Positions 1 to 64,000 of a DNA stretch of 64,000 bases are shown here, one piece after another. A model generated the notes under the pieces. The model was not told the DNA's origin. It was given only the letters and a program-made list of their open reading frames with translations, and searched no databases. This DNA comes from Verrucomicrobiota bacterium (GTDB lineage: Bacteria > Verrucomicrobiota > Verrucomicrobiia > Chthoniobacterales > JAFAMB01). How positions within the stretch are numbered: the stretch's first letter is position 1; each line of letters opens with the position of its first letter. The stretch is taken from the NCBI GenBank assembly GCA_019246215.1, contig JAFAQT010000001.1:5225-69224 (forward strand), given 5' to 3'. The position numbers and the translations under genes were made by a program.

Positions 1-476
1 CGCTTCATTGCGTAATTAAACGCTGACTGATTGTATCGTTTCAGCGTACTTGCCGCGTTGAAAACCTCGACGGCGTCAATCGGCAGAGTGTCCAGGACGT
101 TCTCACGTATGCCTGCGCGGAAAAGATCGTACGGGTGTGGGGGTATCGCCAAGCCGCCTGCCTCGTGAATCAGATGACAGACATCGAGTGCGGGTCTTCC
201 CTTTAAATACGGCAGGATGGCTCCGATACAGAGTAGGTGACCTTCTGCCGTGGTGACTTCGACACCCGGAACGATCATAAAGTTGTTTACCGGCAGGCCA
301 TCTTCCCGCATCAAGCTTTTGTCCAGGAGATAGGTAATCGCGTCACAGGTATTATGATCAGTGATCACAAAAGCGTTGAGGCCCTTCTTGCGCGCGGCCT
401 CAATAAGTTGTTCCGGACTGCTGACCCCATCGCCGGAAAAGAATGAATGGCAATGCAGGTCAATTTTCACAGACAT
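1..476 (-). CDS. PHP-domain metal-dependent phosphoesterase (N-terminal part; gene runs off the window start)
   Basis: Absent from the ORF track because no stop lies in the window. Manual reverse translation from ATG at 476..474 gives MSVKIDLHCHSFFSGDGVSSPEQLIEAARKKGLNAFVITDHNT...VPGVEVTTAEGHLL...IPPHPYD. These are the HxH, ITDHN and E..H metal-ligand motifs typical of the PHP family. Confidence 0.7.
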   Translation of the reverse strand, partial: MSVKIDLHCHSFFSGDGVSSPEQLIEAARKKGLNAFVITDHNTCDAITYLLDKSLMREDGLPVNNFMIVPGVEVTTAEGHLLCIGAILPYLKGRPALDVCHLIHEAGGLAIPPHPYDLFRAGIRENVLDTLPIDAVEVFNAASTLKRYNQSAFNYAMK

Positions 477-614
477 GATTTCCAGATTATAGCGGAAATG
501 AAATGCGCCAACTAAAATTCCCGAGGCTCTTTCAGGCGAGTTTTCCGGCGACGCCGGAATATTCTGCTGAAGTTCTTCGGTGCAAACATCGGGGATTGGG
601 GTTAATAAAAATCT

Positions 615-1298
615 ATGGATGGACGAATAGCCGAGTCTAGCCTAGGCACGAAAGAAGCGATCACCGAGAAGCGCTTAACCGGGGTTCCCGCTTTCAAAGA
701 ATGGGCCATCATCTGTGCGTCGATCGAACGCGGTGGGACAAGCTTGATTTTTCGAAAGGGCGGAATTGCTGAAGGTGCAAAGGGGTTCCAATTCAAACAT
801 CGGCGATTCTTTCTATTCCCGACATATTTTCATGAACAAGTCAAGCGGACGCGCCTTAGTGGGGAATACGACATAACACCGCGGAATGACTGCGTGGCGG
901 TTTCCCTCTTCGCGGAGGTTGAGTTTGCCATTTTCTTGCGAGACTTGCGCCTAATTCAGGGTTTGAGCTCGCTTCACGTCTTGCAATCGACCGTCCTGGA
1001 GGAGCGCTTTCATTACGATAAACCAGAAGGTCTGTACGTGGCCTTCCTGCGCGCATTTCATATCTTTCCAGTTTGGGAGTTGCCGTGCCATGCTTCCTAT
1101 GGCGGATGCCGCTCCTGGGTTACTCTGCCTGGCCCGCCCGCTGATCTAAAAAAAGAACCTGTGCTCACAGACGAAGAACAAAACCGTCGACGTTCCTTGT
1201 GCCTCGCTATTTCGGAGACTCCACACTCGAATCCGGTCACATATACAGTAACTGAATTCGCTGGAACGTCGCAGCCACCCGATCCCGAACGCGATTGA
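615..1298 (+). CDS. DUF1802-like conserved hypothetical protein
   Basis: 227-aa ORF. The segment PAFKEWAIICASIERGGTSLIFRKGGIAE...FFLFPTYFHE resembles the DUF1802 family as I recall it. The 3' end overlaps the convergent gene by about 60 nt, so the true end is uncertain. Confidence 0.5.
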   Translation: MDGRIAESSLGTKEAITEKRLTGVPAFKEWAIICASIERGGTSLIFRKGGIAEGAKGFQFKHRRFFLFPTYFHEQVKRTRLSGEYDITPRNDCVAVSLFAEVEFAIFLRDLRLIQGLSSLHVLQSTVLEERFHYDKPEGLYVAFLRAFHIFPVWELPCHASYGGCRSWVTLPGPPADLKKEPVLTDEEQNRRRSLCLAISETPHSNPVTYTVTEFAGTSQPPDPERD

Positions 1299-1713
1299 TT
1301 TCGCGAGAATCTGAATGGCGGCTTAGAGAGCTGATCAGATGATCGAAAATAGGTCGTGCATCTACGAGCTTTGATTTCAGAGACTCCATATAATCCGCCA
1401 TTGTCTTCTTTGAGTCGGGATCTTCGCCCATGGATTTCACAATTTGGGAGTCTGCGAATCGTTCCTTATTCGCATTGAATTCGTCGACAAACTTGTTGGC
1501 CTGGTCACAAAATTTGTCCGCCGCCTTTATTAAGTCCGATTCTGTTGTTACGGCATCGAGTGCCGATCCGAGATCGTTGATCGCAGACAGGTAGACAGCA
1601 AAAGGCTGCTTGTATCGATCGATGATGGCTTGTTTCTCCGGATCCAGCCCGAAGGCCGCAAGATTTAGGACGAAAAGAGCCGACCCCAGAAAGACCGCAA
1701 ACTTCCAATTCAT
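1237..1713 (-). CDS. hypothetical secreted or membrane-anchored helical protein
   Basis: ORF 1237..1767. I prefer the internal start MNWKFAVFLGSALFVLNLAAFG (a signal/anchor-like segment) at 1713. No recognisable family. Confidence 0.4.
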   Translation of the reverse strand: MNWKFAVFLGSALFVLNLAAFGLDPEKQAIIDRYKQPFAVYLSAINDLGSALDAVTTESDLIKAADKFCDQANKFVDEFNANKERFADSQIVKSMGEDPDSKKTMADYMESLKSKLVDARPIFDHLISSLSRHSDSREINRVRDRVAATFQRIQLLYM

Positions 1714-1841
1714 AAAGATGTCATACCGGGATTGCGGGACATTGTTTGAGGGTTGCCCGGGAATCAATCAAAAATTTGGATCTGTCCTTCTGGGCAGATG
1801 TGTTGTGCGCGTGCGTTTCGCGTGAGCGTGTGAAGCGCCGA

Positions 1842-2603
1842 TTAATGGGTGGCTTTCGCGATCAAGTAATTACTCACAACCGACCGGCCTTCCGAGAAGA
1901 TCGTCTGCCCATCGGTCCTAGCGTAGAATGTTGTAGAGGATCCACCATCGAAATTTAATGCGCGGCTGATGTGATGGTCCGGAACCATCGTCGCCTGCCT
2001 CAGAATATCGCCCATCTCCTTCAAAGTAACCGATCGGCAGATACCGAAACCCCATTCTGAGCGATCGCACGAAAAAATAAAGGTGCGTGCCGCGACGCGT
2101 CTGTTGTCGAGCCCGGCCACGGTTTGTCCGGCTTCCACTAGAAATGGCCCGCATTGGATGGCTTCATGAATTCCTTTTGTTCCTGGAAATTGTTCGGTTC
2201 GCGCCAGCAAGGGAAGATGATTTCTCACATAAAATATCCCGGACAAGAGCTTCGCTTTTTGCAGACGGTGAACCACATGATCGTTGCTGATCAGCAGCCC
2301 AATCGCCTCGAAATTCTCGTCAAAATACCCGCCATTGATCCCCGCTAGTCCTCCACCAGCTTCAATAGCGTCTCTCAACGCTCGAGTCCTTCCCTCAGTG
2401 TTCGCGATTACCTCGAGCCTTACGTCAGCTGCGGCAAAATAAACCAGTTTAATTTCAGCTTCAGCGACGCCGTTACTTACACGAAACTCTGAGGCTGCCA
2501 GCTTTCCGTCCAGTACAGGTTGATCGCGTCGGTCAAGCACTATCCAATCGGCGTATAAGCATAATGGGCTGAGAAGAAAGAGCAGAAGAAGCTTTTTCAC
2601 CAT
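1842..2603 (-). CDS. phosphodiester glycosidase family protein (DUF2233/NAGPA-like), secreted
   Basis: 253 aa with signal peptide MVKKLLLLFLLSPLCLYA. GINGGYF and LNFDGGSSTTF motifs are typical of this family. Confidence 0.6.
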   Translation of the reverse strand: MVKKLLLLFLLSPLCLYADWIVLDRRDQPVLDGKLAASEFRVSNGVAEAEIKLVYFAAADVRLEVIANTEGRTRALRDAIEAGGGLAGINGGYFDENFEAIGLLISNDHVVHRLQKAKLLSGIFYVRNHLPLLARTEQFPGTKGIHEAIQCGPFLVEAGQTVAGLDNRRVAARTFIFSCDRSEWGFGICRSVTLKEMGDILRQATMVPDHHISRALNFDGGSSTTFYARTDGQTIFSEGRSVVSNYLIAKATH

Positions 2604-2648
2604 GAAAACCTGGCGTTCTTAACTATGTACGGTGCAACGAATGGCAGG

Positions 2649-3578
2649 TCATTTTACTCCGGTCGCCAAAAGTGTTTGAAAATACGGGCTATTCAGTTCT
2701 CTCGAAACAATCTGTACGTCGTTTTCTCGAAAGCCGGCCTGTTCCAGCAGATGCACAAGTTCGACCTCGGTGAATCCGAGCCAAAGATCCGCGTATAATT
2801 CTCTTGCCTGCTCGAAGCCATGGGCGAGCAGATCCAGGATCACAAGGCGCCCACCCCCACGCAGGATTCTTCTGGCTGCCGCGATTGCCCTTTGCGGGCT
2901 GTTGGCGTGGTGGAGTGCCTGACTGAATATTGCCAGATCAATTGAATCATCCGATATGGGTGGGTCTTCAAGGTCACCGAGACGGTACTCCAAGTTGGTG
3001 ATCCCTTGATCCTTGGCAAGTTGGGACCCGATTTCGACCATGCGCTCGGAAATATCGAGGGCGATCACATTCCGAGCGCTTTTAGAGAGAATTTGGGAGA
3101 GTGTTCCTTCGCCTGCGCCCAAGTCTGCGACATCAATGGACGGGATCATGGTCAGGAAAAGATGTGCCAGAGCTTGCCAGGATCTTCCAGGGCAGTAACT
3201 GCGTCCAAACTTTCCGGCGAGCCTGTTGAAATACTCGCGGGTGCGGTTCTTTCGCTTGGCGATCACATGCTGAAGGCTGGAGCGATCCAAAGCGGCTTGC
3301 GGCATATCCGCGACGGCCAACCGGATGAGATTTCGCAGTTCAGGTTCCTTAATTGGACCGCTCAGGGACCAGCTGTAATAGATATTTTTCCCGGCCCGCC
3401 GATCCTGGACCAGGCGGCTTCGTTTCAGGTGGGCGAGGTGAGTCGAAATGCGTGATTGGCCCATCCCGAGAATCTCCTGGATCTCTGCTACTGACAATTC
3501 TTCGCTCTGAAGAATATGCATCAAACGGACCCGAGTTGGATCGGATAATGTACGTAGAGAATTCAGCATTGACGTCAT
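2649..3578 (-). CDS. sahR: ArsR-family HTH fused to a SAM/SAH-binding methyltransferase fold; SahR-like regulator of the SAM cycle
   Basis: The N-terminus LSDPTRVRLMHILQSEELSVAEIQEILGMGQSRISTHLAHLKRSRLV is an ArsR winged helix. The C-terminus has a class I methyltransferase motif (VADLGAGEGTLS ... VIALDIS). The gene is divergent from metK-ahcY. Confidence 0.65.
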   Translation of the reverse strand: MTSMLNSLRTLSDPTRVRLMHILQSEELSVAEIQEILGMGQSRISTHLAHLKRSRLVQDRRAGKNIYYSWSLSGPIKEPELRNLIRLAVADMPQAALDRSSLQHVIAKRKNRTREYFNRLAGKFGRSYCPGRSWQALAHLFLTMIPSIDVADLGAGEGTLSQILSKSARNVIALDISERMVEIGSQLAKDQGITNLEYRLGDLEDPPISDDSIDLAIFSQALHHANSPQRAIAAARRILRGGGRLVILDLLAHGFEQARELYADLWLGFTEVELVHLLEQAGFRENDVQIVSRELNSPYFQTLLATGVK

Positions 3579-3685
3579 GGAAATACGGTCGATATATCAG
3601 CGTATCATGATTGGTCAATATCCGCACCTGCCTTCCCAGCTCTCGGTCCACGCTGGATTCTAAACTCACTGTCCTCTCCTCATTT

Positions 3686-4864
3686 ATGGCACGCCGTAAC
3701 ATATTTTCCTCTGAATCTGTGGCCGAAGGGCATCCAGATAAAGTCTGCGATACCATTTCAGATCAAATCTTAGATGCTTGTTTAACTCAGGACTCAAAGA
3801 GCCGCGTAGCCTGCGAAACTCTCGTCAAAGGTAATCTGGTTGTGATCGCGGGTGAAATTACCACCAACGCCCGTTTCGATTATCTCGACGAGGTCCGTTC
3901 GGCTATACGTGAAATCGGTTATGTCTATGAGGATTCCCAGTTTCATGCTGATACCTGCGTAATTGTCCAGGCCCTGAGCCGTCAATCGCGCGACATCGCT
4001 CAAGGCGTCGACGCCAAAGCCGCCGAAGGGAAAGAAACGGACGAACAGGGAGCCGGTGATCAAGGGTTGATGTTTGGCTTTGCGGTTCGCGAGACGCCGG
4101 AATTGATGCCAGCGCCCATCCAATTGAGCCATAGACTTGGCCGGGAGTTGACCCGCCTCCGCAAATCCGGCGAACTGCCTTGGCTTCGTCCCGATGCCAA
4201 GACGCAGGTTTCAATCGAGTACGAAGGGTATCGCCCTATCCGAGTCGATACGGTTGTGATCTCCACGCAGCATGCCGCGGACGTAAAACACAGAGAAATT
4301 CGCGAGACATTGATCGAACGAGTGATCAAAGGAGTGATCCCATTGGATTGGATCGATTCTTCTACCCGATATCTCATTAATCCGACAGGCCGGTTTGTGA
4401 TTGGGGGACCGGAAGGCGACTCCGGACTGACCGGGCGCAAAATTATTGTTGATACCTATGGCGGAATGGGTCGTCACGGTGGCGGCGCGTTTTCAGGTAA
4501 GGATCCATCCAAAGTAGACCGTTCCGCCGCTTACATGGGAAGGTATGTCGCGAAAAACGTGGTCGCCGCTGGACTCGCGGACCGTTGCGAAGTGCAATTC
4601 GCCTATGCAATCGGGTATCCGGATCCGGTCAGCATTTCAGTCAATACGTTTGAGACCTCGACAGTGGACGAAGAAAAAATCGAACAAGCCATCCGGGAAG
4701 TTTTCAATTTCAAACCGGCTGCGATCATCCAGCAGCTTGAACTGCTCCGTCCTATTTATAAGAAGACAACCAATTATGGGCACTTTGGCCGCGAAGACGA
4801 TCTGGAAGCTCTCCGCTGGGAACGGACGGACAAGGCCGATGCACTGAAGCAATTCGTCCCCTGA
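3686..4864 (+). CDS. metK: S-adenosylmethionine synthase
   Basis: [22 protein letters not shown] start, plus [10 protein letters not shown] and [16 protein letters not shown] motifs. The ORF-track start at 3611 is an upstream in-frame extension, so I chose the ATG at 3686. Confidence 0.95.
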
Positions 4865-4916
4865 AACCCCACCCATTGACAGTTCCATTCACCTTACCAT
4901 CTCCGATTCAATTTAC

Positions 4917-6236
4917 ATGAGCACTGTGACCATAACCCGATCCGCAGATTACAAAGTCGCTGACCTCGGACTAGCCGAGTTCGGCAGAAAAGAAATTGAA
5001 ATAGCCGAAACGGAGATGCCTGGATTGATGGCGCTGCGTGCGGAGTTTGGGACCGCGAGACCGCTCGCTGGCGCTCGAATAGCAGGCTGCCTGCATATGA
5101 CAATTCAAACGGCGGTATTGATCGAAACGCTGATTGAATTGGGAGCATCGATTCGCTGGTCGAGCTGTAACATCTTCTCGACCCAGGATCATGCTGCTGC
5201 CGCACTTGCTGCGCAGGGCATTCCGGTATTCGCATGGAAGGGCGAGACACTCGAAGAATACGATTGGTGTATTGAACAGACGGTTTTCTGGCCCGATGGT
5301 CAGCCACTTAATATGATCCTGGACGACGGTGGCGATCTGACCGCGATCGTCCACCAAAAATATCCGCATTTGTTAAAGGGGATCCGCGGGCTTTCCGAAG
5401 AGACAACGACTGGTGTTCACCGCCTCTACCAGATGATGGAACGCGGCGAACTTGGCTGCCCCGCCTTTAATGTCAACGATTCTTGCACAAAATCGAAGTT
5501 CGACAACCTGTACGGCTGTCGTGAATCGCTGTTGGACGGCTTGAAGCGGGCGACGGACGTGATGATTGCCGGCAAAGTCGCTGTTGTTTGCGGGTATGGC
5601 GACGTCGGAAAAGGATGCGCGCAATCGCTGAAAGGACAAGGGGCTCGGGTCATCGTGACCGAGATCGATCCAATCTGCGCTCTTCAGGCAGCAATGGAAG
5701 GATATCAGGTCGCGACCCTTGAAGAGGTCGTTCAGGAAGGGGATATCTTCATCACGGCCACTGGATGCCGGGATATCATCCGGCGTGAACATCTCGACGC
5801 GATGAAGAACCAGGCGATCGTGGCGAATATCGGGCACTTCGATCTCGAAATTGACGTTGCGAGCGTGTTCAATGACAAGAACTTAAAACGCATTAAAATA
5901 AAGCCGCAGGTTGACCAGGCGGAGTGGCCGAATGGGAAACGTGTGACCATCCTCGCCGAAGGTCGCCTGATGAACTTGGGTTGCGCTACCGGGCATCCCT
6001 CTTTCGTTATGAGCGCCTCCTTCACCAACCAAGTCATGGCGCAAGTCGAGTTATTTACCCATCAGGGGATCTACGAAAATAAGGTCTATGTATTACCTAA
6101 GAAGCTTGACGAGAAGGTCGCCCGTCTGCACCTCGCCAAACTAGGAGTAAACTTAACTCAATTAACCGATACGCAGGCGAGTTACCTTGGCATTCCCGTT
6201 GAGGGGCCGTATAAACCGGATTTTTATCGATACTAA
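4917..6236 (+). CDS. ahcY: adenosylhomocysteinase
   Basis: 439 aa with [27 protein letters not shown], the NAD site [10 protein letters not shown], and the C-terminal PDFYRY. Confidence 0.95.
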
Positions 6237-6324
6237 TAGATTGAAATGTATTTCGTAGTGAGTCTGGTGCCCACCTGATCGATGCGTGCGAGCGGTTTTC
6301 AAGGGCAGTTCGTCTCTATGCATC

Positions 6325-7719
6325 ATGGAAGATCTCCCCACTCAAATTCGGGCGAAGATGGAAGCGGCGGGACTCAGCTCCGCCGCGGTCGGTGCGTTCC
6401 TGTATCAATATCGTAAGCTCGCCCGGAATGAGGCTGGCTTAATACCGGAGAATTCAATTTCTCCGGTCGGAAACTTGCCTTTCATCGATGACGAATCGGT
6501 CTGGGGCGAGCAGTCGAACCTGGCGACTCAAACGGTTTTGTTAAAGCTAAACGGCGGTCTTGGCACCGGGATGGGTTTGGAAAAAGCCAAGAGCCTGCTG
6601 AGGGTTCGGGATGAATTTACCTTCCTTGATATCATCGCCCGGCAATGTTTGCATCTGCGGTCGGCGGTCGCTCCGCAACTCAGACTGTTGTTTATGAACA
6701 GCTTCAGCACAAGCAGCGATACCGCTGCGGCGCTGGCGAGCTATCCCGGGCTAGGCGATCCCAAACAACTGGAGTTGATGCAGAACAAAGTACCAAAGAT
6801 CGATGTGAAAACACTCGAGCCTGCCGAATGGCCACAGAATCGATCTCTGGAATGGTGCCCGCCGGGGCACGGCGATCTTTATACGGCTCTTTTGGGCTCC
6901 GGTTTGCTCGAACGATTGTTAAATGAAGGCAAAAAATATTTGTTCGTCTCAAATTCCGACAATCTTGGTGCCACCCTGGATCTCCGGTTGTTAGATTTCT
7001 TTGCTAGCTCCGCTGCGCCGTTTCTGATGGAGGTCACTTCTCGTACCGCTGCCGATCGGAAGGGAGGCCATTTGGCCCGTAAAAATGCCGATCAACGTCT
7101 TTTGCTCCGCGAATTTGCGCAATGTCCCGAGAAGGATGTGGCTTCCTTTCAGAACATTGCGCGGCACCGCTATTTCAATACCAACAATCTCTGGATTCGT
7201 TTGGATGCCTTGCACGCCGTCCTGGAATGTAGCGACGGTTTACTGCCCCTACCGCTGATTCGAAACGAGAAGACGATAGATCCGCGAGATAAATCGACGC
7301 CTAAAGTCTATCAGCTCGAGACCGCAATGGGGGCCGCAATCGAATGTTTTGATGACGCAAGAGCGATCGAGGTGCAGCGTAGTCGTTTTGCGCCGGTTAA
7401 GACGACGGCCGATTTGTTGGCTGTCCGCTCCGACGCTTATGAATTGGATTCTGAATTCAAGCTGGTGCTGCGGCCCGAACGGAACGGGGTGCCGCCCGTG
7501 GTGAAATTAAGCGATCACTACAAGTTAGTTGATGAATTTGAACCGCTTATTGCCCGTGGTGTGCCGTCGCTGGCGCGTTGCCACAGCCTCACGGTCGAGG
7601 GCAAGATGGTATTTGAGCCGGGCGTGGAAATAGTAGGGGAGGTCAAATTCGTCGCACCAGGTGAAGATACGAAAACTGTCGCTGCGGGCACTTATCAGAA
7701 CAGGGAGGTGGCTTTGTAA
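6325..7719 (+). CDS. UTP--glucose-1-phosphate uridylyltransferase, eukaryote-type UDPGP family
   Basis: LKLNGGLGTGMGLEKAKSLL, FMNSFSTS..T and NSDNLGA motifs match the UDPGP (UGP2-like) family rather than GalU. I prefer the ATG at 6325 over the GTG at 6286. Confidence 0.75.
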   Translation: MEDLPTQIRAKMEAAGLSSAAVGAFLYQYRKLARNEAGLIPENSISPVGNLPFIDDESVWGEQSNLATQTVLLKLNGGLGTGMGLEKAKSLLRVRDEFTFLDIIARQCLHLRSAVAPQLRLLFMNSFSTSSDTAAALASYPGLGDPKQLELMQNKVPKIDVKTLEPAEWPQNRSLEWCPPGHGDLYTALLGSGLLERLLNEGKKYLFVSNSDNLGATLDLRLLDFFASSAAPFLMEVTSRTAADRKGGHLARKNADQRLLLREFAQCPEKDVASFQNIARHRYFNTNNLWIRLDALHAVLECSDGLLPLPLIRNEKTIDPRDKSTPKVYQLETAMGAAIECFDDARAIEVQRSRFAPVKTTADLLAVRSDAYELDSEFKLVLRPERNGVPPVVKLSDHYKLVDEFEPLIARGVPSLARCHSLTVEGKMVFEPGVEIVGEVKFVAPGEDTKTVAAGTYQNREVAL

Positions 7720-7732
7720 GATTAGTGCGATC

Positions 7733-8548
7733 TTAGAGTCTAACAAAATCCCACAAAAATCGGAACCATAGGTAAAACATTCCGCGCCACGTGTAGCGAA
7801 CTTGTTCCTTATCGACATGTGCCAAGAGCCCGGCGCGCACGTTGTGAGTGATCTGCGCGGTCAAGTCTTGCTGCAACAGTATCTGAATCTGCAGGGGATC
7901 AAGTTTGGGGATTGCGTCTACTGATATGTTGTGGCGCGACAGCAAATGCTGATGCGCCTCGCACAGGCCGACGAACGAAGCAGTGGATCGAACGCGTTGA
8001 ATGTGAGTATGGGGCAGGAATTTTAACGAGTACGAAAACGGATAGTTCCAGGTTGTAAAAACCTGTCCGTCCAATAGACGCGTCACGAGACTTATGTAAT
8101 AAAAGGCGATGTTGCCCTCATCAATCAGGCAAAGAGCGGCTTGGGTTTGATCGCTTGGTCGGTGAAATAACCTCAAAAATTGGCGTTGCGTATCCCAGTC
8201 GCAACCGAGGTCATTGACGAGCTCGAAGCCTTGCTGCTCGATTTCTTCAGTCAGAGAATCGAGATTCGGAAATAGATCTCGACCGGGCGGATTTTTGTGG
8301 GCAAGCTCACGGTCGAGAGGCATTCGTAAGGTCCGGATTTTGGTCAGAATCTCAAGCCAGGGCAAGAAGATCCAGAGGGCTGCTGCTGCAAGACCTACGA
8401 CCCAGTTCCCGGATGGCAAATATCCAAGCAAAAACGAAACCGCAAACAAGCAGAGTACGCAGAGTCTTTGGGCAATCGGGTGATCGAAAGACCGAAATGC
8501 AATGCCCAGGACAGCCACCCCTAATACTAATAGAATAGACGAAAGCAT
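7733..8548 (-). CDS. hypothetical integral membrane protein
   Basis: 271-aa ORF with about three N-terminal hydrophobic helices. It is the last gene of the parB-led minus-strand gene string. No family recognised. Confidence 0.5.
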   Translation of the reverse strand: MLSSILLVLGVAVLGIAFRSFDHPIAQRLCVLCLFAVSFLLGYLPSGNWVVGLAAAALWIFLPWLEILTKIRTLRMPLDRELAHKNPPGRDLFPNLDSLTEEIEQQGFELVNDLGCDWDTQRQFLRLFHRPSDQTQAALCLIDEGNIAFYYISLVTRLLDGQVFTTWNYPFSYSLKFLPHTHIQRVRSTASFVGLCEAHQHLLSRHNISVDAIPKLDPLQIQILLQQDLTAQITHNVRAGLLAHVDKEQVRYTWRGMFYLWFRFLWDFVRL

Positions 8549-8565
8549 CGTAAATACAGGGTCTG

Positions 8566-8820
8566 TTAAGGCAGGATCTTATGTTCACTTAAAAATTCTT
8601 CAAGCTCATCAGGTCCGAAGTCGGGAAGAACCAACTCTCCAAAGAGCAGCGTAGGCGTGGAAGTCTGGCCCGAAACGCGTCTCAGTTCCTTTAACGAATC
8701 AGGATCCCGACGCACATCCACGCGTTGATATTGATAGCCGCCCTTTTCGAGATAATCTTCGGCCATGCGACACCATGGACACCCGGTCTTAACGTAAAGG
8801 ATCATTGACGTTGAGCTCAT
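8566..8820 (-). CDS. glutaredoxin-family small thiol oxidoreductase
   Basis: LYVKTGCPWC active site and TPTLLF motif. The start overlaps the upstream stop (ATGA). Confidence 0.75.
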   Translation of the reverse strand: MSSTSMILYVKTGCPWCRMAEDYLEKGGYQYQRVDVRRDPDSLKELRRVSGQTSTPTLLFGELVLPDFGPDELEEFLSEHKILP

Positions 8821-9860
8821 CGCGTGGTTCTCTCGGCGGCGATGAAGTAAAGGACCAGCTTCCCGATTTTCGCAAGAGAATCGGAGTCCAGTCGATCGAG
8901 GGTGTCATCTGCGGTATTCAAAAACGGGAAGTTCGCGTCCAGGAGCGCAATACTAGGAATACCTGCCTGCGCAAACGGTGTGTGGTCCGCAAGAATGGAA
9001 CGGTTGGCAGCTTCGAGCGTAAACCCTAGAACCAGCGCGGCTTTTTTCAGCGCGCTGACCAGGTTCGGGTCGCTGTCGGGTAGATAGTCCAACGAGGCAC
9101 CTCCGAGGTTTTCCAAAAGGATGGCGGCCCGATAATTGCCGGCCCGATGTTCCACCCGGAGCAGCTGGGCGTAGAAGCGGCTGCCGAAGAGGCCGTCGTT
9201 CAGGGTGAGTTCTCGAAATGGTGCGTGGCCGTCTATAAGAACGAGCTCTATATTTCCGGCCAACTCTGGATCCAGGACCAGAGTTCGGGCAAGCTCTATT
9301 AAAACAGCGGTATTCCCCCCGCCATCACTGGCGCCGGGATCTTGAAACTCCCGAGTTGCAGGGGTATCAAAGTGAGCACCAATCAGGACTCGTTGAGACG
9401 ATGCCGGATAGCACGGAAAGCGCGCGATGACATTACAAAATTCGATTTCCCGCCCATCCGGCGCCTGCTCAGTGAGCCGCTGTTCGCTAGTTTGCCAGCC
9501 GAGACGGGTCAAACGATCGACGAGATGCTGGCGAAGATCTTTGTTCGCATCGCTACCGGATGGTCTGGGACCGAAACCGATGAGCGTTTTCGCTTCGGCG
9601 AAAGCTTGGCGTCCCTCGAAATCGGTCCAGATTCTCTCTCGGCGCGGCGGCAGCGTTCCATTCGAAATAGAAGCATTAGCATTCCTTGAATCAGCCTTAG
9701 ACTTTTGGGAGTCAACACGTTTCGAAGTGTCGCCCGGTTTGCAACTGAGGACTATCAATAACAAGCTCAAAAACCAGACCGCTCCCGTTGACGAACGAAG
9801 TTCAGACTTTTTTTTTGACGCCGGAAGCTTTCCTTGGTCTCCCAATCCCGCACTTCTCAC
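8817..9860 (-). CDS. M28-family metallopeptidase (aminopeptidase / glutaminyl-cyclase-like), secreted
   Basis: VLIGAHFDT and GASDGGGNTAVLIELAR motifs with a downstream D/H metal ligand pattern. An N-terminal membrane/signal segment is present. The start overlaps the parB stop by 4 nt. Confidence 0.65.
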   Translation of the reverse strand: MRSAGLGDQGKLPASKKKSELRSSTGAVWFLSLLLIVLSCKPGDTSKRVDSQKSKADSRNANASISNGTLPPRRERIWTDFEGRQAFAEAKTLIGFGPRPSGSDANKDLRQHLVDRLTRLGWQTSEQRLTEQAPDGREIEFCNVIARFPCYPASSQRVLIGAHFDTPATREFQDPGASDGGGNTAVLIELARTLVLDPELAGNIELVLIDGHAPFRELTLNDGLFGSRFYAQLLRVEHRAGNYRAAILLENLGGASLDYLPDSDPNLVSALKKAALVLGFTLEAANRSILADHTPFAQAGIPSIALLDANFPFLNTADDTLDRLDSDSLAKIGKLVLYFIAAERTTR

Positions 9861-10756
9861 TGAATCGAAACTCCCAACAGTGACATAATACGGTCGAGGT
9901 CGTCATTGCCATAGTACTCTATCTCGATCCGGCCCTTTTTCTCGCCGTGCTGAATTGTGACATGGGTGGCGAGCCGATCGCGCAGGCGATTCTCCAAATC
10001 AAAAACGGCATTATGCATTGTTACGGAGTTGGCCTCGCTTGACCGAGCAGGGACGGGCTTCCCAACTTTGCCGAGTCCTTGGCGGGCTAACTGGGCAGCA
10101 ACGAGCCGTTCTGTCATACGCACGGTGGCGGCTTGCCGGATTGTGAGCTCTGCGGCGACAAGCTGTTGATCCTGGCTTTGCAATGCCAGTATCACCTTGG
10201 CATGACCGACACTCAGACGGCCCTGAGCCAGGTAGGATTGAACTTGAGAATGCAGATCGAGCAAGCGCAATGAATTTGCCACTACCGATCTGCTTTTGCC
10301 AAGGCGATGAGCAATGTCTTCTTGCCGCAATGAAAATTCTTCTGCCAGGCGACGGTAAGCATGGGCTTCTTCGATAGGGTTCAGGTCTTCACGCTGTAGA
10401 TTTTCGATTAGCGACAACTCGAGCACGTCTCGATCTGAAGCCTGTCGCACGATGACCGGAGCCTCTTTTAATCCGAGCTGACCGGCAGCTCTCCAACGTC
10501 GTTCTCCTGCGATCAGTTCGCATTTCCCGTCTACCTTCCGAACAATGAGCGGCTGGATGATTCCGTGTTCGCGGATCGATTCGATAAGCTCCTGCAGTTG
10601 CTCAGAATGAAACGCCTTCCTTGGTTGCAACGGACTCGGCACAATGTCGGAAAGTGAGACTCGTTCTACGCGTTCCCACGGTTCGATTACCGGGGAGGCC
10701 GGTTTATTGGTACGGATCAACGCATCGAGACCTTTGCCGAGAGCAAGCTTAGCCAT
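9857..10756 (-). CDS. parB: chromosome partitioning protein ParB
   Basis: MAKLALGKGLDALI start, QPRK box and the GERRWRAA CTP-binding motif, followed by an HTH and a C-terminal dimerisation region. Confidence 0.9.
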   Translation of the reverse strand: MAKLALGKGLDALIRTNKPASPVIEPWERVERVSLSDIVPSPLQPRKAFHSEQLQELIESIREHGIIQPLIVRKVDGKCELIAGERRWRAAGQLGLKEAPVIVRQASDRDVLELSLIENLQREDLNPIEEAHAYRRLAEEFSLRQEDIAHRLGKSRSVVANSLRLLDLHSQVQSYLAQGRLSVGHAKVILALQSQDQQLVAAELTIRQAATVRMTERLVAAQLARQGLGKVGKPVPARSSEANSVTMHNAVFDLENRLRDRLATHVTIQHGEKKGRIEIEYYGNDDLDRIMSLLGVSIQ

Positions 10757-10847
10757 TGGAAATTTTCAAGTTAACGGAGGGGCCGCGTTAAAGCAATGTT
10801 TCTACCACGATTTGCAAAGTTCCTCCCTCCATGCTTCCGGAGAAACG

Positions 10848-12080
10848 GTGAATCTTTGGCAGGATCCCAAGGCTAGGTTAATTCTGACTGGCAACTTTTT
10901 ACTTGTCGTGGGCAGCGGAATCACCTGGGTTGCCGTGCCATGGTTGCTTATCCATCAGCCAAACGGGGACGCGATCTTTGGGCTATCGAACTCGGCTCTG
11001 ACCCTGTTGATCTTTCTGCTGCTGCCCTTTTTAGGAAAAGCAATTGACCGCCATTCGCGGAAAAAGGTCCTGATTCTCTACTATGCCGTCGGGATTAGTA
11101 CGAACTTGTTCGTGATCGCAATGATCCTTCTCCAGGGACACGTCGCGCCGTGGCATCTGGTGGTGTCCATTAGCATGGGTTCTTTGGGCATCAGCGTCTA
11201 CTACCCTGTTCAATTTGCGTTCAACCAGGAAGTTTTGGCACGTGATCAATATAGCGCGCTCAGCGGCGCAATCGAAGTGCAGTGGCAGGCCGGCGCCATG
11301 ATCGCCGGCGGTTTGGCGTCCTTCCTGATCAGCAGAACGCCACTCACCTGGATACTGCTATTTGATACCGGCACCTTCACGGCGGCTCTCGTTGTTCTTG
11401 CATTTGTGCCTTACCGCCGCAATTCGAGTCTGGACGCGAATGTCGGATCCGCATGGAAATTGATGCTTGAAGGTCTCGGTTACCTGCGTGTCCGCCCCAG
11501 ATTGTCCGCAGTGCTGTTTGGGAGTTATTTACCGTTCCTCGGGATCATGATCGGCGGCTATCTCCTGCCGCTCTTCATCAAAATTACTCTGCACGCAGGA
11601 CCTGAAGTTTATGGGTTCGCCGAAGTATTTTACTCATTGGGCGCTCTACTCGCGGGTCTGATTGTACCCTCTCTGGGCGACAGGATCGGGTGGCTCGCCA
11701 CCTTGCTACTTACCGTGGGATGTTATACCGTTTCCGTCGTTGTTAACCCATTGTGTCCCGGAGTTGTGGTCCTGTTGGGGTCGCTTGTGCTCCAAGGATT
11801 GGGCAACGCGGGATCGCGGGTAGCTCGAAGTACGATGGCGCTCCAGGCCATACCCAATGAATTGATCGGAAGGGTAAACTTATTTTACAGCGCTCTTGAA
11901 CGCCTCTTGAGGGCTATTTTCCTGGCCGTGGTTACTCGACAAGTCGCGACGACCGACCCGAAATCGGGTTACTGGACAATGGCGAGCATTGGTTTAACTG
12001 GTTGGATTACGATCTTTTGTTGCCGTCGATTCAGGCATGAAAAAGTAATTCCTGCGTTCCCCAGCGAAGAAGTCTTATGA
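10848..12080 (+). CDS. MFS transporter
   Basis: About 12 predicted hydrophobic segments and an MFS loop motif, GKAIDRHSRKKV. The ATG at 10644 would overlap parB by more than 100 nt. An in-frame GTG at 10848 is preceded by GGAG (10839..10842), so I prefer it, but the start remains uncertain. Confidence 0.7.
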   Translation: MNLWQDPKARLILTGNFLLVVGSGITWVAVPWLLIHQPNGDAIFGLSNSALTLLIFLLLPFLGKAIDRHSRKKVLILYYAVGISTNLFVIAMILLQGHVAPWHLVVSISMGSLGISVYYPVQFAFNQEVLARDQYSALSGAIEVQWQAGAMIAGGLASFLISRTPLTWILLFDTGTFTAALVVLAFVPYRRNSSLDANVGSAWKLMLEGLGYLRVRPRLSAVLFGSYLPFLGIMIGGYLLPLFIKITLHAGPEVYGFAEVFYSLGALLAGLIVPSLGDRIGWLATLLLTVGCYTVSVVVNPLCPGVVVLLGSLVLQGLGNAGSRVARSTMALQAIPNELIGRVNLFYSALERLLRAIFLAVVTRQVATTDPKSGYWTMASIGLTGWITIFCCRRFRHEKVIPAFPSEEVL

Positions 12081-12733
12081 AGTTCAAAAACCTGCGTTTG
12101 ATCCAGGAGACAAACCCGAGGTCAGCGGCCGAGAACATGGCTCTCGACGAAACGTTGTTTTTGACCGCGGCATGCTCCGTGTTTAGGTCCTACCGGTGGC
12201 TCCGCCCCTCTGTCTCCTTCGGCTATTTTACCGCCTGGAAAGAGGTCGCTCTACCGTATGCTGGACGAGATCTGGTGCGGCGCTGGACCGGTGGAGGCAT
12301 CGTGCAGCACGGTCAGGATTTTACCTATTCGCTGATTTGTCCCGATAGCGAGAATCCCCCGCGCACGATCGAGTTTTACCGATTTGTCCACCTAGCGATT
12401 GCTAATATTCTGCGCAGGAGCGGGTACCCTGTGGAAATTGCACAATCTACCGAGTCAATCCGGTCTTCGGCCTGTTTCGAAAGATCAGTTCAGTTTGACT
12501 TGAGACTGCGAGGGGAGAAAATTGCCGGAGCTGCGATTCGCCGGAACAGCAAAGGTTTGCTGCTCCAAGGGAGTATTCAGTGTCTTAAGGTTCCGGCACA
12601 GTTTGACGAATTGCTGGCGGCTGCGCTTGCGAGGCAAGTTGACTCGTTTGTCGTCACCAACGTGATAATGGAACAGGCGGCGCGCATGGCGAAAGAAAAG
12701 TACGGTGCTGCAGAATGGAATTGTCGACGTTAG
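12077..12733 (+). CDS. biotin/lipoate A/B protein ligase family protein (LplA/LipM-like catalytic domain only)
   Basis: NMALDETLF, the RRWTGGGIVQHG motif, and LRGEKIAGAAIRR (catalytic Lys context). The start overlaps the MFS stop (ATGA). Confidence 0.65.
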   Translation: MKFKNLRLIQETNPRSAAENMALDETLFLTAACSVFRSYRWLRPSVSFGYFTAWKEVALPYAGRDLVRRWTGGGIVQHGQDFTYSLICPDSENPPRTIEFYRFVHLAIANILRRSGYPVEIAQSTESIRSSACFERSVQFDLRLRGEKIAGAAIRRNSKGLLLQGSIQCLKVPAQFDELLAAALARQVDSFVVTNVIMEQAARMAKEKYGAAEWNCRR

Positions 12734-12744
12734 GATCACCCGTC

Positions 12745-13851
12745 ATGAACGAAGCGTTTCTTTCCAATCGCCTCTTCGAGGGGCTGACGCCGGAGGTGCT
12801 CCGTTCGGTCGAGATCCAGGAGATGGAATATCAACCGGGGGAGCTGATATTCGATGAAGGGACCTCAGGATCCACACTGATGCTCGTGGGGCGGGGTCGG
12901 GTGCAAATTTCTAAAACAGGACGCCAGGGGTTGCAGGAAACCCTAGCGACGATCGAGAAGAACGACTTCTTTGGAGAGTTGGCGGTCATCGACCACGGAC
13001 CGCGGTCTGCGCGAGCGATTGCCTTGGAGCCGACAGTGCTTGGCGAAGTTGACCACAAGACGTTCACTCGGCTGATGAACAGGGCTCCGGACACACTGCC
13101 ATTGACCTTTACACGGGTAGTGGTCCAACGGTTGCGCTATACGAACGCACGGTATATTGAGCAACTTTTACAGAACGAGCGCCTCACACTTCTTGGCAGT
13201 ATGGTCGGTTCGATCGTGCACGATCTTAAGAACCCTATTTCCGCGATCTTGTCTTCTGTTGATTACCTCGAAAAAACGGCACCATCGGATTCTGTGCGGC
13301 AGTTGGCAGAGATTATTCAGTCTTCCGCCCTCGGAATTATCGAGATGAGCGAAGAGTTGCTCGGATTTGCGCGAGGGAAGGTGAACCTAAGACCACGCGT
13401 GACGTCGGTGCGCCGGCTGATGGAGCTCCTGGAGAAGGAGATATTAAACCAGATTCGTAATACGCAGGTGCGGCTTATGCTCCAGGTCATCGACGCCGAT
13501 GACCTCATTTTGGACGAAGCGCGCTTCACGCGCTGTCTCGCCAATATCGTCAAGAATGCAAAAGAAGCTCTGGGGGACCAAGGAACGATTACGATCCGGT
13601 TTCGCGAAGCGGGATCTGAGTTGCGGGTGTCGATTTCGGATAACGGTCCTGGGGTTCCGGAATCGATCCGGAGCAGAATTTTCGAGCCGTTTGTGAGTTA
13701 TGGCAAGAAATATGGAACCGGCCTCGGCATGGCGATCGCGAAATCGACGGTAGATGCCCACGGAGGCCGTATTTGGCTCGAAAGCGAAATGGGAAAAGGC
13801 ACTACCTTCCATGTGGTGCTCCCGAAGCATTTCGATCCGCATCTGCGCTGA
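12745..13851 (+). CDS. cytoplasmic sensor histidine kinase with an N-terminal cyclic-nucleotide-binding domain
   Basis: CNB signature FGELAVIDHGPRSARAIA, H-box HDLKNPISAI, N-box NIVKNAKEA, and G-boxes DNGPGVP / GTGLGMAIAK. No TM segments and no adjacent response regulator. Confidence 0.8.
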   Translation: MNEAFLSNRLFEGLTPEVLRSVEIQEMEYQPGELIFDEGTSGSTLMLVGRGRVQISKTGRQGLQETLATIEKNDFFGELAVIDHGPRSARAIALEPTVLGEVDHKTFTRLMNRAPDTLPLTFTRVVVQRLRYTNARYIEQLLQNERLTLLGSMVGSIVHDLKNPISAILSSVDYLEKTAPSDSVRQLAEIIQSSALGIIEMSEELLGFARGKVNLRPRVTSVRRLMELLEKEILNQIRNTQVRLMLQVIDADDLILDEARFTRCLANIVKNAKEALGDQGTITIRFREAGSELRVSISDNGPGVPESIRSRIFEPFVSYGKKYGTGLGMAIAKSTVDAHGGRIWLESEMGKGTTFHVVLPKHFDPHLR

Positions 13852-13870
13852 CGCCGCCCTGAAGGCCTAG

Positions 13871-13889
13871 CGCGATAATCCTGATCGCG
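13871..13889. terminator. short hairpin between convergent genes (possible bidirectional terminator)
   Basis: CGCGAT-aatcctg-ATCGCG lies in the 86-nt gap between the kinase stop and the carrier-protein stop. There is no clear U-tract. Confidence 0.25.
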
Positions 13890-13937
13890 AAAGCGCTTGT
13901 TGGATTCTCTTCCTTGCGGCCCTTTCTCGACGGACGT

Positions 13938-14213
13938 TTATCCGCCGGCGATGGCAGGTACGATGCTGACCTCGTCACCCGATTTCACTGCGGTCTCGAA
14001 TTCATCCAGAAAGCGGACGTCTTCGTCATTTAAAAAGACATTCACGAATCGCCGAATTTGATCCTGTTCGTCGCAGATGCGCTCTTTCAAGCCGGGGTAG
14101 GTTCGCTCAAGACTCTCAATCAACTCGCGTATTGTGGCGCCTTCAGCTTCAACTACTTCCTGATTCTGGGTTAATTTTCTTAAGGGGGTGGGGATACGAA
14201 CGGGGATAGTCAT
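13938..14213 (-). CDS. MoaD/ThiS-family sulfur-carrier protein (beta-grasp, C-terminal Gly-Gly)
   Basis: 91 aa from the ATG at 14213, ending ...GDEVSIVPAIAGG. The start is separated from the upstream stop by only 4 nt (TAA-CCCT-ATG). Confidence 0.75.
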   Translation of the reverse strand: MTIPVRIPTPLRKLTQNQEVVEAEGATIRELIESLERTYPGLKERICDEQDQIRRFVNVFLNDEDVRFLDEFETAVKSGDEVSIVPAIAGG

Positions 14214-14217
14214 AGGG

Positions 14218-15471
14218 TTAGATTGTCTTGATTGCATGCTCAAAAAGAGTTTCAAATTCTCTAAGGTTCGGACGAATCAGTTTGGCTTGACCGATTTTGT
14301 CAATCACAGCCTCCTGCGTCTTTAGACCGTGTCCGGTAATACACAGGACGATGCTTTCATTTCGAGGGATGCAGCCGCGTTCGATCAGTTTTTGAGCACA
14401 CGCCACGGTGACTCCGCCTGCAGTCTCAGCAAAAATTCCTTCGGTTTCGGCCAGGAGTTTGATTGCGTCTATGATCTCCTCATCTGTGCAATCTTCCGCT
14501 GCGCCGCCAGTTTCTTTCATTGTTCGGATGGCGTAATAACCGTCTGCCGGAGTGCCGATCGACAACGATTTTGCGATCGTGTGAGGTTTGGCAACCGGCT
14601 TAACGATCTCTGTGTTATTTTTGATTGCGGTGGTGACCGGTGAACACCCGACTGCTTGAGCGCCGTAAATGCTAAACTCGCCGGCCTCGACGAGCCCAAG
14701 CTTAGTGAATTCTTGAAATGATTTGTGGATCTTTGTCAACAGAGAGCCGCTGGCCATACAAACTACTGTGTGCCTGGGCAGACGCCATCCGAGTTGTTCG
14801 ATGATCTCGAACCCCATGGTTTTCGAGCCCTCGGCGTAATAAGGCCGAAGGTTTACATTCACGAAGCCCCAGTGATATTTGCCGGCGATTTCGGAACAAA
14901 GGCGGTTAACCTGATCGTAGGCCCCTTGGATGCCAATAACGTTAGTACCGAAAATCAGTGAGCCAAGAATCTTTGTCGGCTCCAGATCCGCCGGTATCAG
15001 CACAAAACTACGAAGCCCCGCGGCGGCGGCATTTGCAGCCACCGAATTCGCCAGGTTGCCGGTGGAGGCGCAGGCAACGGTGTCGATTCGGAGTTCCCTC
15101 GCCCGGCTCAGAGCGACCGAGACGACGCGATCCTTAAATGAAAGCGTAGGGTAATTAACGGTGTCGTTTTTGACGTAAAGCTCTTCGACACCGAGGCGCT
15201 CCGCTAAGCGGCGAGTGCGGATCAAGGGAGTGAATCCGGTGTGGAGACCCACAGTCGGCTCATTTTCAAGCGGGAGGAGTTCCCGATATCGCCACATTGA
15301 TCGTGGGCGTGAAAGGATCTTTTTGCGAGTTAAAGACTTGCCGATCGCGTCGTAGTCGTAGGCGGCTTCCAGGGGGCCGAAATCGAATTCGCAGACGTGA
15401 ACAGGCTCCTTGGCGTAGTGTCGGCCACACTCCCGACATCGAAGATGCGAAAAGAACCGCGGTTTATCCAT
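14218..15471 (-). CDS. threonine-synthase-family PLP enzyme (ThrC homologue with N-terminal Cys-rich ribbon)
   Basis: PTLSFKDR PLP-lysine motif, a CASTGN segment and a GxxxGxS region. The N-terminus carries CRECG...VCEF. 417 aa. It lies directly downstream of a SAM-I riboswitch. Confidence 0.8.
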   Translation of the reverse strand: MDKPRFFSHLRCRECGRHYAKEPVHVCEFDFGPLEAAYDYDAIGKSLTRKKILSRPRSMWRYRELLPLENEPTVGLHTGFTPLIRTRRLAERLGVEELYVKNDTVNYPTLSFKDRVVSVALSRARELRIDTVACASTGNLANSVAANAAAAGLRSFVLIPADLEPTKILGSLIFGTNVIGIQGAYDQVNRLCSEIAGKYHWGFVNVNLRPYYAEGSKTMGFEIIEQLGWRLPRHTVVCMASGSLLTKIHKSFQEFTKLGLVEAGEFSIYGAQAVGCSPVTTAIKNNTEIVKPVAKPHTIAKSLSIGTPADGYYAIRTMKETGGAAEDCTDEEIIDAIKLLAETEGIFAETAGGVTVACAQKLIERGCIPRNESIVLCITGHGLKTQEAVIDKIGQAKLIRPNLREFETLFEHAIKTI

Positions 15472-15535
15472 AAGTTAAGGCGGGCATCTAATTAATTCAT
15501 CCACCAGGAGTCGCGAGAGTTACAAGATCTACGCT

Positions 15536-15656
15536 CCCTCCATCTTTGCCCGAAAATTCTTCGGACCTGGAATTGGCACCTGGTCGTCCCGCTTCCGCGG
15601 AACCGGTTGCCGTGGCATCGCAGGGCCAGTCCCTCCGCCACTCTTGATGGAATGTT
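15536..15656 (-). promoter_or_regulatory. SAM-I (S-box) riboswitch aptamer
   Basis: The minus-strand RNA reads CAUUCCAUCAAGAGUGGCGGAGGGACUGGCCCUGCGAUGCCACGGCAACCGGUUCCGCGGAAGCGGGACGACCAGGUGCCAAUUCCAGGUCCGAAGAAUUUUCGGGCAAAGAUGGAGG. It has the P1 pairing (UCCAUC/GAUGGA), AUCAAGAG, GGAGGGACUGGCCC, CGGCAACC, GGUGCCAAUUCC and AAAGAUG blocks in canonical order, as recalled from the B. subtilis and T. tengcongensis S-boxes. Confidence 0.9.
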
Positions 15657-15661
15657 GGCGA

Positions 15662-15690
15662 ACTTTAGGGGATTGGTTTTGGGAGGTCAA
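15662..15690 (-). promoter_or_regulatory. candidate sigma-70-type promoter for the riboswitch-thrC-like operon
   Basis: The minus strand reads TTGACC (15690..15685), a 17-nt spacer, then TAAAGT (15667..15662). This places a start site a few nt before the P1 helix. Confidence 0.45.
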
Positions 15691-15827
15691 CTTATTTTTC
15701 CAGCAGGGAGAAGAGCTGACAGCCAGAACTCGGAATTATTATTTTATTTTATCTCACAGCTGGCGCGAATGCGTCTCAAGATTGCCGCTGGCCAAGAATC
15801 GCCCCGCGTGCCATCGTAGCGACGGAA

Positions 15828-16748
15828 ATGCCCGCAAAGTTTCGCGTTAATTCTCCCGGAGGAGAACCTTTCGAACGAGAAGTTAACAATACCGCCACGA
15901 TCGGGCGGACTCCGGACAATACCATTCCACTATCGGGCAACCATGTTTCCCGCCAGCACGCGATAGTGCGTTGTCACAATGGCTTCCAGTATCAGATCAT
16001 GGATCTTGGCAGCCGGAACGGAACGTTCGTCAATGATCAGCGGGTGGTGATGCCGGTCACCCTCGAACCAGGTGCCAGAGTCAGAATCGCGAATTACGAG
16101 CTCGTGTTCGATCAATCTCCCGACGACGAACCCTCTGGGAACGTCGATGCAACGCTTGCGGCAGGGAGTATGGAAGGGCACCAGGCCGTATTGTCCGTCG
16201 CAATACTTGTCTGTGACATCCGCGGTTTCAGTTCGATGGCCGAAAAACTGGGTGAGCGTGAACTCGCCCAAATCATCGGTAATTGGTTTCGCGACATCGG
16301 GAATGCTGTGCAATCTGCCGGTGGGATTATCGACAAATATATTGGTGACGCCTTGCTGGCTTACTGGCCGGCACGAGATGAGGAGGGAACCGAATGCGCA
16401 GTCTGCTTGGACGTGGCGCTGACCATTCTCCAACTTGCGGCCAATCGAGTTTGGCCGGGAACCGAGACTCCGTTTCGCGTCGGGATTGCAGTTCATTTCG
16501 GCCGCGTGACAAGCAGCAATATTGGCCAGGTCGCAATGAGAGATGCCACGATCATTGGCGACACAGTGAACACGGCTTTCCGGCTCGAGGGTGTCATGAA
16601 GGAATTAGACCAGAACCTGGTCCTCTCGCAGGATGTCGTTACAGTCTTGCCCGCCAGATACGATTTGGTGAAATTTGGAGAGTTCCAGCTGAAAGGCAAA
16701 AGCCAGGCAGTCCGTGTTTACGGGCTGCGGGATCTACGGGGGAATTAG
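15828..16748 (+). CDS. FHA domain fused to a class III adenylate/guanylate cyclase domain
   Basis: N-terminal FHA: TIGRTPDNTIPLSGNHVSRQHAIV...DLGSRNGTFVND. C-terminal cyclase: VLVCDIRGFSSMAEKLG, DKYIGDALLAYW, IGDTVNTAFRLE. Confidence 0.85.
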   Translation: MPAKFRVNSPGGEPFEREVNNTATIGRTPDNTIPLSGNHVSRQHAIVRCHNGFQYQIMDLGSRNGTFVNDQRVVMPVTLEPGARVRIANYELVFDQSPDDEPSGNVDATLAAGSMEGHQAVLSVAILVCDIRGFSSMAEKLGERELAQIIGNWFRDIGNAVQSAGGIIDKYIGDALLAYWPARDEEGTECAVCLDVALTILQLAANRVWPGTETPFRVGIAVHFGRVTSSNIGQVAMRDATIIGDTVNTAFRLEGVMKELDQNLVLSQDVVTVLPARYDLVKFGEFQLKGKSQAVRVYGLRDLRGN

Positions 16749-16924
16749 CTTCTTTCCAACCGCGAGCTGAATCCTTGATTGTCGCTGGCTGGGTCGCTCA
16801 CAAATCATGGAAATGAGCCGTACCCAGGTTCACCGCCCTTTTTAATTTAACCCGATCTTCTCCCGAGCCGCTTTCCAAACACTTCTACAACCCGAAAGTC
16901 TCACAAGTTTTGGTTGTAATCGGA

Positions 16925-19186
16925 TTAGCCACGCTCTCTTTTGCCCAGGAACCAGTAGGAGCAGACAAATCCGCCGATCATCCACAATAAAAGTGATGCG
17001 CAGGCGACCCAAATCGGTCGAGTCTCAGTGTAGAGGGTTCCTGTTTTGAGTCGTTCTCCGGTTCTTGATTTGGTCCAGTCGCTGATGTTGAAATAAGCGA
17101 TAGGATAGTCCCGGGCGAGTGCTCCGGAAATTTTCTGGTTAATCAAAAAACTAACATCCGCGATGCGTTGAGAGGCAAAGCTAGGCATAACCTGGCTTAA
17201 GGTCAGGACAGGTAATGTCATGTCCTTGGCCGGTACTGTGAAACCTGAAAAGAGGATTTGCGGGATGAGCAGCAGCGGAACCAGCATGACCGCCTGCATT
17301 GGAGACCTGGCGTAAGCGGACGTCGTCAAACCGATCCCCGTTGCGGCGAAGGCCAGGAGAATGAGCCCGATGATCTGCCATAGAAAGGCCCCATGAACAC
17401 TGAACCTGCCGACCGCGATCGTCCCGTAGAGCAGGAGAGATTGGAATGCAGTGAGACCGGCCATCCAGATAAACTTGCTGGTCAAATAGCTCCAGCGGCT
17501 TAGCCCGACCAGCCGCTCACGGCGATAGATCGGCAGCTCTTTGATAATTTCCTGTGCCGAGTTGCTGCACCCGAACCAGAGTGTCGCAATATAGGCAAAA
17601 AACTGATCTAACTGCGGATCGGGTGCTGCCCAGGCCACCAAAGCTCCGATAATAATCGGTTGGGCCACCAGAATAATCAAGTTCTTGGAGTCAGCTCTGA
17701 AAATCGCAAGCTGCCGTTGCAAAAGTATCGGGAGCGAGAACGCCCTCCTTTTCTTTGTCAGTGGCGCAGGCGCATCCTGGTCCGGCTCCCCTGGAACCGT
17801 CGGTTCGAAGGGAGGGAGGATTGCTGATTCCATGGACTGAAGCGCGTCGTACAGCAAGGAGAGGCGGGTAACACCGAATCTTGAACGTGCCTGGTCGGGA
17901 GGACCCTGAAATACGACGCGCCCATCAGAAACAATGGCGATCTGGTCCATCAGGTAGACATTTTCCATCACGTGCGTAGTGCAGATCACAGTGCAGCCCG
18001 TATCAGCCAGGCGGCGTAATAGCTCCATCAGTTTGAATTCCGCCAGAGGATCCAGTCCCGAGGTCGGCTCATCCAGAAACAAAAGAGGCGGACGACTCAA
18101 TAGTTCGACTCCCACACTGACCCGCTTCCGCTGCCCACCGGACAAGCGACCGATCTTCAGGTTTACCCGGTCGGCCAATCCGAGACTGACGATGGTGTGA
18201 TCGACCAGTTTCACAATCTCCTGCCGAGGTGTTCCTGCAGGTAATCGCAGACGAGCAGCAAAGGTGAGCGCTTCGGTGACCGTCAGGTCAGAGTGAACTA
18301 TATCGTCTTGGGGGACGTAACCGAATAACGAGCGAAGCTGGCCGAGGTTTTTGTACAGATCGGTCTGATCGAACCGAACCTTTCCGCTTTCAGCAGGTCG
18401 AAGACCGCTCAAAGCGTCCAGAAGCGTGGTTTTCCCGGCGCCGCTTGGTCCAAGTATCCCGATGAACTGACCAGGTTCCGCCACAAAACCTGCACGGTTC
18501 AAGATCGGACCGTTGTCACCTTGGCGAGTAAGCCCGATAGCTAAAATGCGGCCCACGGAAAGGCGCCGGACGCGAACGAGCCGCCTGCCATCGTAAATAA
18601 AGAAAAATGGTCCCAATTGAATCTGGTCGCCGATCACGAGATCGTGTTCGTCGAAACGGCGACCGTTGACGAAGGATCCTGATTTGCTATGAAGATCGAG
18701 TAATCGATATCCTTTCGGCCCGGATTCGATCATTGCATGGCGTCTCGAGACGACAGGATCGCTTAAGACAACATCGACCTCCTCGCTTCGCCCGAAAATG
18801 AGGTCCGACCCGAGAGGGATGTCTGCTGTCGGTGTTCCTTTATACAAAACAGTACCGATGGGATTGACCAACTCCGCTGCACCTGAAGATTCGTCGGTGC
18901 CGACGCCAAAGGCCAAAGTGACTGGACCGACCTGGATCTGATCCCCTGACTTGAGCGCGGTCCGACCCGAGATACGGTTCCCGTTCACCGCGGTTCCGCG
19001 TTGACTGCCGAGGTCCTCAATAAACCACGCTTCACGTTCGAATAGAATCCGGCAGTGACGCCGCGATACTTCCGGATGCCCCAGAATCAGATCGACTTCC
19101 GCAGCCCGGCCAAGGACCACACTTTCACCGCGCAGCAACTCCGAGCGCGGCGGGAGCCCGGCAAGAATGGAGATCGGCATTTCCAA
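16925..19186 (-). CDS. ABC transporter with two N-terminal FHA domains, one NBD and an ABC-2/ABCG-type permease in a single polypeptide
   Basis: FHA1: VVLGRAAEVDLILGHPEVSRRHCRI...GSQRGTAVNG. FHA2: LIFGRSEEVDVVLSDPVVSRRHAMI...HSKSGSFVNG. Walker A GPSGAGKTT, signature LSGGQRKRV, Walker B LLFLDEPTSGLD, and six C-terminal TM helices. Confidence 0.85.
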   Translation of the reverse strand: MEMPISILAGLPPRSELLRGESVVLGRAAEVDLILGHPEVSRRHCRILFEREAWFIEDLGSQRGTAVNGNRISGRTALKSGDQIQVGPVTLAFGVGTDESSGAAELVNPIGTVLYKGTPTADIPLGSDLIFGRSEEVDVVLSDPVVSRRHAMIESGPKGYRLLDLHSKSGSFVNGRRFDEHDLVIGDQIQLGPFFFIYDGRRLVRVRRLSVGRILAIGLTRQGDNGPILNRAGFVAEPGQFIGILGPSGAGKTTLLDALSGLRPAESGKVRFDQTDLYKNLGQLRSLFGYVPQDDIVHSDLTVTEALTFAARLRLPAGTPRQEIVKLVDHTIVSLGLADRVNLKIGRLSGGQRKRVSVGVELLSRPPLLFLDEPTSGLDPLAEFKLMELLRRLADTGCTVICTTHVMENVYLMDQIAIVSDGRVVFQGPPDQARSRFGVTRLSLLYDALQSMESAILPPFEPTVPGEPDQDAPAPLTKKRRAFSLPILLQRQLAIFRADSKNLIILVAQPIIIGALVAWAAPDPQLDQFFAYIATLWFGCSNSAQEIIKELPIYRRERLVGLSRWSYLTSKFIWMAGLTAFQSLLLYGTIAVGRFSVHGAFLWQIIGLILLAFAATGIGLTTSAYARSPMQAVMLVPLLLIPQILFSGFTVPAKDMTLPVLTLSQVMPSFASQRIADVSFLINQKISGALARDYPIAYFNISDWTKSRTGERLKTGTLYTETRPIWVACASLLLWMIGGFVCSYWFLGKRERG

Positions 19187-19315
19187 AGTTGACTCTACCT
19201 AATCGGACAGCGACACGAAATTCAAGTGGCGTTGTTTTGTCAAAGCACCCTTCTCACATGAAGCGGCAAAATTCGACTTTGGCGGGACGGCGGGAAGAAG
19301 CAGAGGCAATGAACG

Positions 19316-19531
19316 ATGAAAATAATCCTTGTCACTGGAGCAAACCGGGGGATCGGATTGGCGCTCACTAGAGTATTGCTGGCGAGCGGGAAAGTGCTGG
19401 CAATTGCCTTAGGGAAGGCCGTCAGAGGACTACGGCAACGAAGAGCATACTACCGTTGCTGCATTCCTGCCCTGGCGGGGTTCGTATGTCAACGATCCAT
19501 AGCCCCTGACGGTTCTATTTCAATGGACTAG
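19316..19531 (+). pseudogene. N-terminal stub of a short-chain dehydrogenase/reductase (probable relic)
   Basis: MKIILVTGANRGIGLALTRVLLASG is a canonical SDR TGxxxGxG Rossmann start. After about 30 residues the sequence becomes non-SDR-like and stops at 71 aa. Confidence 0.4.
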
Positions 19532-19693
19532 TTACGCATCGAGGGCAATGGGTTTCTTTTCCGGCCACAGGGGCACTGTCGAGAGTTTTGAGTTTGGAGT
19601 TGTGTGCTTTGAGTTTTGGGTTTTCCCTGTAGCCAGTTTGGTGAGCGGTTTTCAGCCACTAAACCATGTAAAACACAAAATTTTAATCGAGGA

Positions 19694-20401
19694 ATGATAA
19701 GGTTCTTATTGGTGGTCTCGATTTTTTGCGCGCTAGGCGCCACCGTGCTGGGTTTTTTCAACCGGGCTAAGCTTACGCGACTCAGCGAGGACTTGAGCGA
19801 ATCGCGTTCAGCCGGGGCTCAAGCAGGAACCCAATTAAATGAATTGCAGCAAAAGCTGAAACAAACAGAGGATCGCCTTTCTACTCAGGAGCGCCTGACC
19901 CAGCAGGAGCGGGATTCGCGCTCCGCGGAATTGAACGCCACCAAAGCGAAGCTGAACCAAGCGACGGAACAACTCACTGCACGTGATAGCGAAAATAAAG
20001 CGCTGACTGCCGCCTTAACTGAGGCGGGCCGTAACCTGGAACAAAAGCAGCGCGCGGAACAGGACCGCCAAGCGCTCGCGAGGCGACTGATTGACGTCGA
20101 GGATGCCTTAAATCAATTCCGCCTCGCCGCAAACAAAGCAAAGGGAAAATATACGATTCCTCTGGAAGGGAGCATTCTTTCGATTAACCAGGAGGCCAAA
20201 GCTCTGACCGTGAGCTTGGGAAGTGATTCTGGAGTGGCAGCCAATTCCAGATTAACGGTCGTGAGAAATGGGGAGAAGTTGACGCAGTTGCGCGTTGTCT
20301 CGGTCGAGCCGAACAGTTGTACCGCTGAATTTGCTTCCTCTGCGCCTGAGAACCTTTCAAAAGTTGCGATTGGAGACTCAGTATTACTCGCCACGAAATG
20401 A
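19694..20401 (+). CDS. membrane-anchored coiled-coil protein, hypothetical
   Basis: I prefer the start MIRFLLVVSIFCALGATVLGFF (TM anchor). A long Q/E/L-rich heptad-like region follows, then a C-terminal beta-rich domain. Confidence 0.5.
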   Translation: MIRFLLVVSIFCALGATVLGFFNRAKLTRLSEDLSESRSAGAQAGTQLNELQQKLKQTEDRLSTQERLTQQERDSRSAELNATKAKLNQATEQLTARDSENKALTAALTEAGRNLEQKQRAEQDRQALARRLIDVEDALNQFRLAANKAKGKYTIPLEGSILSINQEAKALTVSLGSDSGVAANSRLTVVRNGEKLTQLRVVSVEPNSCTAEFASSAPENLSKVAIGDSVLLATK

Positions 20402-20592
20402 AGAAAGTGATTTTTATCCTGAACTTAGGCTTGTTCTTAATGGGATGCGCTTCCGACGACTCCAAGGACAAGGAAGTGAATCAAACGCCGCAATTTGGGA
20501 AGCCGGAAAGCTCAATTCCCTGGAACCAGCCCTCGGATTGGGAGAAGAATGGCCAACTCGGCTCAATGCCCGGGTTGGAACAGCCCCATTAG
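20398..20592 (+). CDS. small lipoprotein, hypothetical
   Basis: MKKVIFILNLGLFLMGCASDD has a lipobox (LMGC). The start overlaps the upstream stop (ATGA). Confidence 0.5.
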   Translation: MKKVIFILNLGLFLMGCASDDSKDKEVNQTPQFGKPESSIPWNQPSDWEKNGQLGSMPGLEQPH

Positions 20593-20602
20593 CCTTTCCA
20601 GT

Positions 20603-21544
20603 TTGAAAATTCTGGTTTTGCGTGGAGGCGCGCTCGGAGACCTAGTTCTAACGCTGCCTGTCTTGGGTGAGATTCGGAAGAGTTACCCGGATGCCGAGAT
20701 ACTGTTGCTGGGCAGATTCCCTCAAGCTCGACTCGCGGTTCCACAGTACGTCGATCGAGTCGAGCGGATAGATGCGCCGGATCTGCTCCCACTTTTCGAA
20801 GATGGGCCGCTGCCGGAGATCGTTCGAAACCGATTGGGCAGATTCGATTTTGCGATCAGCTATGTGCCCGATCCAGATGCGATCATTTCCAGGAATCTGA
20901 CTGCCGCTGGGGTGAAACGAATCATTGCGTGTTCAAGCAAAATGCGATCTGGAAGTCACGCGGTCTTTCAATTAGCGGAGGTGCTTGGATCGCTGGGATT
21001 GAGTCTGCATGATCCAGTCCCAAGATTGTTTGCGGGGCCGAAACCTCCGTCTTGCTCGAAGCTTGGTTTCCACGTGGGCAGCGGTTCTCCAGGAAAAAAT
21101 TGGCCGATAGAATATTGGACCGACCTAACCCAGCGACTCAAAGGCCTCTTTAGCGATTTTCTCTTGATTGGGGGCGAAGCAGATGGCGAAGCTATACGCG
21201 AATTTCGTGCGCGTTCTGGCATTGGGAGTCTCAAAACTCTCTTGAGCGCAAGCCTGGCGGATCTGTGCCAAGCGCTGAACGGATGCACGGTTTTCCTTGG
21301 ACACGACTCGGGAGTCAGCCATCTTGCCGCTGCCATCGGAACTCCGACCGTCGTATTGTTTGGTCCGTCGGATTCAAGCGTCTGGGCGCCACTCGGTGAA
21401 CATGTGAGAGTGGTTCGTAGTCCGGACGGCCTGATGAAGTCCATTCGCGTGGAAACAGCGGAAGAAACGTGTTGGTGTGCGGCAAAAAACCACCTCGGCA
21501 TGTCGCCGCCTGGACGTAGTAGGGAAGAAGCGCGCCGCCGTTAA
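20603..21544 (+). CDS. glycosyltransferase family 9 (heptosyltransferase-like)
   Basis: (L)KILVLRGGALGDLVLTLPVL at the N-terminus and HDSGVSHLAAAIGTPTVVLFGP near the C-terminus. I prefer the in-frame TTG at 20603 because the ATG at 20495 would overlap the lipoprotein gene. Confidence 0.7.
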   Translation: MKILVLRGGALGDLVLTLPVLGEIRKSYPDAEILLLGRFPQARLAVPQYVDRVERIDAPDLLPLFEDGPLPEIVRNRLGRFDFAISYVPDPDAIISRNLTAAGVKRIIACSSKMRSGSHAVFQLAEVLGSLGLSLHDPVPRLFAGPKPPSCSKLGFHVGSGSPGKNWPIEYWTDLTQRLKGLFSDFLLIGGEADGEAIREFRARSGIGSLKTLLSASLADLCQALNGCTVFLGHDSGVSHLAAAIGTPTVVLFGPSDSSVWAPLGEHVRVVRSPDGLMKSIRVETAEETCWCAAKNHLGMSPPGRSREEARRR

Positions 21545-21611
21545 TCGAGACGCGATAGTCGTCTGCGGTTCACCTCTTATCTTCGGATGGGGCGCCTAAG
21601 AGCGCATTCAG

Positions 21612-24600
21612 TTAGGCCCCTCGCGTCGATTTCGCCGGATAGCTTTCTGCCCTGAGGCTGAGGAGCTTGCAAACAAACGGAGCGGTCCGGCTTCCTTCTT
21701 GCCGGGCAAGCTCTTCGACAGATCCCGCAGCAACAACTTCGCCGCCGCCATCCCCAGCCTCAGGACCAACATCGAGAATATAATCGGCTTCTGCGATGAT
21801 ATCGAGGTTATGCTCGATGAGAATGACCGTGTTCCCGTCATCGACCAAGCGGTGCAGAACCTCTATGAGCAGTTCCACATCCGCCATATGCAAGCCGATT
21901 GTTGGCTCTTCGAGCAGATAAAGCGTGCTCTTTGGCGTGATGTTTCTCCTGAGCCTGTCCGTTAAACCTCGTCCAACGCCAGTCTTCAATTCACTGACAA
22001 TTTTCAGACGTTGTGCTTCGCCTCCACTTAGCGTTGGGCTCGGTTGCCCAAGCTGCAGATAACCAAGCCCGGTTTCAACCAGGAGTTCGAGTGCCTTGTG
22101 AATTCGCGGTTGAGATCTGAAGAATTCTGCGGCTTCTTCGATCGTTAGCTCGAGTAGATCGCCAATACTCTTGCCATTGTACTGGACTGCGAGAGTTTGG
22201 GAATTGAATCGCTTCCCCTGGCAGGCTTCGCAGGGGATATAGCTTGGAGGCAGGAAGTTCATTTCCAATTTGATAACTCCCTGCCCGGTGCAAGTCTCGC
22301 AACGGCCTCCCTCCGTGTTGAAGGAGAAACGGCTCCGGCTGTAACCGCGGATCCGGGATTCCGGAAGCTGAGCAAACAGTGCACGTATATCGTCGAAGAT
22401 CTTAACGTAGGTTGCCGGTATGGAACGAGATGTTTTGCCAATCGGCGATTGATCCACTTCGAATACGGCACCGAGGTGCTCGACGCCTGCGACTTCGTTC
22501 CAGGGATACGTTTCCGATGCCCCTTTCTTTCTTGTTCTTTGCAGATGGGCAGCGACGGCGGGCAACAGAACCGATCGCAAAATCGTGCTTTTTCCCGACC
22601 CGGAGACCCCGGTGATCACCGACAGTCGCCCGATCGGGAAACGGATGTCGATATTTTTGAGATTGTTCGCGTGCGCGCCCCGGATTGCGAGCCAGTCCAC
22701 GCCCTGCAACGGGCGCCACGAACCGCGCACCGGATGAGCAAGCGGGTGGGCTAGATATTTGCCCGTCACAGAATTCTCGCGCTTCACAATTTCTCTTATC
22801 GGGCCCAGGAAAACCAGGTTGCCGCCACTGCGTCCTGCGCCCGGCCCCAGATCGACGATCAAGTCTGAGCGCCTCATAGTTCCTTCATCATGCTCAACCA
22901 CGACCAGAGTATTGCCCTTCATTTTGAGCGCTTCCAAAGTGTCGAGAAGTCTCTCGTTGTCCCGGGGGTGTAATCCAATGGTGGGCTCATCCAAAACATA
23001 TAAAACGCCGCGCAGATTTGAGCCGAGCTGGGCGGCAAGCCGAATTCGTTGGGATTCGCCGCCGCTTAATGTTTTCGCTGGACGATTGAGCGTGAGATAC
23101 TCCAGGCCAACCTGTCGCATGAACAAGAGCCTTTGCTTGATTTCGGCGACGATGTCGGACGCAATCGAACGGTTCACCCCGGAAAATCGAAGATTCTCGA
23201 TCAGCGAGATGGTGTGCTTGATTGCGGTCCCGGTGATTTGGTCAATGGTATAGCCTTGCAACTGCACAGCTAGGGCGGTCGCGTTCAGACGCGCGCCTCG
23301 GCATTCAGGACATTGCTCCACGCTTTCTACGTCGACCGAATCGCTTCGGCGCTCGGCCATCAACTCAGCCGCCAGTCTTGACTCCGCTTTTTCATCGTCG
23401 TCACTGGTGAACGGCAGAATGTAACCATAACCCTTACAAGTTGGGCACCAGCCATGCGGCGAATTGAAGGAGAAAAGGCGCGGATCCAGCTCCTCAAACG
23501 AATCGCCGCAATTCGGACAGGTCATTTCGCTGCTCAACACGAATCGGTTAAACGCGGGAACGGGACTCGCCCCGTTATTGCCCAAGGAGTGATGCGAGGC
23601 GCGGTTCGGTTGAGGTTTTGGTGTCCATAGGAATGCAGAGCCATTCCCAACCTGCAACGCCGTCTTTACCAGTTGGTGCATCTGCTTGTTTTCGGGGTTT
23701 CTCAATTCGGCTATAACGACTTCGATCGTGTGTTCCCGATAGCGCTCCAGACTTGGAAATTCGTCGACCCCGTATCTTTTGCCATCAACGATTAACTCTT
23801 CGTATCCTTCCCGTTTGATCCAGATCGCAACTTCTTTGTGATACCCTTTACGCGCTTTTACGAGCGGCGCAGTCAGTGTCGCGCGCGTTTTCGCGACGAT
23901 ATCCCGGACCTGTCTCAATATTGCCGCCCCGCTTTGCTTGCTTACCGGGATGTTGCACCGAGGGCAATATTGGGTTCCGAGTTTAGCGAAGAGCAGCCGG
24001 AGAAAGTGATAGACCTCCGTCAATGTTGCGACTGTAGATTTCCCCCCTCCCTGGGTAAGTCTTTGCTCGATCGCCACAGTAGGCGGTATGCCCTCAACAT
24101 GATCCACATCGGGGCGTTCTAATTGTTCCACAAACTGCCGCGCGTAGGTCGACATGCTGTCCAAAAAACGGCGTTGACCTTCCGCGAAGAGTATATCAAA
24201 CGCCAAACTCGATTTTCCCGACCCGCTCAAGCCTGTAATAACTACCAATTTCTCATGTGGAAGCTCCAGGGAGAGATTTTTCAGATTGTGATGACGTCCT
24301 CCCTGCACTGTAATAACGGGCTTTAAGATCTTTCTTGGGATCTCAGCGACTCGGGCGCTCAATCGGGGTTCGCGGGTGGCGAGCTTTTCTCGAAGGAAAT
24401 TTCCAGTTTGAGAACGGGGTTGCTTCGCAACTTGCTCCGGAGTTCCTTCAGCAACGATCCTTCCGCCGTTAACGCCTGCTTCGGGGCCTAGATCGATGAT
24501 ATAATCGGCAGACTGGATGATATCCATGTTGTGTTCGATCACGATCAACGTGTCACCCCGATCCACCAGCTGCTGAAATAGCTTTAGAAGAGAGGCAATA

Positions 24601-27218
24601 TCATCAAAGTGTAAACCCGTTGTCGGCTCGTCGAAGATCAGGAGCGCGTGCCGACGGTTTTTCTTACTCTCCGCTAGATGACCGACGAGTTTAAGGCGCT
24701 GCGATTCACCTCCTGAGAGCACATTCACCGGTTGCCCGAGTCTCAAATAGCCGAGTCCGACCTGTTTGAGAAGTTCTAGCGGCTCCGCGAAGGCCTCGCG
24801 CCCTCCGTCGGGCCGAAAGAAAGCGATTGCTTCGGTCACCGTCAGTTCCAAGACATCGTGAATAGACTTGCCGCGCATCTTGATATTAAGCAAATGCGGC
24901 TGGTACCGTTTCCCGCCGCATTCACCGCAACGGATGTATTGATCACTGAGAAATTGCATTTCGACCTTCTCGTAACCAAGGCCGGCGCAACGTTCGCAAC
25001 GGCCGATTCCAGAGTTGAATGAGAACGCAGCGGGAGTCAATCCGGCAGCTCTCGACTCCGGCAGGCCCGCGAAAAGCTCCCTGACATGATCGAACACCCC
25101 TATGTAAAGTGCAGGCGTCGACCTTGGAGACCGCGCCAGGGGCGATTGATCCACGAGTATGATCTCATCGATGTCGTGCACTCCGAGGACTCGGTCGCAG
25201 ATTCCGGGTGTCTCCTCGCTTGAGCCGCCCTTAAGCCGAATCAGATTCTGGTAGAGGACATCCTGGACCAGAGTGCTTTTTCCCGATCCGGAAACACCTG
25301 TTACGCAACAGAGGGTGTGGAGAGGAAATCTGACATCGATATTCTTGAGGTTGTGCTCTCGAGCCCCGAAAATTTCGAGGTATCTTTTCGGCTTCCGTCG
25401 CTGCGCTGGAGGAAGAATCCGTTTTCTCCGCGTCAGATAGGCGGCGGTAAGCGACTCGGGTGCCGCATCACCGATCTCGTCGATCGGACCCTGATAGACC
25501 AGTTCTCCGCCGAGTTCACCGCGACCGGGGCCGATCTCGATCAGGTTATCCGCGCTTCGAATGACAGCCTCTTCGTGCTCGACCACCAGAAGAGTGTTTC
25601 CTTTATCGCGCAAGCCACGCAGCACGCCAATCAAACGATGAACATCTCTCGGGTGAAGTCCGACACTCGGCTCGTCGAGCACAAAAAGAGTGTTAACAAG
25701 AGAGGCGCCGAGGCAAGTGGTCAGATTCACCCTTTGCACTTCACCGCCGGAAAGGGAGCGCGTTGGACGATCCAGCGCTAGATACCCAAGCCCGACATCA
25801 ATCAGATATTCAAGACGGGAAACAATTTGCGATCGGACAACCTCCGTTGCGCTGTCGCTTTCGGCGATGCGCAGTTGCTTCATGAGGCCTGCCAATTTCT
25901 CGACCGAGATCTGCTGCAGATCTGGGAGCGTCAATCGTTGAGTATCAATGACCACCCGAAAATGCAGCGTCTCCGGTTTGAAACGCGACCCCTGGCACTG
26001 CGGACAAAGAGTGTAGGCGCGGTAGCGGCTCAGAAACACCCGGACGTGCATTTTGTAGGCGCGCGATTCCATCCAGTCAAAGAACCCGCGGATTCCGTAC
26101 CATCCGCCGCTCTGCCAAACCTCCTCCGCTGTCAAATCAGGACGAAGATCGCCGTTGATAACCCATTCCTGGTCAGCTTTGGGGAGATCCTCAAAAGCAC
26201 AATGGATATCGATTTGTCGCTCCAAGGCTCGGGAAATCAAATCTTGCTGACACTCGCGCATCTGACCCGTTTGAAAGGGTTTCACGACCCCATCGGCGAT
26301 ACTCAGGCTGCGATTGGGCATGGCGCGGTCGAGGTCAATTCCGATCGTCCGTCCGAAGCCGCGGCAACCCGGACAGGCCCCAAGCGGATTATTAAAAGAA
26401 AATAGACCAGGCGCTGGTGGGCGGATCTCTATATCGCAGTAGGGACAATGCCAGCCAATGGAAAAACGATGCTCTTCGACTGGATTGAGCGCGACGATTT
26501 TCAGCTGCCCTTTTCCGTAGTTTAAGCCCTGCTCAATTGCCTCTACGAGCCGGGAATGGTTGGCCTCGCCCATTGTTAGACGATCCTGAATCACGAAAAC
26601 GAGACCCGGAAGGCGCTTTATGGCAGGCGCAATGTCGGTACGGATCATTTCCTGATTCAGCCAAATCCGAAGGAAGCCTTGCTGATTCAAGAAGGAGAAA
26701 AAATCGCCAGGGTCTGTACCTGGCGGTGCCGGTACTCCGAAGGTTACAAGAACCGCTCGAGGCGATAGTTTATTGAGTAGTGTTGCAGCAATGCTAATTG
26801 GGGTTTCGCGAACAATCTCGCGCTGGCATTCAGGACAGAATGCTCGTGCCACGCGGGGCATTAGGAGTTTCAGATAATCGTTGATCTCGGTCATCGTTCC
26901 CACGGTGGACCGCGTGGTGCGAACACGGTTGGCCTGCTCGATCGCGATGGCCGGCGGAATACCGAGAATTTCGTCCACGAGCGGTTTGTCCATTCGCTCG
27001 AGAAACTGGCGAGTGTAGGGGCTGAATGTTTCGACATATCGACGTTGCCCTTCCGCGTAGATCGTGTCGAAAGCCAGACTCGATTTGCCGCTGCCGCTTG
27101 GACCGGTGATCACGTGGAACTTGTTCAATTCAAGATCGAGGTTGATCCCTTTCAGGTTATTTTGGCGTGCGCCACGAATAATGATCGTATCCCGGGCATG
27201 CTCGACAAAACTGGGCAT
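21612..27218 (-). CDS. tandem-duplicated UvrA-like excinuclease ABC subunit A (UvrA-UvrA fusion, four ABC ATPase modules)
   Basis: 1868 aa. There are four Walker A sites (GPSGSGKSS about aa 39, GVSGSGKST about aa 641, GLSGSGKSS about aa 996, GVSGSGKST about aa 1537) and four LSGGE(V/S/A)QR signatures. Repeated CxxC zinc modules are present. Each half begins like canonical UvrA ([13 protein letters not shown]... / [13 protein letters not shown]...). Confidence 0.9.
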
Positions 27219-27567
27219 AAGATCGCAAAGCTAACGCGAGATCACGTCACATGCCAGTGAAGGTGGCCTGAACCAGACCTACTCCTGAAACCATTGCTGC
27301 CGGTGAACGTAAAAGTTCCGGTCGTGAGTTCTACACCCTTACTCTGGAACCGGAAACCTGCATATTTTCAACGTAAAAACAGGTGAAATCCATGCCCCCT
27401 CGCGAAGTCCATGTGAGCAATGCTTCCCGGTTTGCTCGCTTGTGACGCCGAGCTTAAATTGCTGACGAAAACTTGCCTCTGAAATTCCTGGATAAGTTGC
27501 TTCTCATCAGCGTTCCTTTGCCGCCATAATTGGCTTGCGCGATTTCCAAGCCATAGGTCTTTGTCCA

Positions 27568-27999
27568 ATGACTTCTTCTGATATTATCCGGCTCCTGGAT
27601 CTGAAACCGCATCCTGAGGGTGGCCACTATCGCGAAACAATCCGAGATCCGATGACTTACGCTGGCCGACCTGTTTCCACTGCCATCTATTTTTTGCTGG
27701 CTGCCGAGGAGGTTTCCCATTGGCACCGGATCGATTCCATTGAAGTCTGGCACTGGTATGCCGGGGCACCGCTGGCCCTTTCCATCTATGCCGACGGCGA
27801 ACAGATCGTGAACGTGCGCCTAGGCACGGATTTGATCTCGGGAGAACGTCCGCAAGCGTTCGTTCCAGCAGGAAACTGGCAATCCGCGCGAACCCTCGGA
27901 CCGTGGACATTAGCCGGCTGCACGGTGGCTCCAGGGTTTCAGTTTGACCGCTTTGAAATGGCTCCGCCCGGATGGGAACCGTTAAAGAGAAGGATTTGA
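27568..27999 (+). CDS. cupin-fold protein (DUF985-like)
   Basis: MTSSDIIRLLDLKPHPEGGHYRETIRD...IYFLL...SHWHRIDSIEVWHWYAG is typical of the DUF985 cupin family. I prefer the ATG at 27568. Confidence 0.7.
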   Translation: MTSSDIIRLLDLKPHPEGGHYRETIRDPMTYAGRPVSTAIYFLLAAEEVSHWHRIDSIEVWHWYAGAPLALSIYADGEQIVNVRLGTDLISGERPQAFVPAGNWQSARTLGPWTLAGCTVAPGFQFDRFEMAPPGWEPLKRRI

Positions 28000-28064
28000 A
28001 CAGCTTTTTCCAGTCAGTTATCTGGAACAGCCTTGCTCCTACGCCTCCTGATTCCTGCTTTCCA

Positions 28065-28502
28065 GTCACCGACCAGTACTCGTAAAAGATGCTCTGAATC
28101 TCTTGAGTATCCTTGTCTTAGTGAGCGCGACGGTTAAAAGAATAAGCGCGTCGGAAACGACGAAACGCGCTTGTCATCGTTCACTTCGTCGTTCCGAGCG
28201 ACTATCCCATTTCCAACTCTGGCGCTGCGAACGATTAGGATTCCTTTGGCCCGGGCATCTGCCAGCGCTTGCTCCCTCAACTCCGAGGGATGACCGTCGC
28301 CGACTCCGACATAAACAATCCGTGTGGGCCATTGACGCGAAGGCGTCCACCGCAGTCCGCGAAACATTCGCAAAAGCATAGGCGATCTCGACGTTGGCAG
28401 CTTGTCGTCTCCGGAAATGTCGAACTCAGAACTCGCTGTCTGCTTGCGGGCGGCGATCGATAGAGGGGGACGCATCGCGCCAACCATGAGAATCGGCTTG
28501 TC
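28065..28502 (-). pseudogene. L-asparaginase C-terminal fragment, frameshifted and truncated
   Basis: One frame gives DKPILMVGAMRP ... IVYVGVGDGHPSELREQALADARAKGILIVRSARVGNGIV...DDKR. The match then continues in another frame as FVVSDAL..ILLTVALTKT. The N-terminal third of the enzyme is missing and tRNA-Pro occupies that position. Confidence 0.5.
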
Positions 28503-28599
28503 GCTTTTGCTACGCAGCTTCTTCGAGGATGCCGGTTCCATGCGTGACAACCATCCCGCCTGTCTCCGCTGCTTTTCCGTCTTGGTATGGAGCACCTGA

Positions 28600-28673
28600 T
28601 CGGGCTGGTGGGATTCGAACCCACGGCCTCCACGTCCCGAACGTGGCGCTCTACCAAGCTGAGCCACAGCCCG
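28600..28673 (-). tRNA. tRNA-Pro (anticodon CGG)
   Basis: The reverse complement CGGGCTGTGGCTCAGCTTGGTAGAGCGCCACGTTCGGGACGTGGAGGCCGTGGGTTCGAATCCCACCAGCCCGA folds by hand as a cloverleaf with anticodon loop TTCGGGA. CCA is not encoded. Confidence 0.9.
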
Positions 28674-28724
28674 TTATGAACGAGAGCTCGGACGTTATAT
28701 CTCCATGGGTGAGAAAGCAACTGC

Positions 28725-30041
28725 TCATTTGTTCATCCGACGGGTTGCTCGAAAGTAGGCTGCGACGCCGTCCGCGACGCCCTCAACATATTCCTCGAAA
28801 ATATTCGGCCGCATGACGCCTCCGAAATTGCGAAGGCCTTCATACTCTCCGGCCTGAATGCGCGCGAAGAACTCGAGGCTGTTCATCACGTAGGGTTCGA
28901 TAAAGATGACCGGGCATTGGTAGAGACGATTTGCCAATAAGTTGCGAGTCCACACGTACCCCGAATTGCCCACGCTCTTCGCATTTGAACTGGAATACCG
29001 ATAGGGCGGAAGACCGGTAAGCCTCGCCATGGATCGAGCTACAAATTCGGAACAGCTCAACTCCTCTGAATAGGTCCGATTCAGAAGCTTTAACAACATG
29101 GCAAAACGTTCGTCGTCAAAACCGAGTTCACTCAGACTGTAAGCCCCATTGATCAACAAGTGAAGATGATTTACCGAGGCAAGCACCGGATGAGCGGGAG
29201 TGCCCCAGGGTTCCGCATTAAAGTGCAGGCAGAGGACCAAGTCCGGTTTAATCTTTTCATTGACGATTTTGGCGCGGGCATGGATCTCGTCGACTCGATA
29301 GAACAATCTTTCAGCTTCCCATGGGACCGAGTCTTCGCGGTTTGGATCGTCTGGTCCGGAGTAGGATCGGAGAATTTTTGTAACGCCTCGCTCACGCAAC
29401 GAAGCCTCGGCCTGAAATTTGAGCCCTTCGGGGCGGATCGTTGTTACCGGGCCGGGAGCCGATCGCACCAAGGTCACCTTTGCTCCAAGGCTTTGGAGCC
29501 GCGGAGCAAGAATTTGGGCGACTCGCAAGGTCAGGTCCCCTTCGGTCACTGGGATTGAGTCCCCGATTTGAAACCAGCGTTCTTCCATCTTTGCCCAGAT
29601 TCCACCTAAATGGCCTGGATCGATGGCGATTTTTACGTCACTAAGGGGCAACTCATTGTTCGGCGTTAAACTCTCTGCTGGGGTCCAATAGCGCGGAACC
29701 GGTTTGCTCGTTTCTGCGCTCGAGGCGAATCTTAGGACGAACTGGTTCGAAGCATTTTCCTGGATAAGCGCTCGGATCGCTTCCAGCTTAATCCATTGGG
29801 CTCCGGCTCCGTTCGGCGCGTAAACCGAATCGAGCAGATCAGCGAATTCGTCGTGCGTGATTGTTTCCTGAAATCCATTGAGCTGATCCCAATCCGGAAC
29901 ACAAGAAAGCGGCGTCAGCCGCTGAGCAAAACAGACGACCGGGATCAAGGCGAGCGACAGGCAGAGGGGGAAACGCCGACCGTGCCGATACGCAATCACG
30001 TCCGCCGAGCCCTCTCTCCCGCAATTTGATTCGGGAATCAC
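28725..30041 (-). CDS. N-acetylmuramoyl-L-alanine amidase family protein (Amidase_3-like), secreted
   Basis: IAIDPGHLGG, CLHFNAE and FIEPYVMNS correspond to the Zn-ligand blocks of the Amidase_3 fold. An N-terminal signal-like segment is present. Confidence 0.55.
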   Translation of the reverse strand: MIPESNCGREGSADVIAYRHGRRFPLCLSLALIPVVCFAQRLTPLSCVPDWDQLNGFQETITHDEFADLLDSVYAPNGAGAQWIKLEAIRALIQENASNQFVLRFASSAETSKPVPRYWTPAESLTPNNELPLSDVKIAIDPGHLGGIWAKMEERWFQIGDSIPVTEGDLTLRVAQILAPRLQSLGAKVTLVRSAPGPVTTIRPEGLKFQAEASLRERGVTKILRSYSGPDDPNREDSVPWEAERLFYRVDEIHARAKIVNEKIKPDLVLCLHFNAEPWGTPAHPVLASVNHLHLLINGAYSLSELGFDDERFAMLLKLLNRTYSEELSCSEFVARSMARLTGLPPYRYSSSNAKSVGNSGYVWTRNLLANRLYQCPVIFIEPYVMNSLEFFARIQAGEYEGLRNFGGVMRPNIFEEYVEGVADGVAAYFRATRRMNK

Positions 30042-30078
30042 GAGAACTTATATAAGACCAATCATCAGGGTGTACGCA

Positions 30079-30966
30079 ATGCTTCGACTTTTATTCCTCG
30101 GCGACATTATTGGAGAACCTGGGCGCAAAGCGGTGATCGAAATGGTTCCAAGGCTCAGGCAACGGTGGGGGATCGATTTTATCATAGTCAACGGCGAAAA
30201 CGCCGCCGCAGGTCGTGGAATTACCGGGAGGATTACGATCGATCTGTTGCGGGCAGGGATCGCAGTAATCACCAGCGGAGATCATATCTGGGATCAGAAA
30301 GAGGTGAATTCCTATATCGAAACGGAACCGCGGCTCCTGCGTCCGATCAATTATCCCTTTGGCACGCCTGGGAAAGGTTCAATCGTGCTCGAGACCGCTA
30401 AGGGCAAGGTCGGAGTGATCAACGTGCAAGGAAGGACATTTATGCAGCCGAGCCTGGAGAATCCGTTTCGGCACATTGAAGAAGAGGTAGGTCGAATGCG
30501 CACGGAGACGCACGTAATATTTGTGGATGTCCATGCGGAAACCACCAGCGAGAAAATTGCGCTTGGGCGATTTCTGGATGGAAAAGTATCGGCTGTGGCT
30601 GGCACGCACACCCATGTGCAGACCGCCGACGAACAGATATTCCCAGGAGGAACAGCGTTTATTTGCGACGCGGGGATGTGTGGGCCGGACGAATCAGTTT
30701 TGGGCCGCGAAATCCTGCCGATCATTCAGCGTTTCATGACCAGTATGCCGGCCAATTTTCCCGTAGCCAAAGGGGAGGTGACAATTCACGGGATTTTGGT
30801 GGACATTGACACGGTGACCGGTCACGCGAAATCGATACGACGGGTCGCCGAACCGCACGCCCCAGAAGCCGTTGCGCCTGTGGATGGATCTCCCGCTCTT
30901 CGGGACAAAGAGCCGATAGGATCGTCTCCTCGCAAGACTGATGTCCAGGCGATTCCGGACGGATAG
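30079..30966 (+). CDS. ymdB: YmdB-family metallophosphoesterase (2',3'-cyclic-nucleotide phosphodiesterase-like)
   Basis: MLRLLFLGDIIGEPGR, VNGENAAAGRGIT, GDHIWD, DVHAETTSEK and GTHTHVQTADE motifs. A Pro/Ala-rich C-terminal extension of about 35 aa follows. Confidence 0.8.
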   Translation: MLRLLFLGDIIGEPGRKAVIEMVPRLRQRWGIDFIIVNGENAAAGRGITGRITIDLLRAGIAVITSGDHIWDQKEVNSYIETEPRLLRPINYPFGTPGKGSIVLETAKGKVGVINVQGRTFMQPSLENPFRHIEEEVGRMRTETHVIFVDVHAETTSEKIALGRFLDGKVSAVAGTHTHVQTADEQIFPGGTAFICDAGMCGPDESVLGREILPIIQRFMTSMPANFPVAKGEVTIHGILVDIDTVTGHAKSIRRVAEPHAPEAVAPVDGSPALRDKEPIGSSPRKTDVQAIPDG

Positions 30967-31264
30967 CCAGCTTTCTGTCGCTCCTGGCCGAGATGCCGCC
31001 GCGGCAACGGAGCAAGGAGGGCGGTTCCTTTTCTCCCCGAAGACTCAGGGTCAAATCGATCGTCCGTGCATCCAAAGAATCCTGTTGACGGGGTGGCACT
31101 CTTTGTTAAATTTCGGGCTCGTTTGGCGGACCTTGAGCAGCGAGCTTAATGCCCCTAATCTACAGGGACTTAAAGATTGGGACCCAATGCTTCTTGATTT
31201 CAATCTCCAACGGCGCGATTCAGTCAGTCTTGGTACCATTGTAAGTTGGCCGAAAACGGCACCT

Positions 31265-31340
<76 letters not shown>

Positions 31341-31405
31341 TGTCCCGCCAGTATCGAGACGATTTGAAAAAAGACATTAGCAGCAAGACTAAAAGGAGAC
31401 CCTAA

Positions 31406-32590
31406 ATGGCTAAGGATAAATTTGAAAGATCCAAACCGCACGTGAACGTAGGCACCATTGGCCACGTCGACCATGGAAAGACCACGTTGACGGCCGCTAT
31501 CACGACGGTTCTGGCCGAAAAGGGCATGGCCCAGGCGACGCGGTACGACCAGATCGATAACGCTCCTGAAGAAAAAGAACGCGGTATCACGATCAATACC
31601 GCGCATGTGGAATATTCGACTGAAAAGCGGCACTATGCACACGTGGATTGTCCGGGTCATGCTGACTACGTCAAGAATATGATCACCGGCGCCGCGCAGA
31701 TGGATGGCGCTATCCTTGTCGTTTCGGCTGCCGACGGCCCAATGCCGCAGACCCGTGAACACATTCTGCTGGCCCGCCAGGTTGGTGTGCCTTCAATCGT
31801 AGTATTCCTGAACAAGTGCGACATGGTGGATGATACCGAGCTTCTTGACCTTGTGGAAATGGAGGTGCGCGATCTTCTCTCGCAATACGAGTTCCCGGGC
31901 GACACGATTCCGATCGTCAAAGGGAGCGCGTTGAAAGCGTTGGAAGGCGATCCCAAATCCAAAGACGCCATTCACCAGTTGATGGCAGCGGTTGATGAAT
32001 ATATTCCACTTCCGGAACGCCCCATCGATCAGCCATTTCTCATGCCGATCGAAGATGTGTTCAACATTGAAGGTCGGGGCACAGTGGTCACCGGGCGTGT
32101 AGAGCGCGGGATCCTCAAAAAGATGGAGGAAGTCGAGATCGTCGGAATACGACCAACAACGAAAACGACCGTCACCGATATTGAAATGTTCCGTAAACTC
32201 CTCGACGAAGCTCGCGCCGGTGACAACGTCGGTGTTCTACTTCGTGGCATAAAGAAGGAAGATGTGGAACGGGGGCAGGTTGTGGCGAAACCCGGTACGA
32301 TCCATCCTCATAAAAAGTTCAAGGCAGAAGTGTACGTCCTGAGCAAAGAAGAAGGTGGCCGTCATACTCCATTCTTCACCAATTACCGACCGCAATTCTA
32401 TTTCCGCACCACAGACGTGACTGGGACCGTAAAATTGCCCGATGGCGTGGAAATGGTGATGCCGGGTGACAATGTCTCAATAGAGGTTGACCTGATTACC
32501 CCGATCGCGATGGAGAGGACAATCCGCTTTGCTATTCGCGAGGGTGGGCGAACGGTTGGCGCGGGTCGTGTCGCCGATATTCTTGACTAA
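31406..32590 (+). CDS. tuf: elongation factor Tu
   Basis: [17 protein letters not shown] and NKCD motifs. 394 aa. Confidence 0.98.
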
Positions 32591-32625
32591 ATTGTAGATA
32601 GAGAAATCGAGAGGATTTGCAGAGT

Positions 32626-32660
32626 GAGGTGGTCCGGCGCATGCCGGACCCTCCTTTTTT
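32626..32660 (+). terminator. rho-independent terminator after tuf
   Basis: GGTCCGGC-gcat-GCCGGACC is a perfect 8-bp GC stem with flanking GAGG/CCTC pairing, followed by TTTTTT. Confidence 0.75.
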
Positions 32661-32675
32661 GAAGCGATCAAAGTG

Positions 32676-32748
32676 AGGTCAGTAGCTCAATTGGTAGAGC
32701 AGCGGTCTCCAAAACCGCCGGTTGGGGGTTCGAGTCCCTCCTGACCTG
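32676..32748 (+). tRNA. tRNA-Trp (anticodon CCA)
   Basis: AGGTCAGTAGCTCAATTGGTAGAGCAGCGGTCTCCAAAACCGCCGGTTGGGGGTTCGAGTCCCTCCTGACCTG is a 73-nt cloverleaf. It sits in the usual tuf / tRNA-Trp / secE position. Confidence 0.9.
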
Positions 32749-32825
32749 TTTTTTGAGAGTTTACCGGACCATCCCGTTGGCGTGGAAAGATGAAATAAAT
32801 CGGGTTAAACTCTCGCTTTAAAGTT

Positions 32826-33038
32826 ATGATCGGTCGCTTAAAAGGGTTTTTAGTCGAGGTGAGAACAGAACTGGAGAAATGCAGCTGGCCCTGGGATCCG
32901 AAGGAAAAGGGAATCAGGAAATACCGCGAACTCATTGATTCGACGGCGGTCGTAGTGGTGGCAATGTTGCTCTTGAGCGGGTATATAGCATTTTGGGATC
33001 TGGTGATGGTGAATCTCGTCAAGCTGTTGGTGCCGTGA
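32826..33038 (+). CDS. secE: preprotein translocase subunit SecE
   Basis: 70 aa with FLVEVRTELEKCSWP and a single C-terminal TM helix. It lies immediately upstream of nusG. Confidence 0.85.
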   Translation: MIGRLKGFLVEVRTELEKCSWPWDPKEKGIRKYRELIDSTAVVVVAMLLLSGYIAFWDLVMVNLVKLLVP

Positions 33039-33055
33039 GTCGCAGGTGACTCTAT

Positions 33056-33619
33056 ATGAGTGAATTGGATAAAAGTCAGTGGTTCGTCGTGCATGTGCTC
33101 TCTGGGCAGGAACAGAAAGTCTTCGATAATCTTACGCGGCGAATAAAGACCGAGGAGATGGGTGACCTTGTCTACGGAGTCTTGATTCCCACGGAGCGAG
33201 TTTCCGAAATCAAGCGAGGGAAACGAACCGAAACAACTCGAAAGTTTTTCCCCGGCTACCTGATTGTGAACATGTATTTGCTCGACCAGCAAAACCAACT
33301 GGTCGAGCGGACTTGGTATTTTATTCGCGAAACCCCTGGAGTGCTCGGGTTTGCCGGTACGAAAGATCGGCCGGTGCCGATGCGGCCACAGGAGGTCGAA
33401 AGCATGCTGGCACAAATCCGGCAACTGGAAGACAAGGTTAAACCTAAGGTCAGCTTTGAGGTCGGAGAAACGGTAAAGGTCGCGGATGGCCCTTTTCAGA
33501 ACCAGAGCGGTGTGGTGGAAGAGATTGATCCTGACCGCGGAAAGCTGCGAGTTTCGGTTAGCATCTTCGGCCGATCGACTCCGGTCGAGCTGGAATACTG
33601 GCAGGTGGAAAGAGGATAG
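33056..33619 (+). CDS. nusG: transcription termination/antitermination factor NusG
   Basis: WFVVHVLSGQEQKV NGN domain, FPGYLIV, and the KOW motif GETVKVADGPF. Confidence 0.95.
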   Translation: MSELDKSQWFVVHVLSGQEQKVFDNLTRRIKTEEMGDLVYGVLIPTERVSEIKRGKRTETTRKFFPGYLIVNMYLLDQQNQLVERTWYFIRETPGVLGFAGTKDRPVPMRPQEVESMLAQIRQLEDKVKPKVSFEVGETVKVADGPFQNQSGVVEEIDPDRGKLRVSVSIFGRSTPVELEYWQVERG

Positions 33620-33645
33620 TTGATTCAACCTGAATCACAAGCATT

Positions 33646-34071
33646 ATGGCGAAAGAAGTTGTTGCGACGATCAAGCTCCAGATCCCGGCTGGCCAGGCCA
33701 ACCCCGCTCCTCCCGTCGGTCCCGCTCTTGGTCAGAATGGCGTCAATATCATGGCCTTCTGCAAAGAGTTTAATGCGGCGACCCAGAAACAGGTTGGAGA
33801 CATCCTCCCTGTCGTTATCACCGTCTATAAAGATAAGAGTTTTACGTTCATTACCAAAGCGCCTCCTGCCTCGATGCTGCTCAAAAAAGCCGCTAACATT
33901 GCAGCTGGCTCGAAAGAGCCAAATAAGATCAAGGTGGCCAAATTAACAAAGAGTCAGGTGATGGACATTGTTAAGCTAAAAATGAAAGACATGAATTCTC
34001 GTTCAGAAGAAGCTGCCTACCGTACATTGGTTGGGACCGCTCGTCAGATGGGCATCGAAGTGGAAGAATAA
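33646..34071 (+). CDS. rplK: 50S ribosomal protein L11
   Basis: [34 protein letters not shown]. Confidence 0.97.
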
Positions 34072-34217
34072 AACGCGTGCGACGGGACCAGATGCGGGTG
34101 TGGATCACGCGGACTGAAAAGCAACTGGATTGCAGGTCTGTTTCCCGTGCAGGCCAATAACCTCCAGTTAACCTAATCGCAGGAGGGCTGGTGAGCCCGC
34201 CATGACTGCAAGCAAAA

Positions 34218-34919
34218 ATGAAAGTAGCAAATCGCAGTAAACGTTATCGCGCTTGCCTCGATCTCATCGGGCCCGCGAAAACGTATTCGTTGGAGGAGGC
34301 AGTTGAAAAGCTGAAAACGCTTCCGCCTCCAAAGTTCAATCAAACCGTCACCTTGTCGTTCAGACTTGGTGTGGATCCGCGTCAATCCGACCAGATGGTT
34401 CGCGGAACCTGTCCATTACCCCATGGAAGTGGCAATCTGGTCCGTGTGCTTGTCTTTGCTCAGGGCCATGCCGCGGAAGCTGCCAGGGAAGCAGGCGCCG
34501 AGTACGTGGGCTTTGAAGACCTGATCAAGAAATGCCAAGAAGGTTTTCAGGATTTCGATGTGGCGATCGCAACGCCTGGTGCCATGTCAGAAGTACGCAA
34601 GCTCGGCAAGATCCTTGGTCCCAGAGGATTGATGCCAAACCCGAAGACAGGCACAGTCACCGAAGACACCGGCAAGGCTGTCCGAGAAGTGAAGGCCGGA
34701 CGTGTTGAATTCAAGCTCGACAAGAACGCCAACGTCGCCGTGCCAATGGGCAAAGTTTCTTTTCAACCCAAGGCGCTGGTTGAAAATGGTTCCGCGGTGA
34801 TCGAGGCCGTGGTTAAGGCGCGGCCCGCAACGGCAAAGGGCAAGTTCGTTCACAACATCACTATGAGCGCAACGATGAGTCCCGGGTTGCGAGTTGATGC
34901 GACACCTTTCTTAAAATAG
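34218..34919 (+). CDS. rplA: 50S ribosomal protein L1
   Basis: SKRYRA..., [24 protein letters not shown], and [19 protein letters not shown]. Confidence 0.95.
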
Positions 34920-34937
34920 TAGGAGGGATTAGCAGAA

Positions 34938-35480
34938 ATGAGACCTGAAAAAGCTACCATCGTCGAAGATCTCTCCACAAAGTTGAATAAGTCCCCATTC
35001 TTGCTAATAACCGAATACTCTGGGATGAATGTGCTTCAGTTTTTCGAACTGCGGTCACGCTTAGCCCGAGCCGGCGCTCAGTGCAGAGTCGTTAAGAATA
35101 CTTTTCTGCGCAGAGCCGCTGCAGAGGTGGGATATCCGGATCTAGCCGATAGCCTTAACGGTCAGACTGCAATCGTGACCGGAGAAGGCGATGTCTGCGC
35201 AGCCGCAAAAATTCTGAAGGGTTTTTCGGCTGAATTCCAAAGGCCGTCCGTCAAGATCGGAGTTTTGGACAAGCTAATAATCTCTAAGGAGCAAATCCGT
35301 GAGCTCGCTGATCTGCCACCCAAGGATATTCTCCAGTCACAGCTGTTGGGAGTTCTAAAGTCGCCGTTACAGAAGCTAGTGATATTGCTCAATGAACCAG
35401 GTACATCACTAGCCCGCTTGCTGAATGCCAGAGTAGAAAAGGAGAGCGCAGGCGCGGGTCAGGAAGGCGTGGAAGCGTAA
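34938..35480 (+). CDS. rplJ: 50S ribosomal protein L10
   Basis: Position between rplA and rplL. Contains F..LR..LR..GA..RVVKNTF and the L10 helix region. Confidence 0.9.
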   Translation: MRPEKATIVEDLSTKLNKSPFLLITEYSGMNVLQFFELRSRLARAGAQCRVVKNTFLRRAAAEVGYPDLADSLNGQTAIVTGEGDVCAAAKILKGFSAEFQRPSVKIGVLDKLIISKEQIRELADLPPKDILQSQLLGVLKSPLQKLVILLNEPGTSLARLLNARVEKESAGAGQEGVEA

Positions 35481-35620
35481 GCGCCAATAAGAAATTTTCG
35501 AGACGTGGAAGAAGCCACACGTCGCGAGCAAGAGAAAAATGGTTCCTCGTCGGGGTCCGCGGCTGCGGATTCTGAAATGCCCTGAGGCTTCGGGGCGCGA
35601 CGATACCGAGAGAAAGTAAA

Positions 35621-36010
35621 ATGGCAGATACAAATCAAATAGTTGAGCAACTCAGCGCTCTTACCGTTCTGGAAATCGCTGATCTGGTAAAAAGACTCGA
35701 GGAGAAATGGGGGGTCAGCGCAGCCGCTCCGGTAGCTGTTGCAGCGGCACCTGCGGCAGGCGCGGGCGGGGCGGCGGCTCCTCCGGTGGAAGAGAAAACA
35801 GCCTTTGACGTCATCCTCAAAGAAATTGGACCCAACAAGATCGCGGTGATCAAGGAAGTCCGTGCTTCGGTTCCGGGCCTCGGATTGGCCGAGGCGAAGG
35901 CGCTGGTTGAAAGCGCGCCAAAACCGGTGAAGGAGGGTGTCCCCAAACAGGAGGCCGAAGACATCAGGAAAAAGATCGAAGCAGCCGGCGCGAAGGTCGA
36001 AATCCAATAA
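35621..36010 (+). CDS. rplL: 50S ribosomal protein L7/L12
   Basis: An Ala-rich hinge [20 protein letters not shown] is followed by [25 protein letters not shown]. Confidence 0.97.
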
Positions 36011-36042
36011 ATCGCTGAGGGGCACGATGTCCGTCGAAAACT

Positions 36043-36088
36043 GCGGGACGCCCGGGCGCATTCGAAGCGTCCCGCAACTTGGTTTCCA
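36043..36088 (+). terminator. candidate attenuator/terminator hairpin after rplL
   Basis: GCGGGACGC (36043..36051) pairs perfectly with GCGTCCCGC (36067..36075). It is followed by AACTTGGTTT, a weak U-tract. Confidence 0.35.
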
Positions 36089-36519
36089 ATGCATACCAGT
36101 TACGATATGCTCCTTTCTACCGCCAGTCCGGCTCGGACGGGGTTGCTGGCCGCCCCATTTTTGATGCAAGGCTGCTGCACCGTCACGGACTTGGTGTGAG
36201 CTTGTCGTTTTTCAGGTGATTCTTGCCGATTGGGCACTCGCCAAAAACATACAGTCTCGGGTTCGCGCGTTAAATTAAAAGTACTTGCGGAGCCGCCTTG
36301 TCTGCGTATACTAGGGTTCCGTTAACCGCGGGAACATCGAGATATCGCTCGCAAGTTACAAGAGATAACAAGGGGGCCGCTCCATCAGCGTGGCGAATTT
36401 GACAAGCCACGCGCGTGGGGCTATTTGTCTTCCCCTTTGTTGTTGAAACCTTCACCTAGCCGCTAGTCTGCGGGGGGGCGGGAGACTTTGCCCCGGGCGG
36501 TCAGCTAGCACGTTATCGT

Positions 36520-39500
36520 ATGTCAGAGCGCATTTACTTCGGAAAAATCAAAGAAGCGATTGAGCCCCCAAACCTGATTGAAGTCCAGCTCAATTCGTAT
36601 ATCGAATTCCTGCAGAAAGATGTTTCGCCGGGCAGGCGAAAGAATGTGGGATTGCAGGCCGTCTTCAGGGAGGTGTTTCCGATCCAGAGCTACGACGATA
36701 AGGTGGTCTTGGATTTTGTCAGCTACGACATAGGCGAACCGAAAATGTCGGCCCTGGAATGTCAGCGGGAAGGACAGACATTCAGCGCGCCCTTGCATGT
36801 GACTTTCCAGCTTCGGGATGACAAGGGCACGAAGGAAGAAAAGGTTTACATGGGTGAGATTCCCCTGATGACGCCGCAAGGGACGTTCGTCATCAATGGG
36901 GCGGAACGTGTCGTGGTCAGCCAATTACACCGGTCTCCCGGAATCGCCTTCGAGTCTTCGATTCACCTGAACGGCAAGGTCCTTTATAGCTTTCGCATTA
37001 TCCCAGATCGCGGTTCCTGGCTGGAAGTCCAGTTTGATACCAACGATCTGCTCTATATTTATCTGGATCGACGGAAGCGACGTCGAAAGTTCTTGGCCAC
37101 CACGTTCCTGCGCTCTATCGGCTTTGGCGGTGATGGCGACATCATCAAGATATTCTATAATATCGAGAAGCTCGATTTGAGAAAAGATGTCGAGGAAGAT
37201 GAGCTTAACACTCGAGTTCTGATCCAGGACGTTCGCGACGGGGAAATCACAGTAGCGCGTGCATTCGAGCCATTAACAAAGGCAACGATCCAGCAAATTC
37301 TGACGCTCGGTATCACCGAGGTAAGCGTTGTCGATACCAAGGATGACGACACTATTATCAAATCGATCAAGAAGGATCCTGCGCATGATGAGGAAGAAGC
37401 GCTCAAAGATATTTACCGCCGGCTGCGTCCTGGCGATCCTCCCACGGTCGCAAATGCTCGTGGACTGCTGAAACGATTATTTTTTGATCCGAAAAAATAC
37501 GACCTTGGTCGGGTCGGTCGTTACAAGATAAATCAGAAGCTCGGAATTGAAGTCGATCTCGCGGAGCGAACATTGACCAAAGAAGACTTCATCGGAGCGA
37601 TGAAATACCTGATTACCCTTCGAAAGGGTGAGGGGATCCTGGATGACATTGACCATCTCGGAAGCCGCAGAGTGCGTACGGTCGGCGAGTTACTTGCCAA
37701 CCAGTGCCGGGTTGGCTTAGCGCGCACCGAACGTCTGGTCAAAGAGCGCATGACGTTGTTCGATGTGAACATCGACGGAATGACGCCACAAAAGCTGATT
37801 AATCCGAAGGCGCTTAGTGCGGTAATTCGCGATTTTTTTGGTCGGTCACAGTTAAGCCAGTTCATGGATCAGACGAATCCTCTTGCGGAACTGACCCACA
37901 AACGACGTCTATCCGCTCTTGGACCCGGCGGATTGAGCAGAGACCGCGCAGGGTTCGAAGTGCGCGACGTCCATCCGTCCCACTATGGCCGGATTTGTCC
38001 TATCGAAACGCCGGAAGGCCCTAACATCGGTCTCATCAGCTCGATGAGCACCTTTGCCCGCATTAACGAGTTCGGATTTATCGAAACGCCCTATCGCCGG
38101 GTCGAAAGCGGTCGTGTTACGACGCAGATCGACTATCTCACTGCCGACCGGGAAGAAAACTATCTGGTGGCCCAGGCCAACGCACCGATCGATGAAGATG
38201 GCAACTTCACCGACGAGAAAGTTTCCTGCCGTTACCGGGGTGACTTTTTGGAAGTGGAACCGGGCAAAATCCACTACATGGATATCTCGCCGAAGCAGTT
38301 GGTGTCAGTGGCCGCAGGACTCATCCCATTTCTCGAACACGACGATGCGAACCGAGCGCTGATGGGCTCGAACATGCAGCGGCAAGGGGTGCCGCTGATT
38401 CGATCGGAGTCGCCTTTGGTCGGAACGGGACTGGAAGGCAAAGTCGCTCGCGATTCCAAGGCGGTTATCGTGGCCGAAGCGGAAGGAGTGGTTTCCTCTG
38501 TCACGGCTGAACAGATTGTCATCACAAAAGACGGCAAATCACCGGAACCGAAAAAGAAGCTGGTGAGCAGATCGGACGAGGGTTTGCACGTCTACGAGCT
38601 GCGGAAATTCATGCGTTCAAACGCCGGGACCTGTATCAACCAGAAGCCGATCGTTCGGAAAGGGCAGCGGATTGTGGCGGGGCAGGTTATTGCCGATGGG
38701 CCAAACACCGAGCTTGGCGAGCTGGCACTTGGCCGCAATGTACTAGTGGCATTCATGCCGTGGAACGGCTACAACTTTGAAGACGCTATTCTGATATCCG
38801 AAAAGGTGGTGAAAGAGGATACCTACACCTCAATCCACATCGATGAATTCGAGATTGGCGCCCGTGATACAAAACTCGGTCCGGAAGAAATTACTCGTGA
38901 TATACCAAACGTTAGCGAGGAGGCTCTCAGAAATCTCGGACCGGATGGCGTGATTCGTGTCGGCGCCGAAGTGAAACCGGGCGACATTCTGGTCGGCAAA
39001 ATCACGCCCAAGAGCGAGACCGAGCTCGCGCCGGAAGAACGACTGTTACGAGCAATTTTTGGCGAGAAGGCGGCTGATGTGAAGGATACTTCCCTCACTG
39101 TTCCTTCTGGTACTTACGGCATCGTCATGGATGTCAAAGTTTCTTCCCGTAAGGAGATCGCCAAACAAAAACTTACTCCTGCCGAAACAAAAAGACAGGC
39201 CAAGCAGATCGGCGAAGATTACAAAAAGAAAAAAGATGAGCTGCACGAAGAGCTGACCGAGGCGCTCTCAAACATTCTTCTCGGCGAAAAAATTCCACTC
39301 GACGTGGTAAACGCCGAGACGGGTGAGATTATCATTCCGGCAAATCGGAAGATCACCAAGACACTCCTGCGAAAGCTCGCGGGGGTTTACGACCACGTAG
39401 ATATCGATCCGAGCCCGATTCGAAACAAGATTCGCGATATCATCAGTTCGTTCGAACACAAATTCGCAGAATTGGATCTCGAGAAAGAACGCTCGCTCGA

Positions 39501-40335
39501 TCGAATTGAGAGCGGCGATGACATTGATCCTGGTATCATCAAGCAGGTCAAGGTCTATATCGCCAGCAAACGCAAGTTGAGTGTCGGCGATAAAATGGCC
39601 GGTCGGCATGGGAATAAAGGAGTGGTCGCGAAGATCGTCCCGGAGGAAGACATGCCGTTTCTGCACGATGGCACTCCGGTCGAAATTGTTTTGAATCCGC
39701 TGGGTGTACCTAGTCGAATGAACGTGGGGCAAGTGCTTGAGACTCACCTTGGGGTGGCTGCGAAAGCACTCGGATTCAAGGTCGCAACTCCGGTTTTTGA
39801 CGGCATTGACGAACCCGAGATCCGAAAATACCTGACGGAAGCGAAGAAGATCGAGGGATTCACATGGGTCGCCGAGACTGGAAAATCGACACTTCACGAT
39901 GGTCGGACCGGGGATGCATTCGATCAAAATGTCGTGGTAGGATACATCTACATGCTTAAGCTCGGCCATTTGGTGGCTGACAAGATCCACGCCCGCGCGG
40001 TGGGACCTTACTCGCTGGTGACGCAGCAGCCGTTGGGGGGCAAAGCTCAGTATGGCGGGCAAAGATTCGGCGAAATGGAAGTTTGGGCGCTGGAAGCTTA
40101 CGGAGCAGCCTACACACTTCAGGAGTTGTTGACAGTGAAGTCAGACGACGTCCAGGGGCGGACCCGAATTTATGAGTCAATCGTGAAAGGGGATAATTCG
40201 TTGGAGGCGGGTACACCTGAATCATTCAACGTATTGATCAAGGAAATGCAAAGCTTGGGTCTGGATGTGAAAGTCGGTGGGCGAACGCAGGTTTTTGGCG
40301 ATTCCACCCTTGATACGGCTCCCGCAGCGGGATGA
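36520..40335 (+). CDS. rpoB: DNA-directed RNA polymerase subunit beta
   Basis: 1271 aa with typical blocks [34 protein letters not shown] and the conserved C-terminal region. Confidence 0.98.
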
Positions 40336-40445
40336 ACAAACGAGAATCGAGAGTGGCAGGCAGGATCCTTGCCTGCCACCGTCTTTACAGACTCGATCAC
40401 GGCAAATTGCAACTTTACTCAATCAACCACTTAACGGTGGAACCT

Positions 40446-43400
40446 ATGAACGAAACGAATCTTCGCGAGATTTTTGGTGAGGAGCGCTCGGTCGGCTTTG
40501 ACCAAGTAGCAATCAGCGTCGCATCGCCTGACGCGATCCGCTCCTGGAGCAAGGGCGAGGTCAAAAATCCGGAAACGATCAATTACAGGACCTTTAAACC
40601 GGAAAAAGGCGGCTTATTCTGCGAACGAATATTTGGTCCAACCCGCGACTGGGAGTGCTCGTGCGGAAAATACAAGCGGATCAAGCACAAAGGGGTCATT
40701 TGTGATCGGTGCGGCGTGGAAGTAACTCTGTCGCGTGTGCGGCGCGAGCGCATGGGGCACATTGAGCTTGCGGTTCCGGTTTCGCATATCTGGTTCTACA
40801 AATGCATGCCATCCCGTATTGGATTGATGCTGGATATGAGCTCTCGACAGCTAGAGAGAGTCATTTATTATGAGGACTATATCGTCATCGATCCCGGGCA
40901 GACCCAGCTGCAGAAGACCCAGTTGCTCAATGAGCAGGAATACAGGGAGGCAGAGGAACAGTACGGTGATACGTTCGTTGCCGGAATGGGCGCCGAAGCG
41001 ATCAAGATGTTGCTCTCGCAAATCGAACTCCGGACGCTGAACGCCGAGCTCGAAGAATCGATGAACAACACCAAGAGCAAGCAGATCCGCAAAAAGCTGG
41101 CGAAACGTTTGAAGCTTGTTCAAGGATTTATGAATTCTCATTCCCGGCCGGAATGGATGATTCTGGATGTGTTGCCGGTGATTCCGCCTGATTTGCGGCC
41201 GCTCGTTCCGCTCGAAGGTGGCCGGTTTGCGACTTCCGATCTCAATGATCTTTATCGCCGGGTGATCAACCGCAACAATCGCCTGAAGAACCTTCTACAA
41301 CTGAAGACTCCCGATGTCATTATCCGGAACGAGAAGCGGATGCTGCAGGAAGCGGTTGACGCCTTGTTCGATAATGGTCGACATGGGCGCGCGGTCACAG
41401 GTGCGGGAAATCGCCCGCTGAAATCGTTGAGCGACATGCTCAAGGGCAAAGGTGGCCGATTCCGCCAGAACCTGCTCGGTAAGCGCGTTGATTACTCAGG
41501 CCGTTCGGTGATCGTCATCGGACCAGAGTTGAAACTGCACCAGTGCGGTTTGCCGAAGAAAATGGCGCTGGTCCTGTTTGAGCCCTTCATTATTCGGCGC
41601 CTCAAGGAGCTCGGCTACGTGCACACGGTCCGCAGCGCCAAGAAGATGATCGAACGTCAGACGCCTGAGGTATGGGATATCCTTGAAGAGGTCACCAAAG
41701 GCCACCCGGTGCTATTGAATCGAGCTCCGACGCTTCACCGGTTATCGATTCAGGCGTTCGAACCCATGCTGATCGAAGGTGAGGCAATCCGCATTCACCC
41801 GTTGGTCTGTACGGCGTACAATGCCGATTTTGACGGCGACCAAATGGCGGTTCACGTTCCGCTTTCGGTGGAAGCACAGATGGAGGCCCGCCTGTTGATG
41901 CTGGCGCCTAACAACATCTTCTCACCGTCCAGCGGAAAACCGATTACGACCCCGTCTCAGGATATTGTCCTGGGTTGTTACTATCTAACGCAAAATCCTC
42001 GAAAGACTGCTCAGGCAGGGGAACGACTTCCACTATTCTCGGAACTTTCGGAAATCGAATTCGCGCTCGCCGAAAAGGCTGTCAAGATCCACGAGAAAAT
42101 TCGGTTCAAGAACCCGAATTTCGGCAAGAAGACGATCTACGGAAATCCAGAGATCAAAGTGATCGATACCACCGCAGGCCGGGTGATCTTCAACGGGATT
42201 TGGCCTGAAGGCCTCGGGTTCTTCAACAGAGTCGCAGGGAAGAAACAACTAAGCGACGTCATCTGGCGTACTTACCAGGTCTCTGGACAACAGAAGACTG
42301 TTGAGACGCTGGACCGTCTCAAGGAACTAGGCTTTACCTGGGCAACCCGCGCCGGGGTCTCAATCGGGATCACCGACATGATCATCCCCGACGAGAAGAA
42401 GACCGAGCTCGATAAGGCTTACAAGCAGATAGGGTTGGTCGAAAAGCAATACCGCAGCGGTATTATCACTGACGGTGAACGATACAACAAGATCATCGAT
42501 ATCTGGACTCACGCAGGAGAAGAAATCTCAAACGTTATGTTTCGAACTCTCGAACATAACGAGGGACGCCGAGATTTGAATCCGGTGTTTTTGATGCAGG
42601 ATTCCGGGGCTCGAGGCAATCGCCAGCAGGTCAAGCAGTTAGCGGGTATGCGCGGCTTGATGGCTAAACCCTCGGGTGAAATCATCGAACGTCCAATCAC
42701 CTCGAATTTTCGGGAAGGTCTGTCGGTGCTGGAGTATTTCATTTCAACACATGGCGCGCGCAAAGGTCTTGCCGATACAGCGTTGAAAACAGCAGATTCA
42801 GGGTATCTGACTCGAAAGTTGGTCGACGCGGCACAGGACGTCATTATTGTCGAGGCGGATTGCGGAACGGGTAACGGCATCCTTGTGCGCCCAATTTATG
42901 AGGGTGACGATGAAGTGGTCGATTTGGCTACTCGAATCGTCGGCCGTGTCAGTTGCGAGACCATCGGTAATCCGGTAACCAAAGAAACTATCATCAAGGC
43001 GAACCAGTTGATCGAAGAAGGGCAGGCCAGCGCCCTGATGAAAATCGGCGTTGAACAGCTAAAGATTCGCTCGGTTCTCACCTGTGAATCGAAACGCGGT
43101 GTTTGCGCCCAATGTTACGGACGAAATCTTGCGACCGGAAGGATGGTAAAACTCGGCGAAGCGGTCGGGATTATCGCCGCGCAGAGCATTGGAGAGCCGG
43201 GTACTCAGCTTACCATGCGTACATTCCACATTGGCGGAACTGCTACTCAGCTGTTTAAACAGCCGATCATTAAAGCGAAAAACGATGGGAACGTCCACTT
43301 CAACGATCTCCGGGTTGTTCAGTCTGTGGACGGTAACTTCATCGTTCTGAATAAAAACGGTTCAGTCTCCGTCCACGCCAAAGACGGAAGGGAATTCGAA

Positions 43401-44558
43401 CGCTACAATGTCGTGATCGGTTCGGTCATTTCCGTCGCTGACGGTGCCTCAGTGAAGAAAAGTGACACTTTCGTTCAGTGGGATCCCTATAATGTGCCAA
43501 TCCTGACCGAAAGGACCGGTCGGGTGGAATTCCGGGATATGATTCCCGGTGTGACAGTAAAACGAGAGATCGACGAGGCAACCGGGGTGATGGGTACAGT
43601 CGTGATCGAGCATAAAGAAGATCTGCATCCGCAAATTGTTATTATCGACGACAAAGAAGAGGTTGTCGCCAGCTACTCGATACCAGCCGGCGCGCACGTC
43701 GTTGTCCCGGAACACAAACGAGTGCAGGCCGGTACCTTGCTGGCGAAGACACCGCGCAAGATTGCCAAGACCAAGGACATCACAGGCGGTTTGCCTCGGG
43801 TTGCGGAATTGTTCGAGGCGCGGCGCCCTAAAGAGGCCGCCGAGATTGCCAAGATCGACGGGTTAGTCGAATTCGGTGGCACGGTCCGAGGCAAACGCCG
43901 ATTGATCCTCAGAGATCCAGTGTCGGGTCAGGAAGAGGAACATCTAATTCCGTTGAACAAACACATGATCGTGTTCAAAGGCGATTTTGTTAAAAAAGGA
44001 TCGCAGTTGACAGAAGGCCCCATCGTGCCCCACGAAATTCTCGATGTGTGCGGACCGCAAGATCTTCAGGAACATCTCGTGAACGAGGTTCAGGAGGTTT
44101 ATCGGCTTCAAGGTGTCGAGATCAATGATAAACACATTGAGATTATCGTCCGCCAAATGCTGCGGAAGGTAAAAGTGACCGAGCCAGGTGACACAGTTTT
44201 GCTTTGGGGCGATCAGGTTGACCGTCTCGAGTTTGAGAAGGAAAACCGTCGTGTTATCGAACAAGGCGGTAAGCCCGCGGAAGCTGTTCCAGTGCTCCTT
44301 GGGATCACCAAAGCGTCGCTCGAGACCGATAGCTTCATTTCAGCCGCGTCCTTCCAGGATACCACCCGGGTGTTAACCGAGGCGGCAACGCTGGGTAAAA
44401 TCGATTTTCTCCGCGGCTTCAAAGAGAATGTAATTATGGGTCACCTGATTCCGGCAGGTACAGGGTTTATGGGGCACCGCAGCATACGGACGCTCGAAAC
44501 CGGTGAACCGATTGTAAAAGCGATGCCTGTCGAGGCCGAACCTGTGGCTGTCGGCTAA
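40446..44558 (+). CDS. rpoC: DNA-directed RNA polymerase subunit beta'
   Basis: The zinc motif CSCGKYK...CDRCGVEV and the catalytic [12 protein letters not shown] are present. I prefer the ATG at 40446 ([18 protein letters not shown] upstream). The ATG at 40332 would overlap rpoB and add non-conserved residues. Confidence 0.97.
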
Positions 44559-44649
44559 AAAGCAGAGCGGCTGCGGCGGCCCCTTTCAGGAATTTGAAAC
44601 GTCAGGGGTTCAAAGGTTTTGCAGATTGTTGGAGGAGACCACCTTCTTC

Positions 44650-45216
44650 ATGTCCATTGCAACTAAGACCGGAGATTCTGGGCAAACGACGTTGATGTAC
44701 GGCGTCCGAGTGCCAAAAGCGGACTTGCGAGTCGAAGCTTATGGCAGCGTGGATGAGCTGAACGCGGCGTTGGGGCTGGTACGTGCAACTGCCGGGGAGA
44801 GAGTTATTCAGGAGGTTGTTTTATCTGTTCAGAAAGAACTCGTTCTCCTGATGGGAGAATTGGCGGTTGCCGACAAGGATCGAGAGCGATATTTAAAAGG
44901 CGGCTATCAAGTGGTCACTGCGGCAATGGTGGATCGTTTGACCGATCTCGTGGACGATTTCGAGAAGGATTGTTCCATTGATTTTAAGGGTTGGGCCACC
45001 CCGGGCCATAATCTCAGCTCCGCCGCTTTGGATCTTGCTCGGACCACCTGTCGAAGAGCGGAACGCCGTGTGGTGGCCCTCTGTGATGGCGCAAATTACG
45101 TAAACCCGGAAAGCATTCGTTACCTTAACCGGTTTGCCGATATCCTCTGGTTGTGCGCGCGATATATCGAGACCAAAGATGATGGCCCAAGTCAGAAAAT
45201 GTCTGCGCCCCGCTGA
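44650..45216 (+). CDS. PduO-type ATP:cob(I)alamin adenosyltransferase
   Basis: MSIATKTGDSGQTTL..., RVEAYGSVDELNAALG, and a C-terminal helical bundle. Confidence 0.8.
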   Translation: MSIATKTGDSGQTTLMYGVRVPKADLRVEAYGSVDELNAALGLVRATAGERVIQEVVLSVQKELVLLMGELAVADKDRERYLKGGYQVVTAAMVDRLTDLVDDFEKDCSIDFKGWATPGHNLSSAALDLARTTCRRAERRVVALCDGANYVNPESIRYLNRFADILWLCARYIETKDDGPSQKMSAPR

Positions 45217-45314
45217 TCGAAAAACTGCTTGCGAGACTTTGGAGGCTGCCGGATAGTCTTCGGCTCTGCGCGGATGTAACCCAAGAAAAAACGGCAGCGG
45301 TCATCGAACGAGAT

Positions 45315-46043
45315 ATGTCTTCAATGGAATTAATGACAGAACTCCTGGAGGCGGGAGTTCATTTTGGACATCAGACAAAGCGATGGAACCCGAAGATGAA
45401 GCCATTCATTTTCGAGCAGAGGAATTCGATCTACATTATTAACCTTGCTGAAACGGTAAAACAGCTGCAGACGGCGACCGACTACCTAGCGAATGTGGCG
45501 AAACAGAACGGCAAGGTGCTTTTCATTGGATGTAAAAAGCAAGCCCAGGAAGCCGTCAAGGAAGCCGCGGTGGCTTGCGGGCAATTCTACGTCAATCAAC
45601 GATGGTTAGGCGGAACCTTGACAAATCTGACCACCATTCGGAAAAGCGTCGGCCGATTGAGTTATCTCGAGCAAATCGAAAAGTCGCCGGAATATTCGAA
45701 AATGGGAAAGCAGGAGCTGTCAGCGTTGCGGCGTGAAGCAGAAAAACTCCGGCGAAACTTAGAAGGTATCCGTAACATGGACCGTCTTCCTGATGCGATG
45801 GTGATTATTGATACTTCCCGAGAATCGATCGCCGTCGCGGAAGCGCAACGCCTCAAGATCCCAACAGTCGCGATCGTTGACACCAATGCTGATCCAGATC
45901 AAGTGAGTTATCCGATTGCCGGAAACGACGACGCAATCCGTGCGATTCGAGTCATCCTCCAGAAATTAGTCGATGCCATCTACACGGCTTCTCATGAGGC
46001 GAACAAAGAAGAAACTGCAAATCTTGCCGCCGTCGCTGAATAA
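45315..46043 (+). CDS. rpsB: 30S ribosomal protein S2
   Basis: LLEAGVHFGHQTKRWNPKM..., VAIVDTNADPD. Confidence 0.97.
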   Translation: MSSMELMTELLEAGVHFGHQTKRWNPKMKPFIFEQRNSIYIINLAETVKQLQTATDYLANVAKQNGKVLFIGCKKQAQEAVKEAAVACGQFYVNQRWLGGTLTNLTTIRKSVGRLSYLEQIEKSPEYSKMGKQELSALRREAEKLRRNLEGIRNMDRLPDAMVIIDTSRESIAVAEAQRLKIPTVAIVDTNADPDQVSYPIAGNDDAIRAIRVILQKLVDAIYTASHEANKEETANLAAVAE

Positions 46044-46254
46044 GCTGTTTGGTTTTAACTTCGGTTTGGCGTTGAGATCTCCCTCTCTGCGCCTTCACCT
46101 TGTCAGCGATATTGCTAACAGAAAGCGAAACACACAGTCAGCCGGTTTCCATTCTCGATTCCAATTTCCCCGAACTGCTTTCCCGCCAGGGTTGCCAGCG
46201 CAAATTTCGCCGAGCGCTTTGCTTGTGAGATTTTCGCGCTAAACTTTTTTCCTT

Positions 46255-46863
46255 ATGGCTGAAGTTAATCCTAACCTCGTCAAACAATTACGTGATAAGA
46301 CCAACGCCGGCATGATGGATTGCAAAAAGGCGCTGCTCGAGTCTGACGGAGACCTGAACAAAGCCGAAGATATCCTCCGCAAAAAGGGAATAGCGAGCGC
46401 CTCCAAGAAAGCATCTCGAACCGCCAAAGAAGGCGTTGTCGCCTCCTATATTCATATGCGGGGAAAAGTAGGAGTCCTCGTAGAAATAAACTGCGAGACT
46501 GATTTTGTGGCTAAAACCGACAGCTTCCGCGATTTCGTCAAAGACATCACCCTCCACATTGCTGCTGCACACCCGCTTTATGTGAGCCGGGATCAGGTAC
46601 CGGTTCAATCGATTGAAAGGGAACGCGAAATTTATCGCGCCCAAGTGACGGACAAACCTGCCAACATTGTCGAGAAAATCGTTGAAGGAAAACTCGATAA
46701 ATTTTTCAGCGGCGTCTGTTTGCTGGATCAGGCATTCATCAAAAATCCGGATCAAACAATCAAAGATCTTGTCTCACTGAAGATCGCTGAAGTCGGTGAA
46801 AACATCGTAATTCGCCGTTTTGCACGGTACGCAGTCGGGGAAGAAACCGCTCCCAGGCAGTAG
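46255..46863 (+). CDS. tsf: elongation factor Ts (short form)
   Basis: LVKQLRDKTNAGMMDCKKAL, VEINCETDFVAK. 202 aa. Confidence 0.95.
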   Translation: MAEVNPNLVKQLRDKTNAGMMDCKKALLESDGDLNKAEDILRKKGIASASKKASRTAKEGVVASYIHMRGKVGVLVEINCETDFVAKTDSFRDFVKDITLHIAAAHPLYVSRDQVPVQSIEREREIYRAQVTDKPANIVEKIVEGKLDKFFSGVCLLDQAFIKNPDQTIKDLVSLKIAEVGENIVIRRFARYAVGEETAPRQ

Positions 46864-47068
46864 GTTTCTCGAAGGAGTAAGCGAAGCGTCCCGCTTTGTT
46901 TATGATCAACCAGGGTCTTCGGGTGAGCGATCCCGGATTGTGAGTAACTTAGTTGCAGCACATCGCCAGGTCGCAAATTCTCGTCGGCGCGCTCCGGCCC
47001 AGTGCACAAAAAGAGAGCGATGCGGCACGGCGTTGATATATGCCGATCTTTTGTTATTAATATCGAGC

Positions 47069-47725
47069 ATGACGCTTTGTCGGTCCGCTCTTCTCCTGAT
47101 GGCCCTGGCGCTTTTATTCTCATCTTGTTCGACGAAGGATACTGACCATCGAATCCTGGTGAGTGTAGCGGATCAAAGTCTGGAGCTCTATCAGCAGGAA
47201 AGATTGCTCGCCCGCTATCCGATTTCGACCTCAAGGTTCGGGCTGGGAGATCAGCCTGGGAGTCGCGGAACGCCGCTCGGAAGGCTGGAAGTGGTGAAAA
47301 AGATCGGCGCAGGCGCGCGGATCGGTGCAGTCTTTAAAAGCCGGAGGGAAACCGGCGAAGTCCTAAGGCCGAATACCCCAGGCCGTGATCCGATCGTTAC
47401 TCGAATCATCTGGCTAAAAGGGCTTGAACCGCAAAATCGGCATGCATTCGCGCGATGCATTTATATTCATGGTACACCCGAAGAACGCAACCTGGGCCAT
47501 CCCGCCAGTTTTGGCTGTGTACGCATGAAATCGGCAGATGTGCTGCGGGTCTTCAACGCCATCGGTGTGGGCGCCACAGTCGACATTATTCCAGGTTCGT
47601 TGCCGGACTCGACTCCCCCACCCGCTCCACCGGCCAACCTCCAAATTGGCAAAGGCTTGATAGTTGGTCCGCCAGCGCCAGTGACACAAGCTGTAGCTAT
47701 CCCTTCTCAATCCTCCCGAATTTGA
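47069..47725 (+). CDS. L,D-transpeptidase (YkuD domain) lipoprotein
   Basis: MTLCRSALLLMALALLFSSCS has a lipobox. The catalytic block is IYIHGTPEERNLGHPASFGCVRM. The upstream part of the ORF-track ORF (46820) overlaps tsf and was rejected. Confidence 0.8.
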   Translation: MTLCRSALLLMALALLFSSCSTKDTDHRILVSVADQSLELYQQERLLARYPISTSRFGLGDQPGSRGTPLGRLEVVKKIGAGARIGAVFKSRRETGEVLRPNTPGRDPIVTRIIWLKGLEPQNRHAFARCIYIHGTPEERNLGHPASFGCVRMKSADVLRVFNAIGVGATVDIIPGSLPDSTPPPAPPANLQIGKGLIVGPPAPVTQAVAIPSQSSRI

Positions 47726-47778
47726 ATCGCAAATTATACAAATTACAGAGATGAATGAGGTTAATTAAGTCAAGTAGC

Positions 47779-47806
47779 TTGGGGCTGCAACACGCCCCAA
47801 TATATT
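47779..47806. terminator. hairpin between convergent genes (possible bidirectional terminator)
   Basis: TTGGGGC-tgcaacac-GCCCCAA is followed by TATATT. Confidence 0.4.
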
Positions 47807-47866
47807 GGGTCGTATCCTGCTGGTCGCTATTCATCTACTACTGACGCTCGTACTGACAGCTTCTCC

Positions 47867-50080
47867 TTACCGAGCCAAAGCCAATTCCTTGCATTTGCCG
47901 AGATCAAGTTTACCCGAACCGAGAATGGGAATTTTCTCCACTTTTCTGACAGTGCGGGGAACCCAAAGATTCGGCAGGCCGGCCGCTAACAGATGTTCCC
48001 GGATTCTCTCCGGAGAAAGATCTCGAATCGCGAGCAGAATGAGCGCCTCGCCTTTCGCCTGATCCGGTACGCCCACAACGGCGACCACGCGTTCGTCTTC
48101 CATTCTCAAGCCAAATGCTTCGATGATTCTTGCCTCAATCGTTTCATGTGGGACCATTTCACCGGCAATCTTGGAGAACCGCGATAGTCGTCCCTCGATA
48201 TAGAGGAATCCGTCTTCATCAAGTCGGCCGAGATCCCCTGTTTTGAACCAGCCGTCACTCAGGACCTGGGCGGTTCGGGCCGGCTCATTCAGATAACCCT
48301 CGAAGATATTCGGACCTTTCAACCAAAGCATCCCCAGTTCGTGAGGTGACATCAGCGCATCGGTTTCTGGATCACGGATCTGTGCCGCTTGTCCGGGTAA
48401 CAATTTGCCTACCGAGCCGACGCGGCTGGATGGTTGCACTGTATCAGTCGGCAGGTTCGCAGGGGGGTCAGGCAGGTTGGTACTGACAACCGGAGCGGTT
48501 TCCGTGAGCCCATAGCCCTCCAGAACATGCTTGCCGAATTTCTGTTCAAACGCTTCCGCCAGTTCCCTAGGCAGCTTTTCCGCTCCAGTAACAAGAAGTT
48601 TGATGCTGGCAAACTGCTTTGGCTCGGCCCGCTTCAGATACCCTCGCAAAAATGTGGGAGTGGTCACGAGTAACGAGATCTTGTAACGCTCGATGATCTC
48701 GGCGTTTTTGACCACGTCGACCGGAGTCGGATAGGTAATCGCCCGTACTCCGCCAATCATCGGGTACCACAGCGTAACCGTGCAGCCGAAACTATGGAAG
48801 AAAGGAAGCGACGCCATTACGGAATCTTGTCGCCCAAGATTCAGCATGGAACCAAACTGCATGACGTTCCCCAGCACATTTCGGTGACTGAGCACGACCC
48901 CTTTGGGCTCGCCGGAAGAGCCGCTGGTGAATAGAAGCACTGCCTCTTTACGGTCGGCTTTTTTGGGTAAACCAAGAAGATTGCTCAAAAGCCAGGCTGG
49001 CGCGACCGCAGAAATCAGGCGCCACAGCGCAATTTTGGGTCTAAGCTCCGGCATAAGCTCCTCCAATCGGAAGACATCTTTCGGCCAAGGAAAATCTTCC
49101 AGACGCTTCATCACGGGTTTAGCAGAAATTGCATGCAGAATCTGGCCGCGGTTAATAGCTGCTTGAAGAGCCGCGCGTCCCGCCGTGAAATTTAAATTGA
49201 CAGCGACTTTGTTAGCCAAGGTCACTGCGAGATTCGCGACAACCGCTCCTGCGCCTGGCGGTAACACCACAGCGACGCGTTCGCCTGCGCACTGTTTCTT
49301 AATCCATCGACTGAGCGCAATCGATGCCGCGAGCAGATCGCCTCGCTTCACAACACGGCCGTCCATTCCATCAATGATCGCCTGGTCGAATGGCCTCCGC
49401 TTTAGGCCGCGCACTGTCGCGCGGCCAAGGTGACCCGTAAGCTCCGGGCGTCTCTGATAACAGAACTCTCCAAGCTCAAGAAGCTTTTCCCGAGTTAGGC
49501 CGATTTCTACAGAACGAGCGGGTATCGGCTGCCCAAACGCAATTGTCGCGAGCTGCGGGATCCGCTTGGGCATCTTCAGGAAGTAGCGGCCGCCTTCAAA
49601 TGAAAAGATTGAACCCCAAAGGCCGTCCAACCAAACCGGGATGACTTCGCACTCTGCTAGGCGCGCGATCAATTCGAAGCCTTTGCGCAATTTGATTAAT
49701 GTGCCCGTGCGGCTCAGTTCCCCCTCCGGGAAAATGCAGACGATCTCGCCTTTTCTGATCCTTTCGGCCGCTTCCCGAATCGCCTCTTTTGCCCTAAGAT
49801 TCGAAATCGGTATCGTTTCGACCAGTTTGAAGATTGGGGTAAGCCACGCGATCCGATAAATCGATTCGTGGACAATAAATCGAATTGGTCTCGGGCAGGC
49901 GAGCTGCAAAACAACCGCGTCCACGTACGTCATGTGATTTGGCACTAGCAAAAAACCCGCTTCCGGCAGATTTTCGATTCCAAAGGTTTTTACGTAGTAA
50001 AATATTCCGGCGACAAGATTACCGAAGAGTCGAAAGACTGATTGGCGAAACCTCTGACCTAACGGCTTAGGCATAGTCAA
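47867..50080 (-). CDS. aas: bifunctional lysophospholipid acyltransferase / acyl-ACP (acyl-CoA) synthetase, Aas-like
   Basis: The N-terminal PlsC-type HX4D motif (NHMTYVDA) and FPEG block are followed by a C-terminal AMP-binding domain (LLFTSGSSGEPKGVVLSH, YGLTE, GDLG). Confidence 0.8.
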   Translation of the reverse strand: MTMPKPLGQRFRQSVFRLFGNLVAGIFYYVKTFGIENLPEAGFLLVPNHMTYVDAVVLQLACPRPIRFIVHESIYRIAWLTPIFKLVETIPISNLRAKEAIREAAERIRKGEIVCIFPEGELSRTGTLIKLRKGFELIARLAECEVIPVWLDGLWGSIFSFEGGRYFLKMPKRIPQLATIAFGQPIPARSVEIGLTREKLLELGEFCYQRRPELTGHLGRATVRGLKRRPFDQAIIDGMDGRVVKRGDLLAASIALSRWIKKQCAGERVAVVLPPGAGAVVANLAVTLANKVAVNLNFTAGRAALQAAINRGQILHAISAKPVMKRLEDFPWPKDVFRLEELMPELRPKIALWRLISAVAPAWLLSNLLGLPKKADRKEAVLLFTSGSSGEPKGVVLSHRNVLGNVMQFGSMLNLGRQDSVMASLPFFHSFGCTVTLWYPMIGGVRAITYPTPVDVVKNAEIIERYKISLLVTTPTFLRGYLKRAEPKQFASIKLLVTGAEKLPRELAEAFEQKFGKHVLEGYGLTETAPVVSTNLPDPPANLPTDTVQPSSRVGSVGKLLPGQAAQIRDPETDALMSPHELGMLWLKGPNIFEGYLNEPARTAQVLSDGWFKTGDLGRLDEDGFLYIEGRLSRFSKIAGEMVPHETIEARIIEAFGLRMEDERVVAVVGVPDQAKGEALILLAIRDLSPERIREHLLAAGLPNLWVPRTVRKVEKIPILGSGKLDLGKCKELALAR

Positions 50081-50287
50081 ATGGGGGTTGGCAAGCCAAA
50101 CTTGGGATGTGAATCGCGGGAATACCCTTCGGATTTTCTGGGACGCGACATGGGAGATTGGCTAAAGTATCCACGTTGCCAGAAAAGAGGGGAGTGACAA
50201 ACTGAAAAGTGGAAAGGCTGCTTGAGCCGGCTCCGGTGGCCGCCCGCCCTTGCATCCTGTCTCGTCGTCGCTAACCTTCCCGGGAAC

Positions 50288-52837
50288 ATGTCCGATACCC
50301 CTATGATGCAGCAGTACCAGAGCATCCGGCGGACTTTACCCGAAGGAACTCTGCTCCTTTTTCGTCTCGGCGATTTCTACGAACTCTTTTTCGAAGACGC
50401 GAAAATTGCAGCGCCAATTTTGAATGTGGCGTTGACCAAGCGCAACGGCATGCCGATGTGCGGAGTCCCATTTCACGCCGCGGAGGGGTACGTTGGCCGG
50501 TTGATCAAAGCCGGACTGAAGGTCGCGATTTGCGATCAAATCAGCGAGCCGCAGCCGGGCAGGATTGTTGAAAGGCAAGTCAGCCAGATCATCAGTCCGG
50601 GAACGGTAAGCGATTTCCAACTCTTAGAGACCCGCCGGAACAACTTCCTCGCCGCTGTGGGACGACAATCCTGTGTCTCAGCTAAGCAATCTTCGGGCGC
50701 CGCGCAAAAGGAAGTGCACGGATTGGCACTTCTCGATATAAGCACTGGCGAATTCCGCGTGACGCAGGTGAACTCGTTCAACGCGCTCGAAGATGAACTG
50801 GCTCGCTTCAGCCCCTCGGAAGTTCTGGTCCCGGATTCGGATCAAGAACTCATCCGTAAGATTCCGCGAGCTTCTTCCTATGACAGCTATACTTTCGAGC
50901 TGGAACAAGCTTCTTATCTCCTCCGCGAGCAGTTCTGCGTCCAGTCGCTGGACGGTTTCGGGTGTAGCGACCTGCCCGTCGGCATCGGTGCGGCCGGTGC
51001 GATCGTTCATTATCTCAGGCATCAACTGCGGCGACGAACTACGCATATCCGGTCACTCGGAGTTTTTCTTTCTGATCAATATGTTGCGATGGATGTTGCC
51101 ACTCAACAGAACCTGGAACTGATAGAATCCAAGGGGGCTGGCGAAGGTTCCACTCTGCTTGCGGCCCTGGATCGGACCGTGACTCCGATGGGCGGCAGGC
51201 TCTTTCGACAATGGCTGCTAAAACCGCTGCGGTCTCAGACCGAGATTCGCCAGCGACAGGAGCTGATTCAGCAATTTCTGGATCAACCCTTTCTGTTAAG
51301 TTCCCTGCGGGAGGCCTTAAGCCATATTCGTGACGTCGAACGAACCGTCGCCCGGTTGAGCCAGTTAAACGGCAACCCCAGGGATATTGTCAGTCTTCGA
51401 GTATCGCTCGAATCGTTGCCTGAACTTAAAGGTCATCTCGCATCTCTCGCGAAAGCCGTTCTCGCCGAAGGGGAGGATTTGTTATTGAACCAAATTGCCG
51501 CGGGAATCCCAGAACTTCCCGAATTGGTTCAACTCTTGACCGACGCATTGGTGGACGAACCGCCTGGATTGCTCAAAGAAGGTGGCATTTTTCGCGAGGG
51601 GTATGATCCAACGCTCGATGAATTACGAAGCGCTTCAAGGAGCGGAAAAGACTGGATTGCCGCCCTGCAACAACGAGAAATCGAACGAACGGGAATCAAA
51701 TCGTTGAAGGTCAGGTTCAACTCGGTATTCGGCTACTTCATCGAAATCAGCAATTCGAATCTGGCCGCTGTGCCGGCCGATTACACACGAAAACAAACGA
51801 CCGTGGGCGGCGAAAGGTTTATCACTCCGGAACTGAAGGAAGTGGAATTCAAAATCTTGGGCGCCGACGAGCGCTCCAGGGCGCTGGAGTACGAGCTTTT
51901 TCTGGCCTTGCGTGACAGCCTAATGGAGTACTTGCCACAGCTCCAGGAAATAGCCCGATTCATCGCTATCTTGGATGTGGTTGCTTCGCTTGCGGAAACG
52001 GCCCGGCTGTTCGGTTATTCACGACCCGCGGTGACCGACGACTTGAAGATTTATATTCGGGACGGGCGCCATCCTGTTCTCGACCAGAATGTCACGGAAG
52101 AGAAATTCGTCCCAAACGATTGTTCGTTGGACGGCTTTGAGAATCGTCTATTGCTGATCACTGGTCCAAACATGGCCGGCAAATCAACCTTTCTTCGTCA
52201 GGTCGCATTGATCGTGTTGATGGCGCAGGTTGGCAGCTTCGTGCCAGCTGCCGCCGCAGAGATCGGGTTGGTTGACCGTATTTATACCAGGGTAGGAGCG
52301 TCCGATGATTTGTCGCGAGGGCAGTCGACATTCATGGTTGAGATGAACGAAACCGCGAACATTGTGAATAACGCGACGGAGCGTAGCTTGGTAATCCTCG
52401 ATGAAATCGGGCGCGGAACCTCCACCTTCGACGGGCTGTCGATCGCCTGGAGCGTGGCGGAGTATCTCCATGACGTGCTTCGCTCCCGGACGCTGTTCGC
52501 CACGCATTATCACGAGATGACGGAACTGGCAGTAATTTGCAAAGGGGTAAAGAATTTCAATGTTGCCGTCAGGGAATGGAACGAGCAGATAATCTTTCTC
52601 CGTAAAATCCAGGCTGGCGCCGCCGACAAAAGCTACGGTATACAGGTTGCGCGCCTTGCCGGATTACCTGACGATGTTATCGAACGTGCCAAGGAAATTC
52701 TCGCGAATTTAGAGGCCTCAGAGTTGAACGCACAGGGCAAACCACGATTGGCCGAAGCCAAGATTTTTCGGAGTCGCCCCAAGCGAAAGGAAGAACCAAA
52801 ACCCCAACTGAATCTTTTCGATTACCGACCGGAGTGA
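50288..52837 (+). CDS. mutS: DNA mismatch repair protein MutS
   Basis: TPMMQQY...GDFYELFFEDA, Walker A GPNMAGKST, DEIGRGTSTFDG. I prefer the ATG at 50288. Confidence 0.95.
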   Translation: MSDTPMMQQYQSIRRTLPEGTLLLFRLGDFYELFFEDAKIAAPILNVALTKRNGMPMCGVPFHAAEGYVGRLIKAGLKVAICDQISEPQPGRIVERQVSQIISPGTVSDFQLLETRRNNFLAAVGRQSCVSAKQSSGAAQKEVHGLALLDISTGEFRVTQVNSFNALEDELARFSPSEVLVPDSDQELIRKIPRASSYDSYTFELEQASYLLREQFCVQSLDGFGCSDLPVGIGAAGAIVHYLRHQLRRRTTHIRSLGVFLSDQYVAMDVATQQNLELIESKGAGEGSTLLAALDRTVTPMGGRLFRQWLLKPLRSQTEIRQRQELIQQFLDQPFLLSSLREALSHIRDVERTVARLSQLNGNPRDIVSLRVSLESLPELKGHLASLAKAVLAEGEDLLLNQIAAGIPELPELVQLLTDALVDEPPGLLKEGGIFREGYDPTLDELRSASRSGKDWIAALQQREIERTGIKSLKVRFNSVFGYFIEISNSNLAAVPADYTRKQTTVGGERFITPELKEVEFKILGADERSRALEYELFLALRDSLMEYLPQLQEIARFIAILDVVASLAETARLFGYSRPAVTDDLKIYIRDGRHPVLDQNVTEEKFVPNDCSLDGFENRLLLITGPNMAGKSTFLRQVALIVLMAQVGSFVPAAAAEIGLVDRIYTRVGASDDLSRGQSTFMVEMNETANIVNNATERSLVILDEIGRGTSTFDGLSIAWSVAEYLHDVLRSRTLFATHYHEMTELAVICKGVKNFNVAVREWNEQIIFLRKIQAGAADKSYGIQVARLAGLPDDVIERAKEILANLEASELNAQGKPRLAEAKIFRSRPKRKEEPKPQLNLFDYRPE

Positions 52838-52987
52838 AAAAGGGTATTTGGGTGTGGCGAAGCGTCTCACGTCGCTCGGTGCGGCCGAACACGTCATGGA
52901 CGGCTCGAGCGGGTTCTCGAAAATATGAACGTGGATCTTGGGTGGGTCTTTCCTTTGTGCCGGTTGTGTGCTCAAATGCGAAGCTTA

Positions 52988-53191
52988 ATGAAGAAGCTTT
53001 TGGTAACGATTGCATTGTTGTCGCTCGCCCTTGGCGCGTGTGAACGGCATCCTGCCAGCCAATTGCGAAACGAGGGTGAGGGTGTTGCAAAGGAGCGGTC
53101 AGGCACGCCGGATAGAAGGCAGGAAAAAGAGGCGAATCCAGTAGCTTCTCCGAGCGGGACTCCAAAGACCTATTTCCCGCAGAATTCCTGA
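52988..53191 (+). CDS. small lipoprotein, hypothetical
   Basis: MKKLLVTIALLSLALGAC has a lipobox. The remainder is low-complexity and charged. Confidence 0.45.
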   Translation: MKKLLVTIALLSLALGACERHPASQLRNEGEGVAKERSGTPDRRQEKEANPVASPSGTPKTYFPQNS

Positions 53192-53297
53192 GGGCTGAAA
53201 ATCTCACACGTGCTTTGATTCGGTGGCATGCCGGCTAGCGCATTTTCTTATTATTCTCCTCGGGGGCTGGCGAGGAAGGTCCATCACCGGATCTTTT

Positions 53298-53322
53298 TAG
53301 AATTATTCTTGATATTGTTATC
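53298..53322. promoter_or_regulatory. candidate Fur-box-like AT-rich operator upstream of fur-suf
   Basis: TAGAATTATTCTTGATATTGTTATC contains GATA/TATC-type hexamers reminiscent of GATAATGATAATCATTATC. The match is only partial. Confidence 0.3.
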
Positions 53323-53345
53323 GCTTATGGCAGGTTGATTTCACC

Positions 53346-53837
53346 GTGAAGCTTCCTCTTGAACATGTGCAGCGATTCGCTGGTAGTGGAATTCGGCTGA
53401 CCAAACAGCGCGAAGAAGTCTTCGGATTATTACTGCAAAAAAGAGATCACCCGACAGCCACGGAAGTGTTTCTCCGCGCGAAAAAACATATGCCGTCGAT
53501 CTCATTGGCGACGATCTATAACTGCTTGGACGCTTTAGTGGACTGGGGACTCGTGAAACAGGTCAACCTGGACCGCGCGCCAACGCGTTATTGCGCGAAC
53601 CTGCAGGAACATAGCCATTTCTACTGTGAATCCTGCGGAGCAATTTCTGATGTGGATGTTCCTTTCGACGGCAGATGGGATTTACCCCCAGGTTTTATCG
53701 TGGCGCACGCCGAAGTGTCATTGAAAGGGCAATGCGCAAAGTGCTCAGCGCAACATTCTCTCGGGACTGACCCAATCGGAATGGGCGGATTTTCAGCCCA
53801 GCATGCAAAAATGAAAACTCAAAAACGTCATTCATGA
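53346..53837 (+). CDS. fur: Fur-family metalloregulator
   Basis: [13 protein letters not shown]...HPTATEV...[13 protein letters not shown] winged helix, [10 protein letters not shown] and CAKC cysteine pairs. GTG start. The stop overlaps the sufC start (ATGA). Metal specificity (Fur/Zur/PerR) cannot be judged from the sequence. Confidence 0.75.
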
Positions 53838-54601
53838 GTTCTATTGTCATTGACGATTTACACGTTTCGGTCGCTGACAAGGAGATTATTCAAGGGTTGA
53901 GCCTGGAATTCAGCACAGGTGAAATCCATGCTGTGATGGGGCCAAACGGGTCGGGCAAGAGCACCTTGGCAAAAGTAATGGCCGGTCACCCCGATTATCA
54001 GGTGACACGCGGCGAAATCTTGATGGATGGAGTCAGTATTCTTGAGATGGAGCCAGATGAGCGATCGCGCCGAGGACTCTTTATGGCTTTTCAGTACCCG
54101 ATGGAGATACCAGGTGTGAGTAACGCAAATTTTCTGCGCGCCGCGTTGCAAGCCCGATTGCCGGAAGGCGAGGAACTCGATGCAATAGAGTTTTATCAGC
54201 GACTGTACCAGAAAATGGATCTGCTGGACATTCGCAGAGAGTTCACGGGGCGGGCCGTCAATGAAGGGTTCTCAGGCGGCGAGAAGAAGCGGAACGAGAT
54301 TTTGCAACTCGCGATGCTGGAGCCGACCTTTGCTGTCCTTGACGAGACCGATAGCGGCTTGGATATCGATGCTCTCAAGGTGGTTGCGAAAGGAGTCAAT
54401 ACGATTTGCGGACCGGGAATCGGAATACTTCTGATCACCCACTATCAACGACTTCTAAACTATATTGTTCCAGATTTTGTTCACGTTATGTCGGAAGGAC
54501 GAATTGTCCGGAGCGGCGGGAAAGAGTTGGCTCTGGAGCTGGAATCCAAGGGCTACGACTGGTTAAAAGCGCGGAAGCCCGAGACTGTCGGCGCTAACTG
54601 A
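53834..54601 (+). CDS. sufC: Fe-S cluster assembly ATPase SufC
   Basis: [35 protein letters not shown]. Confidence 0.95.
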
Positions 54602-54625
54602 AAGAGATTGGAGGAGATCAAAAAC

Positions 54626-56035
54626 ATGAGCACCACGACCGATTCAATAGCTATCGATCGGGATATTGGAAATTTTTTCTACAACGTTGCAGCAACGCGC
54701 GATGCCGGTGTCGGCCTGACGGAGCAAACAATCGATTATATCGTGGACGTGAAGAAGGAGCCCGAATGGCTTCGCGAATTCCGCAAGAACGCCTACCACG
54801 TTTTCAACAGTAAACCATTGCCTACTCACTGGGCGGGGGACGAGCTCAAGGAGATCGACTTTAACGTCATCCGCTATTACTTGGCCTCCGGCGAGGCCCC
54901 CAAGCGGACGTGGGAAGAGGTTCCCGAGGATATCAAGCGCACCTTCGAGCGATTGGGTATTCCCGAGAGCGAAAGAAAGTTCCTGGCGGGAGTTGAAGCA
55001 CAGTTCGACAGCGAGGCGGTCTATTCCAACGTCAAAAAGGCAGTTTCGGATCAAGGCGTGATCTTCATGGGGAGCACAGACGCCTTAAAGGAGCGTCCTG
55101 ACCTGTTCCGAAAATGGTTTGGCAGAGTGATTCCGACCGGAGATAACAAGTTCAGCGCGTTAAACAGTGCAGTGTTCAGCGGGGGCAGCTTTATCTATGT
55201 GCCGCCGGGCGTGAAAGTTAAACATCCGTTGCAAGCCTATTTTCGGATTAACGCAGAGAACTTCGGGCAATTCGAGCGAACCTTGATCATCGCCGATGAG
55301 GGCTCCGAAGTGATGTATATGGAAGGCTGCACCGCTCCCAAATTCACTACGGCTACGCTTCACTCTGCGGTGGTTGAGCTCGTCGCTTTGCCCGGCGCAA
55401 AGATCCAATATATTACTGTCCAAAATTGGGCACCGAATGTTTTTAATCTCGTGACCAAACGCGGGTTGGCTATGGAAGAGGCTGAGATAAAGTGGATCGA
55501 CTGCAATATCGGTTCCAGGCTGACTATGAAATATCCCGGCGTGGTGCTGAAAGGACGCAAAGCTCGCGGCGAAGTTATCAGCATAGCACTGGCGGGCGAT
55601 GGCCAGCATCAGGATACCGGAGCGAAAATGATTCACGCGGCCGACGAAACCAGCAGCAACATCGTTTCCAAAAGCATCAGTATCGGCAAAGGAAGAGCAA
55701 CCTACAGAGGGCTCGTTCATGTCCCTAAACACCTCAAGGGCTGTAAGAACAACACAGAGTGTGATGCTTTGCTCATCAACGCCAACAGCCGCACCGACAC
55801 GTACCCGGCAATCACTGTTCGGGGTACTGGTAATTCCACGCAACACGAAGCTTCTGTCAGTCAGATCAACGCGGAACAGATTTTCTATATGCAACAGAGG
55901 GGCCTGAGCGAGGGGCAGGCCATGAGTCTCGCTGTGAATGGGTTTGTGAATGATCTCGTCAGTCAATTTCCGATGGAATACAGCGTGGAATTGAAGCGGC
56001 TCATCGATCTTGAGATGGAGGGATCGGTAGGTTAA
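54626..56035 (+). CDS. sufB: Fe-S cluster assembly scaffold SufB
   Basis: The conserved SufB core ([10 protein letters not shown]..., [26 protein letters not shown]) is present. The ATG at 54626 is preceded by GGAGGAG. Confidence 0.95.
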
Positions 56036-56250
56036 AGAGGTCCAGTGTAGCCAAGGACCCCGTTCACGGCTTCCTGCAGGGTATCGCTGCGCAAGAGGAG
56101 AGGCTAGCCGTAAGTTTCACCGGGTTCTGCAAGATGGTTGCATCCGAGTACTCTCTTCCAATCTACGGGATGGCTGTCAGCTTTCGGTGTCCCACTTCGG
56201 GGTTCAGGTTAGGCTAAGACGCATTTTAAGGCACAGGGAGCAGCGCAACT

Positions 56251-57537
56251 ATGACATCCACTGAACTTTCTTCGATTCTGTCCGGACCCCGACAATCTCC
56301 GGCGCCGGACTGGTTCAGGGAACTCCAGGCGAAGGCGTGGGAGGAATTTGAAGCGGAACCGTTCCCGGCTCGCGGCAACGAGTTGTGGCGATTTTCCTCC
56401 GTAAAAAACCTTGCCCTGGACGATTATGTGGCTGCCCCAGTCTTCTCCGGCGACCCCTTGTCTTTGGCGCGTCCGCGCCAATTCCCTGAACCTGCCGGCA
56501 GAATGATCTTCGCCAATGAATCTTTGGTAAGGGCCGAATTGTTTAGCCCGGCGCTCGAGAGCGCAGGAGTGATTTTTACCACTCTGGCTGATGCATTGGA
56601 AAAGCATTCCGACCGGCTGCGAGAGCATTTCATGGCGCAATCGGCCCGGCTAGGCTCGGCAAAATTTGCCGCTTTGCACAAGGCTGTGGTTCAAGCCGGT
56701 ACTTTCCTTTGGATCCCACGCGGTGTCGAGGTTCGCAACCCTTTTGAAGTATTTCATCTGGTCCAAGGAGATTGGGCGGCAGTTTTTCCGCACACCTTGA
56801 TCATTGCGGAAGATAATAGCCAGGTGACGATGCTTGAACATTTTGTCTCGTCGAACCCGGACGAACGAGGACTGGGCTGCGCAGTGAACGACCTTGTTTT
56901 GAAGCCGGGTTCCAAGCTCAACTATATCGGCGTCCAGGAGTGGAGCAGAAATTTTGTCTCCATTCAGGTGAACTCCACCGTCGCACAGAAGGACTCAGCC
57001 GCTCTCAATCTTGCCCTAAACTTTGGGGGGAAATATTCGCGTCTCGAGAGCGTCAGCCGAATGATTCAAAGCGGTGCGCGCAGCGACATGCTGGCAATCA
57101 GCGTGGCACGGGACGAGCAGGAATTCGACCAGCGCACACTGCAGGATCACCAGATGCCAGATACGACCAGCGATCTCTTGTATAAGAATGCGCTCCATGA
57201 TCGCTCACGAACGATCTTTTCTGGCCTGATTAAGGTCGAACCGGGTGCGCATCGAACGGACGCGTACCAAAAAGTTCGAAATTTACTCCTGAGCGATGAT
57301 GCAGAGGCAAATTCAATGCCGGGTCTGGAGATTTTGGCGGATGATGTGCGGTGTACGCATGGTGCCACTTCCGGTCAGGTGGAACCCGAGGAACTGTTCT
57401 ACCTGAAAAGTCGAGGTATCAACGACCTTTCGGCCAAGCGCCTGATCGCGCGCGGCTTTCTGAACGAAGTTGTCGACCGCTTGCCGGAGGAGCGCCTCTC
57501 CGAATACTTGCATCAACAGATCGAAGCACGCTTGTAA
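56251..57537 (+). CDS. sufD: Fe-S cluster assembly protein SufD
   Basis: SufB/D beta-helix core with ...LSDDAEANSMPGLEILADDVRCTHGATSGQVEPEELFYLKSRGI. Confidence 0.9.
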   Translation: MTSTELSSILSGPRQSPAPDWFRELQAKAWEEFEAEPFPARGNELWRFSSVKNLALDDYVAAPVFSGDPLSLARPRQFPEPAGRMIFANESLVRAELFSPALESAGVIFTTLADALEKHSDRLREHFMAQSARLGSAKFAALHKAVVQAGTFLWIPRGVEVRNPFEVFHLVQGDWAAVFPHTLIIAEDNSQVTMLEHFVSSNPDERGLGCAVNDLVLKPGSKLNYIGVQEWSRNFVSIQVNSTVAQKDSAALNLALNFGGKYSRLESVSRMIQSGARSDMLAISVARDEQEFDQRTLQDHQMPDTTSDLLYKNALHDRSRTIFSGLIKVEPGAHRTDAYQKVRNLLLSDDAEANSMPGLEILADDVRCTHGATSGQVEPEELFYLKSRGINDLSAKRLIARGFLNEVVDRLPEERLSEYLHQQIEARL

Positions 57538-57840
57538 TCCCCGGTTTGCGCCATTTTGGAAACTTAAGAGCAAAAAAGTTCACACGAGAGGGCTCAAGGG
57601 CTTTTTGTGAGATTTTCTCTCGCATTGCAGCAACTTGCAGAACGATCGATCGTATTTTTACTGCTGACGCACACTTTGACTAGGTGCGCTTTCGCGCTAG
57701 GGTTTATCGATTGCTGCTTAATGTGAACCGGATCAAGCGGATAAACCATCCCAGGAGCTCAATGACCGCATCGTGTGGATGACAAAAATCTTGCTTCGCA
57801 GGCTTCCGGTCCGAATCGTCGGCTCGAAACACAGGTTTAA

Positions 57841-58617
57841 ATGGTTGGAAGAGATCATATGCTCACTTTGCTAGGTACGTTTGCTCCTCTCTTGGCCGCT
57901 GATGCTGCCACCGCCGGCGGTCGTCCAATTCCGGACTGGGCCAAAGGCAACAGCATATTTGAGGCTTTCTTTAAGGGCGGACCAGTGATGTACCCCATCG
58001 CAGCCGTTTTGATAGTGGCGGTTGCGGTTGTTCTGGAGCGAATCGTCTGGTGGACGATCCAGACCGCCCGCCGGGAGCCGAATAAATTGGATAAAGTATA
58101 TGCCGCTTTGGAACAGGGAAACGTCGCCGGTGCGATCAATCTCGCCCGGGGCTCCACAGATCCGCTTGTTCGCACCGTCTGGCACGGTTTGAGCCATGTT
58201 CATGCTTCCGTCGAAGGCGCCCTTCAAGTTGCTTCCGGAGTAGAGCTTCAGCGAGCCGGACGGTTTATGTCGGTGATGGATACCACGATCACCCTCGCTC
58301 CGCTCTTGGGGTTGCTCGGAACGGTCACCGGTATTATGGGCTCCTTCAACTTCGTTGGGAACGCCGATCTAGCGCCGACTAAGGTTAGTGGTGGAATCGC
58401 AGAAGCGTTGATCGCGACGGCGTGTGGCCTTGGAATAGCGATTTTCGCATTAATTTTCTTTAACTTTTTCAACGCGAGAGTTGCGCGGTTGCAGTTCGAG
58501 CTCGAATCGACCTCTAACAACGTAATTCTGATGCTGAACTCTCTGCGAAACCGGAACAACGTTGTCAGCAATCAAGATGCACATCAGCAGCCACCGCAGT
58601 TCGCCGGTACTAATTAA
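57841..58617 (+). CDS. exbB: MotA/TolQ/ExbB proton-channel protein
   Basis: Three TM helices and the conserved LAPLLGLLGTVTGIMGSF, GIAEALIATACGL. Confidence 0.85.
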   Translation: MVGRDHMLTLLGTFAPLLAADAATAGGRPIPDWAKGNSIFEAFFKGGPVMYPIAAVLIVAVAVVLERIVWWTIQTARREPNKLDKVYAALEQGNVAGAINLARGSTDPLVRTVWHGLSHVHASVEGALQVASGVELQRAGRFMSVMDTTITLAPLLGLLGTVTGIMGSFNFVGNADLAPTKVSGGIAEALIATACGLGIAIFALIFFNFFNARVARLQFELESTSNNVILMLNSLRNRNNVVSNQDAHQQPPQFAGTN

Positions 58618-59062
58618 ACGGGCTCGGATCGAGATCATTCCTCTGATCGACATCATGTTCTTCCTGCTGGCCGCGTTCATGCTGGTGAGCTTGACAATGA
58701 TCAACATGAAAGGCATCGACGTTAATCTTCCAACCGCGACAAGTGCCCAACCTAATACTAAGCCCGATTTCGTAATGGTCAGCATCGATGCGCTTTTGGA
58801 CATCTACTTCGAAAAGGAAAAGGTGGCGCAAGAGGATGTTTTAGCGAGATTCCAAAAGCTCTACGAAGCCAATCACGATGTTCGGATCTTTATTCGTGCA
58901 GACAAGGACGCGACCTACCGGACGGTCGTATTCGTGTTGGATAAAGCCCGAACCGCTGGTGTCCAGAAGGTCGGCCTGGAAATCAAGGCATACGATTCCC
59001 ATCCTGAATCCACCGCCAGTCCTGGTGCTCCTGGTGTGCGACCAGCCCCAGCATCCAATTAG
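58577..59062 (+). CDS. exbD: ExbD/TolR biopolymer transport protein
   Basis: IEIIPLIDIMFFLLAAFML TM helix, then the periplasmic domain ...VRIFIRADKDATYRTVVFVLDKARTAGV. The start is uncertain (58562 TTG or 58577 ATG). Confidence 0.85.
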   Translation: MHISSHRSSPVLIKRARIEIIPLIDIMFFLLAAFMLVSLTMINMKGIDVNLPTATSAQPNTKPDFVMVSIDALLDIYFEKEKVAQEDVLARFQKLYEANHDVRIFIRADKDATYRTVVFVLDKARTAGVQKVGLEIKAYDSHPESTASPGAPGVRPAPASN

Positions 59063-59090
59063 TCTTCGCAGCGAATAGGAGCCGCCTGCA

Positions 59091-59843
59091 ATGGCTGACC
59101 ATGACTTAAGGCGATCCTTTCGATCGAGGGATGGCGCGCCGTTCACTGTATTCCTCGTCCTCTCGCTTGCCATCAACGGGGTAGGCGCCTATTGCGGTTG
59201 GTGGTTCAAATTCCCGGAGCCCCCTTTGCAAAAAGAGGATGCGATCCAGTTGACCGTTTTCGATACCAATGAGGTCGAAAAACTCGGCGATCCGAACCCG
59301 CCGGAAGAACAACCCCTTCCGCCGGAAACTGAGCCGACGCCGCCGGCCGAACGCGAGCCGACGCCACCTCCTTTGGATAAGCCGCCGGAATTCGAGATAC
59401 CTCAGGCAAAGCCAACGCCAAGGCCCAGTGCAGCGCCCAGTCCGGAGAATTCTCCGAAGCCTCATCCGGCGTCGACGCCACACCCGCACTCGCAGCCCAC
59501 AGTCAGGCCCGCGGGAGCTTCGAACTCGCACCTTCTGGCAACTCCTGGATTGACCAAAGGCAATCCGGCTGGCGCACCGGAAGGGACGGGAAATGGCGGA
59601 GCTCGTTCGGGTCTGCTCGTCCGGAGTCCGCGTCCTCCCTATCCGTCGCAAGCCCTTCAAATGCATATTTCAGGCGATGTGCACGTCACAATGACGGTTC
59701 AGGGCGGCAACATCGTCGACGCGGAGGGTTCCGGGCCACCCCTGTTGGCCAGTGCCGCAGCTCGATGGGTGAGGGCCAACTGGAAGTTTAATCCGGCGAC
59801 AAACGGAACGTACACGCTCCCGGTTTCATTCATCCTGCACTAG
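59091..59843 (+). CDS. tonB: energy transducer TonB
   Basis: N-terminal anchor, a long Pro-rich spacer (PPEEQPLPPETEPTPPAEREPTPPP...), and a C-terminal TonB domain (PPYPSQALQMHISGDVHVTMTV). Confidence 0.85.
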   Translation: MADHDLRRSFRSRDGAPFTVFLVLSLAINGVGAYCGWWFKFPEPPLQKEDAIQLTVFDTNEVEKLGDPNPPEEQPLPPETEPTPPAEREPTPPPLDKPPEFEIPQAKPTPRPSAAPSPENSPKPHPASTPHPHSQPTVRPAGASNSHLLATPGLTKGNPAGAPEGTGNGGARSGLLVRSPRPPYPSQALQMHISGDVHVTMTVQGGNIVDAEGSGPPLLASAAARWVRANWKFNPATNGTYTLPVSFILH

Positions 59844-60078
59844 GGGACTTTCGTCTCTGGACTGGTGCGGATCGGCAGGGTGCCGTTTTAGCAGGCTATA
59901 CTGCCGCTGATCAGGTGCGCACCAATCCTGAGAATAGCGCCGTTGATTACATATTTTGCGAAAGAAATCCGGTTTTGCTTGACTAAAAATCCCACAACCA
60001 TTAGACGGGCGCCTAAGTTGTTTCGTAGCGACGCTTTAGATGCCGCCATGCTTTGGGCCATAACTTGAGCAGGGAAAC

Positions 60079-63069
60079 ATGACCTTCAACACCATCAGGC
60101 GGGGTTTGACATTGGGTGGGATCCCTCGGCTTCCCCCGCATTTTTTTCAGAGTTCAAAGACCGGAAGGAGAAAAAGGTTTACTGACCGATGCCTTGCGGC
60201 GCTGGCAATTATTGTTCTGGCGTCAGTTTCAACGAGCGTCAGATCGCAGCAATCGCAGGCGCCAATAACCACAGCTGCGGCTAGCGAGTCGACAGCCGGC
60301 GGAGAATTGCAGAAGGTCACTGTGACCGGCTACCTCATACCGCGCGTTGGAATCGGTCCTCAGCCGGTAACGACACTCGATCAGGATTTATTCTCGAAAC
60401 AGGCGGATCAAACCGTTGCTGACACAATTTTAAGGTTTACCCAAAGCCTTGGCTCATTAACGACAATCACAACGGCGGGAAACAGCTTTTCTCCGGGCGG
60501 AACCACGGTCGGATTGAAAGGGCTTCCTTACGATGCCACTTTGATTCTTGTCGACGGGATTCGATTTCCAGCCTTCCCATTCGCGAACGTCTCAACCACG
60601 TTCGGCCCACAAAGCTTTGTCGACCTGAACTCTTTTCCAATCGCTTCGGTCGACCGGATTGAGATCTTGAAGGATGGAGGAAGTGCCACCTACGGGTCTG
60701 ACGCGGTTGCCGGGGTCATAAATCTGATTCTGAAGACTGATTACAAAGGAACAGACCTGAATTATTACTATGGTATCTCTCAGCGCGGTGATTACGAAGT
60801 CAATCACGGAGAGTTCACCAGCGGGATAAGTCACAATTTCAGCGATACCTCAAAATTGAGCATCGTTGCCGCCTTCGATATTTACACTCAGTCGCCGATT
60901 CTGGCGAGTGACCGCGCCTACAGTTCTTTTCTAGCGCACAGCCGGTACAGCCCGAAGTATCGCGACCAGCCACTTTTTTGGTCGCCCCAAGGGATATTTG
61001 CTGACGCTGCTGGCAACTTCTACGCTGTGAAACCGGGCACCGCCGGGTCGAACATCACCTCAGACGATTTCGATATTAACGGAAATCTTCCTTCGAACTT
61101 CAACACCAAATTTCAGCAAGAGTTGCCTCGAGAGACCCGGTACGGTGGGAGCTTTAATATCGGTTACGACGCTACATCGTGGCTTAAGGCTTACGATTCA
61201 TTTATCATTCAGCGGAACGAAGAGCTTAGCTCAACGCCTAATCAAGGATATGCGTTCAATAACCCTATAACAATTCCGAGCAATAACCCGTTTAACCCCT
61301 TCGGAGTGCCGCTCCAGCCGGCTGGGATAAATGCCTTGTATGAATTGGGTCCATGGGTCACCGACGCAACTATACGAACCCTCCGCAATACCGTCGGACT
61401 AACTTTTCAATTGCCGCACGACTGGTTTGTGGACTCGAGTTTCACCTACGGCGAAAGTGACGGAAGAGAGGTGGTTAATAACGCTGTCAATGTTATAAAA
61501 CTGCAACAGGCGTTAAATGGGACACTCCCAGGTTTCGAGGGTCAATTTTTCAATCCCTTCAACGACGAGTCCGTCTCCAGTCCGAACAAGCAGTTTCAAG
61601 ACGCTATTCGAACTCAGCAGATTCTGGATAGTCGCACTGACCTGGTTGACTGGATAGGAAAGGCTGGAGGTACAGTGTGGGAGCTGCCCGGCGGAGCATT
61701 GACGGCAGCCGGTGGTCTGGAGTACAGGAGCGAAAGCCTTGTCGATGTTAACGACAATAACAGCCGAAACTTTAATATAGGGAGTGCGAGTTTCCCAGGA
61801 AAACAAGTTTCTGCCCGACGATATGTTCAGAGTGTTTACGGAGAGGTAACACTGCCCATACTCGGCGGAAAATGGTCTTGGCCGGGAGCACGGCTCCTGG
61901 AGCTGGTCTACTCGGAAAGGTACGATAATTATTCAGATTTCGGTAGCGCGGCTAAGCCCAAATTCGCGTTCCGGTACAAACCAGTCGATGACCTGACTTT
62001 AAGAGCTTCGTACTCCGAAGGATTTGTCGCTCCATCGCTCAGCGAGTTGTTCGGCACGCCTATTATCGGAGCTGTCAGCATTAATGACCCCGTTCTTGGG
62101 ACCTCTTATTCAACGAACACGGCGACGATTGGCAACCCGCATTTAAAGGCGGAGAACTCCTACGGTTATTACGCTGGAGCAGTCTGGACCCCAGGCGCCG
62201 CCGACCCGGAGCACAGTTGGTGGGGTTGGGCGAATGGATTTGTGGCCTACATTGACTGGTATGAAGTCACTTTGCGTAAACTGGTTGGCCAACTTTCGGC
62301 GCAACAGGTGATTGATCTGGCAATCCCAGGCGCGATTACTCGTGGACCAACAGGTAATATCGTCAATGTCAATGAACCTTATCAGAACCTGGGAACGCGG
62401 ACGGTGGATGGAATAGACTTCGGGTTCAGTTACGTCACCAAGGAACATCCGTGGGGTAAACTCGATTTAGAAGCAAATGCCACCTACATTTATAACTTCA
62501 CCCTCAATCAATTTTTGGGGGTACAGGCCAATGGAAAGCCAAAATTTTCAGTGCTCGACCAGGAAGACTCATACGGAGTTCCCGATTTTAAGGCGATTAT
62601 CAGCCTGTTCTACTCAAAACTGTTATTTGGGATTGACACCTTCCGAACCGGATTGATCTTAAATTATATCGATTCCGAACACGATATTAATGACAACTTC
62701 AAGGGTACTTATGGGCAGGCAACATTGAACGCTCCGAATTATGTCCACCTGATCGGAAGTTTCACCACTCTTGATTGGCAAATCGCTTACACGCTCGGCG
62801 AATCTACTCCACCCTTGGCTCAAACTCCGCCGCCTGGCTATTCGAAAGATGGCAAGCGGATCATCGGTGAAAAAGCAATTTCGCCGAAACCCGAAGGGTC
62901 CAACAGCGGCATCCGCAAATGGCTCGCGAATACAACGCTGACGTTTGGGATTAACAATATCGGTGACGCGAAACCCCCATATTCTGCTGATTACTTCCAG
63001 GGTTTCGATACTGGTAACACCGTACCGTTTGGTCGCCTATTTTACGTTCAGATCGATAAGAAGTTCTAG
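60079..63069 (+). CDS. TonB-dependent outer-membrane receptor
   Basis: 996 aa with a signal region and plug-domain blocks (LILVDGIR, IEILKDGGSATYGSDAVAGVINLILK). A long beta-barrel ends in a terminal Phe (YVQIDKKF). The exact start is uncertain. Confidence 0.85.
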   Translation: MTFNTIRRGLTLGGIPRLPPHFFQSSKTGRRKRFTDRCLAALAIIVLASVSTSVRSQQSQAPITTAAASESTAGGELQKVTVTGYLIPRVGIGPQPVTTLDQDLFSKQADQTVADTILRFTQSLGSLTTITTAGNSFSPGGTTVGLKGLPYDATLILVDGIRFPAFPFANVSTTFGPQSFVDLNSFPIASVDRIEILKDGGSATYGSDAVAGVINLILKTDYKGTDLNYYYGISQRGDYEVNHGEFTSGISHNFSDTSKLSIVAAFDIYTQSPILASDRAYSSFLAHSRYSPKYRDQPLFWSPQGIFADAAGNFYAVKPGTAGSNITSDDFDINGNLPSNFNTKFQQELPRETRYGGSFNIGYDATSWLKAYDSFIIQRNEELSSTPNQGYAFNNPITIPSNNPFNPFGVPLQPAGINALYELGPWVTDATIRTLRNTVGLTFQLPHDWFVDSSFTYGESDGREVVNNAVNVIKLQQALNGTLPGFEGQFFNPFNDESVSSPNKQFQDAIRTQQILDSRTDLVDWIGKAGGTVWELPGGALTAAGGLEYRSESLVDVNDNNSRNFNIGSASFPGKQVSARRYVQSVYGEVTLPILGGKWSWPGARLLELVYSERYDNYSDFGSAAKPKFAFRYKPVDDLTLRASYSEGFVAPSLSELFGTPIIGAVSINDPVLGTSYSTNTATIGNPHLKAENSYGYYAGAVWTPGAADPEHSWWGWANGFVAYIDWYEVTLRKLVGQLSAQQVIDLAIPGAITRGPTGNIVNVNEPYQNLGTRTVDGIDFGFSYVTKEHPWGKLDLEANATYIYNFTLNQFLGVQANGKPKFSVLDQEDSYGVPDFKAIISLFYSKLLFGIDTFRTGLILNYIDSEHDINDNFKGTYGQATLNAPNYVHLIGSFTTLDWQIAYTLGESTPPLAQTPPPGYSKDGKRIIGEKAISPKPEGSNSGIRKWLANTTLTFGINNIGDAKPPYSADYFQGFDTGNTVPFGRLFYVQIDKKF

Positions 63070-63202
63070 TGCAGCGTCTCGCAGACAATGATGATGTCGC
63101 CGCGGCTCGGAGGGCGGCGGCTGCTTGAAAGCTTGAAACGCAACGACACCACCACATATCCGAGGCGGCAGACTAGGGTTTCGCTCACTTAACCGAATCA
63201 GC

Positions 63203-63742
63203 TCATTTCGCCGCGCTGAGTTTCGCCTCGGAAACGCTGAGTGTGTCAATCCAGCGATACAACGTGGCTTTTTCGTAAAACAGAGTGGCGCTTCTCGCCC
63301 GCGAAGAATAATAAATGTATCGATAAAGATAATCCGGATCGACAAGGTTTTTCGAACCCCTGGCCAGAATTTTTCCACTTGGATCCGTCAGGGTGTAATC
63401 AAAATACATCCGCAACGGTGACGCGACATTGCGATCGATCCGGGTATTAGTGAACTGTCGCGGCCTGGAAAGATCAATACGGCCGGCCAGATCGATATCC
63501 GTGAATCTCAGATTCAAGCTGTCTCCCGGAAAACGCTTGGCGACAAGGGGCGAGAGATAAGCCGAAACCTGGTCGCGAAATATCTCTGCGGACACATTTT
63601 CCTGTCGTCCCTGAATTCGAAAATCAGTGAAGTTTTCAGGTTTCACAAAATTGACGTGTACGTTACCCGGTTCCGCCGAAATGGCTGCCCTCAAACCGAG
63701 ACTGATCAAAGCCAAGAACAAGCTGCAAAATAGGTTCTTCAT
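63203..63742 (-). CDS. DUF3016-like secreted protein
   Basis: Signal peptide MKNLFCSLFLALISLGLRA. NFVKPENFTDF... and ...RFTDIDLAG resemble DUF3016 as I recall it. Confidence 0.5.
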   Translation of the reverse strand: MKNLFCSLFLALISLGLRAAISAEPGNVHVNFVKPENFTDFRIQGRQENVSAEIFRDQVSAYLSPLVAKRFPGDSLNLRFTDIDLAGRIDLSRPRQFTNTRIDRNVASPLRMYFDYTLTDPSGKILARGSKNLVDPDYLYRYIYYSSRARSATLFYEKATLYRWIDTLSVSEAKLSAAK

Positions 63743-63883
63743 ACGTACTAGACCTTTCCCTCGTCGGAAGATATTCCCGTTTGCATGTGGGCGCTACGCT
63801 CATTCCGGCATGGACACCCGATAGACAAATCCGACGCTTTCACCTAGTCTTAGCTGGCGTCTGGAACTGCGTCCATTCCGCTT

Positions 63884-64000
63884 ATGAATCCGACTTTTGA
63901 AAAAGCGAATCCCTGGTTAGACGATCTCGTTAGTTACATTCCAGGAAAACCGATCGAAGACGTCGCCAGGGAGCTTGGGCTGGAGCCGAGCCAGATTGTA
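63884..64000 (+). CDS. hisC: histidinol-phosphate aminotransferase, N-terminal 39 codons (runs off the window end)
   Basis: Manual translation gives MNPTFEKANPWLDDLVSYIPGKPIEDVARELGLEPSQIV. The Y.PGKPIE.V.RE.G pattern is typical of HisC N-termini. It is not in the ORF track because it is truncated. Confidence 0.55.
   Translation, partial: MNPTFEKANPWLDDLVSYIPGKPIEDVARELGLEPSQIV

Follow-up and report, generated by a model that had tools for sequence, protein, structure and literature searches.

The window analysed here (i.e., the whole stretch of 64,000 nucleotides) comes from a soil bacterium belonging to the Chthoniobacterales (Verrucomicrobiota). It contains a sahR-like regulator gene (positions 2649..3578, minus strand; 309 aa) placed head to head with metK and ahcY. 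The metK gene, coding for S-adenosylmethionine synthetase (3686..4864, plus strand; 392 aa from the ATG at 3686), matched TIGR01034 with 561 bits, and the ahcY gene, coding for S-adenosylhomocysteine hydrolase (4917..6236, plus strand), matched TIGR00936 with 645 bits. The regulator and metK are divergent and share an intergenic region of 107 bp (3579..3685); metK and ahcY are separated by 52 nt. The terminator scan found no terminator-like site between metK and ahcY, and ahcY is probably co-transcribed with metK, the predicted first target gene of the SahR-like regulator. A preliminary description of this DNA had placed the regulator divergently from metK (3686) and ahcY (4917), in what appeared to be a non-proteobacterial background, and both the coordinates and the host, which lies outside the Proteobacteria, agree with it.

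Then, we compared the locus to 80 related Chthoniobacterales/Verrucomicrobiota genome loci, defined by regulators 59–92% identical to the window protein. The divergent regulator/metK order is kept in 79/80 of them, the 80th locus having no upstream DNA, and ahcY lies 3' of metK in all the related loci whose contig extends that far. In a relative labelled Puniceicoccaceae (L083), the regulator has no SAM-cycle neighbour. The tblastn search found no metF or metH gene in the 64-kb window or in the 80 related loci.

Domain architecture of the regulator

The 309-aa protein had been described as an ArsR winged helix-turn-helix (wHTH) followed by a class I methyltransferase fold carrying the motif DLGAGEGT, and this was confirmed by Pfam, NCBIfam, and AlphaFold2. 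The Pfam HTH_5 (ArsR) domain spans aa 13–58 (E 2e-13), and Methyltransf_11/25/31 span aa 149–251, including the DLGAGEG motif (Methyltransf_11: aa 152–247, E 1e-21). Overall, the protein is composed of the wHTH (aa ~4–70), a long linker helix (aa 93–123), and a minimal SAM/SAH-binding Rossmann fold (aa ~134–309). In the AlphaFold2 model (mean pLDDT 90.9), the long helix joins the two domains, and the methyltransferase part is a minimal 7-stranded core with no substrate lid domain. Among 78 diverse family members, the cofactor motifs are near- or fully invariant (D152, G154, G156, G158, the acidic D175, D214, and H253). The recognition helix is conserved family-wide as QSR(I/V)SxHL; the sequence found in the window, GMGQSRISTHL, is identical in most of the verrucomicrobial-type relatives compared and shows a one-residue difference in three others.

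Some databases contain 290-aa forms of the protein. These are probably the result of mis-called starts, since the first 20 residues of the 309-aa form align with the family-wide alpha-1 helix and its start is the earliest possible start codon of the ORF.

The regulator has a single Cys (C129), which is not conserved, and its alpha-3 region reads ELSVAEIQEIL. As for metal ligands, neither a CxC motif nor an alpha-5 metal site was found in its own sequence or in the family consensus. The match to NF033788 is limited to the HTH of the regulator, and the scores for the NCBIfam enzyme models were 58.8 for ArsM (cut-off 263), 54.5 for UbiE/MenG (cut-off 158), and 55.1 for BioC (cut-off 185). Sequence and fold searches on the PDB retrieved generic methyltransferases, ArsR proteins, and Rv2258c, but no solved structure of the SahR type.

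Relationship to the SahR family

SahR is a SAH-responsive repressor of the ArsR family, described in D. alaskensis/vulgaris and in alpha-, gamma-, and delta-Proteobacteria (Novichkov et al. 2014, summarised in PMC4239095); in Desulfovibrio and Ensifer, it is described as responding to SAH and controlling its own gene (PMC4239095; PMC8877191). Over its full length, the window protein is 31% identical to the regulator of Sinorhizobium meliloti (sahR-metF), 31% to that of Novosphingobium, and 32% to that of Leptospira, the identity among the SahR-like references themselves being only 27–28%. In Sinorhizobium, Sphingomonas, and Novosphingobium, the gene for the aligned ArsR-methyltransferase regulator is the first of a sahR-metF(-metH) operon, and the Leptospira gene sits in a sahR-ahcY-metH cluster; Sphingomonadales and Rhizobiales are listed as SahR carriers (PMC4239095). 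This full-length identity of 31–32% to SahR-like proteins located in SAM-cycle clusters is consistent with the SahR-type architecture that had been suggested from the sequence. The assignment as a probable SahR orthologue is based on relatives with annotated loci and on gene neighbourhood. The identity of ~31% to proteobacterial SahR also corresponds to the distance at which SamR of Xanthomonadales was split off.

A conserved dyad block in the shared intergenic region

Two perfect 8-bp palindromes and two TATCA repeats had been noted in the region 3579..3685, and all of them are present (GATATATC at 3591..3598, ATCATGAT at 3604..3611, and TATCA at 3595 and 3603). By themselves, the two palindromes are only weakly unusual, since 4.4% of the mononucleotide shuffles of the intergenic region gave at least two perfect 8-bp palindromes (P ~0.04); across the whole window, such palindromes average 0.46 per 107 bp. 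Their significance comes from the conservation of the surrounding 32-nt block across the relatives. A comparison of the intergenic regions of related genomes, along the lines that the preliminary description had proposed, identified this block (CGATATATCAGCGTATCATGATTGGTCAATAT, 3590..3621), a putative operator located between the divergent sahR and metK. It hardly varies across 79 intergenic regions, which comprise 71 distinct cores, while the remaining intergenic sequence has diverged, and the information content drops sharply at both of its edges. The distance between the block and the regulator ATG is 11–12 nt in 75/79 regions, and the distance from metK ranges from 38 to 150 nt (~64 nt in the window). 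The position weight matrix (PWM) of the block has its sole match in the 64-kb window at this position and one match per related locus; no second operator site emerged from the PWM scans of the window and of the 80 loci. In the window, sahR, metK, and ahcY are all served by one putative operator.

Symmetry in the position matrix is strongest about a centre located between 3607 and 3608, which scores 13.7 vs 9.8 for the runner-up. This places ATCATGAT (3604..3611) at the centre of a 28-bp pseudo-palindrome (3594..3621). The two 8-bp palindromes behave differently among the relatives: ATCATGAT is invariant or nearly so in 71/71 distinct cores, whereas the position of GATATATC is occupied by GATACATC, AATATATC, or AATGCATC. 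Read in this way, GATATATC is an incidental palindrome around a conserved ATATC element. The two palindromes were also considered as separate operators, as in the earlier two-palindrome model; we rejected this arrangement, which did not hold among the relatives, in favour of one 28-bp dyad centred on ATCATGAT.

Two overlapping boxes in the putative operator

The reference boxes were read directly from the annotated Leptospira, Sphingomonas, Sinorhizobium, and Novosphingobium loci, not from the published motif, and in all these loci they are single 20-bp boxes. Within the block of the window, box 1 (ATATCAGCGTATCATGATTG, 3594..3613) is a SahR-box-like 20-mer with the form ATC-N10-GAT (ATC at 3596–3598, GAT at 3609–3611). 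It agrees with the Leptospira palindrome ATATCAAGATATCTTGATAT at 14/20 positions, a score reached by 35/20,000 shuffles (p ~0.002), and the best match to the Leptospira palindrome is at the same offset in 75/79 relatives, with scores of 13–16/20. Box 2 (GTATCATGATTGGTCAATAT, 3602..3621), offset by 8 bp from box 1, is degenerate (ATC-N10-AAT); it matches the Leptospira palindrome at 13/20 positions and mirrors box 1 across the dyad centre. Its equivalent in the relative L084 is ATATCTACCAATCTAGATAT, with a clear ATATC-N10-GATAT. On hand alignment, the block is kept in register in distant relatives, both beside ahcY (24/32 in L084) and beside metK (25/32 in L085).

Thus described, the operator looks like two overlapping ATC-N10-GAT boxes, with an 8-bp offset and a 12-bp overlap. 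The presence of two boxes of canonical spacing overlapping in one operator suggests that two dimers could bind each operator. The SahR operator is a single 20-bp palindrome with an ATC-N10-GAT core (PMC4239095); the guess that the operator of this locus may differ from the published motif proved correct for its extent, a 28-bp double box, with the core being kept.

In the window, the block is a degenerate palindrome, with 19/24 consensus positions. Its right half could equally be read as promoter elements.

Promoter and RNA elements

On the minus strand, it is possible to read from the sequence a TTGACC (3618..3613) and a TATATC (3596..3591) separated by a 16-nt spacer. This stretch (3591..3618) is a possible sahR core promoter, which would leave a leader of a few nt. 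The consensus promoter scan found no promoter-like site in the intergenic region, and the terminator scan was likewise empty; the promoter scan misses the candidate minus-strand sahR promoter because its -10 lacks the final T. In L084, the equivalent outer element overlaps a TATAAT.

Rfam revealed no riboswitch in the metK leader, either in the window or in 15 relatives, including the cases with a 450-bp metK-ahcY gap. The metK leader of the window is unstructured (z -0.44), and RNAalifold found no consensus structure for the repeat arrays present in the metK leaders of relatives. A SAM-I riboswitch is located elsewhere in the same window, at a biosynthetic gene.

Metagenomic sites and the possible wider regulon

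We scanned metagenomes with an idealised palindrome, ATATC-N4-TATCATGATA-N4-GATAT, and 110 loci matched; the perfect 28-bp palindrome has the form ATATCAACATATCATGATATGTTGATAT. A total of 44/110 loci (40 distinct sites) lie directly 5' of, or between, SAM-cycle genes, at about 100 nt or less (0–97 nt from the start codon, as estimated from alignments). More precisely, 21 are at metH, 12 at metF, five at metK(-ahcY), and six between divergent sahR and ahcY. The SahR core regulon of Proteobacteria includes sahR, ahcY, metK, metH, and metF (PMC4239095), and the four target genes found in metagenomes, together with sahR, are the same set. The positions left free in the search pattern show a consensus AA, as in the reference SahR-type box. 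The regulators beside metagenome sites share 49–52% identity with the window protein, whose recognition helix recurs unchanged in three of the four regulators that are full-length. The metH and metF sites are known only from metagenomic contigs, and the regulators beside such sites are on other contigs.

The remaining 66 palindromes have no SAM-cycle neighbour, and they include ~15 (ATCATGAT)n tandem tracts and ~25 other recurrent palindromes. The naive ORF calls next to them looked largely spurious.

Proposed function and alternative explanations

We consider it quite probable that the 309-aa protein is a SahR-family regulator that binds 3590..3621 and, as a repressor released by SAH, controls both metK-ahcY and its own expression. 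Judging from sequence and genomic context, the wHTH domain most likely binds the conserved block. The bound regulator would repress both its own gene and the metK-ahcY operon, because the block overlaps the candidate promoter region of the regulator and lies ~64 nt upstream of metK. The C-terminal minimal methyltransferase fold, in which the cofactor motifs are retained, is most likely the sensor: when SAH builds up, it would bind this domain and the regulator would leave the DNA. The consequent derepression would provide more AhcY, which removes SAH, and more MetK, which restores SAM.

The same regulator and operator could also respond to SAM, in a SamR-like manner, or to SAM and SAH together, an alternative that we judge unlikely. 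It draws on the fact that methyltransferase-fold enzymes of the regulator's class bind both molecules, on the position of metK, a SamR target, as first gene of the controlled operon, and on the identity of ~31% to proteobacterial SahR, equal to the SahR–SamR distance (the effector of SamR was left open; PMC4239095). On the other hand, ahcY is always co-controlled with metK, and the related operators at metH and metF outline a SahR-type regulon, whereas SamR regulons lack other SAM-cycle genes. A further, more indirect argument is that the SAM-I riboswitch of the window already senses SAM, which makes a second sensor less needed.

Another possibility concerns the block itself, which could consist of overlapping divergent core promoters, or be the site of another factor, with the ArsR-methyltransferase protein not binding there. 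The block does lie at a fixed 11–12 nt from the regulator start, TTGACC-16-TATATC is legible on the minus strand, a TATAAA(T) box replaces the right end of the block in one sub-clade, and the DNA binding of the SahR-like protein is a prediction. Nevertheless, this would make a spacer, normally not conserved, of the most invariant part of the block, ATCATGAT. The dyad symmetry of the block, its similarity to palindromes that precede SahR-like genes of other phyla, and the perfect palindromes found 5' of four SAM-cycle gene types and between sahR and ahcY also argue against it, and we regard it as very improbable. Even less credit can be given to the idea that the protein works mainly as a methyltransferase enzyme (UbiE/ArsM-like), or as an ArsR that senses metals or arsenic, and that its adjacency to metK-ahcY is incidental. 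This idea would fit the annotation of homologs as “UbiE methylase” (JGI) or “metalloregulator ArsR/SmtB” (NCBI), and the intact cofactor-binding motifs. However, the ArsM, UbiE, and BioC scores are far under the curated cut-offs, the modelled domain is a minimal 7-strand core without a lid domain, the only Cys (C129) is not conserved and is not accompanied by a CxC or alpha-5 site, and an incidental position is at odds with synteny in 79/80 loci.

Returning to the SAH-released repressor, a more detailed model can be advanced tentatively, as plausible but short of probable. The verrucomicrobial-type SahR would have a distinct 28-bp operator (ATATCAACATATCA followed by TGATATGTTGATAT) made of two overlapping boxes, with two dimers on different helix faces that switch cooperatively, much like a tetramer. 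All that is left of this operator in Chthoniobacterales may be one asymmetric copy, merged with the sahR and metK promoters, with the de novo methionine genes left to the SAM-I riboswitch.

With this locus, a known circuit, that of SahR, gains a new phylum; the system itself is of a familiar kind, and the accepted picture of SAH sensing is unchanged by it. The literature searched contained no link between SahR and Verrucomicrobia, Planctomycetes, Leptospira, or Chthoniobacter. On the basis of the locus and its 80 relatives, the circuit appears to be fixed in Chthoniobacterales, an abundant soil lineage, and, to judge from the Leptospira locus, it may extend to Spirochaetes as well. The analysis provides a testable 28-bp double-box operator model, as well as 44 metagenomic sites that can be used to annotate regulons of uncultured bacteria, and it corrects the names “metalloregulator” and “UbiE methylase” carried by thousands of homologs in databases.

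Comparison with known systems

The regulator shares the wHTH fold with the ArsR/SmtB metalloregulators such as SmtB, CzrA, and ArsR (SmtB 1r22, E 9e-9), and its dyad operator has a total length similar to that of the 12-2-12 site. Unlike them, it has no metal-binding Cys/His motifs and carries an appended methyltransferase-fold domain as predicted sensor. The top whole-chain structural hit for the AlphaFold2 model was Rv2258c of M. tuberculosis (PDB 5f8c/5f8e; Foldseek E 9e-16), which also combines a wHTH-like N-terminus with a class I methyltransferase. Rv2258c binds SAH and is regarded as an enzyme rather than a SAM-cycle regulator. It differs in domain arrangement (low TM-score of 0.45 and rmsd 23 A over the whole chain). 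At the level of the regulatory logic proposed here, SAH build-up would switch on ahcY and SAM-cycle genes, as it does with the SAH riboswitch (Rfam SAH_riboswitch), which is located upstream of ahcY/metH in beta- and gamma-Proteobacteria; the element is an RNA in that case and a protein in this one.

SamR of Xanthomonadales is ~30% identical to SahR and was split off as possibly SAM-responsive (PMC4239095). Like the window protein, it is an ArsR regulator with a methyltransferase fold, has metK in its regulon, and recognises a palindrome, longer than that of SahR (24 bp), sharing ATC-N10-GAT. As published, however, the SamR regulon comprises genes for de novo methionine synthesis (metB, metE, metX, and hom) and none of the other SAM-cycle genes, whereas ahcY is always included here, and relatives of the window protein have the site at metH and metF.

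The closest system is SahR. Differences are evident: the window protein belongs to the phylum Verrucomicrobiota and is 31–32% identical to the alpha-proteobacterial and Leptospira proteins; its putative operator spans 28 bp, with two boxes overlapping by 12 bp and a right half that is degenerate in the verrucomicrobial lineage; in this lineage a single operator is visible, in the shared sahR/metK-ahcY region, and SAH is the presumed effector. SahR co-occurs with ahcY-type SAH recycling (PMC4239095), and the same pairing is found here. The two systems also share the two-domain architecture, the class of targets (besides the regulator gene itself, metK and ahcY in the window, and metH and metF in relatives), and a palindromic operator with an ATC-N10-GAT core, which overlaps the candidate promoter as that of a repressor would.

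Genes of the locus and their conservation in relatives

In the window, the SahR-like regulator (309 aa) is encoded on the minus strand (2649..3578). Across a 107-bp intergenic region (3579..3685, read directly), it lies divergent from metK (plus strand, ATG at 3686), and ahcY follows 52 nt after metK (4917..6236, plus strand). ORF listing and direct reading agree with the preliminary description on these coordinates, and also on two perfect 8-bp palindromes, GATATATC (3591..3598) and ATCATGAT (3604..3611), and two TATCA repeats (3595 and 3603) in the intergenic region. The metK and ahcY assignments are at equivalog level (NCBIfam, TIGR01034 for metK); the mechanical ORF of metK starts at TTG 3611, with homology from 3686 only (TIGR01034 aligned from residue 7). 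Other neighbours, at 615..1298 (+), 15828..16748 (+), and 16925..19186 (−), have no evident SAM-cycle link; they include a DUF1802 protein, an FHA-domain adenylate/guanylate cyclase, and an FHA-domain ABC transporter.

The closest proteins to the regulator (80–94% identity) come from Verrucomicrobia/Chthoniobacterales MAGs. Scanning one genome per GTDB species, we obtained 80 loci with regulators 59–92% identical to the window protein, all labelled Verrucomicrobiota or Chthoniobacterales except three (two “bacterium” and one short contig labelled Pyrinomonadaceae). The metK gene is divergently upstream of the regulator in 79/80 loci, the exception (L026) having no upstream DNA, and ahcY comes after metK in every locus whose contig extends that far. 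Two verrucomicrobial-type regulators were found on contigs binned as Acidobacteriota: L037 (the Pyrinomonadaceae-labelled contig DATHHW010000150.1, 2.4 kb) and P0321/L084, labelled Bryobacterales. Either these short contigs were mis-binned or the clade really does extend beyond Verrucomicrobiota.

A conserved block between regulator and metK

The 107-bp region contains two perfect palindromes of 8 bp in 4.4% of shuffles, so the palindromes taken alone are weak evidence. The motif search upstream of metK in relatives, proposed in the preliminary description, returned one conserved block, the only alignable part of the 79 regulator–metK intergenic regions compared (the window’s own among them). 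Position-wise counts over 71 distinct cores showed that information is high across 3590..3621 and falls sharply at 3589 and 3622; the consensus was CGATATATC-nnnn-TATCATGATTGGTCAATAT. The block lies 11–12 nt from the regulator start codon in 75/79 regions and 38 to 150 nt from metK. Its best dyad centre, between 3607 and 3608, is the middle of ATCATGAT, and the symmetry extends 14 bp on each side (ATAT-N6-ATCA|TGAT-N6-ATAT). One of the two palindromes stands as the dyad centre; GATATATC is not itself kept, relatives showing GATACATC, AATATATC, or AATGCATC, and only ATATC is conserved at its position. The block matrix (PWM) has one match in the 64-kb window and one in each related locus.

Inverted arrays of 8-nt repeats (GCGTTRAA x2–3 ... 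TTYAACGC x2–3), absent from the window, were observed upstream of metK and downstream of the operator in L036, L048, L053, L057, L073, L078, and similar relatives. They are able to form a long RNA hairpin (z −2.5 to −4.4), with no match in Rfam and no consensus structure from RNAalifold; possible roles are as a leader structure, as a REP-like element, or as an array of sites bound by another factor.

More members of the family came from a profile search, some of them labelled Puniceicoccaceae, Bryobacterales, or Verrucomicrobiae, and three contexts were examined. In L084, no more than 68 bp, containing ATATCTACCAATCTAGATAT-GT-TGATATAAT, separate the regulator (55% identical) from the divergent ahcY. 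In a hand alignment of the two sequences, this element is in register with the window block and identical to it at 24/32 positions. In L085, the block ATATTGACGTATCAGGATTGGATGATATATCC lies ~20 nt from metK, and ~1.4 kb of duplicated DNA is inserted between block and regulator. This stretch (L085 2600..4000) carries copies of a PDDEXK_3-family gene and repeats the regulator 5′ end; it has the appearance of a repeat or mobile element inserted in the control region. No SAM-cycle neighbour was found beside the regulator of L083.

Resemblance to SahR sites

SahR is a SAH-responsive ArsR-family regulator whose core regulon comprises sahR, ahcY, metH, metF, and metK; ATC-N10-GAT is common to the gamma-proteobacterial SahR and SamR motifs, and SahR is found in Sphingomonadales genomes, including Novosphingobium aromaticivorans (Table S1) (PMC4239095). 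In Ensifer aridi, SahR was deleted and its autoregulation shown (PMC8877191). Reference sites were read directly from annotated replicons found by tblastn: ATATAAAGATATCTTTATAT upstream of sahR-metF-metH in Sphingomonas parapaucimobilis, ACATAAACATATCTTTATGT upstream of sahR-metF in Sinorhizobium meliloti, and ATATAAcaaaagccTTATAT upstream of sahR-metF-metH in Novosphingobium sp. ES2-1. In Leptospira interrogans chromosome II (L082, filed as plasmid), a SahR-like gene is the first of a sahR-ahcY-(4Fe-4S protein)-metH cluster (4947..10849) preceded by ATATCAAGATATCTTGATAT, a perfect 20-bp palindrome of ATC-N10-GAT type within 4920..4945. The SahR circuit therefore appears to be present in Spirochaetes too.

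The Leptospira-type box matches the window’s intergenic region at 14/20 positions (3594..3613) and 13/20 (3602..3621), a score of 14 being reached by only 35 of 20,000 shuffles. The best match falls at the same offset in 75/79 relatives (13–16/20), and the L084 boxes are clearer than the window’s (15/20 and 16/20). On these matches and the kept offset, the block can be read as a pair of overlapping SahR-type boxes, offset by 8 bp and mirrored about ATCATGAT.

We then idealised the block as a perfect palindrome, ATATCNNNNTATCATGATANNNNGATAT, a pattern that the Chthoniobacterales sahR-metK regions cannot match. Scanning a metagenome collection gave 110 loci, whose neighbours were identified by tblastn with MetK, AhcY, the regulator, MetF, and MetH. 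A motif upstream of SAM-cycle genes in relatives, whose absence the preliminary description had named as counting against the circuit, was found: 44/110 loci (40 distinct sites) lie immediately upstream of such a gene in the correct orientation, namely metH (21), metF (12), metK(-ahcY) (5), or between divergent sahR and ahcY (6), at ~0 to 97 nt from the start codon as estimated from the tblastn alignments. The symmetrised consensus was AcATATCAacATATCA|TGATATgtTGATATgT. By our own count, each of its 20-mer sub-boxes is 18/20 identical to the Leptospira palindrome, an agreement that takes in AA at positions left free in the search pattern; the window 28-mer agrees at 19/24 well-defined positions. 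Regulators adjoining these sites are 49–52% identical to the window protein. Those of L099, L167, and L172 are 68–77% identical to P0340 and P0343 (the latter from a MAG labelled Verrucomicrobiae) and have the same recognition helix as the window protein, GMGQSRISTHL, which differs by one residue in L180.

In the other loci, the match was a (ATCATGAT)n tract, one of two further recurrent palindromes, or a site at the end of a contig. The tandem (ATCATGAT / ATCACGAT)n tracts (L096, L102, L103, L117, L123, L128, L131, L134, L166, and L170) come from coral metagenomes (Ga0126336/Ga0126342) and are unrelated to SAM-cycle genes. The longer palindromes TGATATCATTATATCATGATATAATGATATCA and TTGATATCTTGATATCATGATATCAAGATATCAA recur on many unrelated contigs (L098, L105, L116, L121, L157, L177, L178, L183, L191, L192, L195 and L112, L113, L164, L174, L194); no SAM-cycle neighbour was found on them, and the palindromes may act as operators in other systems or belong to mobile elements.

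The regulator and its proposed mechanism

Pfam and NCBIfam place an ArsR HTH_5 domain at aa 13–58 and a class I methyltransferase domain (Methyltransf_11/25/31) at aa ~149–251. Among 78 diverse full-length members (28–50% identity), the recognition helix QSRVSxHL, motif I DxGxGxG (D152, G154, G156, G158), the acidic D175, D214, H253, and G268-F269 are invariant or nearly so, and conservation is much stronger within the verrucomicrobial-type subset. The AlphaFold2 model (mean pLDDT 90.9, pTM 0.63) has a wHTH, a long helix (93–123), and a Rossmann methyltransferase core that is minimal, with seven strands and without a lid domain. No SahR-type structure was found in the PDB. The best matches there were to generic methyltransferases such as YcgJ, to ArsR proteins such as SmtB, and, over the whole chain, to Rv2258c. 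The protein falls far short of the cut-offs of the ArsM, UbiE, and BioC models, and its only cysteine is non-conserved, so it is unlikely to be a metal sensor or a dedicated enzyme.

The comparisons show that synteny and the dyad operator are conserved, that the operator resembles SahR boxes, and that its perfect form is associated with SAM-cycle genes. Following the behaviour described for the family (PMC4239095; PMC8877191), the regulator would bind the block as a repressor, occluding its own promoter and blocking metK-ahcY transcription; the minus strand of the block is readable as TTGACC-16-TATATC, ending 12 nt from the regulator ATG. Binding of SAH to the C-terminal domain would then release it from DNA. 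The arrangement of the operator elements in two N10-spaced pairs, shifted by 8 bp, suggests two dimers per operator.

Elsewhere in the window, a SAM-I riboswitch (RF00162, 83.9 bits; 15537..15653, minus strand) immediately precedes the gene for a 417-aa PLP enzyme of the threonine synthase family (14218..15471, minus strand; TIGR00260, 275 bits). This suggests a division of labour, with RNA sensing SAM for biosynthesis and protein sensing SAH for the cycle. Control by SAM suggests that the thrC-like gene serves the synthesis of homocysteine or methionine and not that of threonine.

Comparison with SahR

By architecture, context, and operator core, the locus is, as judged from sequence, a SahR-family circuit, and we consider its regulatory reading probable. 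The circuit itself would not surprise a specialist; what is useful, and can be tested directly, is the double-box model together with the collected sites. Compared with SahR, the phylum differs (Verrucomicrobiota), and the regulator is distant (~31% identity). Whereas SahR has a single 20-bp palindrome, the operator here would be a 28-bp double box, apparently single and asymmetric in this lineage.

Follow-up and report, generated by a model that had tools for sequence, protein, structure and literature searches.

A probable metM-metO operon with a SAM-I riboswitch leader in a soil Verrucomicrobium

In a 64-kb stretch of DNA from a soil Verrucomicrobium (Chthoniobacterales-like), hereafter the window, we identified a two-gene minus-strand operon that is very probably metM-metO under SAM-dependent repression. 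The operon belongs to the known MetM/MetO system and is not a new system. This system was described in Streptomyces albulus, where the metM-metO operon is said to have been found through its SAM riboswitch (Hasebe, Adachi, Maruyama and Hamano, 2024, Appl Environ Microbiol 90:e01247-24, as cited in PMC12172450 and 10.1101/2024.10.14.618325). A SAM riboswitch lies upstream of S. albulus metM (PMC12172450), and MetM and MetO convert O-phosphohomoserine to homocysteine in a reaction that requires MoeZ and Mec (10.1101/2024.10.14.618325). Both papers bear out the Streptomyces precedent that an earlier sequence-only reading of this DNA had named. A literature search combining SAM riboswitch, threonine synthase and MoaD found no earlier work, and a broader S-box search returned nothing relevant. 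The features of the operon and its leader are as follows:

15662..15690, minus strand: sigma-70-type promoter from a pattern scan (-35 TTGACC at 15690..15685, 17-nt spacer, -10 TAAAGT at 15667..15662)
15537..15653, minus strand: SAM-I (S-box) riboswitch aptamer, a four-way junction P1-P4, from the RF00162 match, minimum free energy (MFE) fold and covariation
15507..15537, minus strand: hairpin H1 (GGAGCG...CGCGACUCC), predicted with the aptamer closed, occupying the first half of the anti-aptamer strand
15499..15515, minus strand: anti-aptamer strand CGCGACUCCUGGUGGAU, which can pair with aptamer nt 2-17 (window 15652..15637)
15479..15505, minus strand: hairpin H2, GGUGG (15505..15501) with CCGCC (15483..15479), ending 8 nt upstream of the AUG
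14218..15471, minus strand: metM-type gene, ThrC-family PLP enzyme of 417 aa, from Pfam, TIGR00260, orthology, tree and motif
13938..14213, minus strand: metO-type gene, ThiS/MoaD/CysO-type sulfur carrier of 91 aa, from Pfam ThiS, structure relatives and GG-stop

The sequence-only reading had proposed a near-consensus S-box aptamer right behind a TTGACC-17-TAAAGT promoter, followed by a 417-aa threonine-synthase-family enzyme with an SFKDR lysine and an N-terminal Cys ribbon and, four nucleotides later, by a 91-aa beta-grasp protein ending AIAGG. Each element held up on analysis, with coordinates correct to within 1-3 nt. The promoter has an A-rich tract upstream, transcription from it is predicted to begin near the first nucleotide of the aptamer, and its position is conserved: with a fixed spacing of 34-38 nt, a TTGAC box precedes the aptamer in most distinct relatives, and the few missed by the search pattern have CTTGAC in this place. 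The aptamer lies between promoter and metM, in the metM 5' leader. Downstream, the metM stop codon TAA (14220..14218) is separated by 4 nt from the next ATG, that of metO, at 14213. Genes for metK, ahcY and a SahR-like regulator are found 8-12 kb from the operon.

The aptamer matches RF00162 over the full model (1-108) at 83.9 bits, well above the gathering score of 44.4 (Rfam cmscan, E 2.4e-18), and when folded alone its MFE structure is the canonical four-way junction. Among 20 relatives, two-sided changes occur in 13 of 36 pairs, a number reached by none of 500 shuffles, and 98.8% of cells in the aptamer helices are paired. The riboswitch is predicted from these features to bind SAM and to repress metM-metO. 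ThrC genes are not known to be controlled by SAM riboswitches.

The enzyme matches Pfam PALP (226 bits) and retains an intact LSFKDR motif with the catalytic PLP lysine and a CxxC...C zinc-ribbon-like stretch at its N-terminus; a NinF Pfam match on this ribbon (23.9 bits against a cut-off of 27.5) was set aside as a short match to a cysteine motif. It also passes the thrC equivalog model TIGR00260 (274.8 bits, cut-off 167.1), which accounts for its public annotation: all public sources naming the gene in these bacteria call it threonine synthase. The score for NF006050 (291.4) is under the cut-off of 303, and solved ThrC structures match residues 55-393 only, at no more than 183 bits. Over 405 aa the enzyme shares 54% identity with a S. 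griseoincarnatus orthologue that is itself linked to a riboswitch and to metO, and a neighbor-joining tree places it within the actinobacterial (Streptomyces) clade, apart from Thermus thermophilus ThrC. The window enzyme and the Streptomyces orthologues carry the identical motif FVNVNLRPYYAEGSKT, where T. thermophilus ThrC has VNPHRLEGQKT. The Arg of the ThrC-type segment NPxRxEGxKT contacts the substrate phosphate in the T. thermophilus enzyme. This segment is absent from the window enzyme, which has NLRPYYAEGSKT with a Tyr aligned to the ThrC Arg and another Arg three residues upstream. B. subtilis ThrC is only about 33% identical to MetM (bioRxiv 10.64898/2026.09.15.751699). We predict that the enzyme is an O-phosphohomoserine-dependent homocysteine synthase; the link to the characterised S. 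albulus MetM (BHXC01000007) runs via orthologues from other Streptomyces species.

The carrier matches Pfam ThiS (PF02597) at 69.6 bits and ends in AIAGG-stop. Its closest solved relatives are 4N6E_B (81 bits) and M. tuberculosis CysO (3DWG_C, 75.6 bits), and it shares 45-53% identity with actinobacterial carriers encoded beside MetM. Assignment to MoaD proper was rejected (TIGR01682 25.6 against a cut-off of 66.15, with no MoaE in the 64-kb window), as was assignment to ThiS proper (17 bits against an equivalog cut-off of 37); public names for the protein are 'molybdopterin synthase subunit' or 'SAMP1'. Each of the 81 complete carrier genes in the window's lineage ends in GG-stop, so that no C-terminal trimming or maturation would be needed.

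This arrangement is widely conserved. Among 80 metagenomic relatives (72-100% enzyme identity), all those with enough flanking sequence show the aptamer followed by the ThrC-like and then the MoaD-like gene. An identical locus is present on a 13.8-kb contig of GCA_019244735.1, and one relative, with 88% enzyme identity, is on the 3.0-Mb contig ERZ25039522:contig_14780. The same order recurs in 11 Streptomyces species and in dozens of further Actinomycetota, among them Kitasatospora, Streptosporangium, Nocardioides and Kribbella, and the triad is conserved in more than 150 loci. An RF00162 riboswitch precedes the MetM-like gene in 78 of 80 actinobacterial loci. A further group that includes Micromonospora, Actinoplanes, Jatrophihabitans and Blastococcus has the riboswitch and the MetM-like gene, and no MetO-like ORF was detected within 8 kb there, even by profile search. 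The shared three-part order, the 54% enzyme identity and the clade grouping support the earlier proposal of a MetM/MetO-type thiocarboxylate route under SAM control. The operon may also be, as that proposal had it, the de novo homocysteine step of the organism, beside or in place of a MetX/MetA plus MetY/MetB/MetZ route.

By homology, we infer the following chemistry. MetO, a CysO-like beta-grasp protein with a Gly-Gly end, would serve as the sulfur carrier, and an E1-like enzyme of the MoeZ/MoeB type, encoded elsewhere, would adenylate it on the way to a C-terminal thiocarboxylate. MetM would convert O-phosphohomoserine to a PLP-bound vinylglycine-type intermediate and add the thiocarboxylate sulfur in place of water, giving homocysteine, which could be released directly or from a MetO-homocysteine adduct by a JAMM hydrolase that is also encoded elsewhere. 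As had been noticed from the sequence, no activator or protease gene is nearby: domain searches of every ORF in the window, small gene-gap ORFs included, detected no ThiF/MoeB, JAMM or MoaE domain, and within these 64 kb no separate canonical thrC was found. A Pfam check of the neighbours at one Streptomyces locus likewise found no E1 or JAMM gene adjoining the operon, so their absence here is no argument against the MetM/MetO reading. ThiF/MoeB, JAMM and MoaE domains are absent from the neighbours of that locus and of one Micromonospora locus.

We next consider how SAM might act on the operon. The anti-aptamer strand is complementary to the 5' strand of P1, J1/2 and the start of P2, and the resulting duplex has a dG of -19.6 kcal/mol (z -4.7) in the window, about -15 to -24.5 (z about -4.2 to -7.9) in 36 leaders among relatives, and z < -2 in 39 of 48 leaders. 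Its cells are paired in 98% of cases, compared with 39-54% in slid controls. Compensated changes are seen between lineages, and the close group contains zero two-sided changes. H1 and H2 are the MFE structure of the platform in most relatives, with 80% of cells paired compared with 41-60% in slid controls; their covariation equals that of shuffles, and the changes in H2 are one-sided only (U-G/U-A and G-C/G-U). The metM AUG is 65 nt from the aptamer, and the 3' strand of H2 keeps its position 0-10 nt before it in most close relatives. The leader has no Shine-Dalgarno sequence, as is the case for most genes of the source organism. A terminator scan found no intrinsic terminator-like site on the minus strand between aptamer and start codon, in keeping with the earlier remark that no U-tract terminator was obvious. 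In distant relatives (L055-like), a GC hairpin and a short U run can be seen by eye just past the aptamer; as a terminator, the L055 structure was rejected by the scan.

We propose from these models that the anti-aptamer pairing is the SAM-free (ON) conformation and that H2 is the sequestering helix of the SAM-bound (OFF) state. Without SAM, the 5' half of the aptamer would be held in a helix by 15515..15499, leaving the start region open. With SAM, P1 would close and the released strand would fold into two local hairpins, the second of which (15505..15479) ends 8 nt before the AUG. A helix of this kind should lower initiation in an SD-poor host, possibly followed by Rho-dependent polarity. 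The predicted unpaired probability of positions -15 to +5 changes modestly, from 0.64 in the free to 0.47 in the bound state, and we regard the OFF mechanism, taken by itself, as about as likely as not.

Three other explanations bear on these assignments. The enzyme might be an ordinary threonine synthase, perhaps the only one, with the riboswitch tuning how O-phosphohomoserine is divided between the threonine and methionine branches and the carrier being an unrelated member of the MoaD/ThiS family. This explanation draws on the TIGR00260 score, the intact lysine motif and the name 'threonine synthase' in every database source. A cyanobacterial homologue (Microcystis aeruginosa) also proved not to be a full MetM in vivo and has threonine-related activities (PMC12172450). 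Against it, repression of threonine synthesis by SAM would have the opposite sign to that in plants, where SAM activates threonine synthase. More than 120 loci from two phyla join the carrier gene to the gene of the enzyme, the carrier fails both the moaD and the thiS equivalog cut-offs (25.6 vs 66; 17 vs 37), the enzyme groups with Streptomyces metM orthologues and has the same substitution in the NPxRxEG region, and the authors of GapMind report frequent misannotation of MetM as ThrC (10.1101/2024.10.14.618325). We thus consider an ordinary threonine synthase very improbable, although the enzyme may, judging from its HMM score, have threonine synthase activity, alone or in addition. Use of free sulfide by MetM, or of sulfide together with the carrier, with MetO dispensable or mainly serving another pathway, is only slightly less improbable. 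It would fit the actinobacterial group with a riboswitch and a MetM-like gene but no MetO-like ORF within 8 kb, as well as the lack of E1 and JAMM genes in the window. In the window's lineage, however, a carrier gene with a GG-stop end invariably follows the enzyme gene directly, the 4-nt spacing points to co-translation, and E1 and JAMM genes are likewise non-adjacent at the Streptomyces locus that was checked.

The remaining explanation concerns the level of control. Several features favour an action of the riboswitch on transcription, through Rho or a non-canonical terminator, over one on translation initiation: the leader offers no Shine-Dalgarno sequence that could be sequestered, start-site accessibility is predicted to change little, the released strand CUCUCGCGACUCC is C-rich like Rho loading sites, and L055-like relatives have the hairpin and U run described above. 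The window's leader nonetheless lacks an intrinsic terminator, none passes the scan in L055, and the 3' strand of H2 is held near the AUG in most close relatives. Transcriptional control is possible on this evidence but the less favoured explanation; we continue to prefer control at translation initiation.

A broader suggestion, which we put forward tentatively, is that SD-poor Verrucomicrobia combine MetM/MetO as the sole homocysteine route with a SAM-I aptamer on a platform undescribed for S-box leaders: where such leaders usually compete for the P1 3' strand, a 15-bp helix would here invade the 5' strand of P1, J1/2 and P2, with no terminator and no SD. If MetM/MetO is indeed the sole route, O-phosphohomoserine would be the branch point between threonine and methionine, as in plants. 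The orthologous operons offer a natural example of one aptamer type on two different expression platforms.

With more than 80 metagenomic loci, these observations carry the MetM/MetO route, described in 2024 in Streptomyces, into Verrucomicrobiota that are abundant in soil and fresh water. Because the two proteins are annotated as 'threonine synthase' and as 'molybdopterin synthase subunit' or 'SAMP1', a metabolic model built for these uncultured organisms would wrongly lack a step of methionine synthesis and would count a second thrC that is not real. The route is already included in GapMind (10.1101/2024.10.14.618325), and the signature LRPYYAEGSKT, as opposed to NPxRxEGxKT, could separate MetM from ThrC.

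A comparison with known systems reveals closest similarity to metM-metO of S. albulus, which shares the order SAM-I riboswitch, ThrC-like PLP enzyme and MoaD/CysO-like carrier, although that operon is from Actinomycetota and the present one from Verrucomicrobiota. The Streptomyces orthologues resemble the window's proteins in sequence (enzyme 54%, carrier 45-53% identity, LRPYYAEGSKT identical) and in the non-adjacency of E1 and JAMM genes. Two traits are specific to the window's lineage. Its carriers always end in GG-stop and would require no C-terminal trimming, whereas six Streptomyces and Kitasatospora carriers end in GGC-stop. Its expression platform also differs from the actinobacterial one: in actinobacterial leaders the AUG lies about 17-20 nt past the aptamer, behind a GAAAGG-like box, whereas here it is 65 nt away without an SD. 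A shared anti-aptamer helix was ruled out, with a median z of 0.4 in Actinomycetota as against the 15-bp alternative helix here.

Canonical ThrC (T. thermophilus 1UIM, B. subtilis 6CGQ) has the same fold and PLP lysine motif as the window enzyme and presumably shares the substrate O-phosphohomoserine, but lacks the 55-residue N-terminal Cys-rich extension and carries NPxRxEGxKT and GN[TA] where MetM-type proteins have LRPYYAEGSKT and GNL. The M. tuberculosis CysO-CysM-Mec-MoeZ system parallels the proposed one in its logic, a fold-type-II PLP enzyme working on an O-phospho amino acid with a protein thiocarboxylate, and in its carrier, CysO being near to that of the window (3DWG_C, 75.6 bits). 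It differs in that the present enzyme is a ThrC paralogue and not CysM/CysK (39 bits with the cysM model against a cut-off of 394), its substrate is probably O-phosphohomoserine instead of O-phosphoserine, and the operon contains no mec gene. A protein thiocarboxylate reportedly also acts as the sulfur donor for homocysteine in the HcyS-MetY-HcyD-HcyF system of Wolinella succinogenes, in work attributed to Krishnamoorthy and Begley, and the same type of donor is proposed here. That system employs an O-acetylhomoserine sulfhydrylase of fold type I with clustered E1 and JAMM genes, whereas the Verrucomicrobium pairs its carrier with a ThrC-family enzyme of fold type II, with no such partners nearby.

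The SAM-I riboswitch operon described in the sequence-only reading was recovered in full on the minus strand: the promoter and S-box aptamer, the threonine synthase-family enzyme with its SFKDR motif and N-terminal Cys ribbon, and the β-grasp protein ending AIAGG after the enzyme stop.

15690..15662, minus: promoter TTGACC-17-TAAAGT, from a pattern scan and its conserved position among relatives
15537..15653, minus: SAM-I riboswitch aptamer (RF00162, 83.9 bits; gathering threshold 44.4)
14218..15471, minus: enzyme gene (metM-type), 417 aa, PLP fold-type-II/threonine synthase family (Pfam PALP 226 bits; TIGR00260 274.8 bits)
ATG at 14213, minus: carrier gene (metO-type), 91 aa, ThiS/MoaD family, C-terminus AIAGG-stop, after the enzyme TAA at 14220..14218

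The RF00162 match spans the full model length (E 2.4e-18) and is the sole riboswitch returned by an Rfam cmscan of the whole window, where a covariance model built from relatives likewise finds a single SAM-I aptamer. In isolation the 117-nt aptamer folds into the canonical four-way junction (-51.4 kcal/mol). Across aligned aptamers from 20 relatives, pairing holds in 98.8% of cells and two-sided change is seen at 13 of 36 pairs, values of pairing and covariation reached by none of 500 shuffles. The promoter pattern matches at 9/12, weak evidence if taken alone, and most distinct relatives have a TTGAC box at fixed spacing 34-38 nt 5' of the aptamer, usually with an A-rich tract 5' of the box.

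This three-part unit is conserved. A metagenome scan identified 80 loci encoding an enzyme 72-100% identical to the window's. Wherever the contig extends far enough, a MetO-like gene (59-100% identical) lies downstream, and a covariance model trained on 20 of these aptamers detects a SAM-I aptamer immediately 5' of the enzyme gene in all loci with sufficient 5' flank. NCBI assembly GCA_019244735.1 contains an identical 13.8-kb contig, soil metagenomes contain contigs that are identical or nearly so, and named close homologues come from Verrucomicrobiota/Chthoniobacterales MAGs.

The enzyme carries an LSFKDR lysine motif plus a CxxC...C stretch at its N-terminal end. Aligned over 405 aa, a span that takes in the N-terminal ribbon, it shares 54% identity with its S. 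griseoincarnatus orthologue. Solved ThrC structures cover only its residues 55-393, at no more than 183 bits, and MetM is reported to be only ~33% identical to B. subtilis ThrC (bioRxiv 10.64898/2026.09.15.751699). A neighbor-joining tree with T. thermophilus ThrC as root groups the window enzyme and its relatives with the actinobacterial clade and sets ThrC-like representatives of 35-40% identity apart. The window and Streptomyces proteins share an identical FVNVNLRPYYAEGSKT segment, where T. thermophilus ThrC and the ThrC-like representatives read NPxRxEGxKT instead. A Tyr of the window protein aligns with the ThrC Arg, a residue that contacts the substrate phosphate, and a second motif differs as GNL in MetM-type versus GN[TA] in ThrC-type proteins. 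Because the HMM score still passes the thrC equivalog model (TIGR00260) and a cyanobacterial MetM homologue did not behave as a full MetM in vivo (PMC12172450), the window enzyme may have residual or additional threonine synthase activity.

Actinomycetota were reached through diverse full-length relatives from a representative library and then through one library enzyme, P0248 (Micromonosporaceae; 51% identical to the window enzyme), which headed the alignment for a scan of one genome per species. All 80 loci returned belong to Actinomycetota, with 11 Streptomyces and 3 Kitasatospora species among them; a SAM-I aptamer lies directly upstream in 78 of the 80, and Rfam confirmed it in seven (72-84 bits). 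In a group comprising Streptomyces, Kitasatospora, Streptosporangium, Nocardioides, Kribbella and others, a MetO-like gene encoding a carrier 45-53% identical to the window's directly follows the enzyme gene. PMC12172450 places a SAM riboswitch upstream of S. albulus metM and mentions homologues in cyanobacteria. Because their arrangement is that reported for S. albulus, the actinobacterial riboswitch-linked gene pairs are taken to be metM-metO orthologues.

Other actinobacterial loci (L087-L120, L125, L130 and L140, from Micromonospora, Actinoplanes, Asanoa, Jatrophihabitans, Blastococcus, Modestobacter and others) combine the riboswitch with a MetM-like gene (50-57% identical to the window's) bearing an LRPYYAEGSKT-type motif. 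No MetO-like ORF was found within 8 kb of these genes, profile HMM included; their carrier gene lies elsewhere, or else the enzymes use another sulfur donor.

The window carrier's best solved relatives are a ThiS/MoaD-family chain (4N6E_B, 81 bits) and M. tuberculosis CysO (3DWG_C, 76 bits), and it misses both the moaD and thiS equivalog cut-offs. Because carriers of its lineage already terminate in GG (GG-stop in 81/81 complete proteins), it can, judging from its C-terminus, be activated without prior trimming. Six Streptomyces/Kitasatospora carriers (L149, L152, L153, L154, L165 and one further actinobacterial locus) end in GGC-stop; the remaining Streptomyces and all Verrucomicrobia carriers end in GG-stop. 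The GapMind report lists MetO, Mec, MoeZ and MetM as pathway steps, with MoeZ and Mec separate, and remarks that Mec is needed in MetO maturation (10.1101/2024.10.14.618325), which the GGC-stop carriers fit. The noted absence of nearby E1 and JAMM genes extends to the whole 64-kb window: a search of all its ORFs, small ones in gaps included, gave no ThiF/MoeB, JAMM or MoaE domain. Since E1/JAMM genes were likewise not found among the neighbors of the one Streptomyces locus checked, and since GapMind treats MoeZ and Mec separately, this absence is no argument against a MetM/MetO reading.

By homology, a MoeZ/MoeB-type E1 encoded elsewhere would convert the MetO GG terminus to a thiocarboxylate, and MetM would take O-phosphohomoserine, also the ThrC substrate, and add the carrier sulfur to yield homocysteine, possibly assisted by a Mec-type JAMM hydrolase.

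The leader places the AUG 65 nt from the aptamer, without a Shine-Dalgarno sequence. Most window genes lack one before their start codon, tuf and rplJ being among the few exceptions. Three leader elements could form an expression platform:

15515..15499, minus: competitor strand CGCGACUCCUGGUGGAU, complementary to aptamer nt 2-17
15537..15507, minus: hairpin H1, predicted in most relatives when the aptamer is closed
15505..15479, minus: hairpin H2 (GGUGG 15505..15501 with CCGCC 15483..15479), 8 nt before the AUG, predicted in most relatives when the aptamer is closed

Aptamer nt 2-17 run from the P1 5' strand through J1/2 into the beginning of P2. The competing duplex has a ΔG of -19.6 kcal/mol (z -4.7 versus dinucleotide shuffles of the platform), and z falls below -2 in 39 of 48 related leaders (median -5.5). 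In the 27 nearest leaders, helix pairing reaches 98%, versus 39-54% in slid controls, with no two-sided changes and an invariant aptamer side. Some lineages have AUCGAGAG instead of AUCAAGAG in the aptamer and CUCUCG or CCUCGAU instead of CUCUUG downstream. That such a competing helix exists is well supported.

With the aptamer closed, the competitor strand is predicted in most relatives to refold into H1 and H2, which are jointly 80% paired versus 41-60% in slid controls, with covariation at shuffle level. The predicted unpaired probability of positions -15..+5 drops only modestly, from 0.64 in the free to 0.47 in the closed state. SAM would lock P1 and free the competitor strand, H1 and H2 would close, and initiation would drop at a leader dependent on an unstructured state, possibly reinforced by Rho. 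We put the chances of this OFF mechanism at about even. A switch acting transcriptionally or through Rho seems less likely. No terminator-like site was found in the window leader, in keeping with the earlier remark that it has no obvious U-tract terminator.

In the minimum free energy fold of the window's own leader, the P1 3' strand AAAGAUG (15541..15547) can also pair with CAUCUUC (15441..15447, codons 9-11), probably by chance, since this pairing is not kept in relatives with different N-terminal codons. A more distant verrucomicrobial group (L055, L060, L061, L063, L066, L067, L069 and L084; enzyme 72-74% identical) has a GC-rich hairpin (e.g. GGGUGCCU...AGGCAUC) right after the aptamer, then a short U run, and a short CCUCGAUAAGC element near the AUG that is complementary to the P1 5' strand; the hairpin and U run did not pass the terminator scan. 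Platform design thus seems to differ from one lineage to another.

The operon's surroundings contain the following features:

2649..3578, minus: ArsR-HTH/SAM-methyltransferase fusion, SahR-like by domain architecture, divergent from metK/ahcY
3611..4864, plus: metK (SAM synthetase)
4917..6236, plus: ahcY (SAH hydrolase)
12715..13851, plus: cNMP-binding histidine kinase, on the other side of the operon
15828..16748, plus: FHA and adenylate/guanylate cyclase protein, divergent from the riboswitch promoter
16925..19186, minus: two FHA domains fused to an ABC-2 transporter, adjoining the FHA/cyclase gene
19417..19511, minus: small SRP RNA (RF00169, 57.5 bits)
21612..27218, minus: UvrA-like ORF, 1868 aa, two UvrA interaction domains and several ABC ATPase modules, about twice normal UvrA length
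28600..28673, minus: tRNA
31265..31337, plus: tRNA
32676..32748, plus: tRNA
31.4-44.6 kb: tuf-secE-nusG-rplKAJL-rpoBC cluster
53.3-57.5 kb: fur-sufCBD cluster

The true metK start is probably downstream of the 3611 call, because gene callers give 392 aa. The methionine-cycle cluster (2649..6236) lies 8-12 kb from the operon, and relative locus L005 shares both this synteny and the FHA/cyclase, FHA/ABC-2 and cNMP-kinase neighborhood. SahR is an SAH-sensing regulator whose architecture matches the window fusion (PMC4239095). If a SahR-like role holds, a SAM riboswitch would govern homocysteine synthesis, and a protein SAH sensor might control the SAM cycle.

The operon is useful for annotation correction and for metabolic models of soil Verrucomicrobiota, and its lineage-specific features are a carrier with no apparent need for trimming and an expression platform unlike the actinobacterial one. 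In Actinomycetota leaders a GAAAGG-like box precedes the AUG, which lies ~17-20 nt downstream of the aptamer, whereas the window AUG is 65 nt away; no comparable competing helix was found in the actinobacterial leaders (median z 0.4). The likeness to the Streptomyces MetM/MetO system that had been proposed holds in the shared motif and, as in S. albulus, in the order of SAM-I riboswitch, ThrC-like gene and carrier gene; the differences are the phylum and the GGC-stop of some Streptomyces/Kitasatospora carriers versus GG-stop in the window lineage. Sequence comparison supports the window operon as a member of the published kind, metM-metO under a SAM-I riboswitch, in a different phylum, rather than a new kind.

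Follow-up and report, generated by a model that had tools for sequence, protein, structure and literature searches.

The locus

Two genes encoding FHA domain proteins converge in a 64-kb stretch of DNA (64,000 nucleotides, hereafter the window) from a soil Chthoniobacterales (Verrucomicrobiota) MAG. One encodes an FHA domain fused to a predicted adenylate cyclase, the other an ABC-2 type half-transporter preceded by two FHA domains. The features referred to below are as follows.

12715..13851, + strand: cNMP-binding histidine kinase (Pfam cNMP_binding, HisKA and HATPase_c)
15828..16748, + strand: FHA plus class III (IIIb-type) adenylate cyclase, predicted, 306 aa, ATG start (ORF, Pfam)
15828..16112, + strand: cyclase FHA domain, aa 1-95 (Pfam, conserved pThr-binding residues)
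16113..16184, + strand: cyclase linker, aa 96-119, variable and predicted disordered (alignment, AlphaFold)
16185..16727, + strand: class III cyclase catalytic domain, aa 120-300 (Pfam, alignment to OaPAC)
16749..16924, no strand: convergent stop-to-stop spacer, 176 bp (ORF coordinates)
16925..19186, - strand: FHA-FHA-NBD-ABC2 half-transporter, 753 aa with a TTG start (ORF, Pfam)
16952..18499, - strand: NBD followed by ABC-2 type membrane domain, aa 230-745 (Pfam)
18587..18835, - strand: transporter FHA2, aa 118-200 (alignment, PDB match)
18902..19135, - strand: transporter FHA1, aa 18-95 (alignment of 38 homologs)

The original prediction, a 306-aa FHA-cyclase convergent with a 753-aa FHA-FHA-NBD-ABC2 protein across 176 bp, is exact by ORF and Pfam analysis, and the annotated transporter has 751 aa: an alternative ATG start at 19180 lies two codons downstream of the TTG, and the gene callers and an identical 751-aa NCBI protein agree on it. 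All Pfam matches of the two proteins exceed the curated cut-offs and are therefore far beyond chance. Because the genes are convergent, they are carried on separate transcripts and do not form an operon; no intrinsic-terminator-like site was found inside the spacer. The window was also said to lack a Ser/Thr kinase and a PP2C phosphatase, and it does: Pfam detected neither Pkinase nor PP2C in any plausible ORF of 150 aa or more that is not nested in another, and two Hanks kinases of the neighbour type, used as tblastn queries against all six frames of the window, gave a best match of only E=0.36. The nearby cNMP-binding histidine kinase might read the cAMP signal locally, but its link to the pair is weak and it lies outside the conserved core; its adjacency is kept at only 10/30 window-clade loci (L003-5, L007-11, L016 and L056), all of which have a cyclase at least 89% identical to that of the window.

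The FHA-cyclase

Pfam places an FHA domain at residues 24-87 of the cyclase (E=1.7e-19; PF00498, 70.4 bits), with partial NCBIfam matches to OdhI and FhaB, and its PDB matches are the FHA domains of GarA, OdhI and EmbR. The FHA begins at residue 3, so that the protein has no N-terminal tail. The residues expected of a pThr reader, G26-R27, S41-R42-x-H44 and S62-R63-N64-G65-T66, are present in all 81 aligned Chthoniobacterales homologs, and in 122 distant representatives the conservation of the Arg, Ser, His and Asn is 98% or higher. Judged by its residues, this FHA is a fully canonical pThr reader, and their conservation argues for selection on phosphopeptide binding. The linker that follows is variable, with neighbouring positions 27-64% conserved, except for T109 (codon 16152-16154) and A111, which are found in 81/81 relatives; AlphaFold gives a pLDDT below 50 for residues 100-119. 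Family-wide, linker threonines are concentrated at set distances ahead of the metal-binding Asp, at -15 in 62/119 sequences and at -21 in 24/119, against a background of 4-13 (n=119). T109 is a candidate for a phosphorylation site or for the motif bound by an FHA. Alternatively, this conserved Thr may be structural; in distant cyclases a hydrophobic pattern resembling a strand comes after it.

The catalytic domain matches Pfam Guanylate_cyc over residues 120-294 (E=8.9e-15; PF00211, 55.2 bits against a cut-off of 21.9). Metal-binding D130 and D174 and the transition-state residues N248 and R252 lie on one chain, as in a homodimer-competent enzyme, and are conserved in 79-81 of 81 relatives, and the adenine-specifying K170 and T241 in 80/81. 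In the window sequence aligned with the 122 distant representatives, the six catalytic residues are kept in 111-120 of the 123. K170 lies in DKYIGD and T241 in TIIGD, which align with TKFIGD and TILGD of OaPAC, and the closest PDB structures are the cyclase domains of OaPAC and bPAC (E=2e-22). Both are class IIIb PACs, OaPAC being a photoactivated adenylyl cyclase. In adenylate cyclases the adenine-specifying Lys is partnered by Thr (class IIIb) or Asp, where guanylate cyclases have Glu/Cys. The Lys/Thr pair points to an adenylate cyclase of class IIIb and supports the ATP specificity first suggested from the Lys of DKYIGD alone, and the whole supports a complete class IIIb-type adenylate cyclase that is predicted to synthesize cAMP. 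No TM-like segment was found in the protein, which is soluble.

Is such a cyclase unusual? Searches returned 1443 homologs, and among the best 120 of these the full-length ones carry both the FHA and the cyclase domain; FHA-cyclases are widespread, falling into 923 clusters when grouped at 50% identity. The domain combination as such is common, and it is annotated as a matter of routine. Our literature search found no report of FHA control of a class III cyclase, in line with the initial impression that an FHA-gated cyclase had not been characterized, but that novelty is tempered both by how common the architecture is and by a mechanistic precedent in DgcB (PMC6733907).

The transporter

In the transporter, Pfam detects two FHA stretches (combined E=7.5e-39; PF00498, 132.4 bits), ABC_tran at 230-376 (E=1e-26) and ABC2_membrane at 487-666 (E=6.8e-20). 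The NBD is intact, with the Walker A motif GPSGAGKT at 246, the signature LSGGQ at 348 and the Walker B motif LLFLDE at 368, and hydrophobic windows are found at 503, 600, 633 and 725. An NBD followed by the ABC-2 membrane domain is the order of ABCG/White-type half-transporters. PDB matches of the NBD are to ABCA3, ABCA4 and ABCG1, ABCA proteins coming first and PDR/ABCG proteins next, and the top NCBIfam match, TIGR00955 (White/ABCG-type), scores 201.7 bits, below its cut-off of 736.

FHA2 is present in all 38 homologs, and FHA1 in 28, being missing from the Terrimicrobiaceae-type transporters of about 641 aa. Both domains retain G-R and S-R-R-H, but the loop Asn is replaced in essentially all homologs, by Arg in FHA1 (S-Q-R-G-T) and by Ser, Ala or Gly in FHA2 (S-K-S-G-S in the window, S-[KR]-[SAG]-G-S in homologs), whereas in GarA and Rv1747 FHA-2 the corresponding residue is Asn. 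The expectation that the pThr-binding Arg, Ser, His and Asn would be intact thus holds for the cyclase FHA and for three of the four residues in the transporter FHAs. The top PDB match of FHA2 is Rv1747 FHA-2 (6cah, E=2.9e-9). The linker between the two FHAs is 15-30 aa long, and no universally conserved Thr was found in it among the homologs.

Synteny and the receptor kinase

Synteny in related genomes had been set beforehand as one of the points that could refute the prediction, and in a sample of 80 species-level genomes the pair was found to recur. The convergent FHA transporter is there at 25/25 informative window-clade loci, where the entire block ThiS-ThrC-cyclase-ABC-CC261-GT9 is conserved, and at 13/41 distant loci, which belong to at least three separate clades (Terrimicrobiaceae-type, L044/45 and L042). 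The distant pairs keep the convergent arrangement, with a median stop-to-stop gap of about 70-90 nt (median 91 nt in relatives), and the other window neighbours tested were absent there (L057 by Pfam).

Divergently upstream of the cyclase, at 34/49 distant loci and a median distance of 102 nt, Pfam identifies a receptor kinase of Pkinase-TM-Sel1 architecture. It has the kinase motifs VALK, HRDIKPAN, DFG and SPE, a TM helix at 318-336 and, C-terminal to the helix, Sel1 repeats that are presumably periplasmic. Its juxtamembrane stretch is variable except for a conserved Thr motif, EQDF[P/A]-T-x-[V/L/A]-[E/D]. Among the sampled loci of other orders, the FHA-cyclase adjoins a Pkinase gene at 2/4; at a third, such a gene lies at a distance of about 7 kb. 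At L044 and L045, the kinase, cyclase and transporter genes form one cluster. Within the window's own clade, no kinase is linked to the pair, and the one kinase found nearby (at L013) is a member of another kinase family, whose proteins are short and soluble; many Hanks kinases are encoded in these genomes. No PP2C gene was found in any annotated neighbourhood of the loci examined.

Comparative support for a Ser/Thr kinase acting upstream of the cyclase is strong, and the synteny pattern indicates that the window most probably contains two of the three components of a kinase/cyclase/exporter module. The original prediction went further, to one upstream kinase shared by both proteins. The kinase beside the cyclase and the clusters at L044/L045 speak for it, but a single shared kinase is not demonstrated: 28 of the 41 distant loci lack the pair, kinase and transporter occur together at two loci only, and the convergent genes are transcribed separately. 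One kinase may nevertheless couple export to cAMP production.

Discussion

Why are a soluble cyclase and an ABC exporter, both bearing FHA domains, kept tail to tail? The reading we prefer, with a probability of roughly 0.6, is that Chthoniobacterales have a Ser/Thr-phosphorylation module of three genes, two of which remain together in the window while the kinase gene has moved away. Besides the soluble FHA-adenylate cyclase and the ABC-2 exporter with its FHA domains, the full module would include a membrane receptor kinase with a Hanks domain, one TM helix and Sel1 repeats, whose gene would no longer lie next to the pair in the lineage of the window. From the observed gene identities, domain and residue conservation and synteny we infer its phosphorylation and binding steps, and likewise any direction of regulation or exporter substrate. 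The kinase, activated through its Sel1-repeat region, would phosphorylate threonines, the candidate targets being its own juxtamembrane Thr motif and/or Thr109 of the cyclase linker. The canonical cyclase FHA would bind such a pThr, either docking the cyclase on the kinase or engaging the phosphorylated linker of the partner subunit, as in DgcB and Chk2. In either case binding could rearrange the obligate cyclase dimer, and cAMP output would be set in this way. The exporter FHA domain or domains would recognize this phospho-signal too, in trans, and would modulate transport, a parallel to Rv1747, on which phosphorylation acts positively. The locus would in this way point to a link between Ser/Thr-kinase and cAMP signalling.

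Unlikely, in our estimation, is that the genes are coincidental neighbours, two FHA proteins independently regulated by different kinases, without mutual influence and held together by phylogenetic inertia. Consistent with coincidence are the separate transcripts of the convergent genes, the loss of adjacency at most distant loci and the abundance of FHA and kinase genes in these genomes (L088 has four Pkinase genes within 20 kb), and preservation of the six-gene block across the window clade is expected from relatedness alone. However, the pair is kept, in the same convergent arrangement, in at least three distant clades without the other tested window neighbours, and recurrent chance adjacency in independent contexts, in genomes of several thousand genes, is very improbable; L044/45, moreover, unite both genes with the kinase.

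A further reading, to which we give distinctly little credence, accepts kinase control of the cyclase via the canonical FHA but treats the Asn-less transporter FHAs as phospho-independent interaction modules, like the degenerate FHA folds of the YscD/EssC type. Equally doubtful is its corollary, that these domains may be constitutive binders of the cyclase or of some other partner, in which case counting three pThr readers would be wrong for two of them. The near-universal replacement of the loop Asn in both domains would fit, as would the additional Pfam score for Yop-YscD_cpl, the inter-FHA linker devoid of a conserved Thr, and the position of the transporter, near a kinase only at L044/45 and never its direct neighbour elsewhere. 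Against it, the phosphate-contacting Arg (G-R), Ser and His (S-x-x-H) are conserved in both domains, and the closest structure to FHA2 is a pThr-binding domain, Rv1747 FHA-2. In truly degenerate FHA folds such as those of YscD and EssC, the phosphate-contacting residues are not so retained.

More of a long shot is a phosphorylation-dependent complex of cyclase and exporter, in which kinase-made pThr109 would be the trans ligand of the Asn-less exporter FHAs while the cyclase FHA holds the kinase. If so, cAMP would be made at the transporter, transport and second-messenger output would gate each other, and the kinase-cyclase-transporter signalosome would have no described counterpart.

The Lys/Thr pair of class IIIb, here K170/T241, is a signature common to bicarbonate/CO2-responsive cyclases. 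That the window cyclase responds mainly to CO2/bicarbonate or a metabolite, its FHA serving localization or scaffolding and its adjacency to the transporter having no signalling meaning, is scarcely credible given the pThr-binding residues kept throughout the family and the systematic kinase adjacency, even with class IIIb PACs as its closest solved catalytic domains and a reported CO2/bicarbonate response in Synechocystis Cya1 (PMC10117731); CO2/bicarbonate responsiveness and FHA gating are in any case mutually compatible.

Comparison with known systems

The closest counterpart of the transporter is Rv1747 of Mycobacterium tuberculosis, which is phosphorylated on Thr-150 and Thr-208 by the kinase PknF, with a positive effect on transporter function (PMC3138270); these threonines, elsewhere numbered T152/T210, lie in a non-structured region (PMC8339232). 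They are situated between the two FHA domains of Rv1747 and are bound by them. The analogy drawn originally stands for the domain layout, FHA-FHA-NBD-membrane domain in both, and the FHA domains, over which the sequence comparison was made (PDB), are related, Rv1747 FHA-1 (6ccd) matching window FHA2 at E=5.6e-6 besides the stronger match of FHA-2. A Hanks kinase is also genomically associated in the window's relatives L044/45, but there it lies beyond the cyclase and in no operon with the transporter, and in the window no kinase is adjacent. Rv1747 FHA-2 has the loop Asn (RSINGT) that both window FHAs lack, some relatives of the window transporter carry a single FHA, and the phylum is different. 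The analogy gives way at the inter-FHA linker, which is short and has no conserved Thr, so the Rv1747 mechanism is not directly transferable.

Among cyanobacterial cyclases, Synechocystis Cya1 and Anabaena CyaD probably have an N-terminal FHA domain, for which, in the case of Cya1, we found no confirmation in the searchable literature. Nor did we find FHA-dependent regulation, a partner kinase or a linked FHA transporter described for Cya1 in the accessible literature. Cya1 (slr1991), the main cAMP source of Synechocystis (PMC10117731), resembles the window protein as a small soluble class IIIb adenylate cyclase of similar size.

The closest solved FHAs to that of the cyclase are GarA and OdhI (E=1e-10 to 1e-7), switches in which a pThr of a flexible tail is bound by the protein's own FHA; they share with the cyclase the pattern of a conserved Thr within a disordered stretch flanking this domain. 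Unlike the window cyclase, they act on their own to regulate metabolic enzymes and have an N-terminal ETTS motif; the window FHA is part of an enzyme, and the candidate Thr lies C-terminal to the domain.

A mechanistic parallel is DgcB of Bdellovibrio, an FHA-GGDEF protein activated by pThr in its own N-terminal tail, through an FHA-pThr interaction proposed to rearrange the catalytic dimer, and whose kinase is not known from the gene itself (PMC6733907). Both proteins have an N-terminal consensus FHA fused to a nucleotide-cyclase output domain, and the DgcB FHA is among the PDB matches of the window FHAs (6hbz/6hc0/6hc1). The output domain of the window protein is a class III adenylate cyclase rather than GGDEF, and in place of an N-terminal tail its only candidate self-ligand is linker Thr109. 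For the window cyclase, unlike DgcB, synteny provides a candidate kinase.

The convergent gene pair and its surroundings

The cyclase and the transporter genes lie where the original prediction placed them, with the architectures that it described: both are borne out by ORF calls and by Pfam matches well over the curated thresholds. For the transporter, gene callers and an identical NCBI protein set the start at an ATG two codons downstream of the TTG, giving 751 amino acids. The convergent genes are separated, stop to stop, by 176 bp (16749..16924), and a search of this gap for an intrinsic terminator or other element found none. Soil MAGs, NCBI GCA_019241195.1 among them, have contigs that encode the exact cyclase protein.

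Genes of the window referred to in the text
12715-13851, plus strand: cNMP-binding histidine kinase, 378 amino acids, N-terminal cNMP_binding with HisKA and HATPase_c, 2 kb upstream of the cyclase
13938-14255, minus strand: ThiS/MoaD-like sulfur-carrier gene, with a 38-nt overlap with the end of the threonine-synthase-family gene
14218-15471, minus strand: threonine-synthase-family PLP enzyme (TIGR00260, 275 bits, over its cut-off)
15828..16748, plus strand: cyclase ORF, 306 amino acids, Pfam FHA 24-87 and Guanylate_cyc 120-294
16925..19186, minus strand: transporter ORF, 753 amino acids from TTG, two Pfam FHA domains, ABC_tran 230-376 and ABC2_membrane 487-666
19616-20401, plus strand: 261-amino acid protein without family assignment; hydrophobic N-terminal segment, long coiled-coil-like region
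20495-21544, plus strand: GT9 heptosyltransferase, following the 261-amino acid protein
21612-27218, minus strand: 1868-amino acid protein with two UvrA-interaction domains and multiple ABC ATPase modules

A horizontal-transfer origin of the pair was rejected in view of the flat GC content (0.50-0.56 throughout the window) and the housekeeping character of the surroundings (metK, ahcY, parB, EF-Tu, L1/L10, rpoBC, S2, Ts, mutS, suf and exbBD-tonB). Pfam scans found neither Pkinase nor PP2C in any plausible (non-nested) window ORF of at least 150 amino acids, and six-frame tblastn of the window with two Hanks kinases of the cyclase-neighbour type reached a best E of only 0.36, in agreement with the prediction that the window encodes no such kinase or phosphatase.

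Relatives were collected by a pattern scan with one genome per species, in which 503 genomes proved to have a relative; the 80 best loci, from as many different assemblies and all from Chthoniobacterales/Verrucomicrobiota MAGs, were analysed by tblastn with the window neighbours and the kinase, and by a neighbour-joining tree of the cyclase. They comprise a window clade of 30 loci (cyclase at least 69% identical) and 50 loci of distant lineages (53-62% identical). The cNMP-binding histidine kinase is a possible local cAMP reader that could relay cAMP to a two-component system; it is ruled out as a core member of the module, since its adjacency is retained in just 10 of the 30 window-clade loci, every one with a cyclase at least 89% identical. 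In L002, another of the related loci, a different cNMP-binding protein, of 146 amino acids, is encoded about 5 kb away from the pair. Across the window clade the ThiS/threonine synthase pair is conserved next to the cyclase, divergently oriented, in the slot taken by the kinase in other lineages, and the coiled-coil protein and GT9 come after the transporter, which hints at a cell-envelope or LPS setting for the exporter. The 1868-amino acid protein is apparently a tandem, double-length UvrA fusion, kept in the closest relatives (1866-1869 amino acids, L085 and L086).

The FHA-cyclase

The closest solved catalytic domains are those of the class IIIb photoactivated adenylyl cyclases OaPAC and bPAC (E=2e-22). 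Each of six catalytic residues is shared by 79-81 of 81 Chthoniobacterales sequences: the metal-binding D130 and D174, the transition-state residues N248 and R252, and K170, within DKYIGD, with its specificity partner T241. A Lys/Thr pair is the mark of class IIIb adenylate cyclases, and its presence indicates that the protein belongs to this class, which supports the ATP specificity originally read from the lysine of DKYIGD. Because all catalytic residues are on one chain, a homodimer would hold two complete sites. All canonical motifs are present in the FHA domain (G26-R27, S41-R42-x-H44 and S62-R63-N64-G65-T66, all 81/81), and its pThr-binding Arg, Ser, His and Asn are thus not degenerate. 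No TM-like segment was found in the cyclase. An AlphaFold model from a 52-sequence alignment, of moderate quality (mean pLDDT 73), places the FHA sandwich strands at 3-95 and the cyclase fold at 120-300. Both the cyclase FHA and the first FHA domain (FHA1) of the transporter have a match in PDB 3gqs, the FHA domain of a Chlamydia 'adenylate cyclase-like protein'; since Chlamydiae and Verrucomicrobia both belong to the PVC superphylum, FHA/cyclase-like fusions may be old there. The cyclase could alternatively be mainly responsive to CO2/bicarbonate, its FHA serving only for localisation, but such a response is compatible with FHA gating and does not exclude it.

The linker between the two domains is apparently variable and disordered, with predicted pLDDT below 50 at residues 100-119, yet T109 and A111 are 100% conserved in the 81 sequences, compared with 27-64% at adjoining linker positions. 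In a column-wise MAFFT alignment T109 appeared unconserved in distant representatives because linker length varies, and this result was replaced by that of a gap-free count of positions from the metal Asp. Threonine then occurs in 62 of 119 sequences at -15, in 32 at -17 and in 24 at -21, the T109 register, over background counts of 4-13. By this enrichment at fixed offsets, a threonine just upstream of the cyclase core characterises the family as a whole, as a possible phospho-acceptor or FHA ligand or, alternatively, in a structural role. The motif around T109, DATLA (16143-16163), resembles LATLS in the activation segment, DFGLAKSIKHEENDDLATLSMGGFVGTAHFASPE, of the kinase at the related locus L083 (7776-9887, minus strand). 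The likeness would fit a substrate that mimics an autophosphorylation site, in a match too short to serve as evidence.

The family extends beyond Chthoniobacterales. Among 1.84 billion cluster representatives, a profile search matched 923 at E <= 1e-30, each a cluster at 50% identity; of the best 150, the majority are proteins of about 300 amino acids covering both domains, and the few named matches are from Verrucomicrobiales and Myxococcales MAGs. When 122 distant representatives (25-55% identity) were aligned with the window protein, the FHA Arg/Ser/His/Asn were conserved in 121-123 and the six catalytic residues in 111-120 of the 123 sequences. Four neighbourhoods were sampled outside Chthoniobacterales: in two (L091 and L092) Pkinase genes lie no more than 2.5 kb away, on the same strand, the third has an adjoining Usp gene and a kinase-cyclase fusion 7 kb away, and the fourth has no relevant gene. 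On the JGI 3300056388 contig (P0511; genes 1419-2270 and 2434-3348) a universal stress protein (Usp) gene is directly upstream of a distant FHA-cyclase. The M. tuberculosis Usp Rv2623 binds FHA-I of Rv1747 (PMC5549992), and for this reason Usp-FHA pairing may recur.

The transporter and its FHA domains

The Walker A, signature and Walker B motifs of the transporter are intact, and the NBD precedes the ABC-2 membrane domain. The best curated subfamily is TIGR00955 (White/ABCG-type), but with a score far under its cut-off, and PDB matches to the NBD are led by ABCA and PDR/ABCG proteins. The term ABCG-type in the original prediction is therefore a fair description of layout, whereas membership goes beyond what the matches demonstrate. 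The closest solved structure to the second FHA domain (FHA2) is Rv1747 FHA-2 (6cah, E=2.9e-9), and Rv1747 FHA-1 (6ccd) matches too. Are these domains still phosphothreonine readers? Over 38 homologs, FHA1 and FHA2 retain G-R and S-R-R-H, but the loop Asn of S-x-N-G-T is consistently replaced in both, the loop being S-Q-R-G-T in FHA1 and S-[K/R]-[S/A/G]-G-S in FHA2. The missing Asn favours phospho-independent domains, against which stands the retention of Arg, Ser and His. A homolog search with the transporter as query returned only relatives at least 78% identical and is uninformative on distant distribution.

Two irregular copies were seen. In a 69%-identity relative (L001/L031, 11226-12740) the transporter is split into a 94-amino acid ABC2_membrane fragment, a 200-amino acid ORF and further tblastn pieces (3 HSPs), which is either a decaying pseudogene or the result of long-read frameshift errors. 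In the window-clade genome L089, a truncated copy of FHA-ABC, reduced to a 226-amino acid FHA and ABC_tran fragment (7853-8533, plus strand), is located 1.5 kb upstream of the gene for a short, soluble Ser/Thr kinase.

Synteny with the exporter and with a receptor kinase

Neighbours of the cyclase gene in related loci
Window clade, FHA-ABC convergent downstream: 25/25 loci with enough flank; median stop-to-stop gap 91 nt
Window clade, kinase upstream: L013 only, about 6 kb away, of a different kinase family
Distant lineages, FHA-ABC convergent downstream: 13/41 informative loci
Distant lineages, kinase divergent upstream: 34/49 loci; median gap 102 nt, range 86-239

The pair is syntenic in all informative window-clade loci and in a minority of the distant ones. 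Most window-clade loci that reach far enough retain the whole block of ThiS, threonine synthase, cyclase, ABC, coiled-coil and GT9 genes. The 13 distant ABC-positive loci are spread over at least three separate clades and contain none of the other tested window neighbours; in one, L057, the genes upstream of the cyclase encode riboflavin synthase and a citrate transporter. That the pair is retained in such independent contexts argues against adjacency by chance. An 'ABC' match in L072 was discounted as FHA-ABC, being 9.4 kb away with a membrane domain only, and thus a different ABC-2 protein. Five distant loci, two with short flanks, have neither kinase nor FHA-ABC.

At the 34 kinase-positive loci, the upstream neighbour of the cyclase is by Pfam a Hanks kinase, with one TM helix (318-336), C-terminal Sel1 repeats and the catalytic motifs VALK, HRDIKPAN, DFG and SPE. 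A shared upstream Ser/Thr kinase had been predicted: such a kinase does adjoin the cyclase in 34 of 49 distant loci, but it occurs together with FHA-ABC only at L044 and L045.

Gene order at L044
1279..4431, minus strand: kinase
4523..5470, plus strand: cyclase
5484..6254, minus strand: PNP_UDP_1 gene, between cyclase and FHA-ABC, likewise in L045
6262..8706, minus strand: FHA-FHA-ABC

PNP_UDP_1, a nucleoside phosphorylase/AMP-nucleosidase-like protein, is thus found in the only two loci that unite kinase, cyclase and transporter, and a purine-nucleotide enzyme beside an adenylate cyclase may be meaningful. ABC-positive and kinase-positive clades are interleaved in the cyclase tree. The simplest history is an ancestral kinase-cyclase-ABC cluster from which each lineage lost one or other adjacency, the window lineage retaining ABC and losing the kinase from its neighbourhood.

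Alignment of the 34 neighbour kinases reveals a conserved F-[P/A]-T-x-[V/L/A]-[E/D] directly behind the kinase domain; the rest of this juxtamembrane stretch is variable. Juxtamembrane segments of this kind are typical autophosphorylated FHA-docking sites in mycobacterial kinases, and by analogy the motif is a candidate FHA-docking phospho-site. A long kinase form of about 1050-1160 amino acids (L044, L045, L050, L053, L055, L065, L067, L071 and L081) has an extra region between kinase domain and TM helix, with conserved 'RYRLLRDCGE..GR.FQALD', that looks like the start of a second domain, possibly a pseudokinase; Pfam reports no second Pkinase stretch in it. The L013 kinase fragment was rejected as a displaced Sel1 kinase ortholog on grounds of family: its type is soluble, about 260-330 amino acids, and is found in kinase-rich variable regions with resolvases. 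It shows that window-clade genomes are rich in Hanks kinases.

A proposed kinase-to-cAMP route and comparison with known systems

From the observed gene identities, residue conservation and synteny we infer the following regulatory steps. The Sel1 receptor kinase would write pThr on its own juxtamembrane motif, on cyclase T109, or on both, and the cyclase FHA would read it. Docking, or head-to-tail pairing as modelled for the FHA-bearing cyclase DgcB (PMC6733907), could then reset the catalytic dimer and so change cAMP output. The exporter FHA module might read a pThr ligand in trans and thereby alter transport, which in Rv1747 is modulated by phosphorylation (PMC3138270).

Among the chief signalling currencies of bacteria are Hanks-type Ser/Thr kinases and cAMP. 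Neither gene type is new in kind, and annotations of the FHA-cyclase architecture are widespread ('adenylate cyclase' in JGI). Literature searches found no documented case of a kinase-written pThr read by an FHA fused to a class III adenylate cyclase, and no characterised FHA class III cyclase, as the original prediction had supposed of FHA-gated cyclases. Synechocystis Cya1 is presumably a comparable FHA-bearing cyclase; a search for literature on its FHA domain gave no confirmation. The family is large, with canonical FHA and catalytic residues, yet apparently unstudied for FHA control. Apparently undescribed in the searchable literature are the conserved pairing of a particular receptor Ser/Thr kinase with an FHA class III adenylate cyclase, the linkage of that cyclase to an Rv1747-like exporter, and the exporter's atypical FHA module, which is Asn-less and has a short linker. 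Synteny makes the question testable by supplying a candidate kinase family (Pkinase-TM-Sel1), two candidate phospho-motifs (kinase F-[P/A]-T and cyclase Thr109) and a second candidate output, the exporter. The wiring of cAMP synthesis to Hanks kinases through FHA domains becomes a concrete experiment with named parts, in Chthoniobacterales, which are abundant in soil and in which signalling experiments are almost absent.

How far does the predicted parallel with Rv1747 extend? Rv1747 is regulated through Thr-150 and Thr-208, which are bound by its own FHA domains (PMC3138270) and which, numbered T152/T210, are located in a non-structured region (PMC8339232). The FHA-FHA-ABC layout is alike in the two proteins, whereas the FHA module of the transporter is shorter, lacks those linker threonines and has an altered, Asn-less binding loop. 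Its inter-FHA linker is just 15-30 amino acids, without a universally conserved Thr, and Terrimicrobiaceae-type homologs (641 amino acids) have one FHA domain, equivalent to FHA2; for these reasons the resemblance, judged from sequence, is architectural and the Rv1747-specific mechanism would not be transferable. The transporter thus offers a non-mycobacterial counterpart with which Rv1747 can be compared.

Follow-up and report, generated by a model that had tools for sequence, protein, structure and literature searches.

Tandem architecture of the gene

The 64-kb window, by which we mean the whole stretch of Verrucomicrobiota DNA analyzed here, carries on its minus strand (21612..27218; all features given below lie on this strand) the housekeeping uvrA gene. 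As is usual in the phylum Verrucomicrobiota, it is a tandem gene that encodes two UvrA units in one polypeptide. As judged from sequence comparison, the two halves are reciprocally specialized, each having lost a different function, which is the new detail of this analysis. The gene is almost certainly real, conserved and functional.

The open reading frame (ORF) starts with ATG and comprises 1868 codons plus the stop, with no internal stop codon; the predicted chain mass is roughly 205 kDa, and 116 full-length homologues were found. The N-terminal unit (aa 1-945, 24384..27218) has the complete class I architecture, the C-terminal unit (aa 968-1868, 21612..24317) is class I-like without an insertion domain, and the two are connected by a basic, poorly conserved linker of 22 residues (aa 946-967, 24318..24383), of which six are basic and two acidic. 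Walker A motifs start at aa 39, 641, 996 and 1537, LSGGE.QR signatures at aa 489, 834, 1384 and 1730, Walker B motifs at aa 511, 859, 1406 and 1766, and H-loops at aa 545, 893, 1440 and 1800, and every CxxC pair of the three zinc modules is present in both the N and the C half. An initial annotation of this DNA had described one ORF with two complete UvrA-like units and a basic linker, as well as four Walker A sites, four signatures and repeated CxxC modules; the uninterrupted frame and two matches to UvrA models bear out the former, and the motifs were all recovered where it had placed them. Its view that the halves are old and diverged likewise holds, with 44% identity between them in the ATPase core, 32% in the N-terminal part, and separate N and C clades in the tree described below. 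Compared with E. coli UvrA, the N unit is 43% and the C unit 47% identical, each half being nearer to this protein than to its partner half.

Family assignment

The whole protein scores above the cut-offs of both UvrA equivalog models, NF001503 (2036 bits, cut-off 1147) and TIGR00630 (1998 bits, cut-off 729.8), with two matches to each along the chain and E-values of 0. Taken singly, the N and C halves reach 960 and 1045 bits with TIGR00630, both passing the cut-off, and 980 and 1059 bits with NF001503, slightly below it. Pfam searches of the whole protein returned UvrA_inter twice and UvrA_DNA-bind once. When the halves were aligned separately to solved structures, both matched class I PDB chains (776-833 bits) above D. 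radiodurans UvrA2 (2vf7, 554-580 bits) and Ecm16 (7sh1, 416-474 bits). The alignment of the N unit with T. maritima UvrA (3pih, 776 bits) covers the full length of both, and the C unit aligned in three pieces with C. thermocellum UvrA (9gxk, 833 bits), leaving 9gxk residues ~310-427 unmatched. The AlphaFold model of the C unit (pLDDT 75) is predicted to fold as a class I UvrA, with 3uwx_A as the top fold match (TM 0.71).

The 1809-position double-UvrA model NF001885 (PRK00635) of NCBIfam, an 'excinuclease ABC subunit A' equivalog which we take to describe the long UvrA of Chlamydia of about 1786 aa, likewise stands for two tandem UvrA units in a double-length polypeptide. The window protein aligned along this model with 1157.8 bits and, because this is far under the cut-off of 3054, is assigned to a different lineage of tandem UvrA. 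As all five other tandem representatives that were scored also missed the cut-off, no link to the Chlamydia-type family is made.

Distribution and conservation

A scan of a one-genome-per-species collection yielded 287 matches in several orders of the Verrucomicrobiota, from Chthoniobacterales to Akkermansia, each covering query residues ~1-1860. Among the 80 loci kept, the frame runs without a stop for at least 1750 codons in 72; in the remaining eight it is truncated by a contig end or breaks far past the junction, and in none of the 80 does a stop codon occur at the junction. In three long-read MAG loci (L015, L037, L060) the frame is broken after 1231-1651 codons, with the junction at about codon 968. 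The intact tandem form is also present in the RefSeq isolate genome of Verrucomicrobium sp. GAS474 (WP_093288394.1). The fusion that the initial annotation had proposed is thus genuine; the rarity that it had implied is not, as this is the standard uvrA of the whole phylum and, of the best 150 clusters (50% identity), over 110 consist of double-length UvrAs. Public databases already list the architecture under the name UvrA, a relative being called "excinuclease ABC subunit UvrA" in RefSeq, and the system as such is of a known type. A published UvrA class reportedly covers duplicated forms; in the full texts searched, no paper on tandem (duplicated, fused or 'class III') UvrA was found, but only definitions of classes I and II and data on the insertion domain.

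In a neighbor-joining tree of 235 units, a distance tree computed without bootstrap support, the N unit of the window protein falls into a clade made up solely of 47 N units and its C unit into a clade of 49 C units and 3 single-unit proteins, with 41 proteins common to the two clades. The units sort by their place in the chain, N with N and C with C, which indicates an ancient fusion that is orthologous over at least about 41 clusters (50% identity). The 116 full-length homologues are 61-99% identical to the window protein and keep all four ATPase sites; across the 117 sequences, all 16 ATPase motifs (Walker A and B, signature, H-loop) are invariant, with the sole deviation at E1770. Identity averages 0.74 over the N half, 0.72 over the C half and 0.36 over the linker, which has about 22 residues in the window protein and ranges from 23 to 69 across the homologues. 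Purifying selection acts equally on the N and C units.

Divergence of the two units

The presence of an insertion domain was judged by the spacing between conserved cysteine pairs. In the N unit, the domain (aa ~286-404, 26007..26363; PF17755 at aa 295-362) is flanked by the CxxC pairs at C282 and C405, with a spacing of 123 residues here and of 122-124 in all 117 sequences. In the C unit, a stump of about 44 residues (aa ~1262-1302, 23313..23435) takes its place, with 45 residues from the CxxC at aa 1258 to that at aa 1303, and 36-45 across the 117 sequences. PDB alignments of both units agree that the domain is missing in the C unit only. An HMM of the domain, derived from the N units of Verrucomicrobia, was dropped as too lineage-specific for scoring other UvrAs, having missed even the canonical-length protein P0265. 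In E. coli UvrA the insertion domain aids damage discrimination, and its removal from both protomers (delta290-400) weakens the discrimination between damaged and undamaged DNA (PMC3025350). The C unit is a naturally occurring counterpart of this engineered variant, from which the window protein differs in retaining one insertion domain per pseudo-dimer.

The UvrB-binding domain (PF17760) is matched in both units, at aa ~119-255 of the N unit (26454..26864) and as a similar fold at aa ~1086-1200 of the C unit (23619..23963; PF17760 at aa 1095-1196), modelled with a pLDDT of ~80-87. The UvrB-contact residues of E. coli UvrA, R216 and E222 (PMC3025350), correspond to R223 and E229 of the N unit, both invariant in 117 of 117 sequences. 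In the C unit the contact positions are taken by Q1179 and K1185, which are variable among homologues; two independent alignments, with E. coli and with C. thermocellum UvrA, agree on this equivalence in a variable region. The fold in the C unit may still bind UvrB or Mfd via other residues.

The DNA-binding patch, R712/R722/R724/R730 in E. coli (PMC3025350), is intact in the C unit (22329..22385), where R1612, R1622, R1624 and R1630 are each invariant in 117 of 117 sequences. The N-unit patch (aa 713-731, 25026..25082) is degenerate: R713 alone is invariant, position 723 is arginine here and K, I or V in most homologues, and positions 725 and 731 are mostly A, S or V. By motif comparison, the fourth Walker B, LYLLEEPT (21900..21923), has E1770 where aspartate is canonical. 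This glutamate is shared by 117 of 117 close homologues, but in the wider family by just 8 of 52 C units. The ATPase core is more canonical in the C unit than in the N unit. The dimer-interface residues of ATP-binding domain I listed in PMC12796330 are invariant in both halves, beside fixed N/C differences at Y61/F1018, T64/S1021, V508/R1403 and T510/V1405, and the equivalents of Y62, Q65 and F66, which form the dimer interface or insert into DNA, are retained in both units.

The N half has thus kept the insertion domain and the UvrB contacts and lost two to three of four DNA-binding arginines, whereas the C half has kept all four arginines and lost the UvrB contacts, with its insertion domain reduced to the stump. 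The same trend of reciprocal loss is seen across the wider family, and the specialization of the halves suggested by the initial annotation accords with this pattern.

Proposed assembly and alternatives

We consider it probable, at roughly 60%, that the N and C units pair intramolecularly as a pseudo-heterodimer. The units would pair N to C via ATP-binding domain I, with the flexible linker as a tether, so that one chain would form an asymmetric counterpart of the UvrA2 dimer; the conservation of the interface residues and the variability of the linker are the grounds for this proposal. Damage would be sensed mainly by the one insertion domain, and UvrB would be recruited mainly or only via the N unit, in an A2B1-like stoichiometry; one-UvrB assemblies do exist, as the PDB holds both MtUvrA2UvrB and MtUvrA2UvrB2 complexes. 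That there is a single productive UvrB site is plausible, if at somewhat less than even odds. The fullest form of the proposal, an obligate asymmetric single-chain UvrA 'dimer' in which one unit provides damage discrimination and the single UvrB docking site and the other the main DNA-binding surface, we advance tentatively, as the less likely outcome.

Pairing between molecules is the foremost alternative, although an unlikely one. Here the protein would not fold back, and two chains would associate N:N and C:C, or domain-swapped, to a four-unit assembly. The canonical interface residues of both halves would permit such homotypic contacts, and the linker of the window protein is only about 22 residues long; however, the fixed half-specific interface differences fit a heterotypic N:C contact, the reciprocal losses leave each half incomplete alone, and linker length varies freely (23-69 aa). 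Less probable still is a reading in which one half, presumably the C unit, acts outside nucleotide excision repair (NER), be it in a drug or lesion response of the class II UvrA2/DrrC/Ecm16 type or as a regulatory ATPase, and is merely co-translated with a normal UvrA. The absent insertion domain and UvrB-contact residues and the glutamate for aspartate in the Walker B of site 4 would be in keeping with it; yet class II proteins display the opposite pattern, having lost the UvrB-binding domain and kept the insertion domain, an N unit deprived of DNA-binding arginines would make a poor UvrA on its own, and no biosynthetic or resistance genes are found nearby. The drug-resistance role considered in the initial annotation finds no backing, given the UvrB-binding domain fold in both halves and the housekeeping neighbors tuf, rpoBC and mutS.

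The loss of the insertion domain and of the UvrB-contact residues could mark the second unit as a decaying, non-functional duplicate, but this is very improbable for a half conserved like its partner, with invariant ATPase motifs, zinc ligands and DNA-binding arginines and a better score against solved UvrAs than the N half (833 vs 776 bits). We regard an artefact, whether a missed stop, a frameshift or an assembly chimera, as practically negligible in view of the uninterrupted architecture in 116 independent database proteins, the intact genome loci without a junction stop and the isolate genome of GAS474.

If the obligate asymmetric single-chain dimer were true, a whole phylum would perform NER with an A2B1-type loader, and a ready tool would be at hand to separate the roles of the two protomers and of the four ATPase sites. 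Normal UvrA is a symmetric homodimer, in which the contributions of each protomer, ATPase site, insertion domain and UvrB-docking surface, and the question of one versus two UvrB, are hard to dissect. A natural single-chain UvrA allows site-specific mutation in one 'protomer' only, since the halves already differ, the insertion domain, the canonical UvrB-docking surface and the full DNA-binding patch each being present only once. Its value thus lies in this experimental handle and in an evolutionary case of subfunctionalization after fusion.

Comparison with known systems

With the class I UvrAs of E. coli, G. stearothermophilus, T. maritima, M. tuberculosis and C. thermocellum, each unit shares an ABC ATPase core of two modules, the fold of the UvrB-binding domain and three zinc modules; the N unit matches their full domain set. 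The window protein differs from them in combining two units in a single chain instead of a homodimer, in a C unit without insertion domain and R216/E222-type contacts, in an N unit without two to three of four arginines, and in the E-for-D replacement of the fourth Walker B. Class II UvrAs (D. radiodurans UvrA2, DrrC, Ecm16) resemble the C unit as dimeric ABC ATPases and UvrA paralogues that have lost one accessory domain, but what they have lost is the UvrB-binding domain, with the insertion domain retained, which is the reverse of the C unit. A separate double-length family of ~1600 aa, composed of two class II-like units, exists, of which the window protein is not a member. Heterodimeric or single-chain proteins with one degenerate site are a general precedent in the ABC superfamily and share duplication and fusion followed by asymmetric specialization of homologous halves; here, unlike there, catalytic motifs are retained at each of the four nucleotide sites, and the asymmetry resides in accessory domains and binding surfaces.

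Genomic context

Neither uvrB nor uvrC was found among the 20 larger ORFs scanned near the gene, and no other UvrA-like sequence within the window. Verrucomicrobia-type LexA boxes have the form TGTTC-N4-TGTTC or TGTTC-N4-GAACA; the 365-bp upstream region contains no match, and window-wide counts are at chance level. A promoter and terminator scan gave no signal exceeding shuffle expectation, and none internal at the junction. The neighborhood is made up of the housekeeping genes tuf, rpoB, rpoC, mutS and suf. At three related loci, a second, stand-alone UvrA-like gene lies close by, and some lineages may accordingly have another UvrA besides the fused protein.

Gene structure and motifs

The tandem uvrA gene is a single ORF of 1868 codons with an ATG start (21612..27218, minus strand). 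The initial annotation had described two UvrA units in one frame with four Walker A motifs and four LSGGE.QR signatures, and all were recovered, the Walker A motifs at the places it gave (aa 39, 641, 996 and 1537) and the signatures at aa 489, 834, 1384 and 1730; Walker B motifs and H-loops are likewise present, four of each. The repeated CxxC modules are present as well, with zinc-ligand pairs in the N half (aa 1-945) and the C half (aa 968-1868) alike, as is the basic linker (aa 946-967). Against two NCBIfam UvrA equivalog models, the whole protein scored 2036 and 1998 bits with two matches per model, and the halves, when scored separately, 960-1060 bits each. Their reported divergence was borne out: the halves are 44% identical to each other in the ATPase core and 32% in the N-terminal part, and either is nearer to E. 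coli UvrA (43% for the N half, 47% for the C half) than to its partner.

Occurrence of the fusion

A protein search listed at least 120 relatives with identities of 61-99%, of which 116 exceed 1800 aa; the name "excinuclease ABC subunit UvrA" is already attached to several of them (Verrucomicrobia or Chthoniobacterales MAGs). When one genome was scanned for each species, 287 matching stretches emerged, of which 80 loci were kept, from Chthoniobacterales, Terrimicrobiaceae, Verrucomicrobiales, Akkermansiaceae including Akkermansia, Luteolibacter, Prosthecobacter and Chthoniobacter. At each of the 80, the match covers query residues ~1-1860, and in 72 the frame continues without a stop for 1750 codons or more; the remaining eight either run into a contig end or are broken after 1231-1651 codons, far beyond the unit junction at ~codon 968. 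The missed stop or assembly artefact at the junction that the initial annotation had considered is excluded by this conservation. An isolate in RefSeq also carries a member of the same group (WP_093288394.1, Verrucomicrobium sp. GAS474, 1906 aa). The architecture is not rare but typical of the whole phylum Verrucomicrobiota, and RefSeq names and an NCBIfam model already place it on record.

The broken frames belong to three 'MFD' MAG loci (L015, L037, L060) and are probably assembly frameshift errors, not truly split genes. One protein of the same tandem family (P0194, 1809 aa, on an 817-kb contig) has an unexpected taxon label, 'MAG: Candidatus Kinetoplastibacterium crithidii', and could stem from a mislabelled bin or lateral transfer.

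Reciprocal specialisation of the two units

T. maritima UvrA can be aligned over its full length with the N unit, which has both accessory domains. The C unit aligns with C. thermocellum UvrA (9gxk) in three pieces, leaving chain residues ~310-427, the insertion domain, unmatched; a stump of 44-45 aa stands in its place. One zinc-ligand pair is separated from the next by 45 residues in the C unit versus 123 in the N unit of the query, and by 36-45 versus 122-124 residues across all 117 aligned sequences (the query and 116 full-length homologues). Modelled with AlphaFold (pLDDT 75, pTM 0.68), the C unit shows a confident UvrB-binding-domain fold, while its stump forms two short helices; the best structural matches of the model are class I UvrAs (top match 3uwx_A, TM 0.71). 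Between this fold and zinc module 2 lies a low-complexity insert (aa ~1204-1221; window 23554-23607, minus strand), absent from canonical UvrA and, by prediction, disordered (pLDDT <50).

Functional residues of E. coli UvrA (PMC3025350) were mapped via that protein and, independently, via a HMMER alignment to 9gxk. The UvrB-contact pair R216/E222 corresponds to R223/E229 in the N unit, invariant in 117/117 sequences, and to Q1179/K1185 in the C unit, where the homologues vary. The DNA-binding patch R712/R722/R724/R730 is invariant in the C unit (R1612/R1622/R1624/R1630, 117/117); in the N unit only R713 is invariant, position 723 is R here and K, I or V in most homologues, and positions 725 and 731 are mostly A, S or V. 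In the wider family, the R216 equivalent is R in 41/47 N units and shows no conservation in C units, and the R730 equivalent is R in 32/52 C units and in no N unit. In all 117 close homologues the sequence of the fourth Walker B motif is LLEEP, E1770 replacing D; in the wider family, only 8/52 C units have this E.

Mean identity is 0.74 for the N half and 0.72 for the C half, indicating equal constraint, and 0.36 for the linker, whose length ranges from 23 to 69 residues among homologues. Such conservation excludes that the C unit is a decaying duplicate. The asymmetry of the halves, established in domain content, conservation and individual residues, gives substance to the specialisation suggested earlier: the N unit kept the insertion domain and the UvrB contacts, the C unit the arginine patch.

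Origin of the halves

In a neighbour-joining tree of 235 separated UvrA units, which has no bootstrap support and is indicative only, the halves fall into separate, position-specific clades, the query N unit in one made up solely of N units (47), its C unit among 49 C units and three single-unit proteins. As 41 proteins contribute units to both clades, the fusion appears old and orthologous across the family. In a few members the C unit has retained a full-length insertion domain, which places the loss of this domain after the fusion. The three single-unit proteins (P0236, 944 aa; P0263, 957 aa; P0265, 914 aa) each show a short stump of the insertion domain and probably represent tandem-gene fragments, since the contig of P0236 measures only 3.5 kb; a naturally split version of the tandem UvrA is possible.

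Other tandem architectures

Double-length UvrAs proved widespread: when 1.84 billion cluster representatives were searched exhaustively by HMMER, with the C half as query, more than 110 of the best 150 matches measured 1550-2343 aa. Domain mapping and the spacing of conserved cysteine pairs told apart several architectures: a full N unit followed by a C unit with a stump, as in the window protein and P0159 (Planctomycetota MAG); insertion domains in both units; the reverse order, in which the N unit has the stump; and proteins of ~1600 aa with two class II-like units and no UvrB-binding domains. To the NCBIfam model of a long UvrA (NF001885, 1809 positions) the window protein aligns, but its score of 1158 bits lies far below the cut-off (3054).

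The class II-like proteins (P0193, P0202, P0211, P0217 and ~20 others, 1590-1680 aa) form a separate tandem family with 138-aa insertion domains in both units and a UvrB-binding domain in neither, and may be the duplicated UvrA2-type forms to which the initial annotation alluded. Two further proteins (P0121, 2334 aa; P0125, 2343 aa) have both insertion domains and, past the second unit, a C-terminal extension of ~350 residues with no family assigned. At three loci (L070:7738-10179, L069:8341-10755, L076:12875-15319; two Luteolibacter MAGs and one Akkermansiaceae MAG), the tandem uvrA is followed 0.7-5 kb downstream by a second, stand-alone UvrA-like gene of ~818 aa, so that some Verrucomicrobiota have three UvrA units. 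The L070 protein matches E. coli UvrA in two BLASTP segments at 48-49% identity. It retains the UvrB-binding domain, where R and E occupy the contact positions, has its insertion domain wholly deleted (CHQCEGMGCPTCNHLR) and ends in a short C-terminus.

Proposed pairing of the halves and mechanism

The reading best supported by these data is that the tandem UvrA corresponds, in one asymmetric chain, to the UvrA2 dimer. Its halves would pair via ATP-binding domain I, with the flexible linker as tether; the C unit would provide the main DNA-binding surface, and the N unit both the only insertion domain, which in E. coli UvrA improves discrimination of damaged from undamaged DNA (PMC3025350), and the canonical UvrB dock. 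Given that M. tuberculosis UvrA dimers have been solved with one and with two UvrB (9ga3 and 9ga4), recruitment of a single UvrB is plausible.

The dimer-interface residue pairs of ATP-binding domain I and the DNA-inserting residues Y62, Q65 and F66 listed in PMC12796330 are essentially invariant in each half. Fixed half-specific differences occur at Y61/F1018, T64/S1021, A90/S-or-T1047, I91/V1048, V508/R1403 and T510/V1405; such a pattern would be expected of a conserved heterotypic N:C contact, and is not proof of one. The interface segment of the C-unit model (unit residues 51-98) has a pLDDT <50, which might reflect a surface that becomes ordered upon pairing. That UvrA chains instead pair with one another is less likely. 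A role of the C unit outside NER is unlikely: its pattern is the opposite of the class II one, and DNA-binding arginines are missing from the N unit on its own.

Being typical of a whole phylum and already catalogued, the tandem UvrA belongs to a known kind and is unsurprising as a class; as a natural asymmetric UvrA it is useful for mechanistic work. As a full-text literature search, covering only a minority of subscription journals, found no paper on tandem UvrAs or their asymmetry, the reciprocal-loss pattern may be undescribed so far.

Genomic setting

The neighbours of the gene on the chromosome are housekeeping genes (tuf, rpoB, rpoC, mutS, sufB/D, ymdB), and the 64-kb window contains no second UvrA-like sequence. 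In the same window, a gene for an FHA-domain adenylate/guanylate cyclase (15828-16748, plus strand) adjoins, in convergent orientation, that of an ABC-2 transporter ATPase with two N-terminal FHA domains (16925-19186, minus strand); the pair may constitute a phospho-threonine-regulated export or signalling module.
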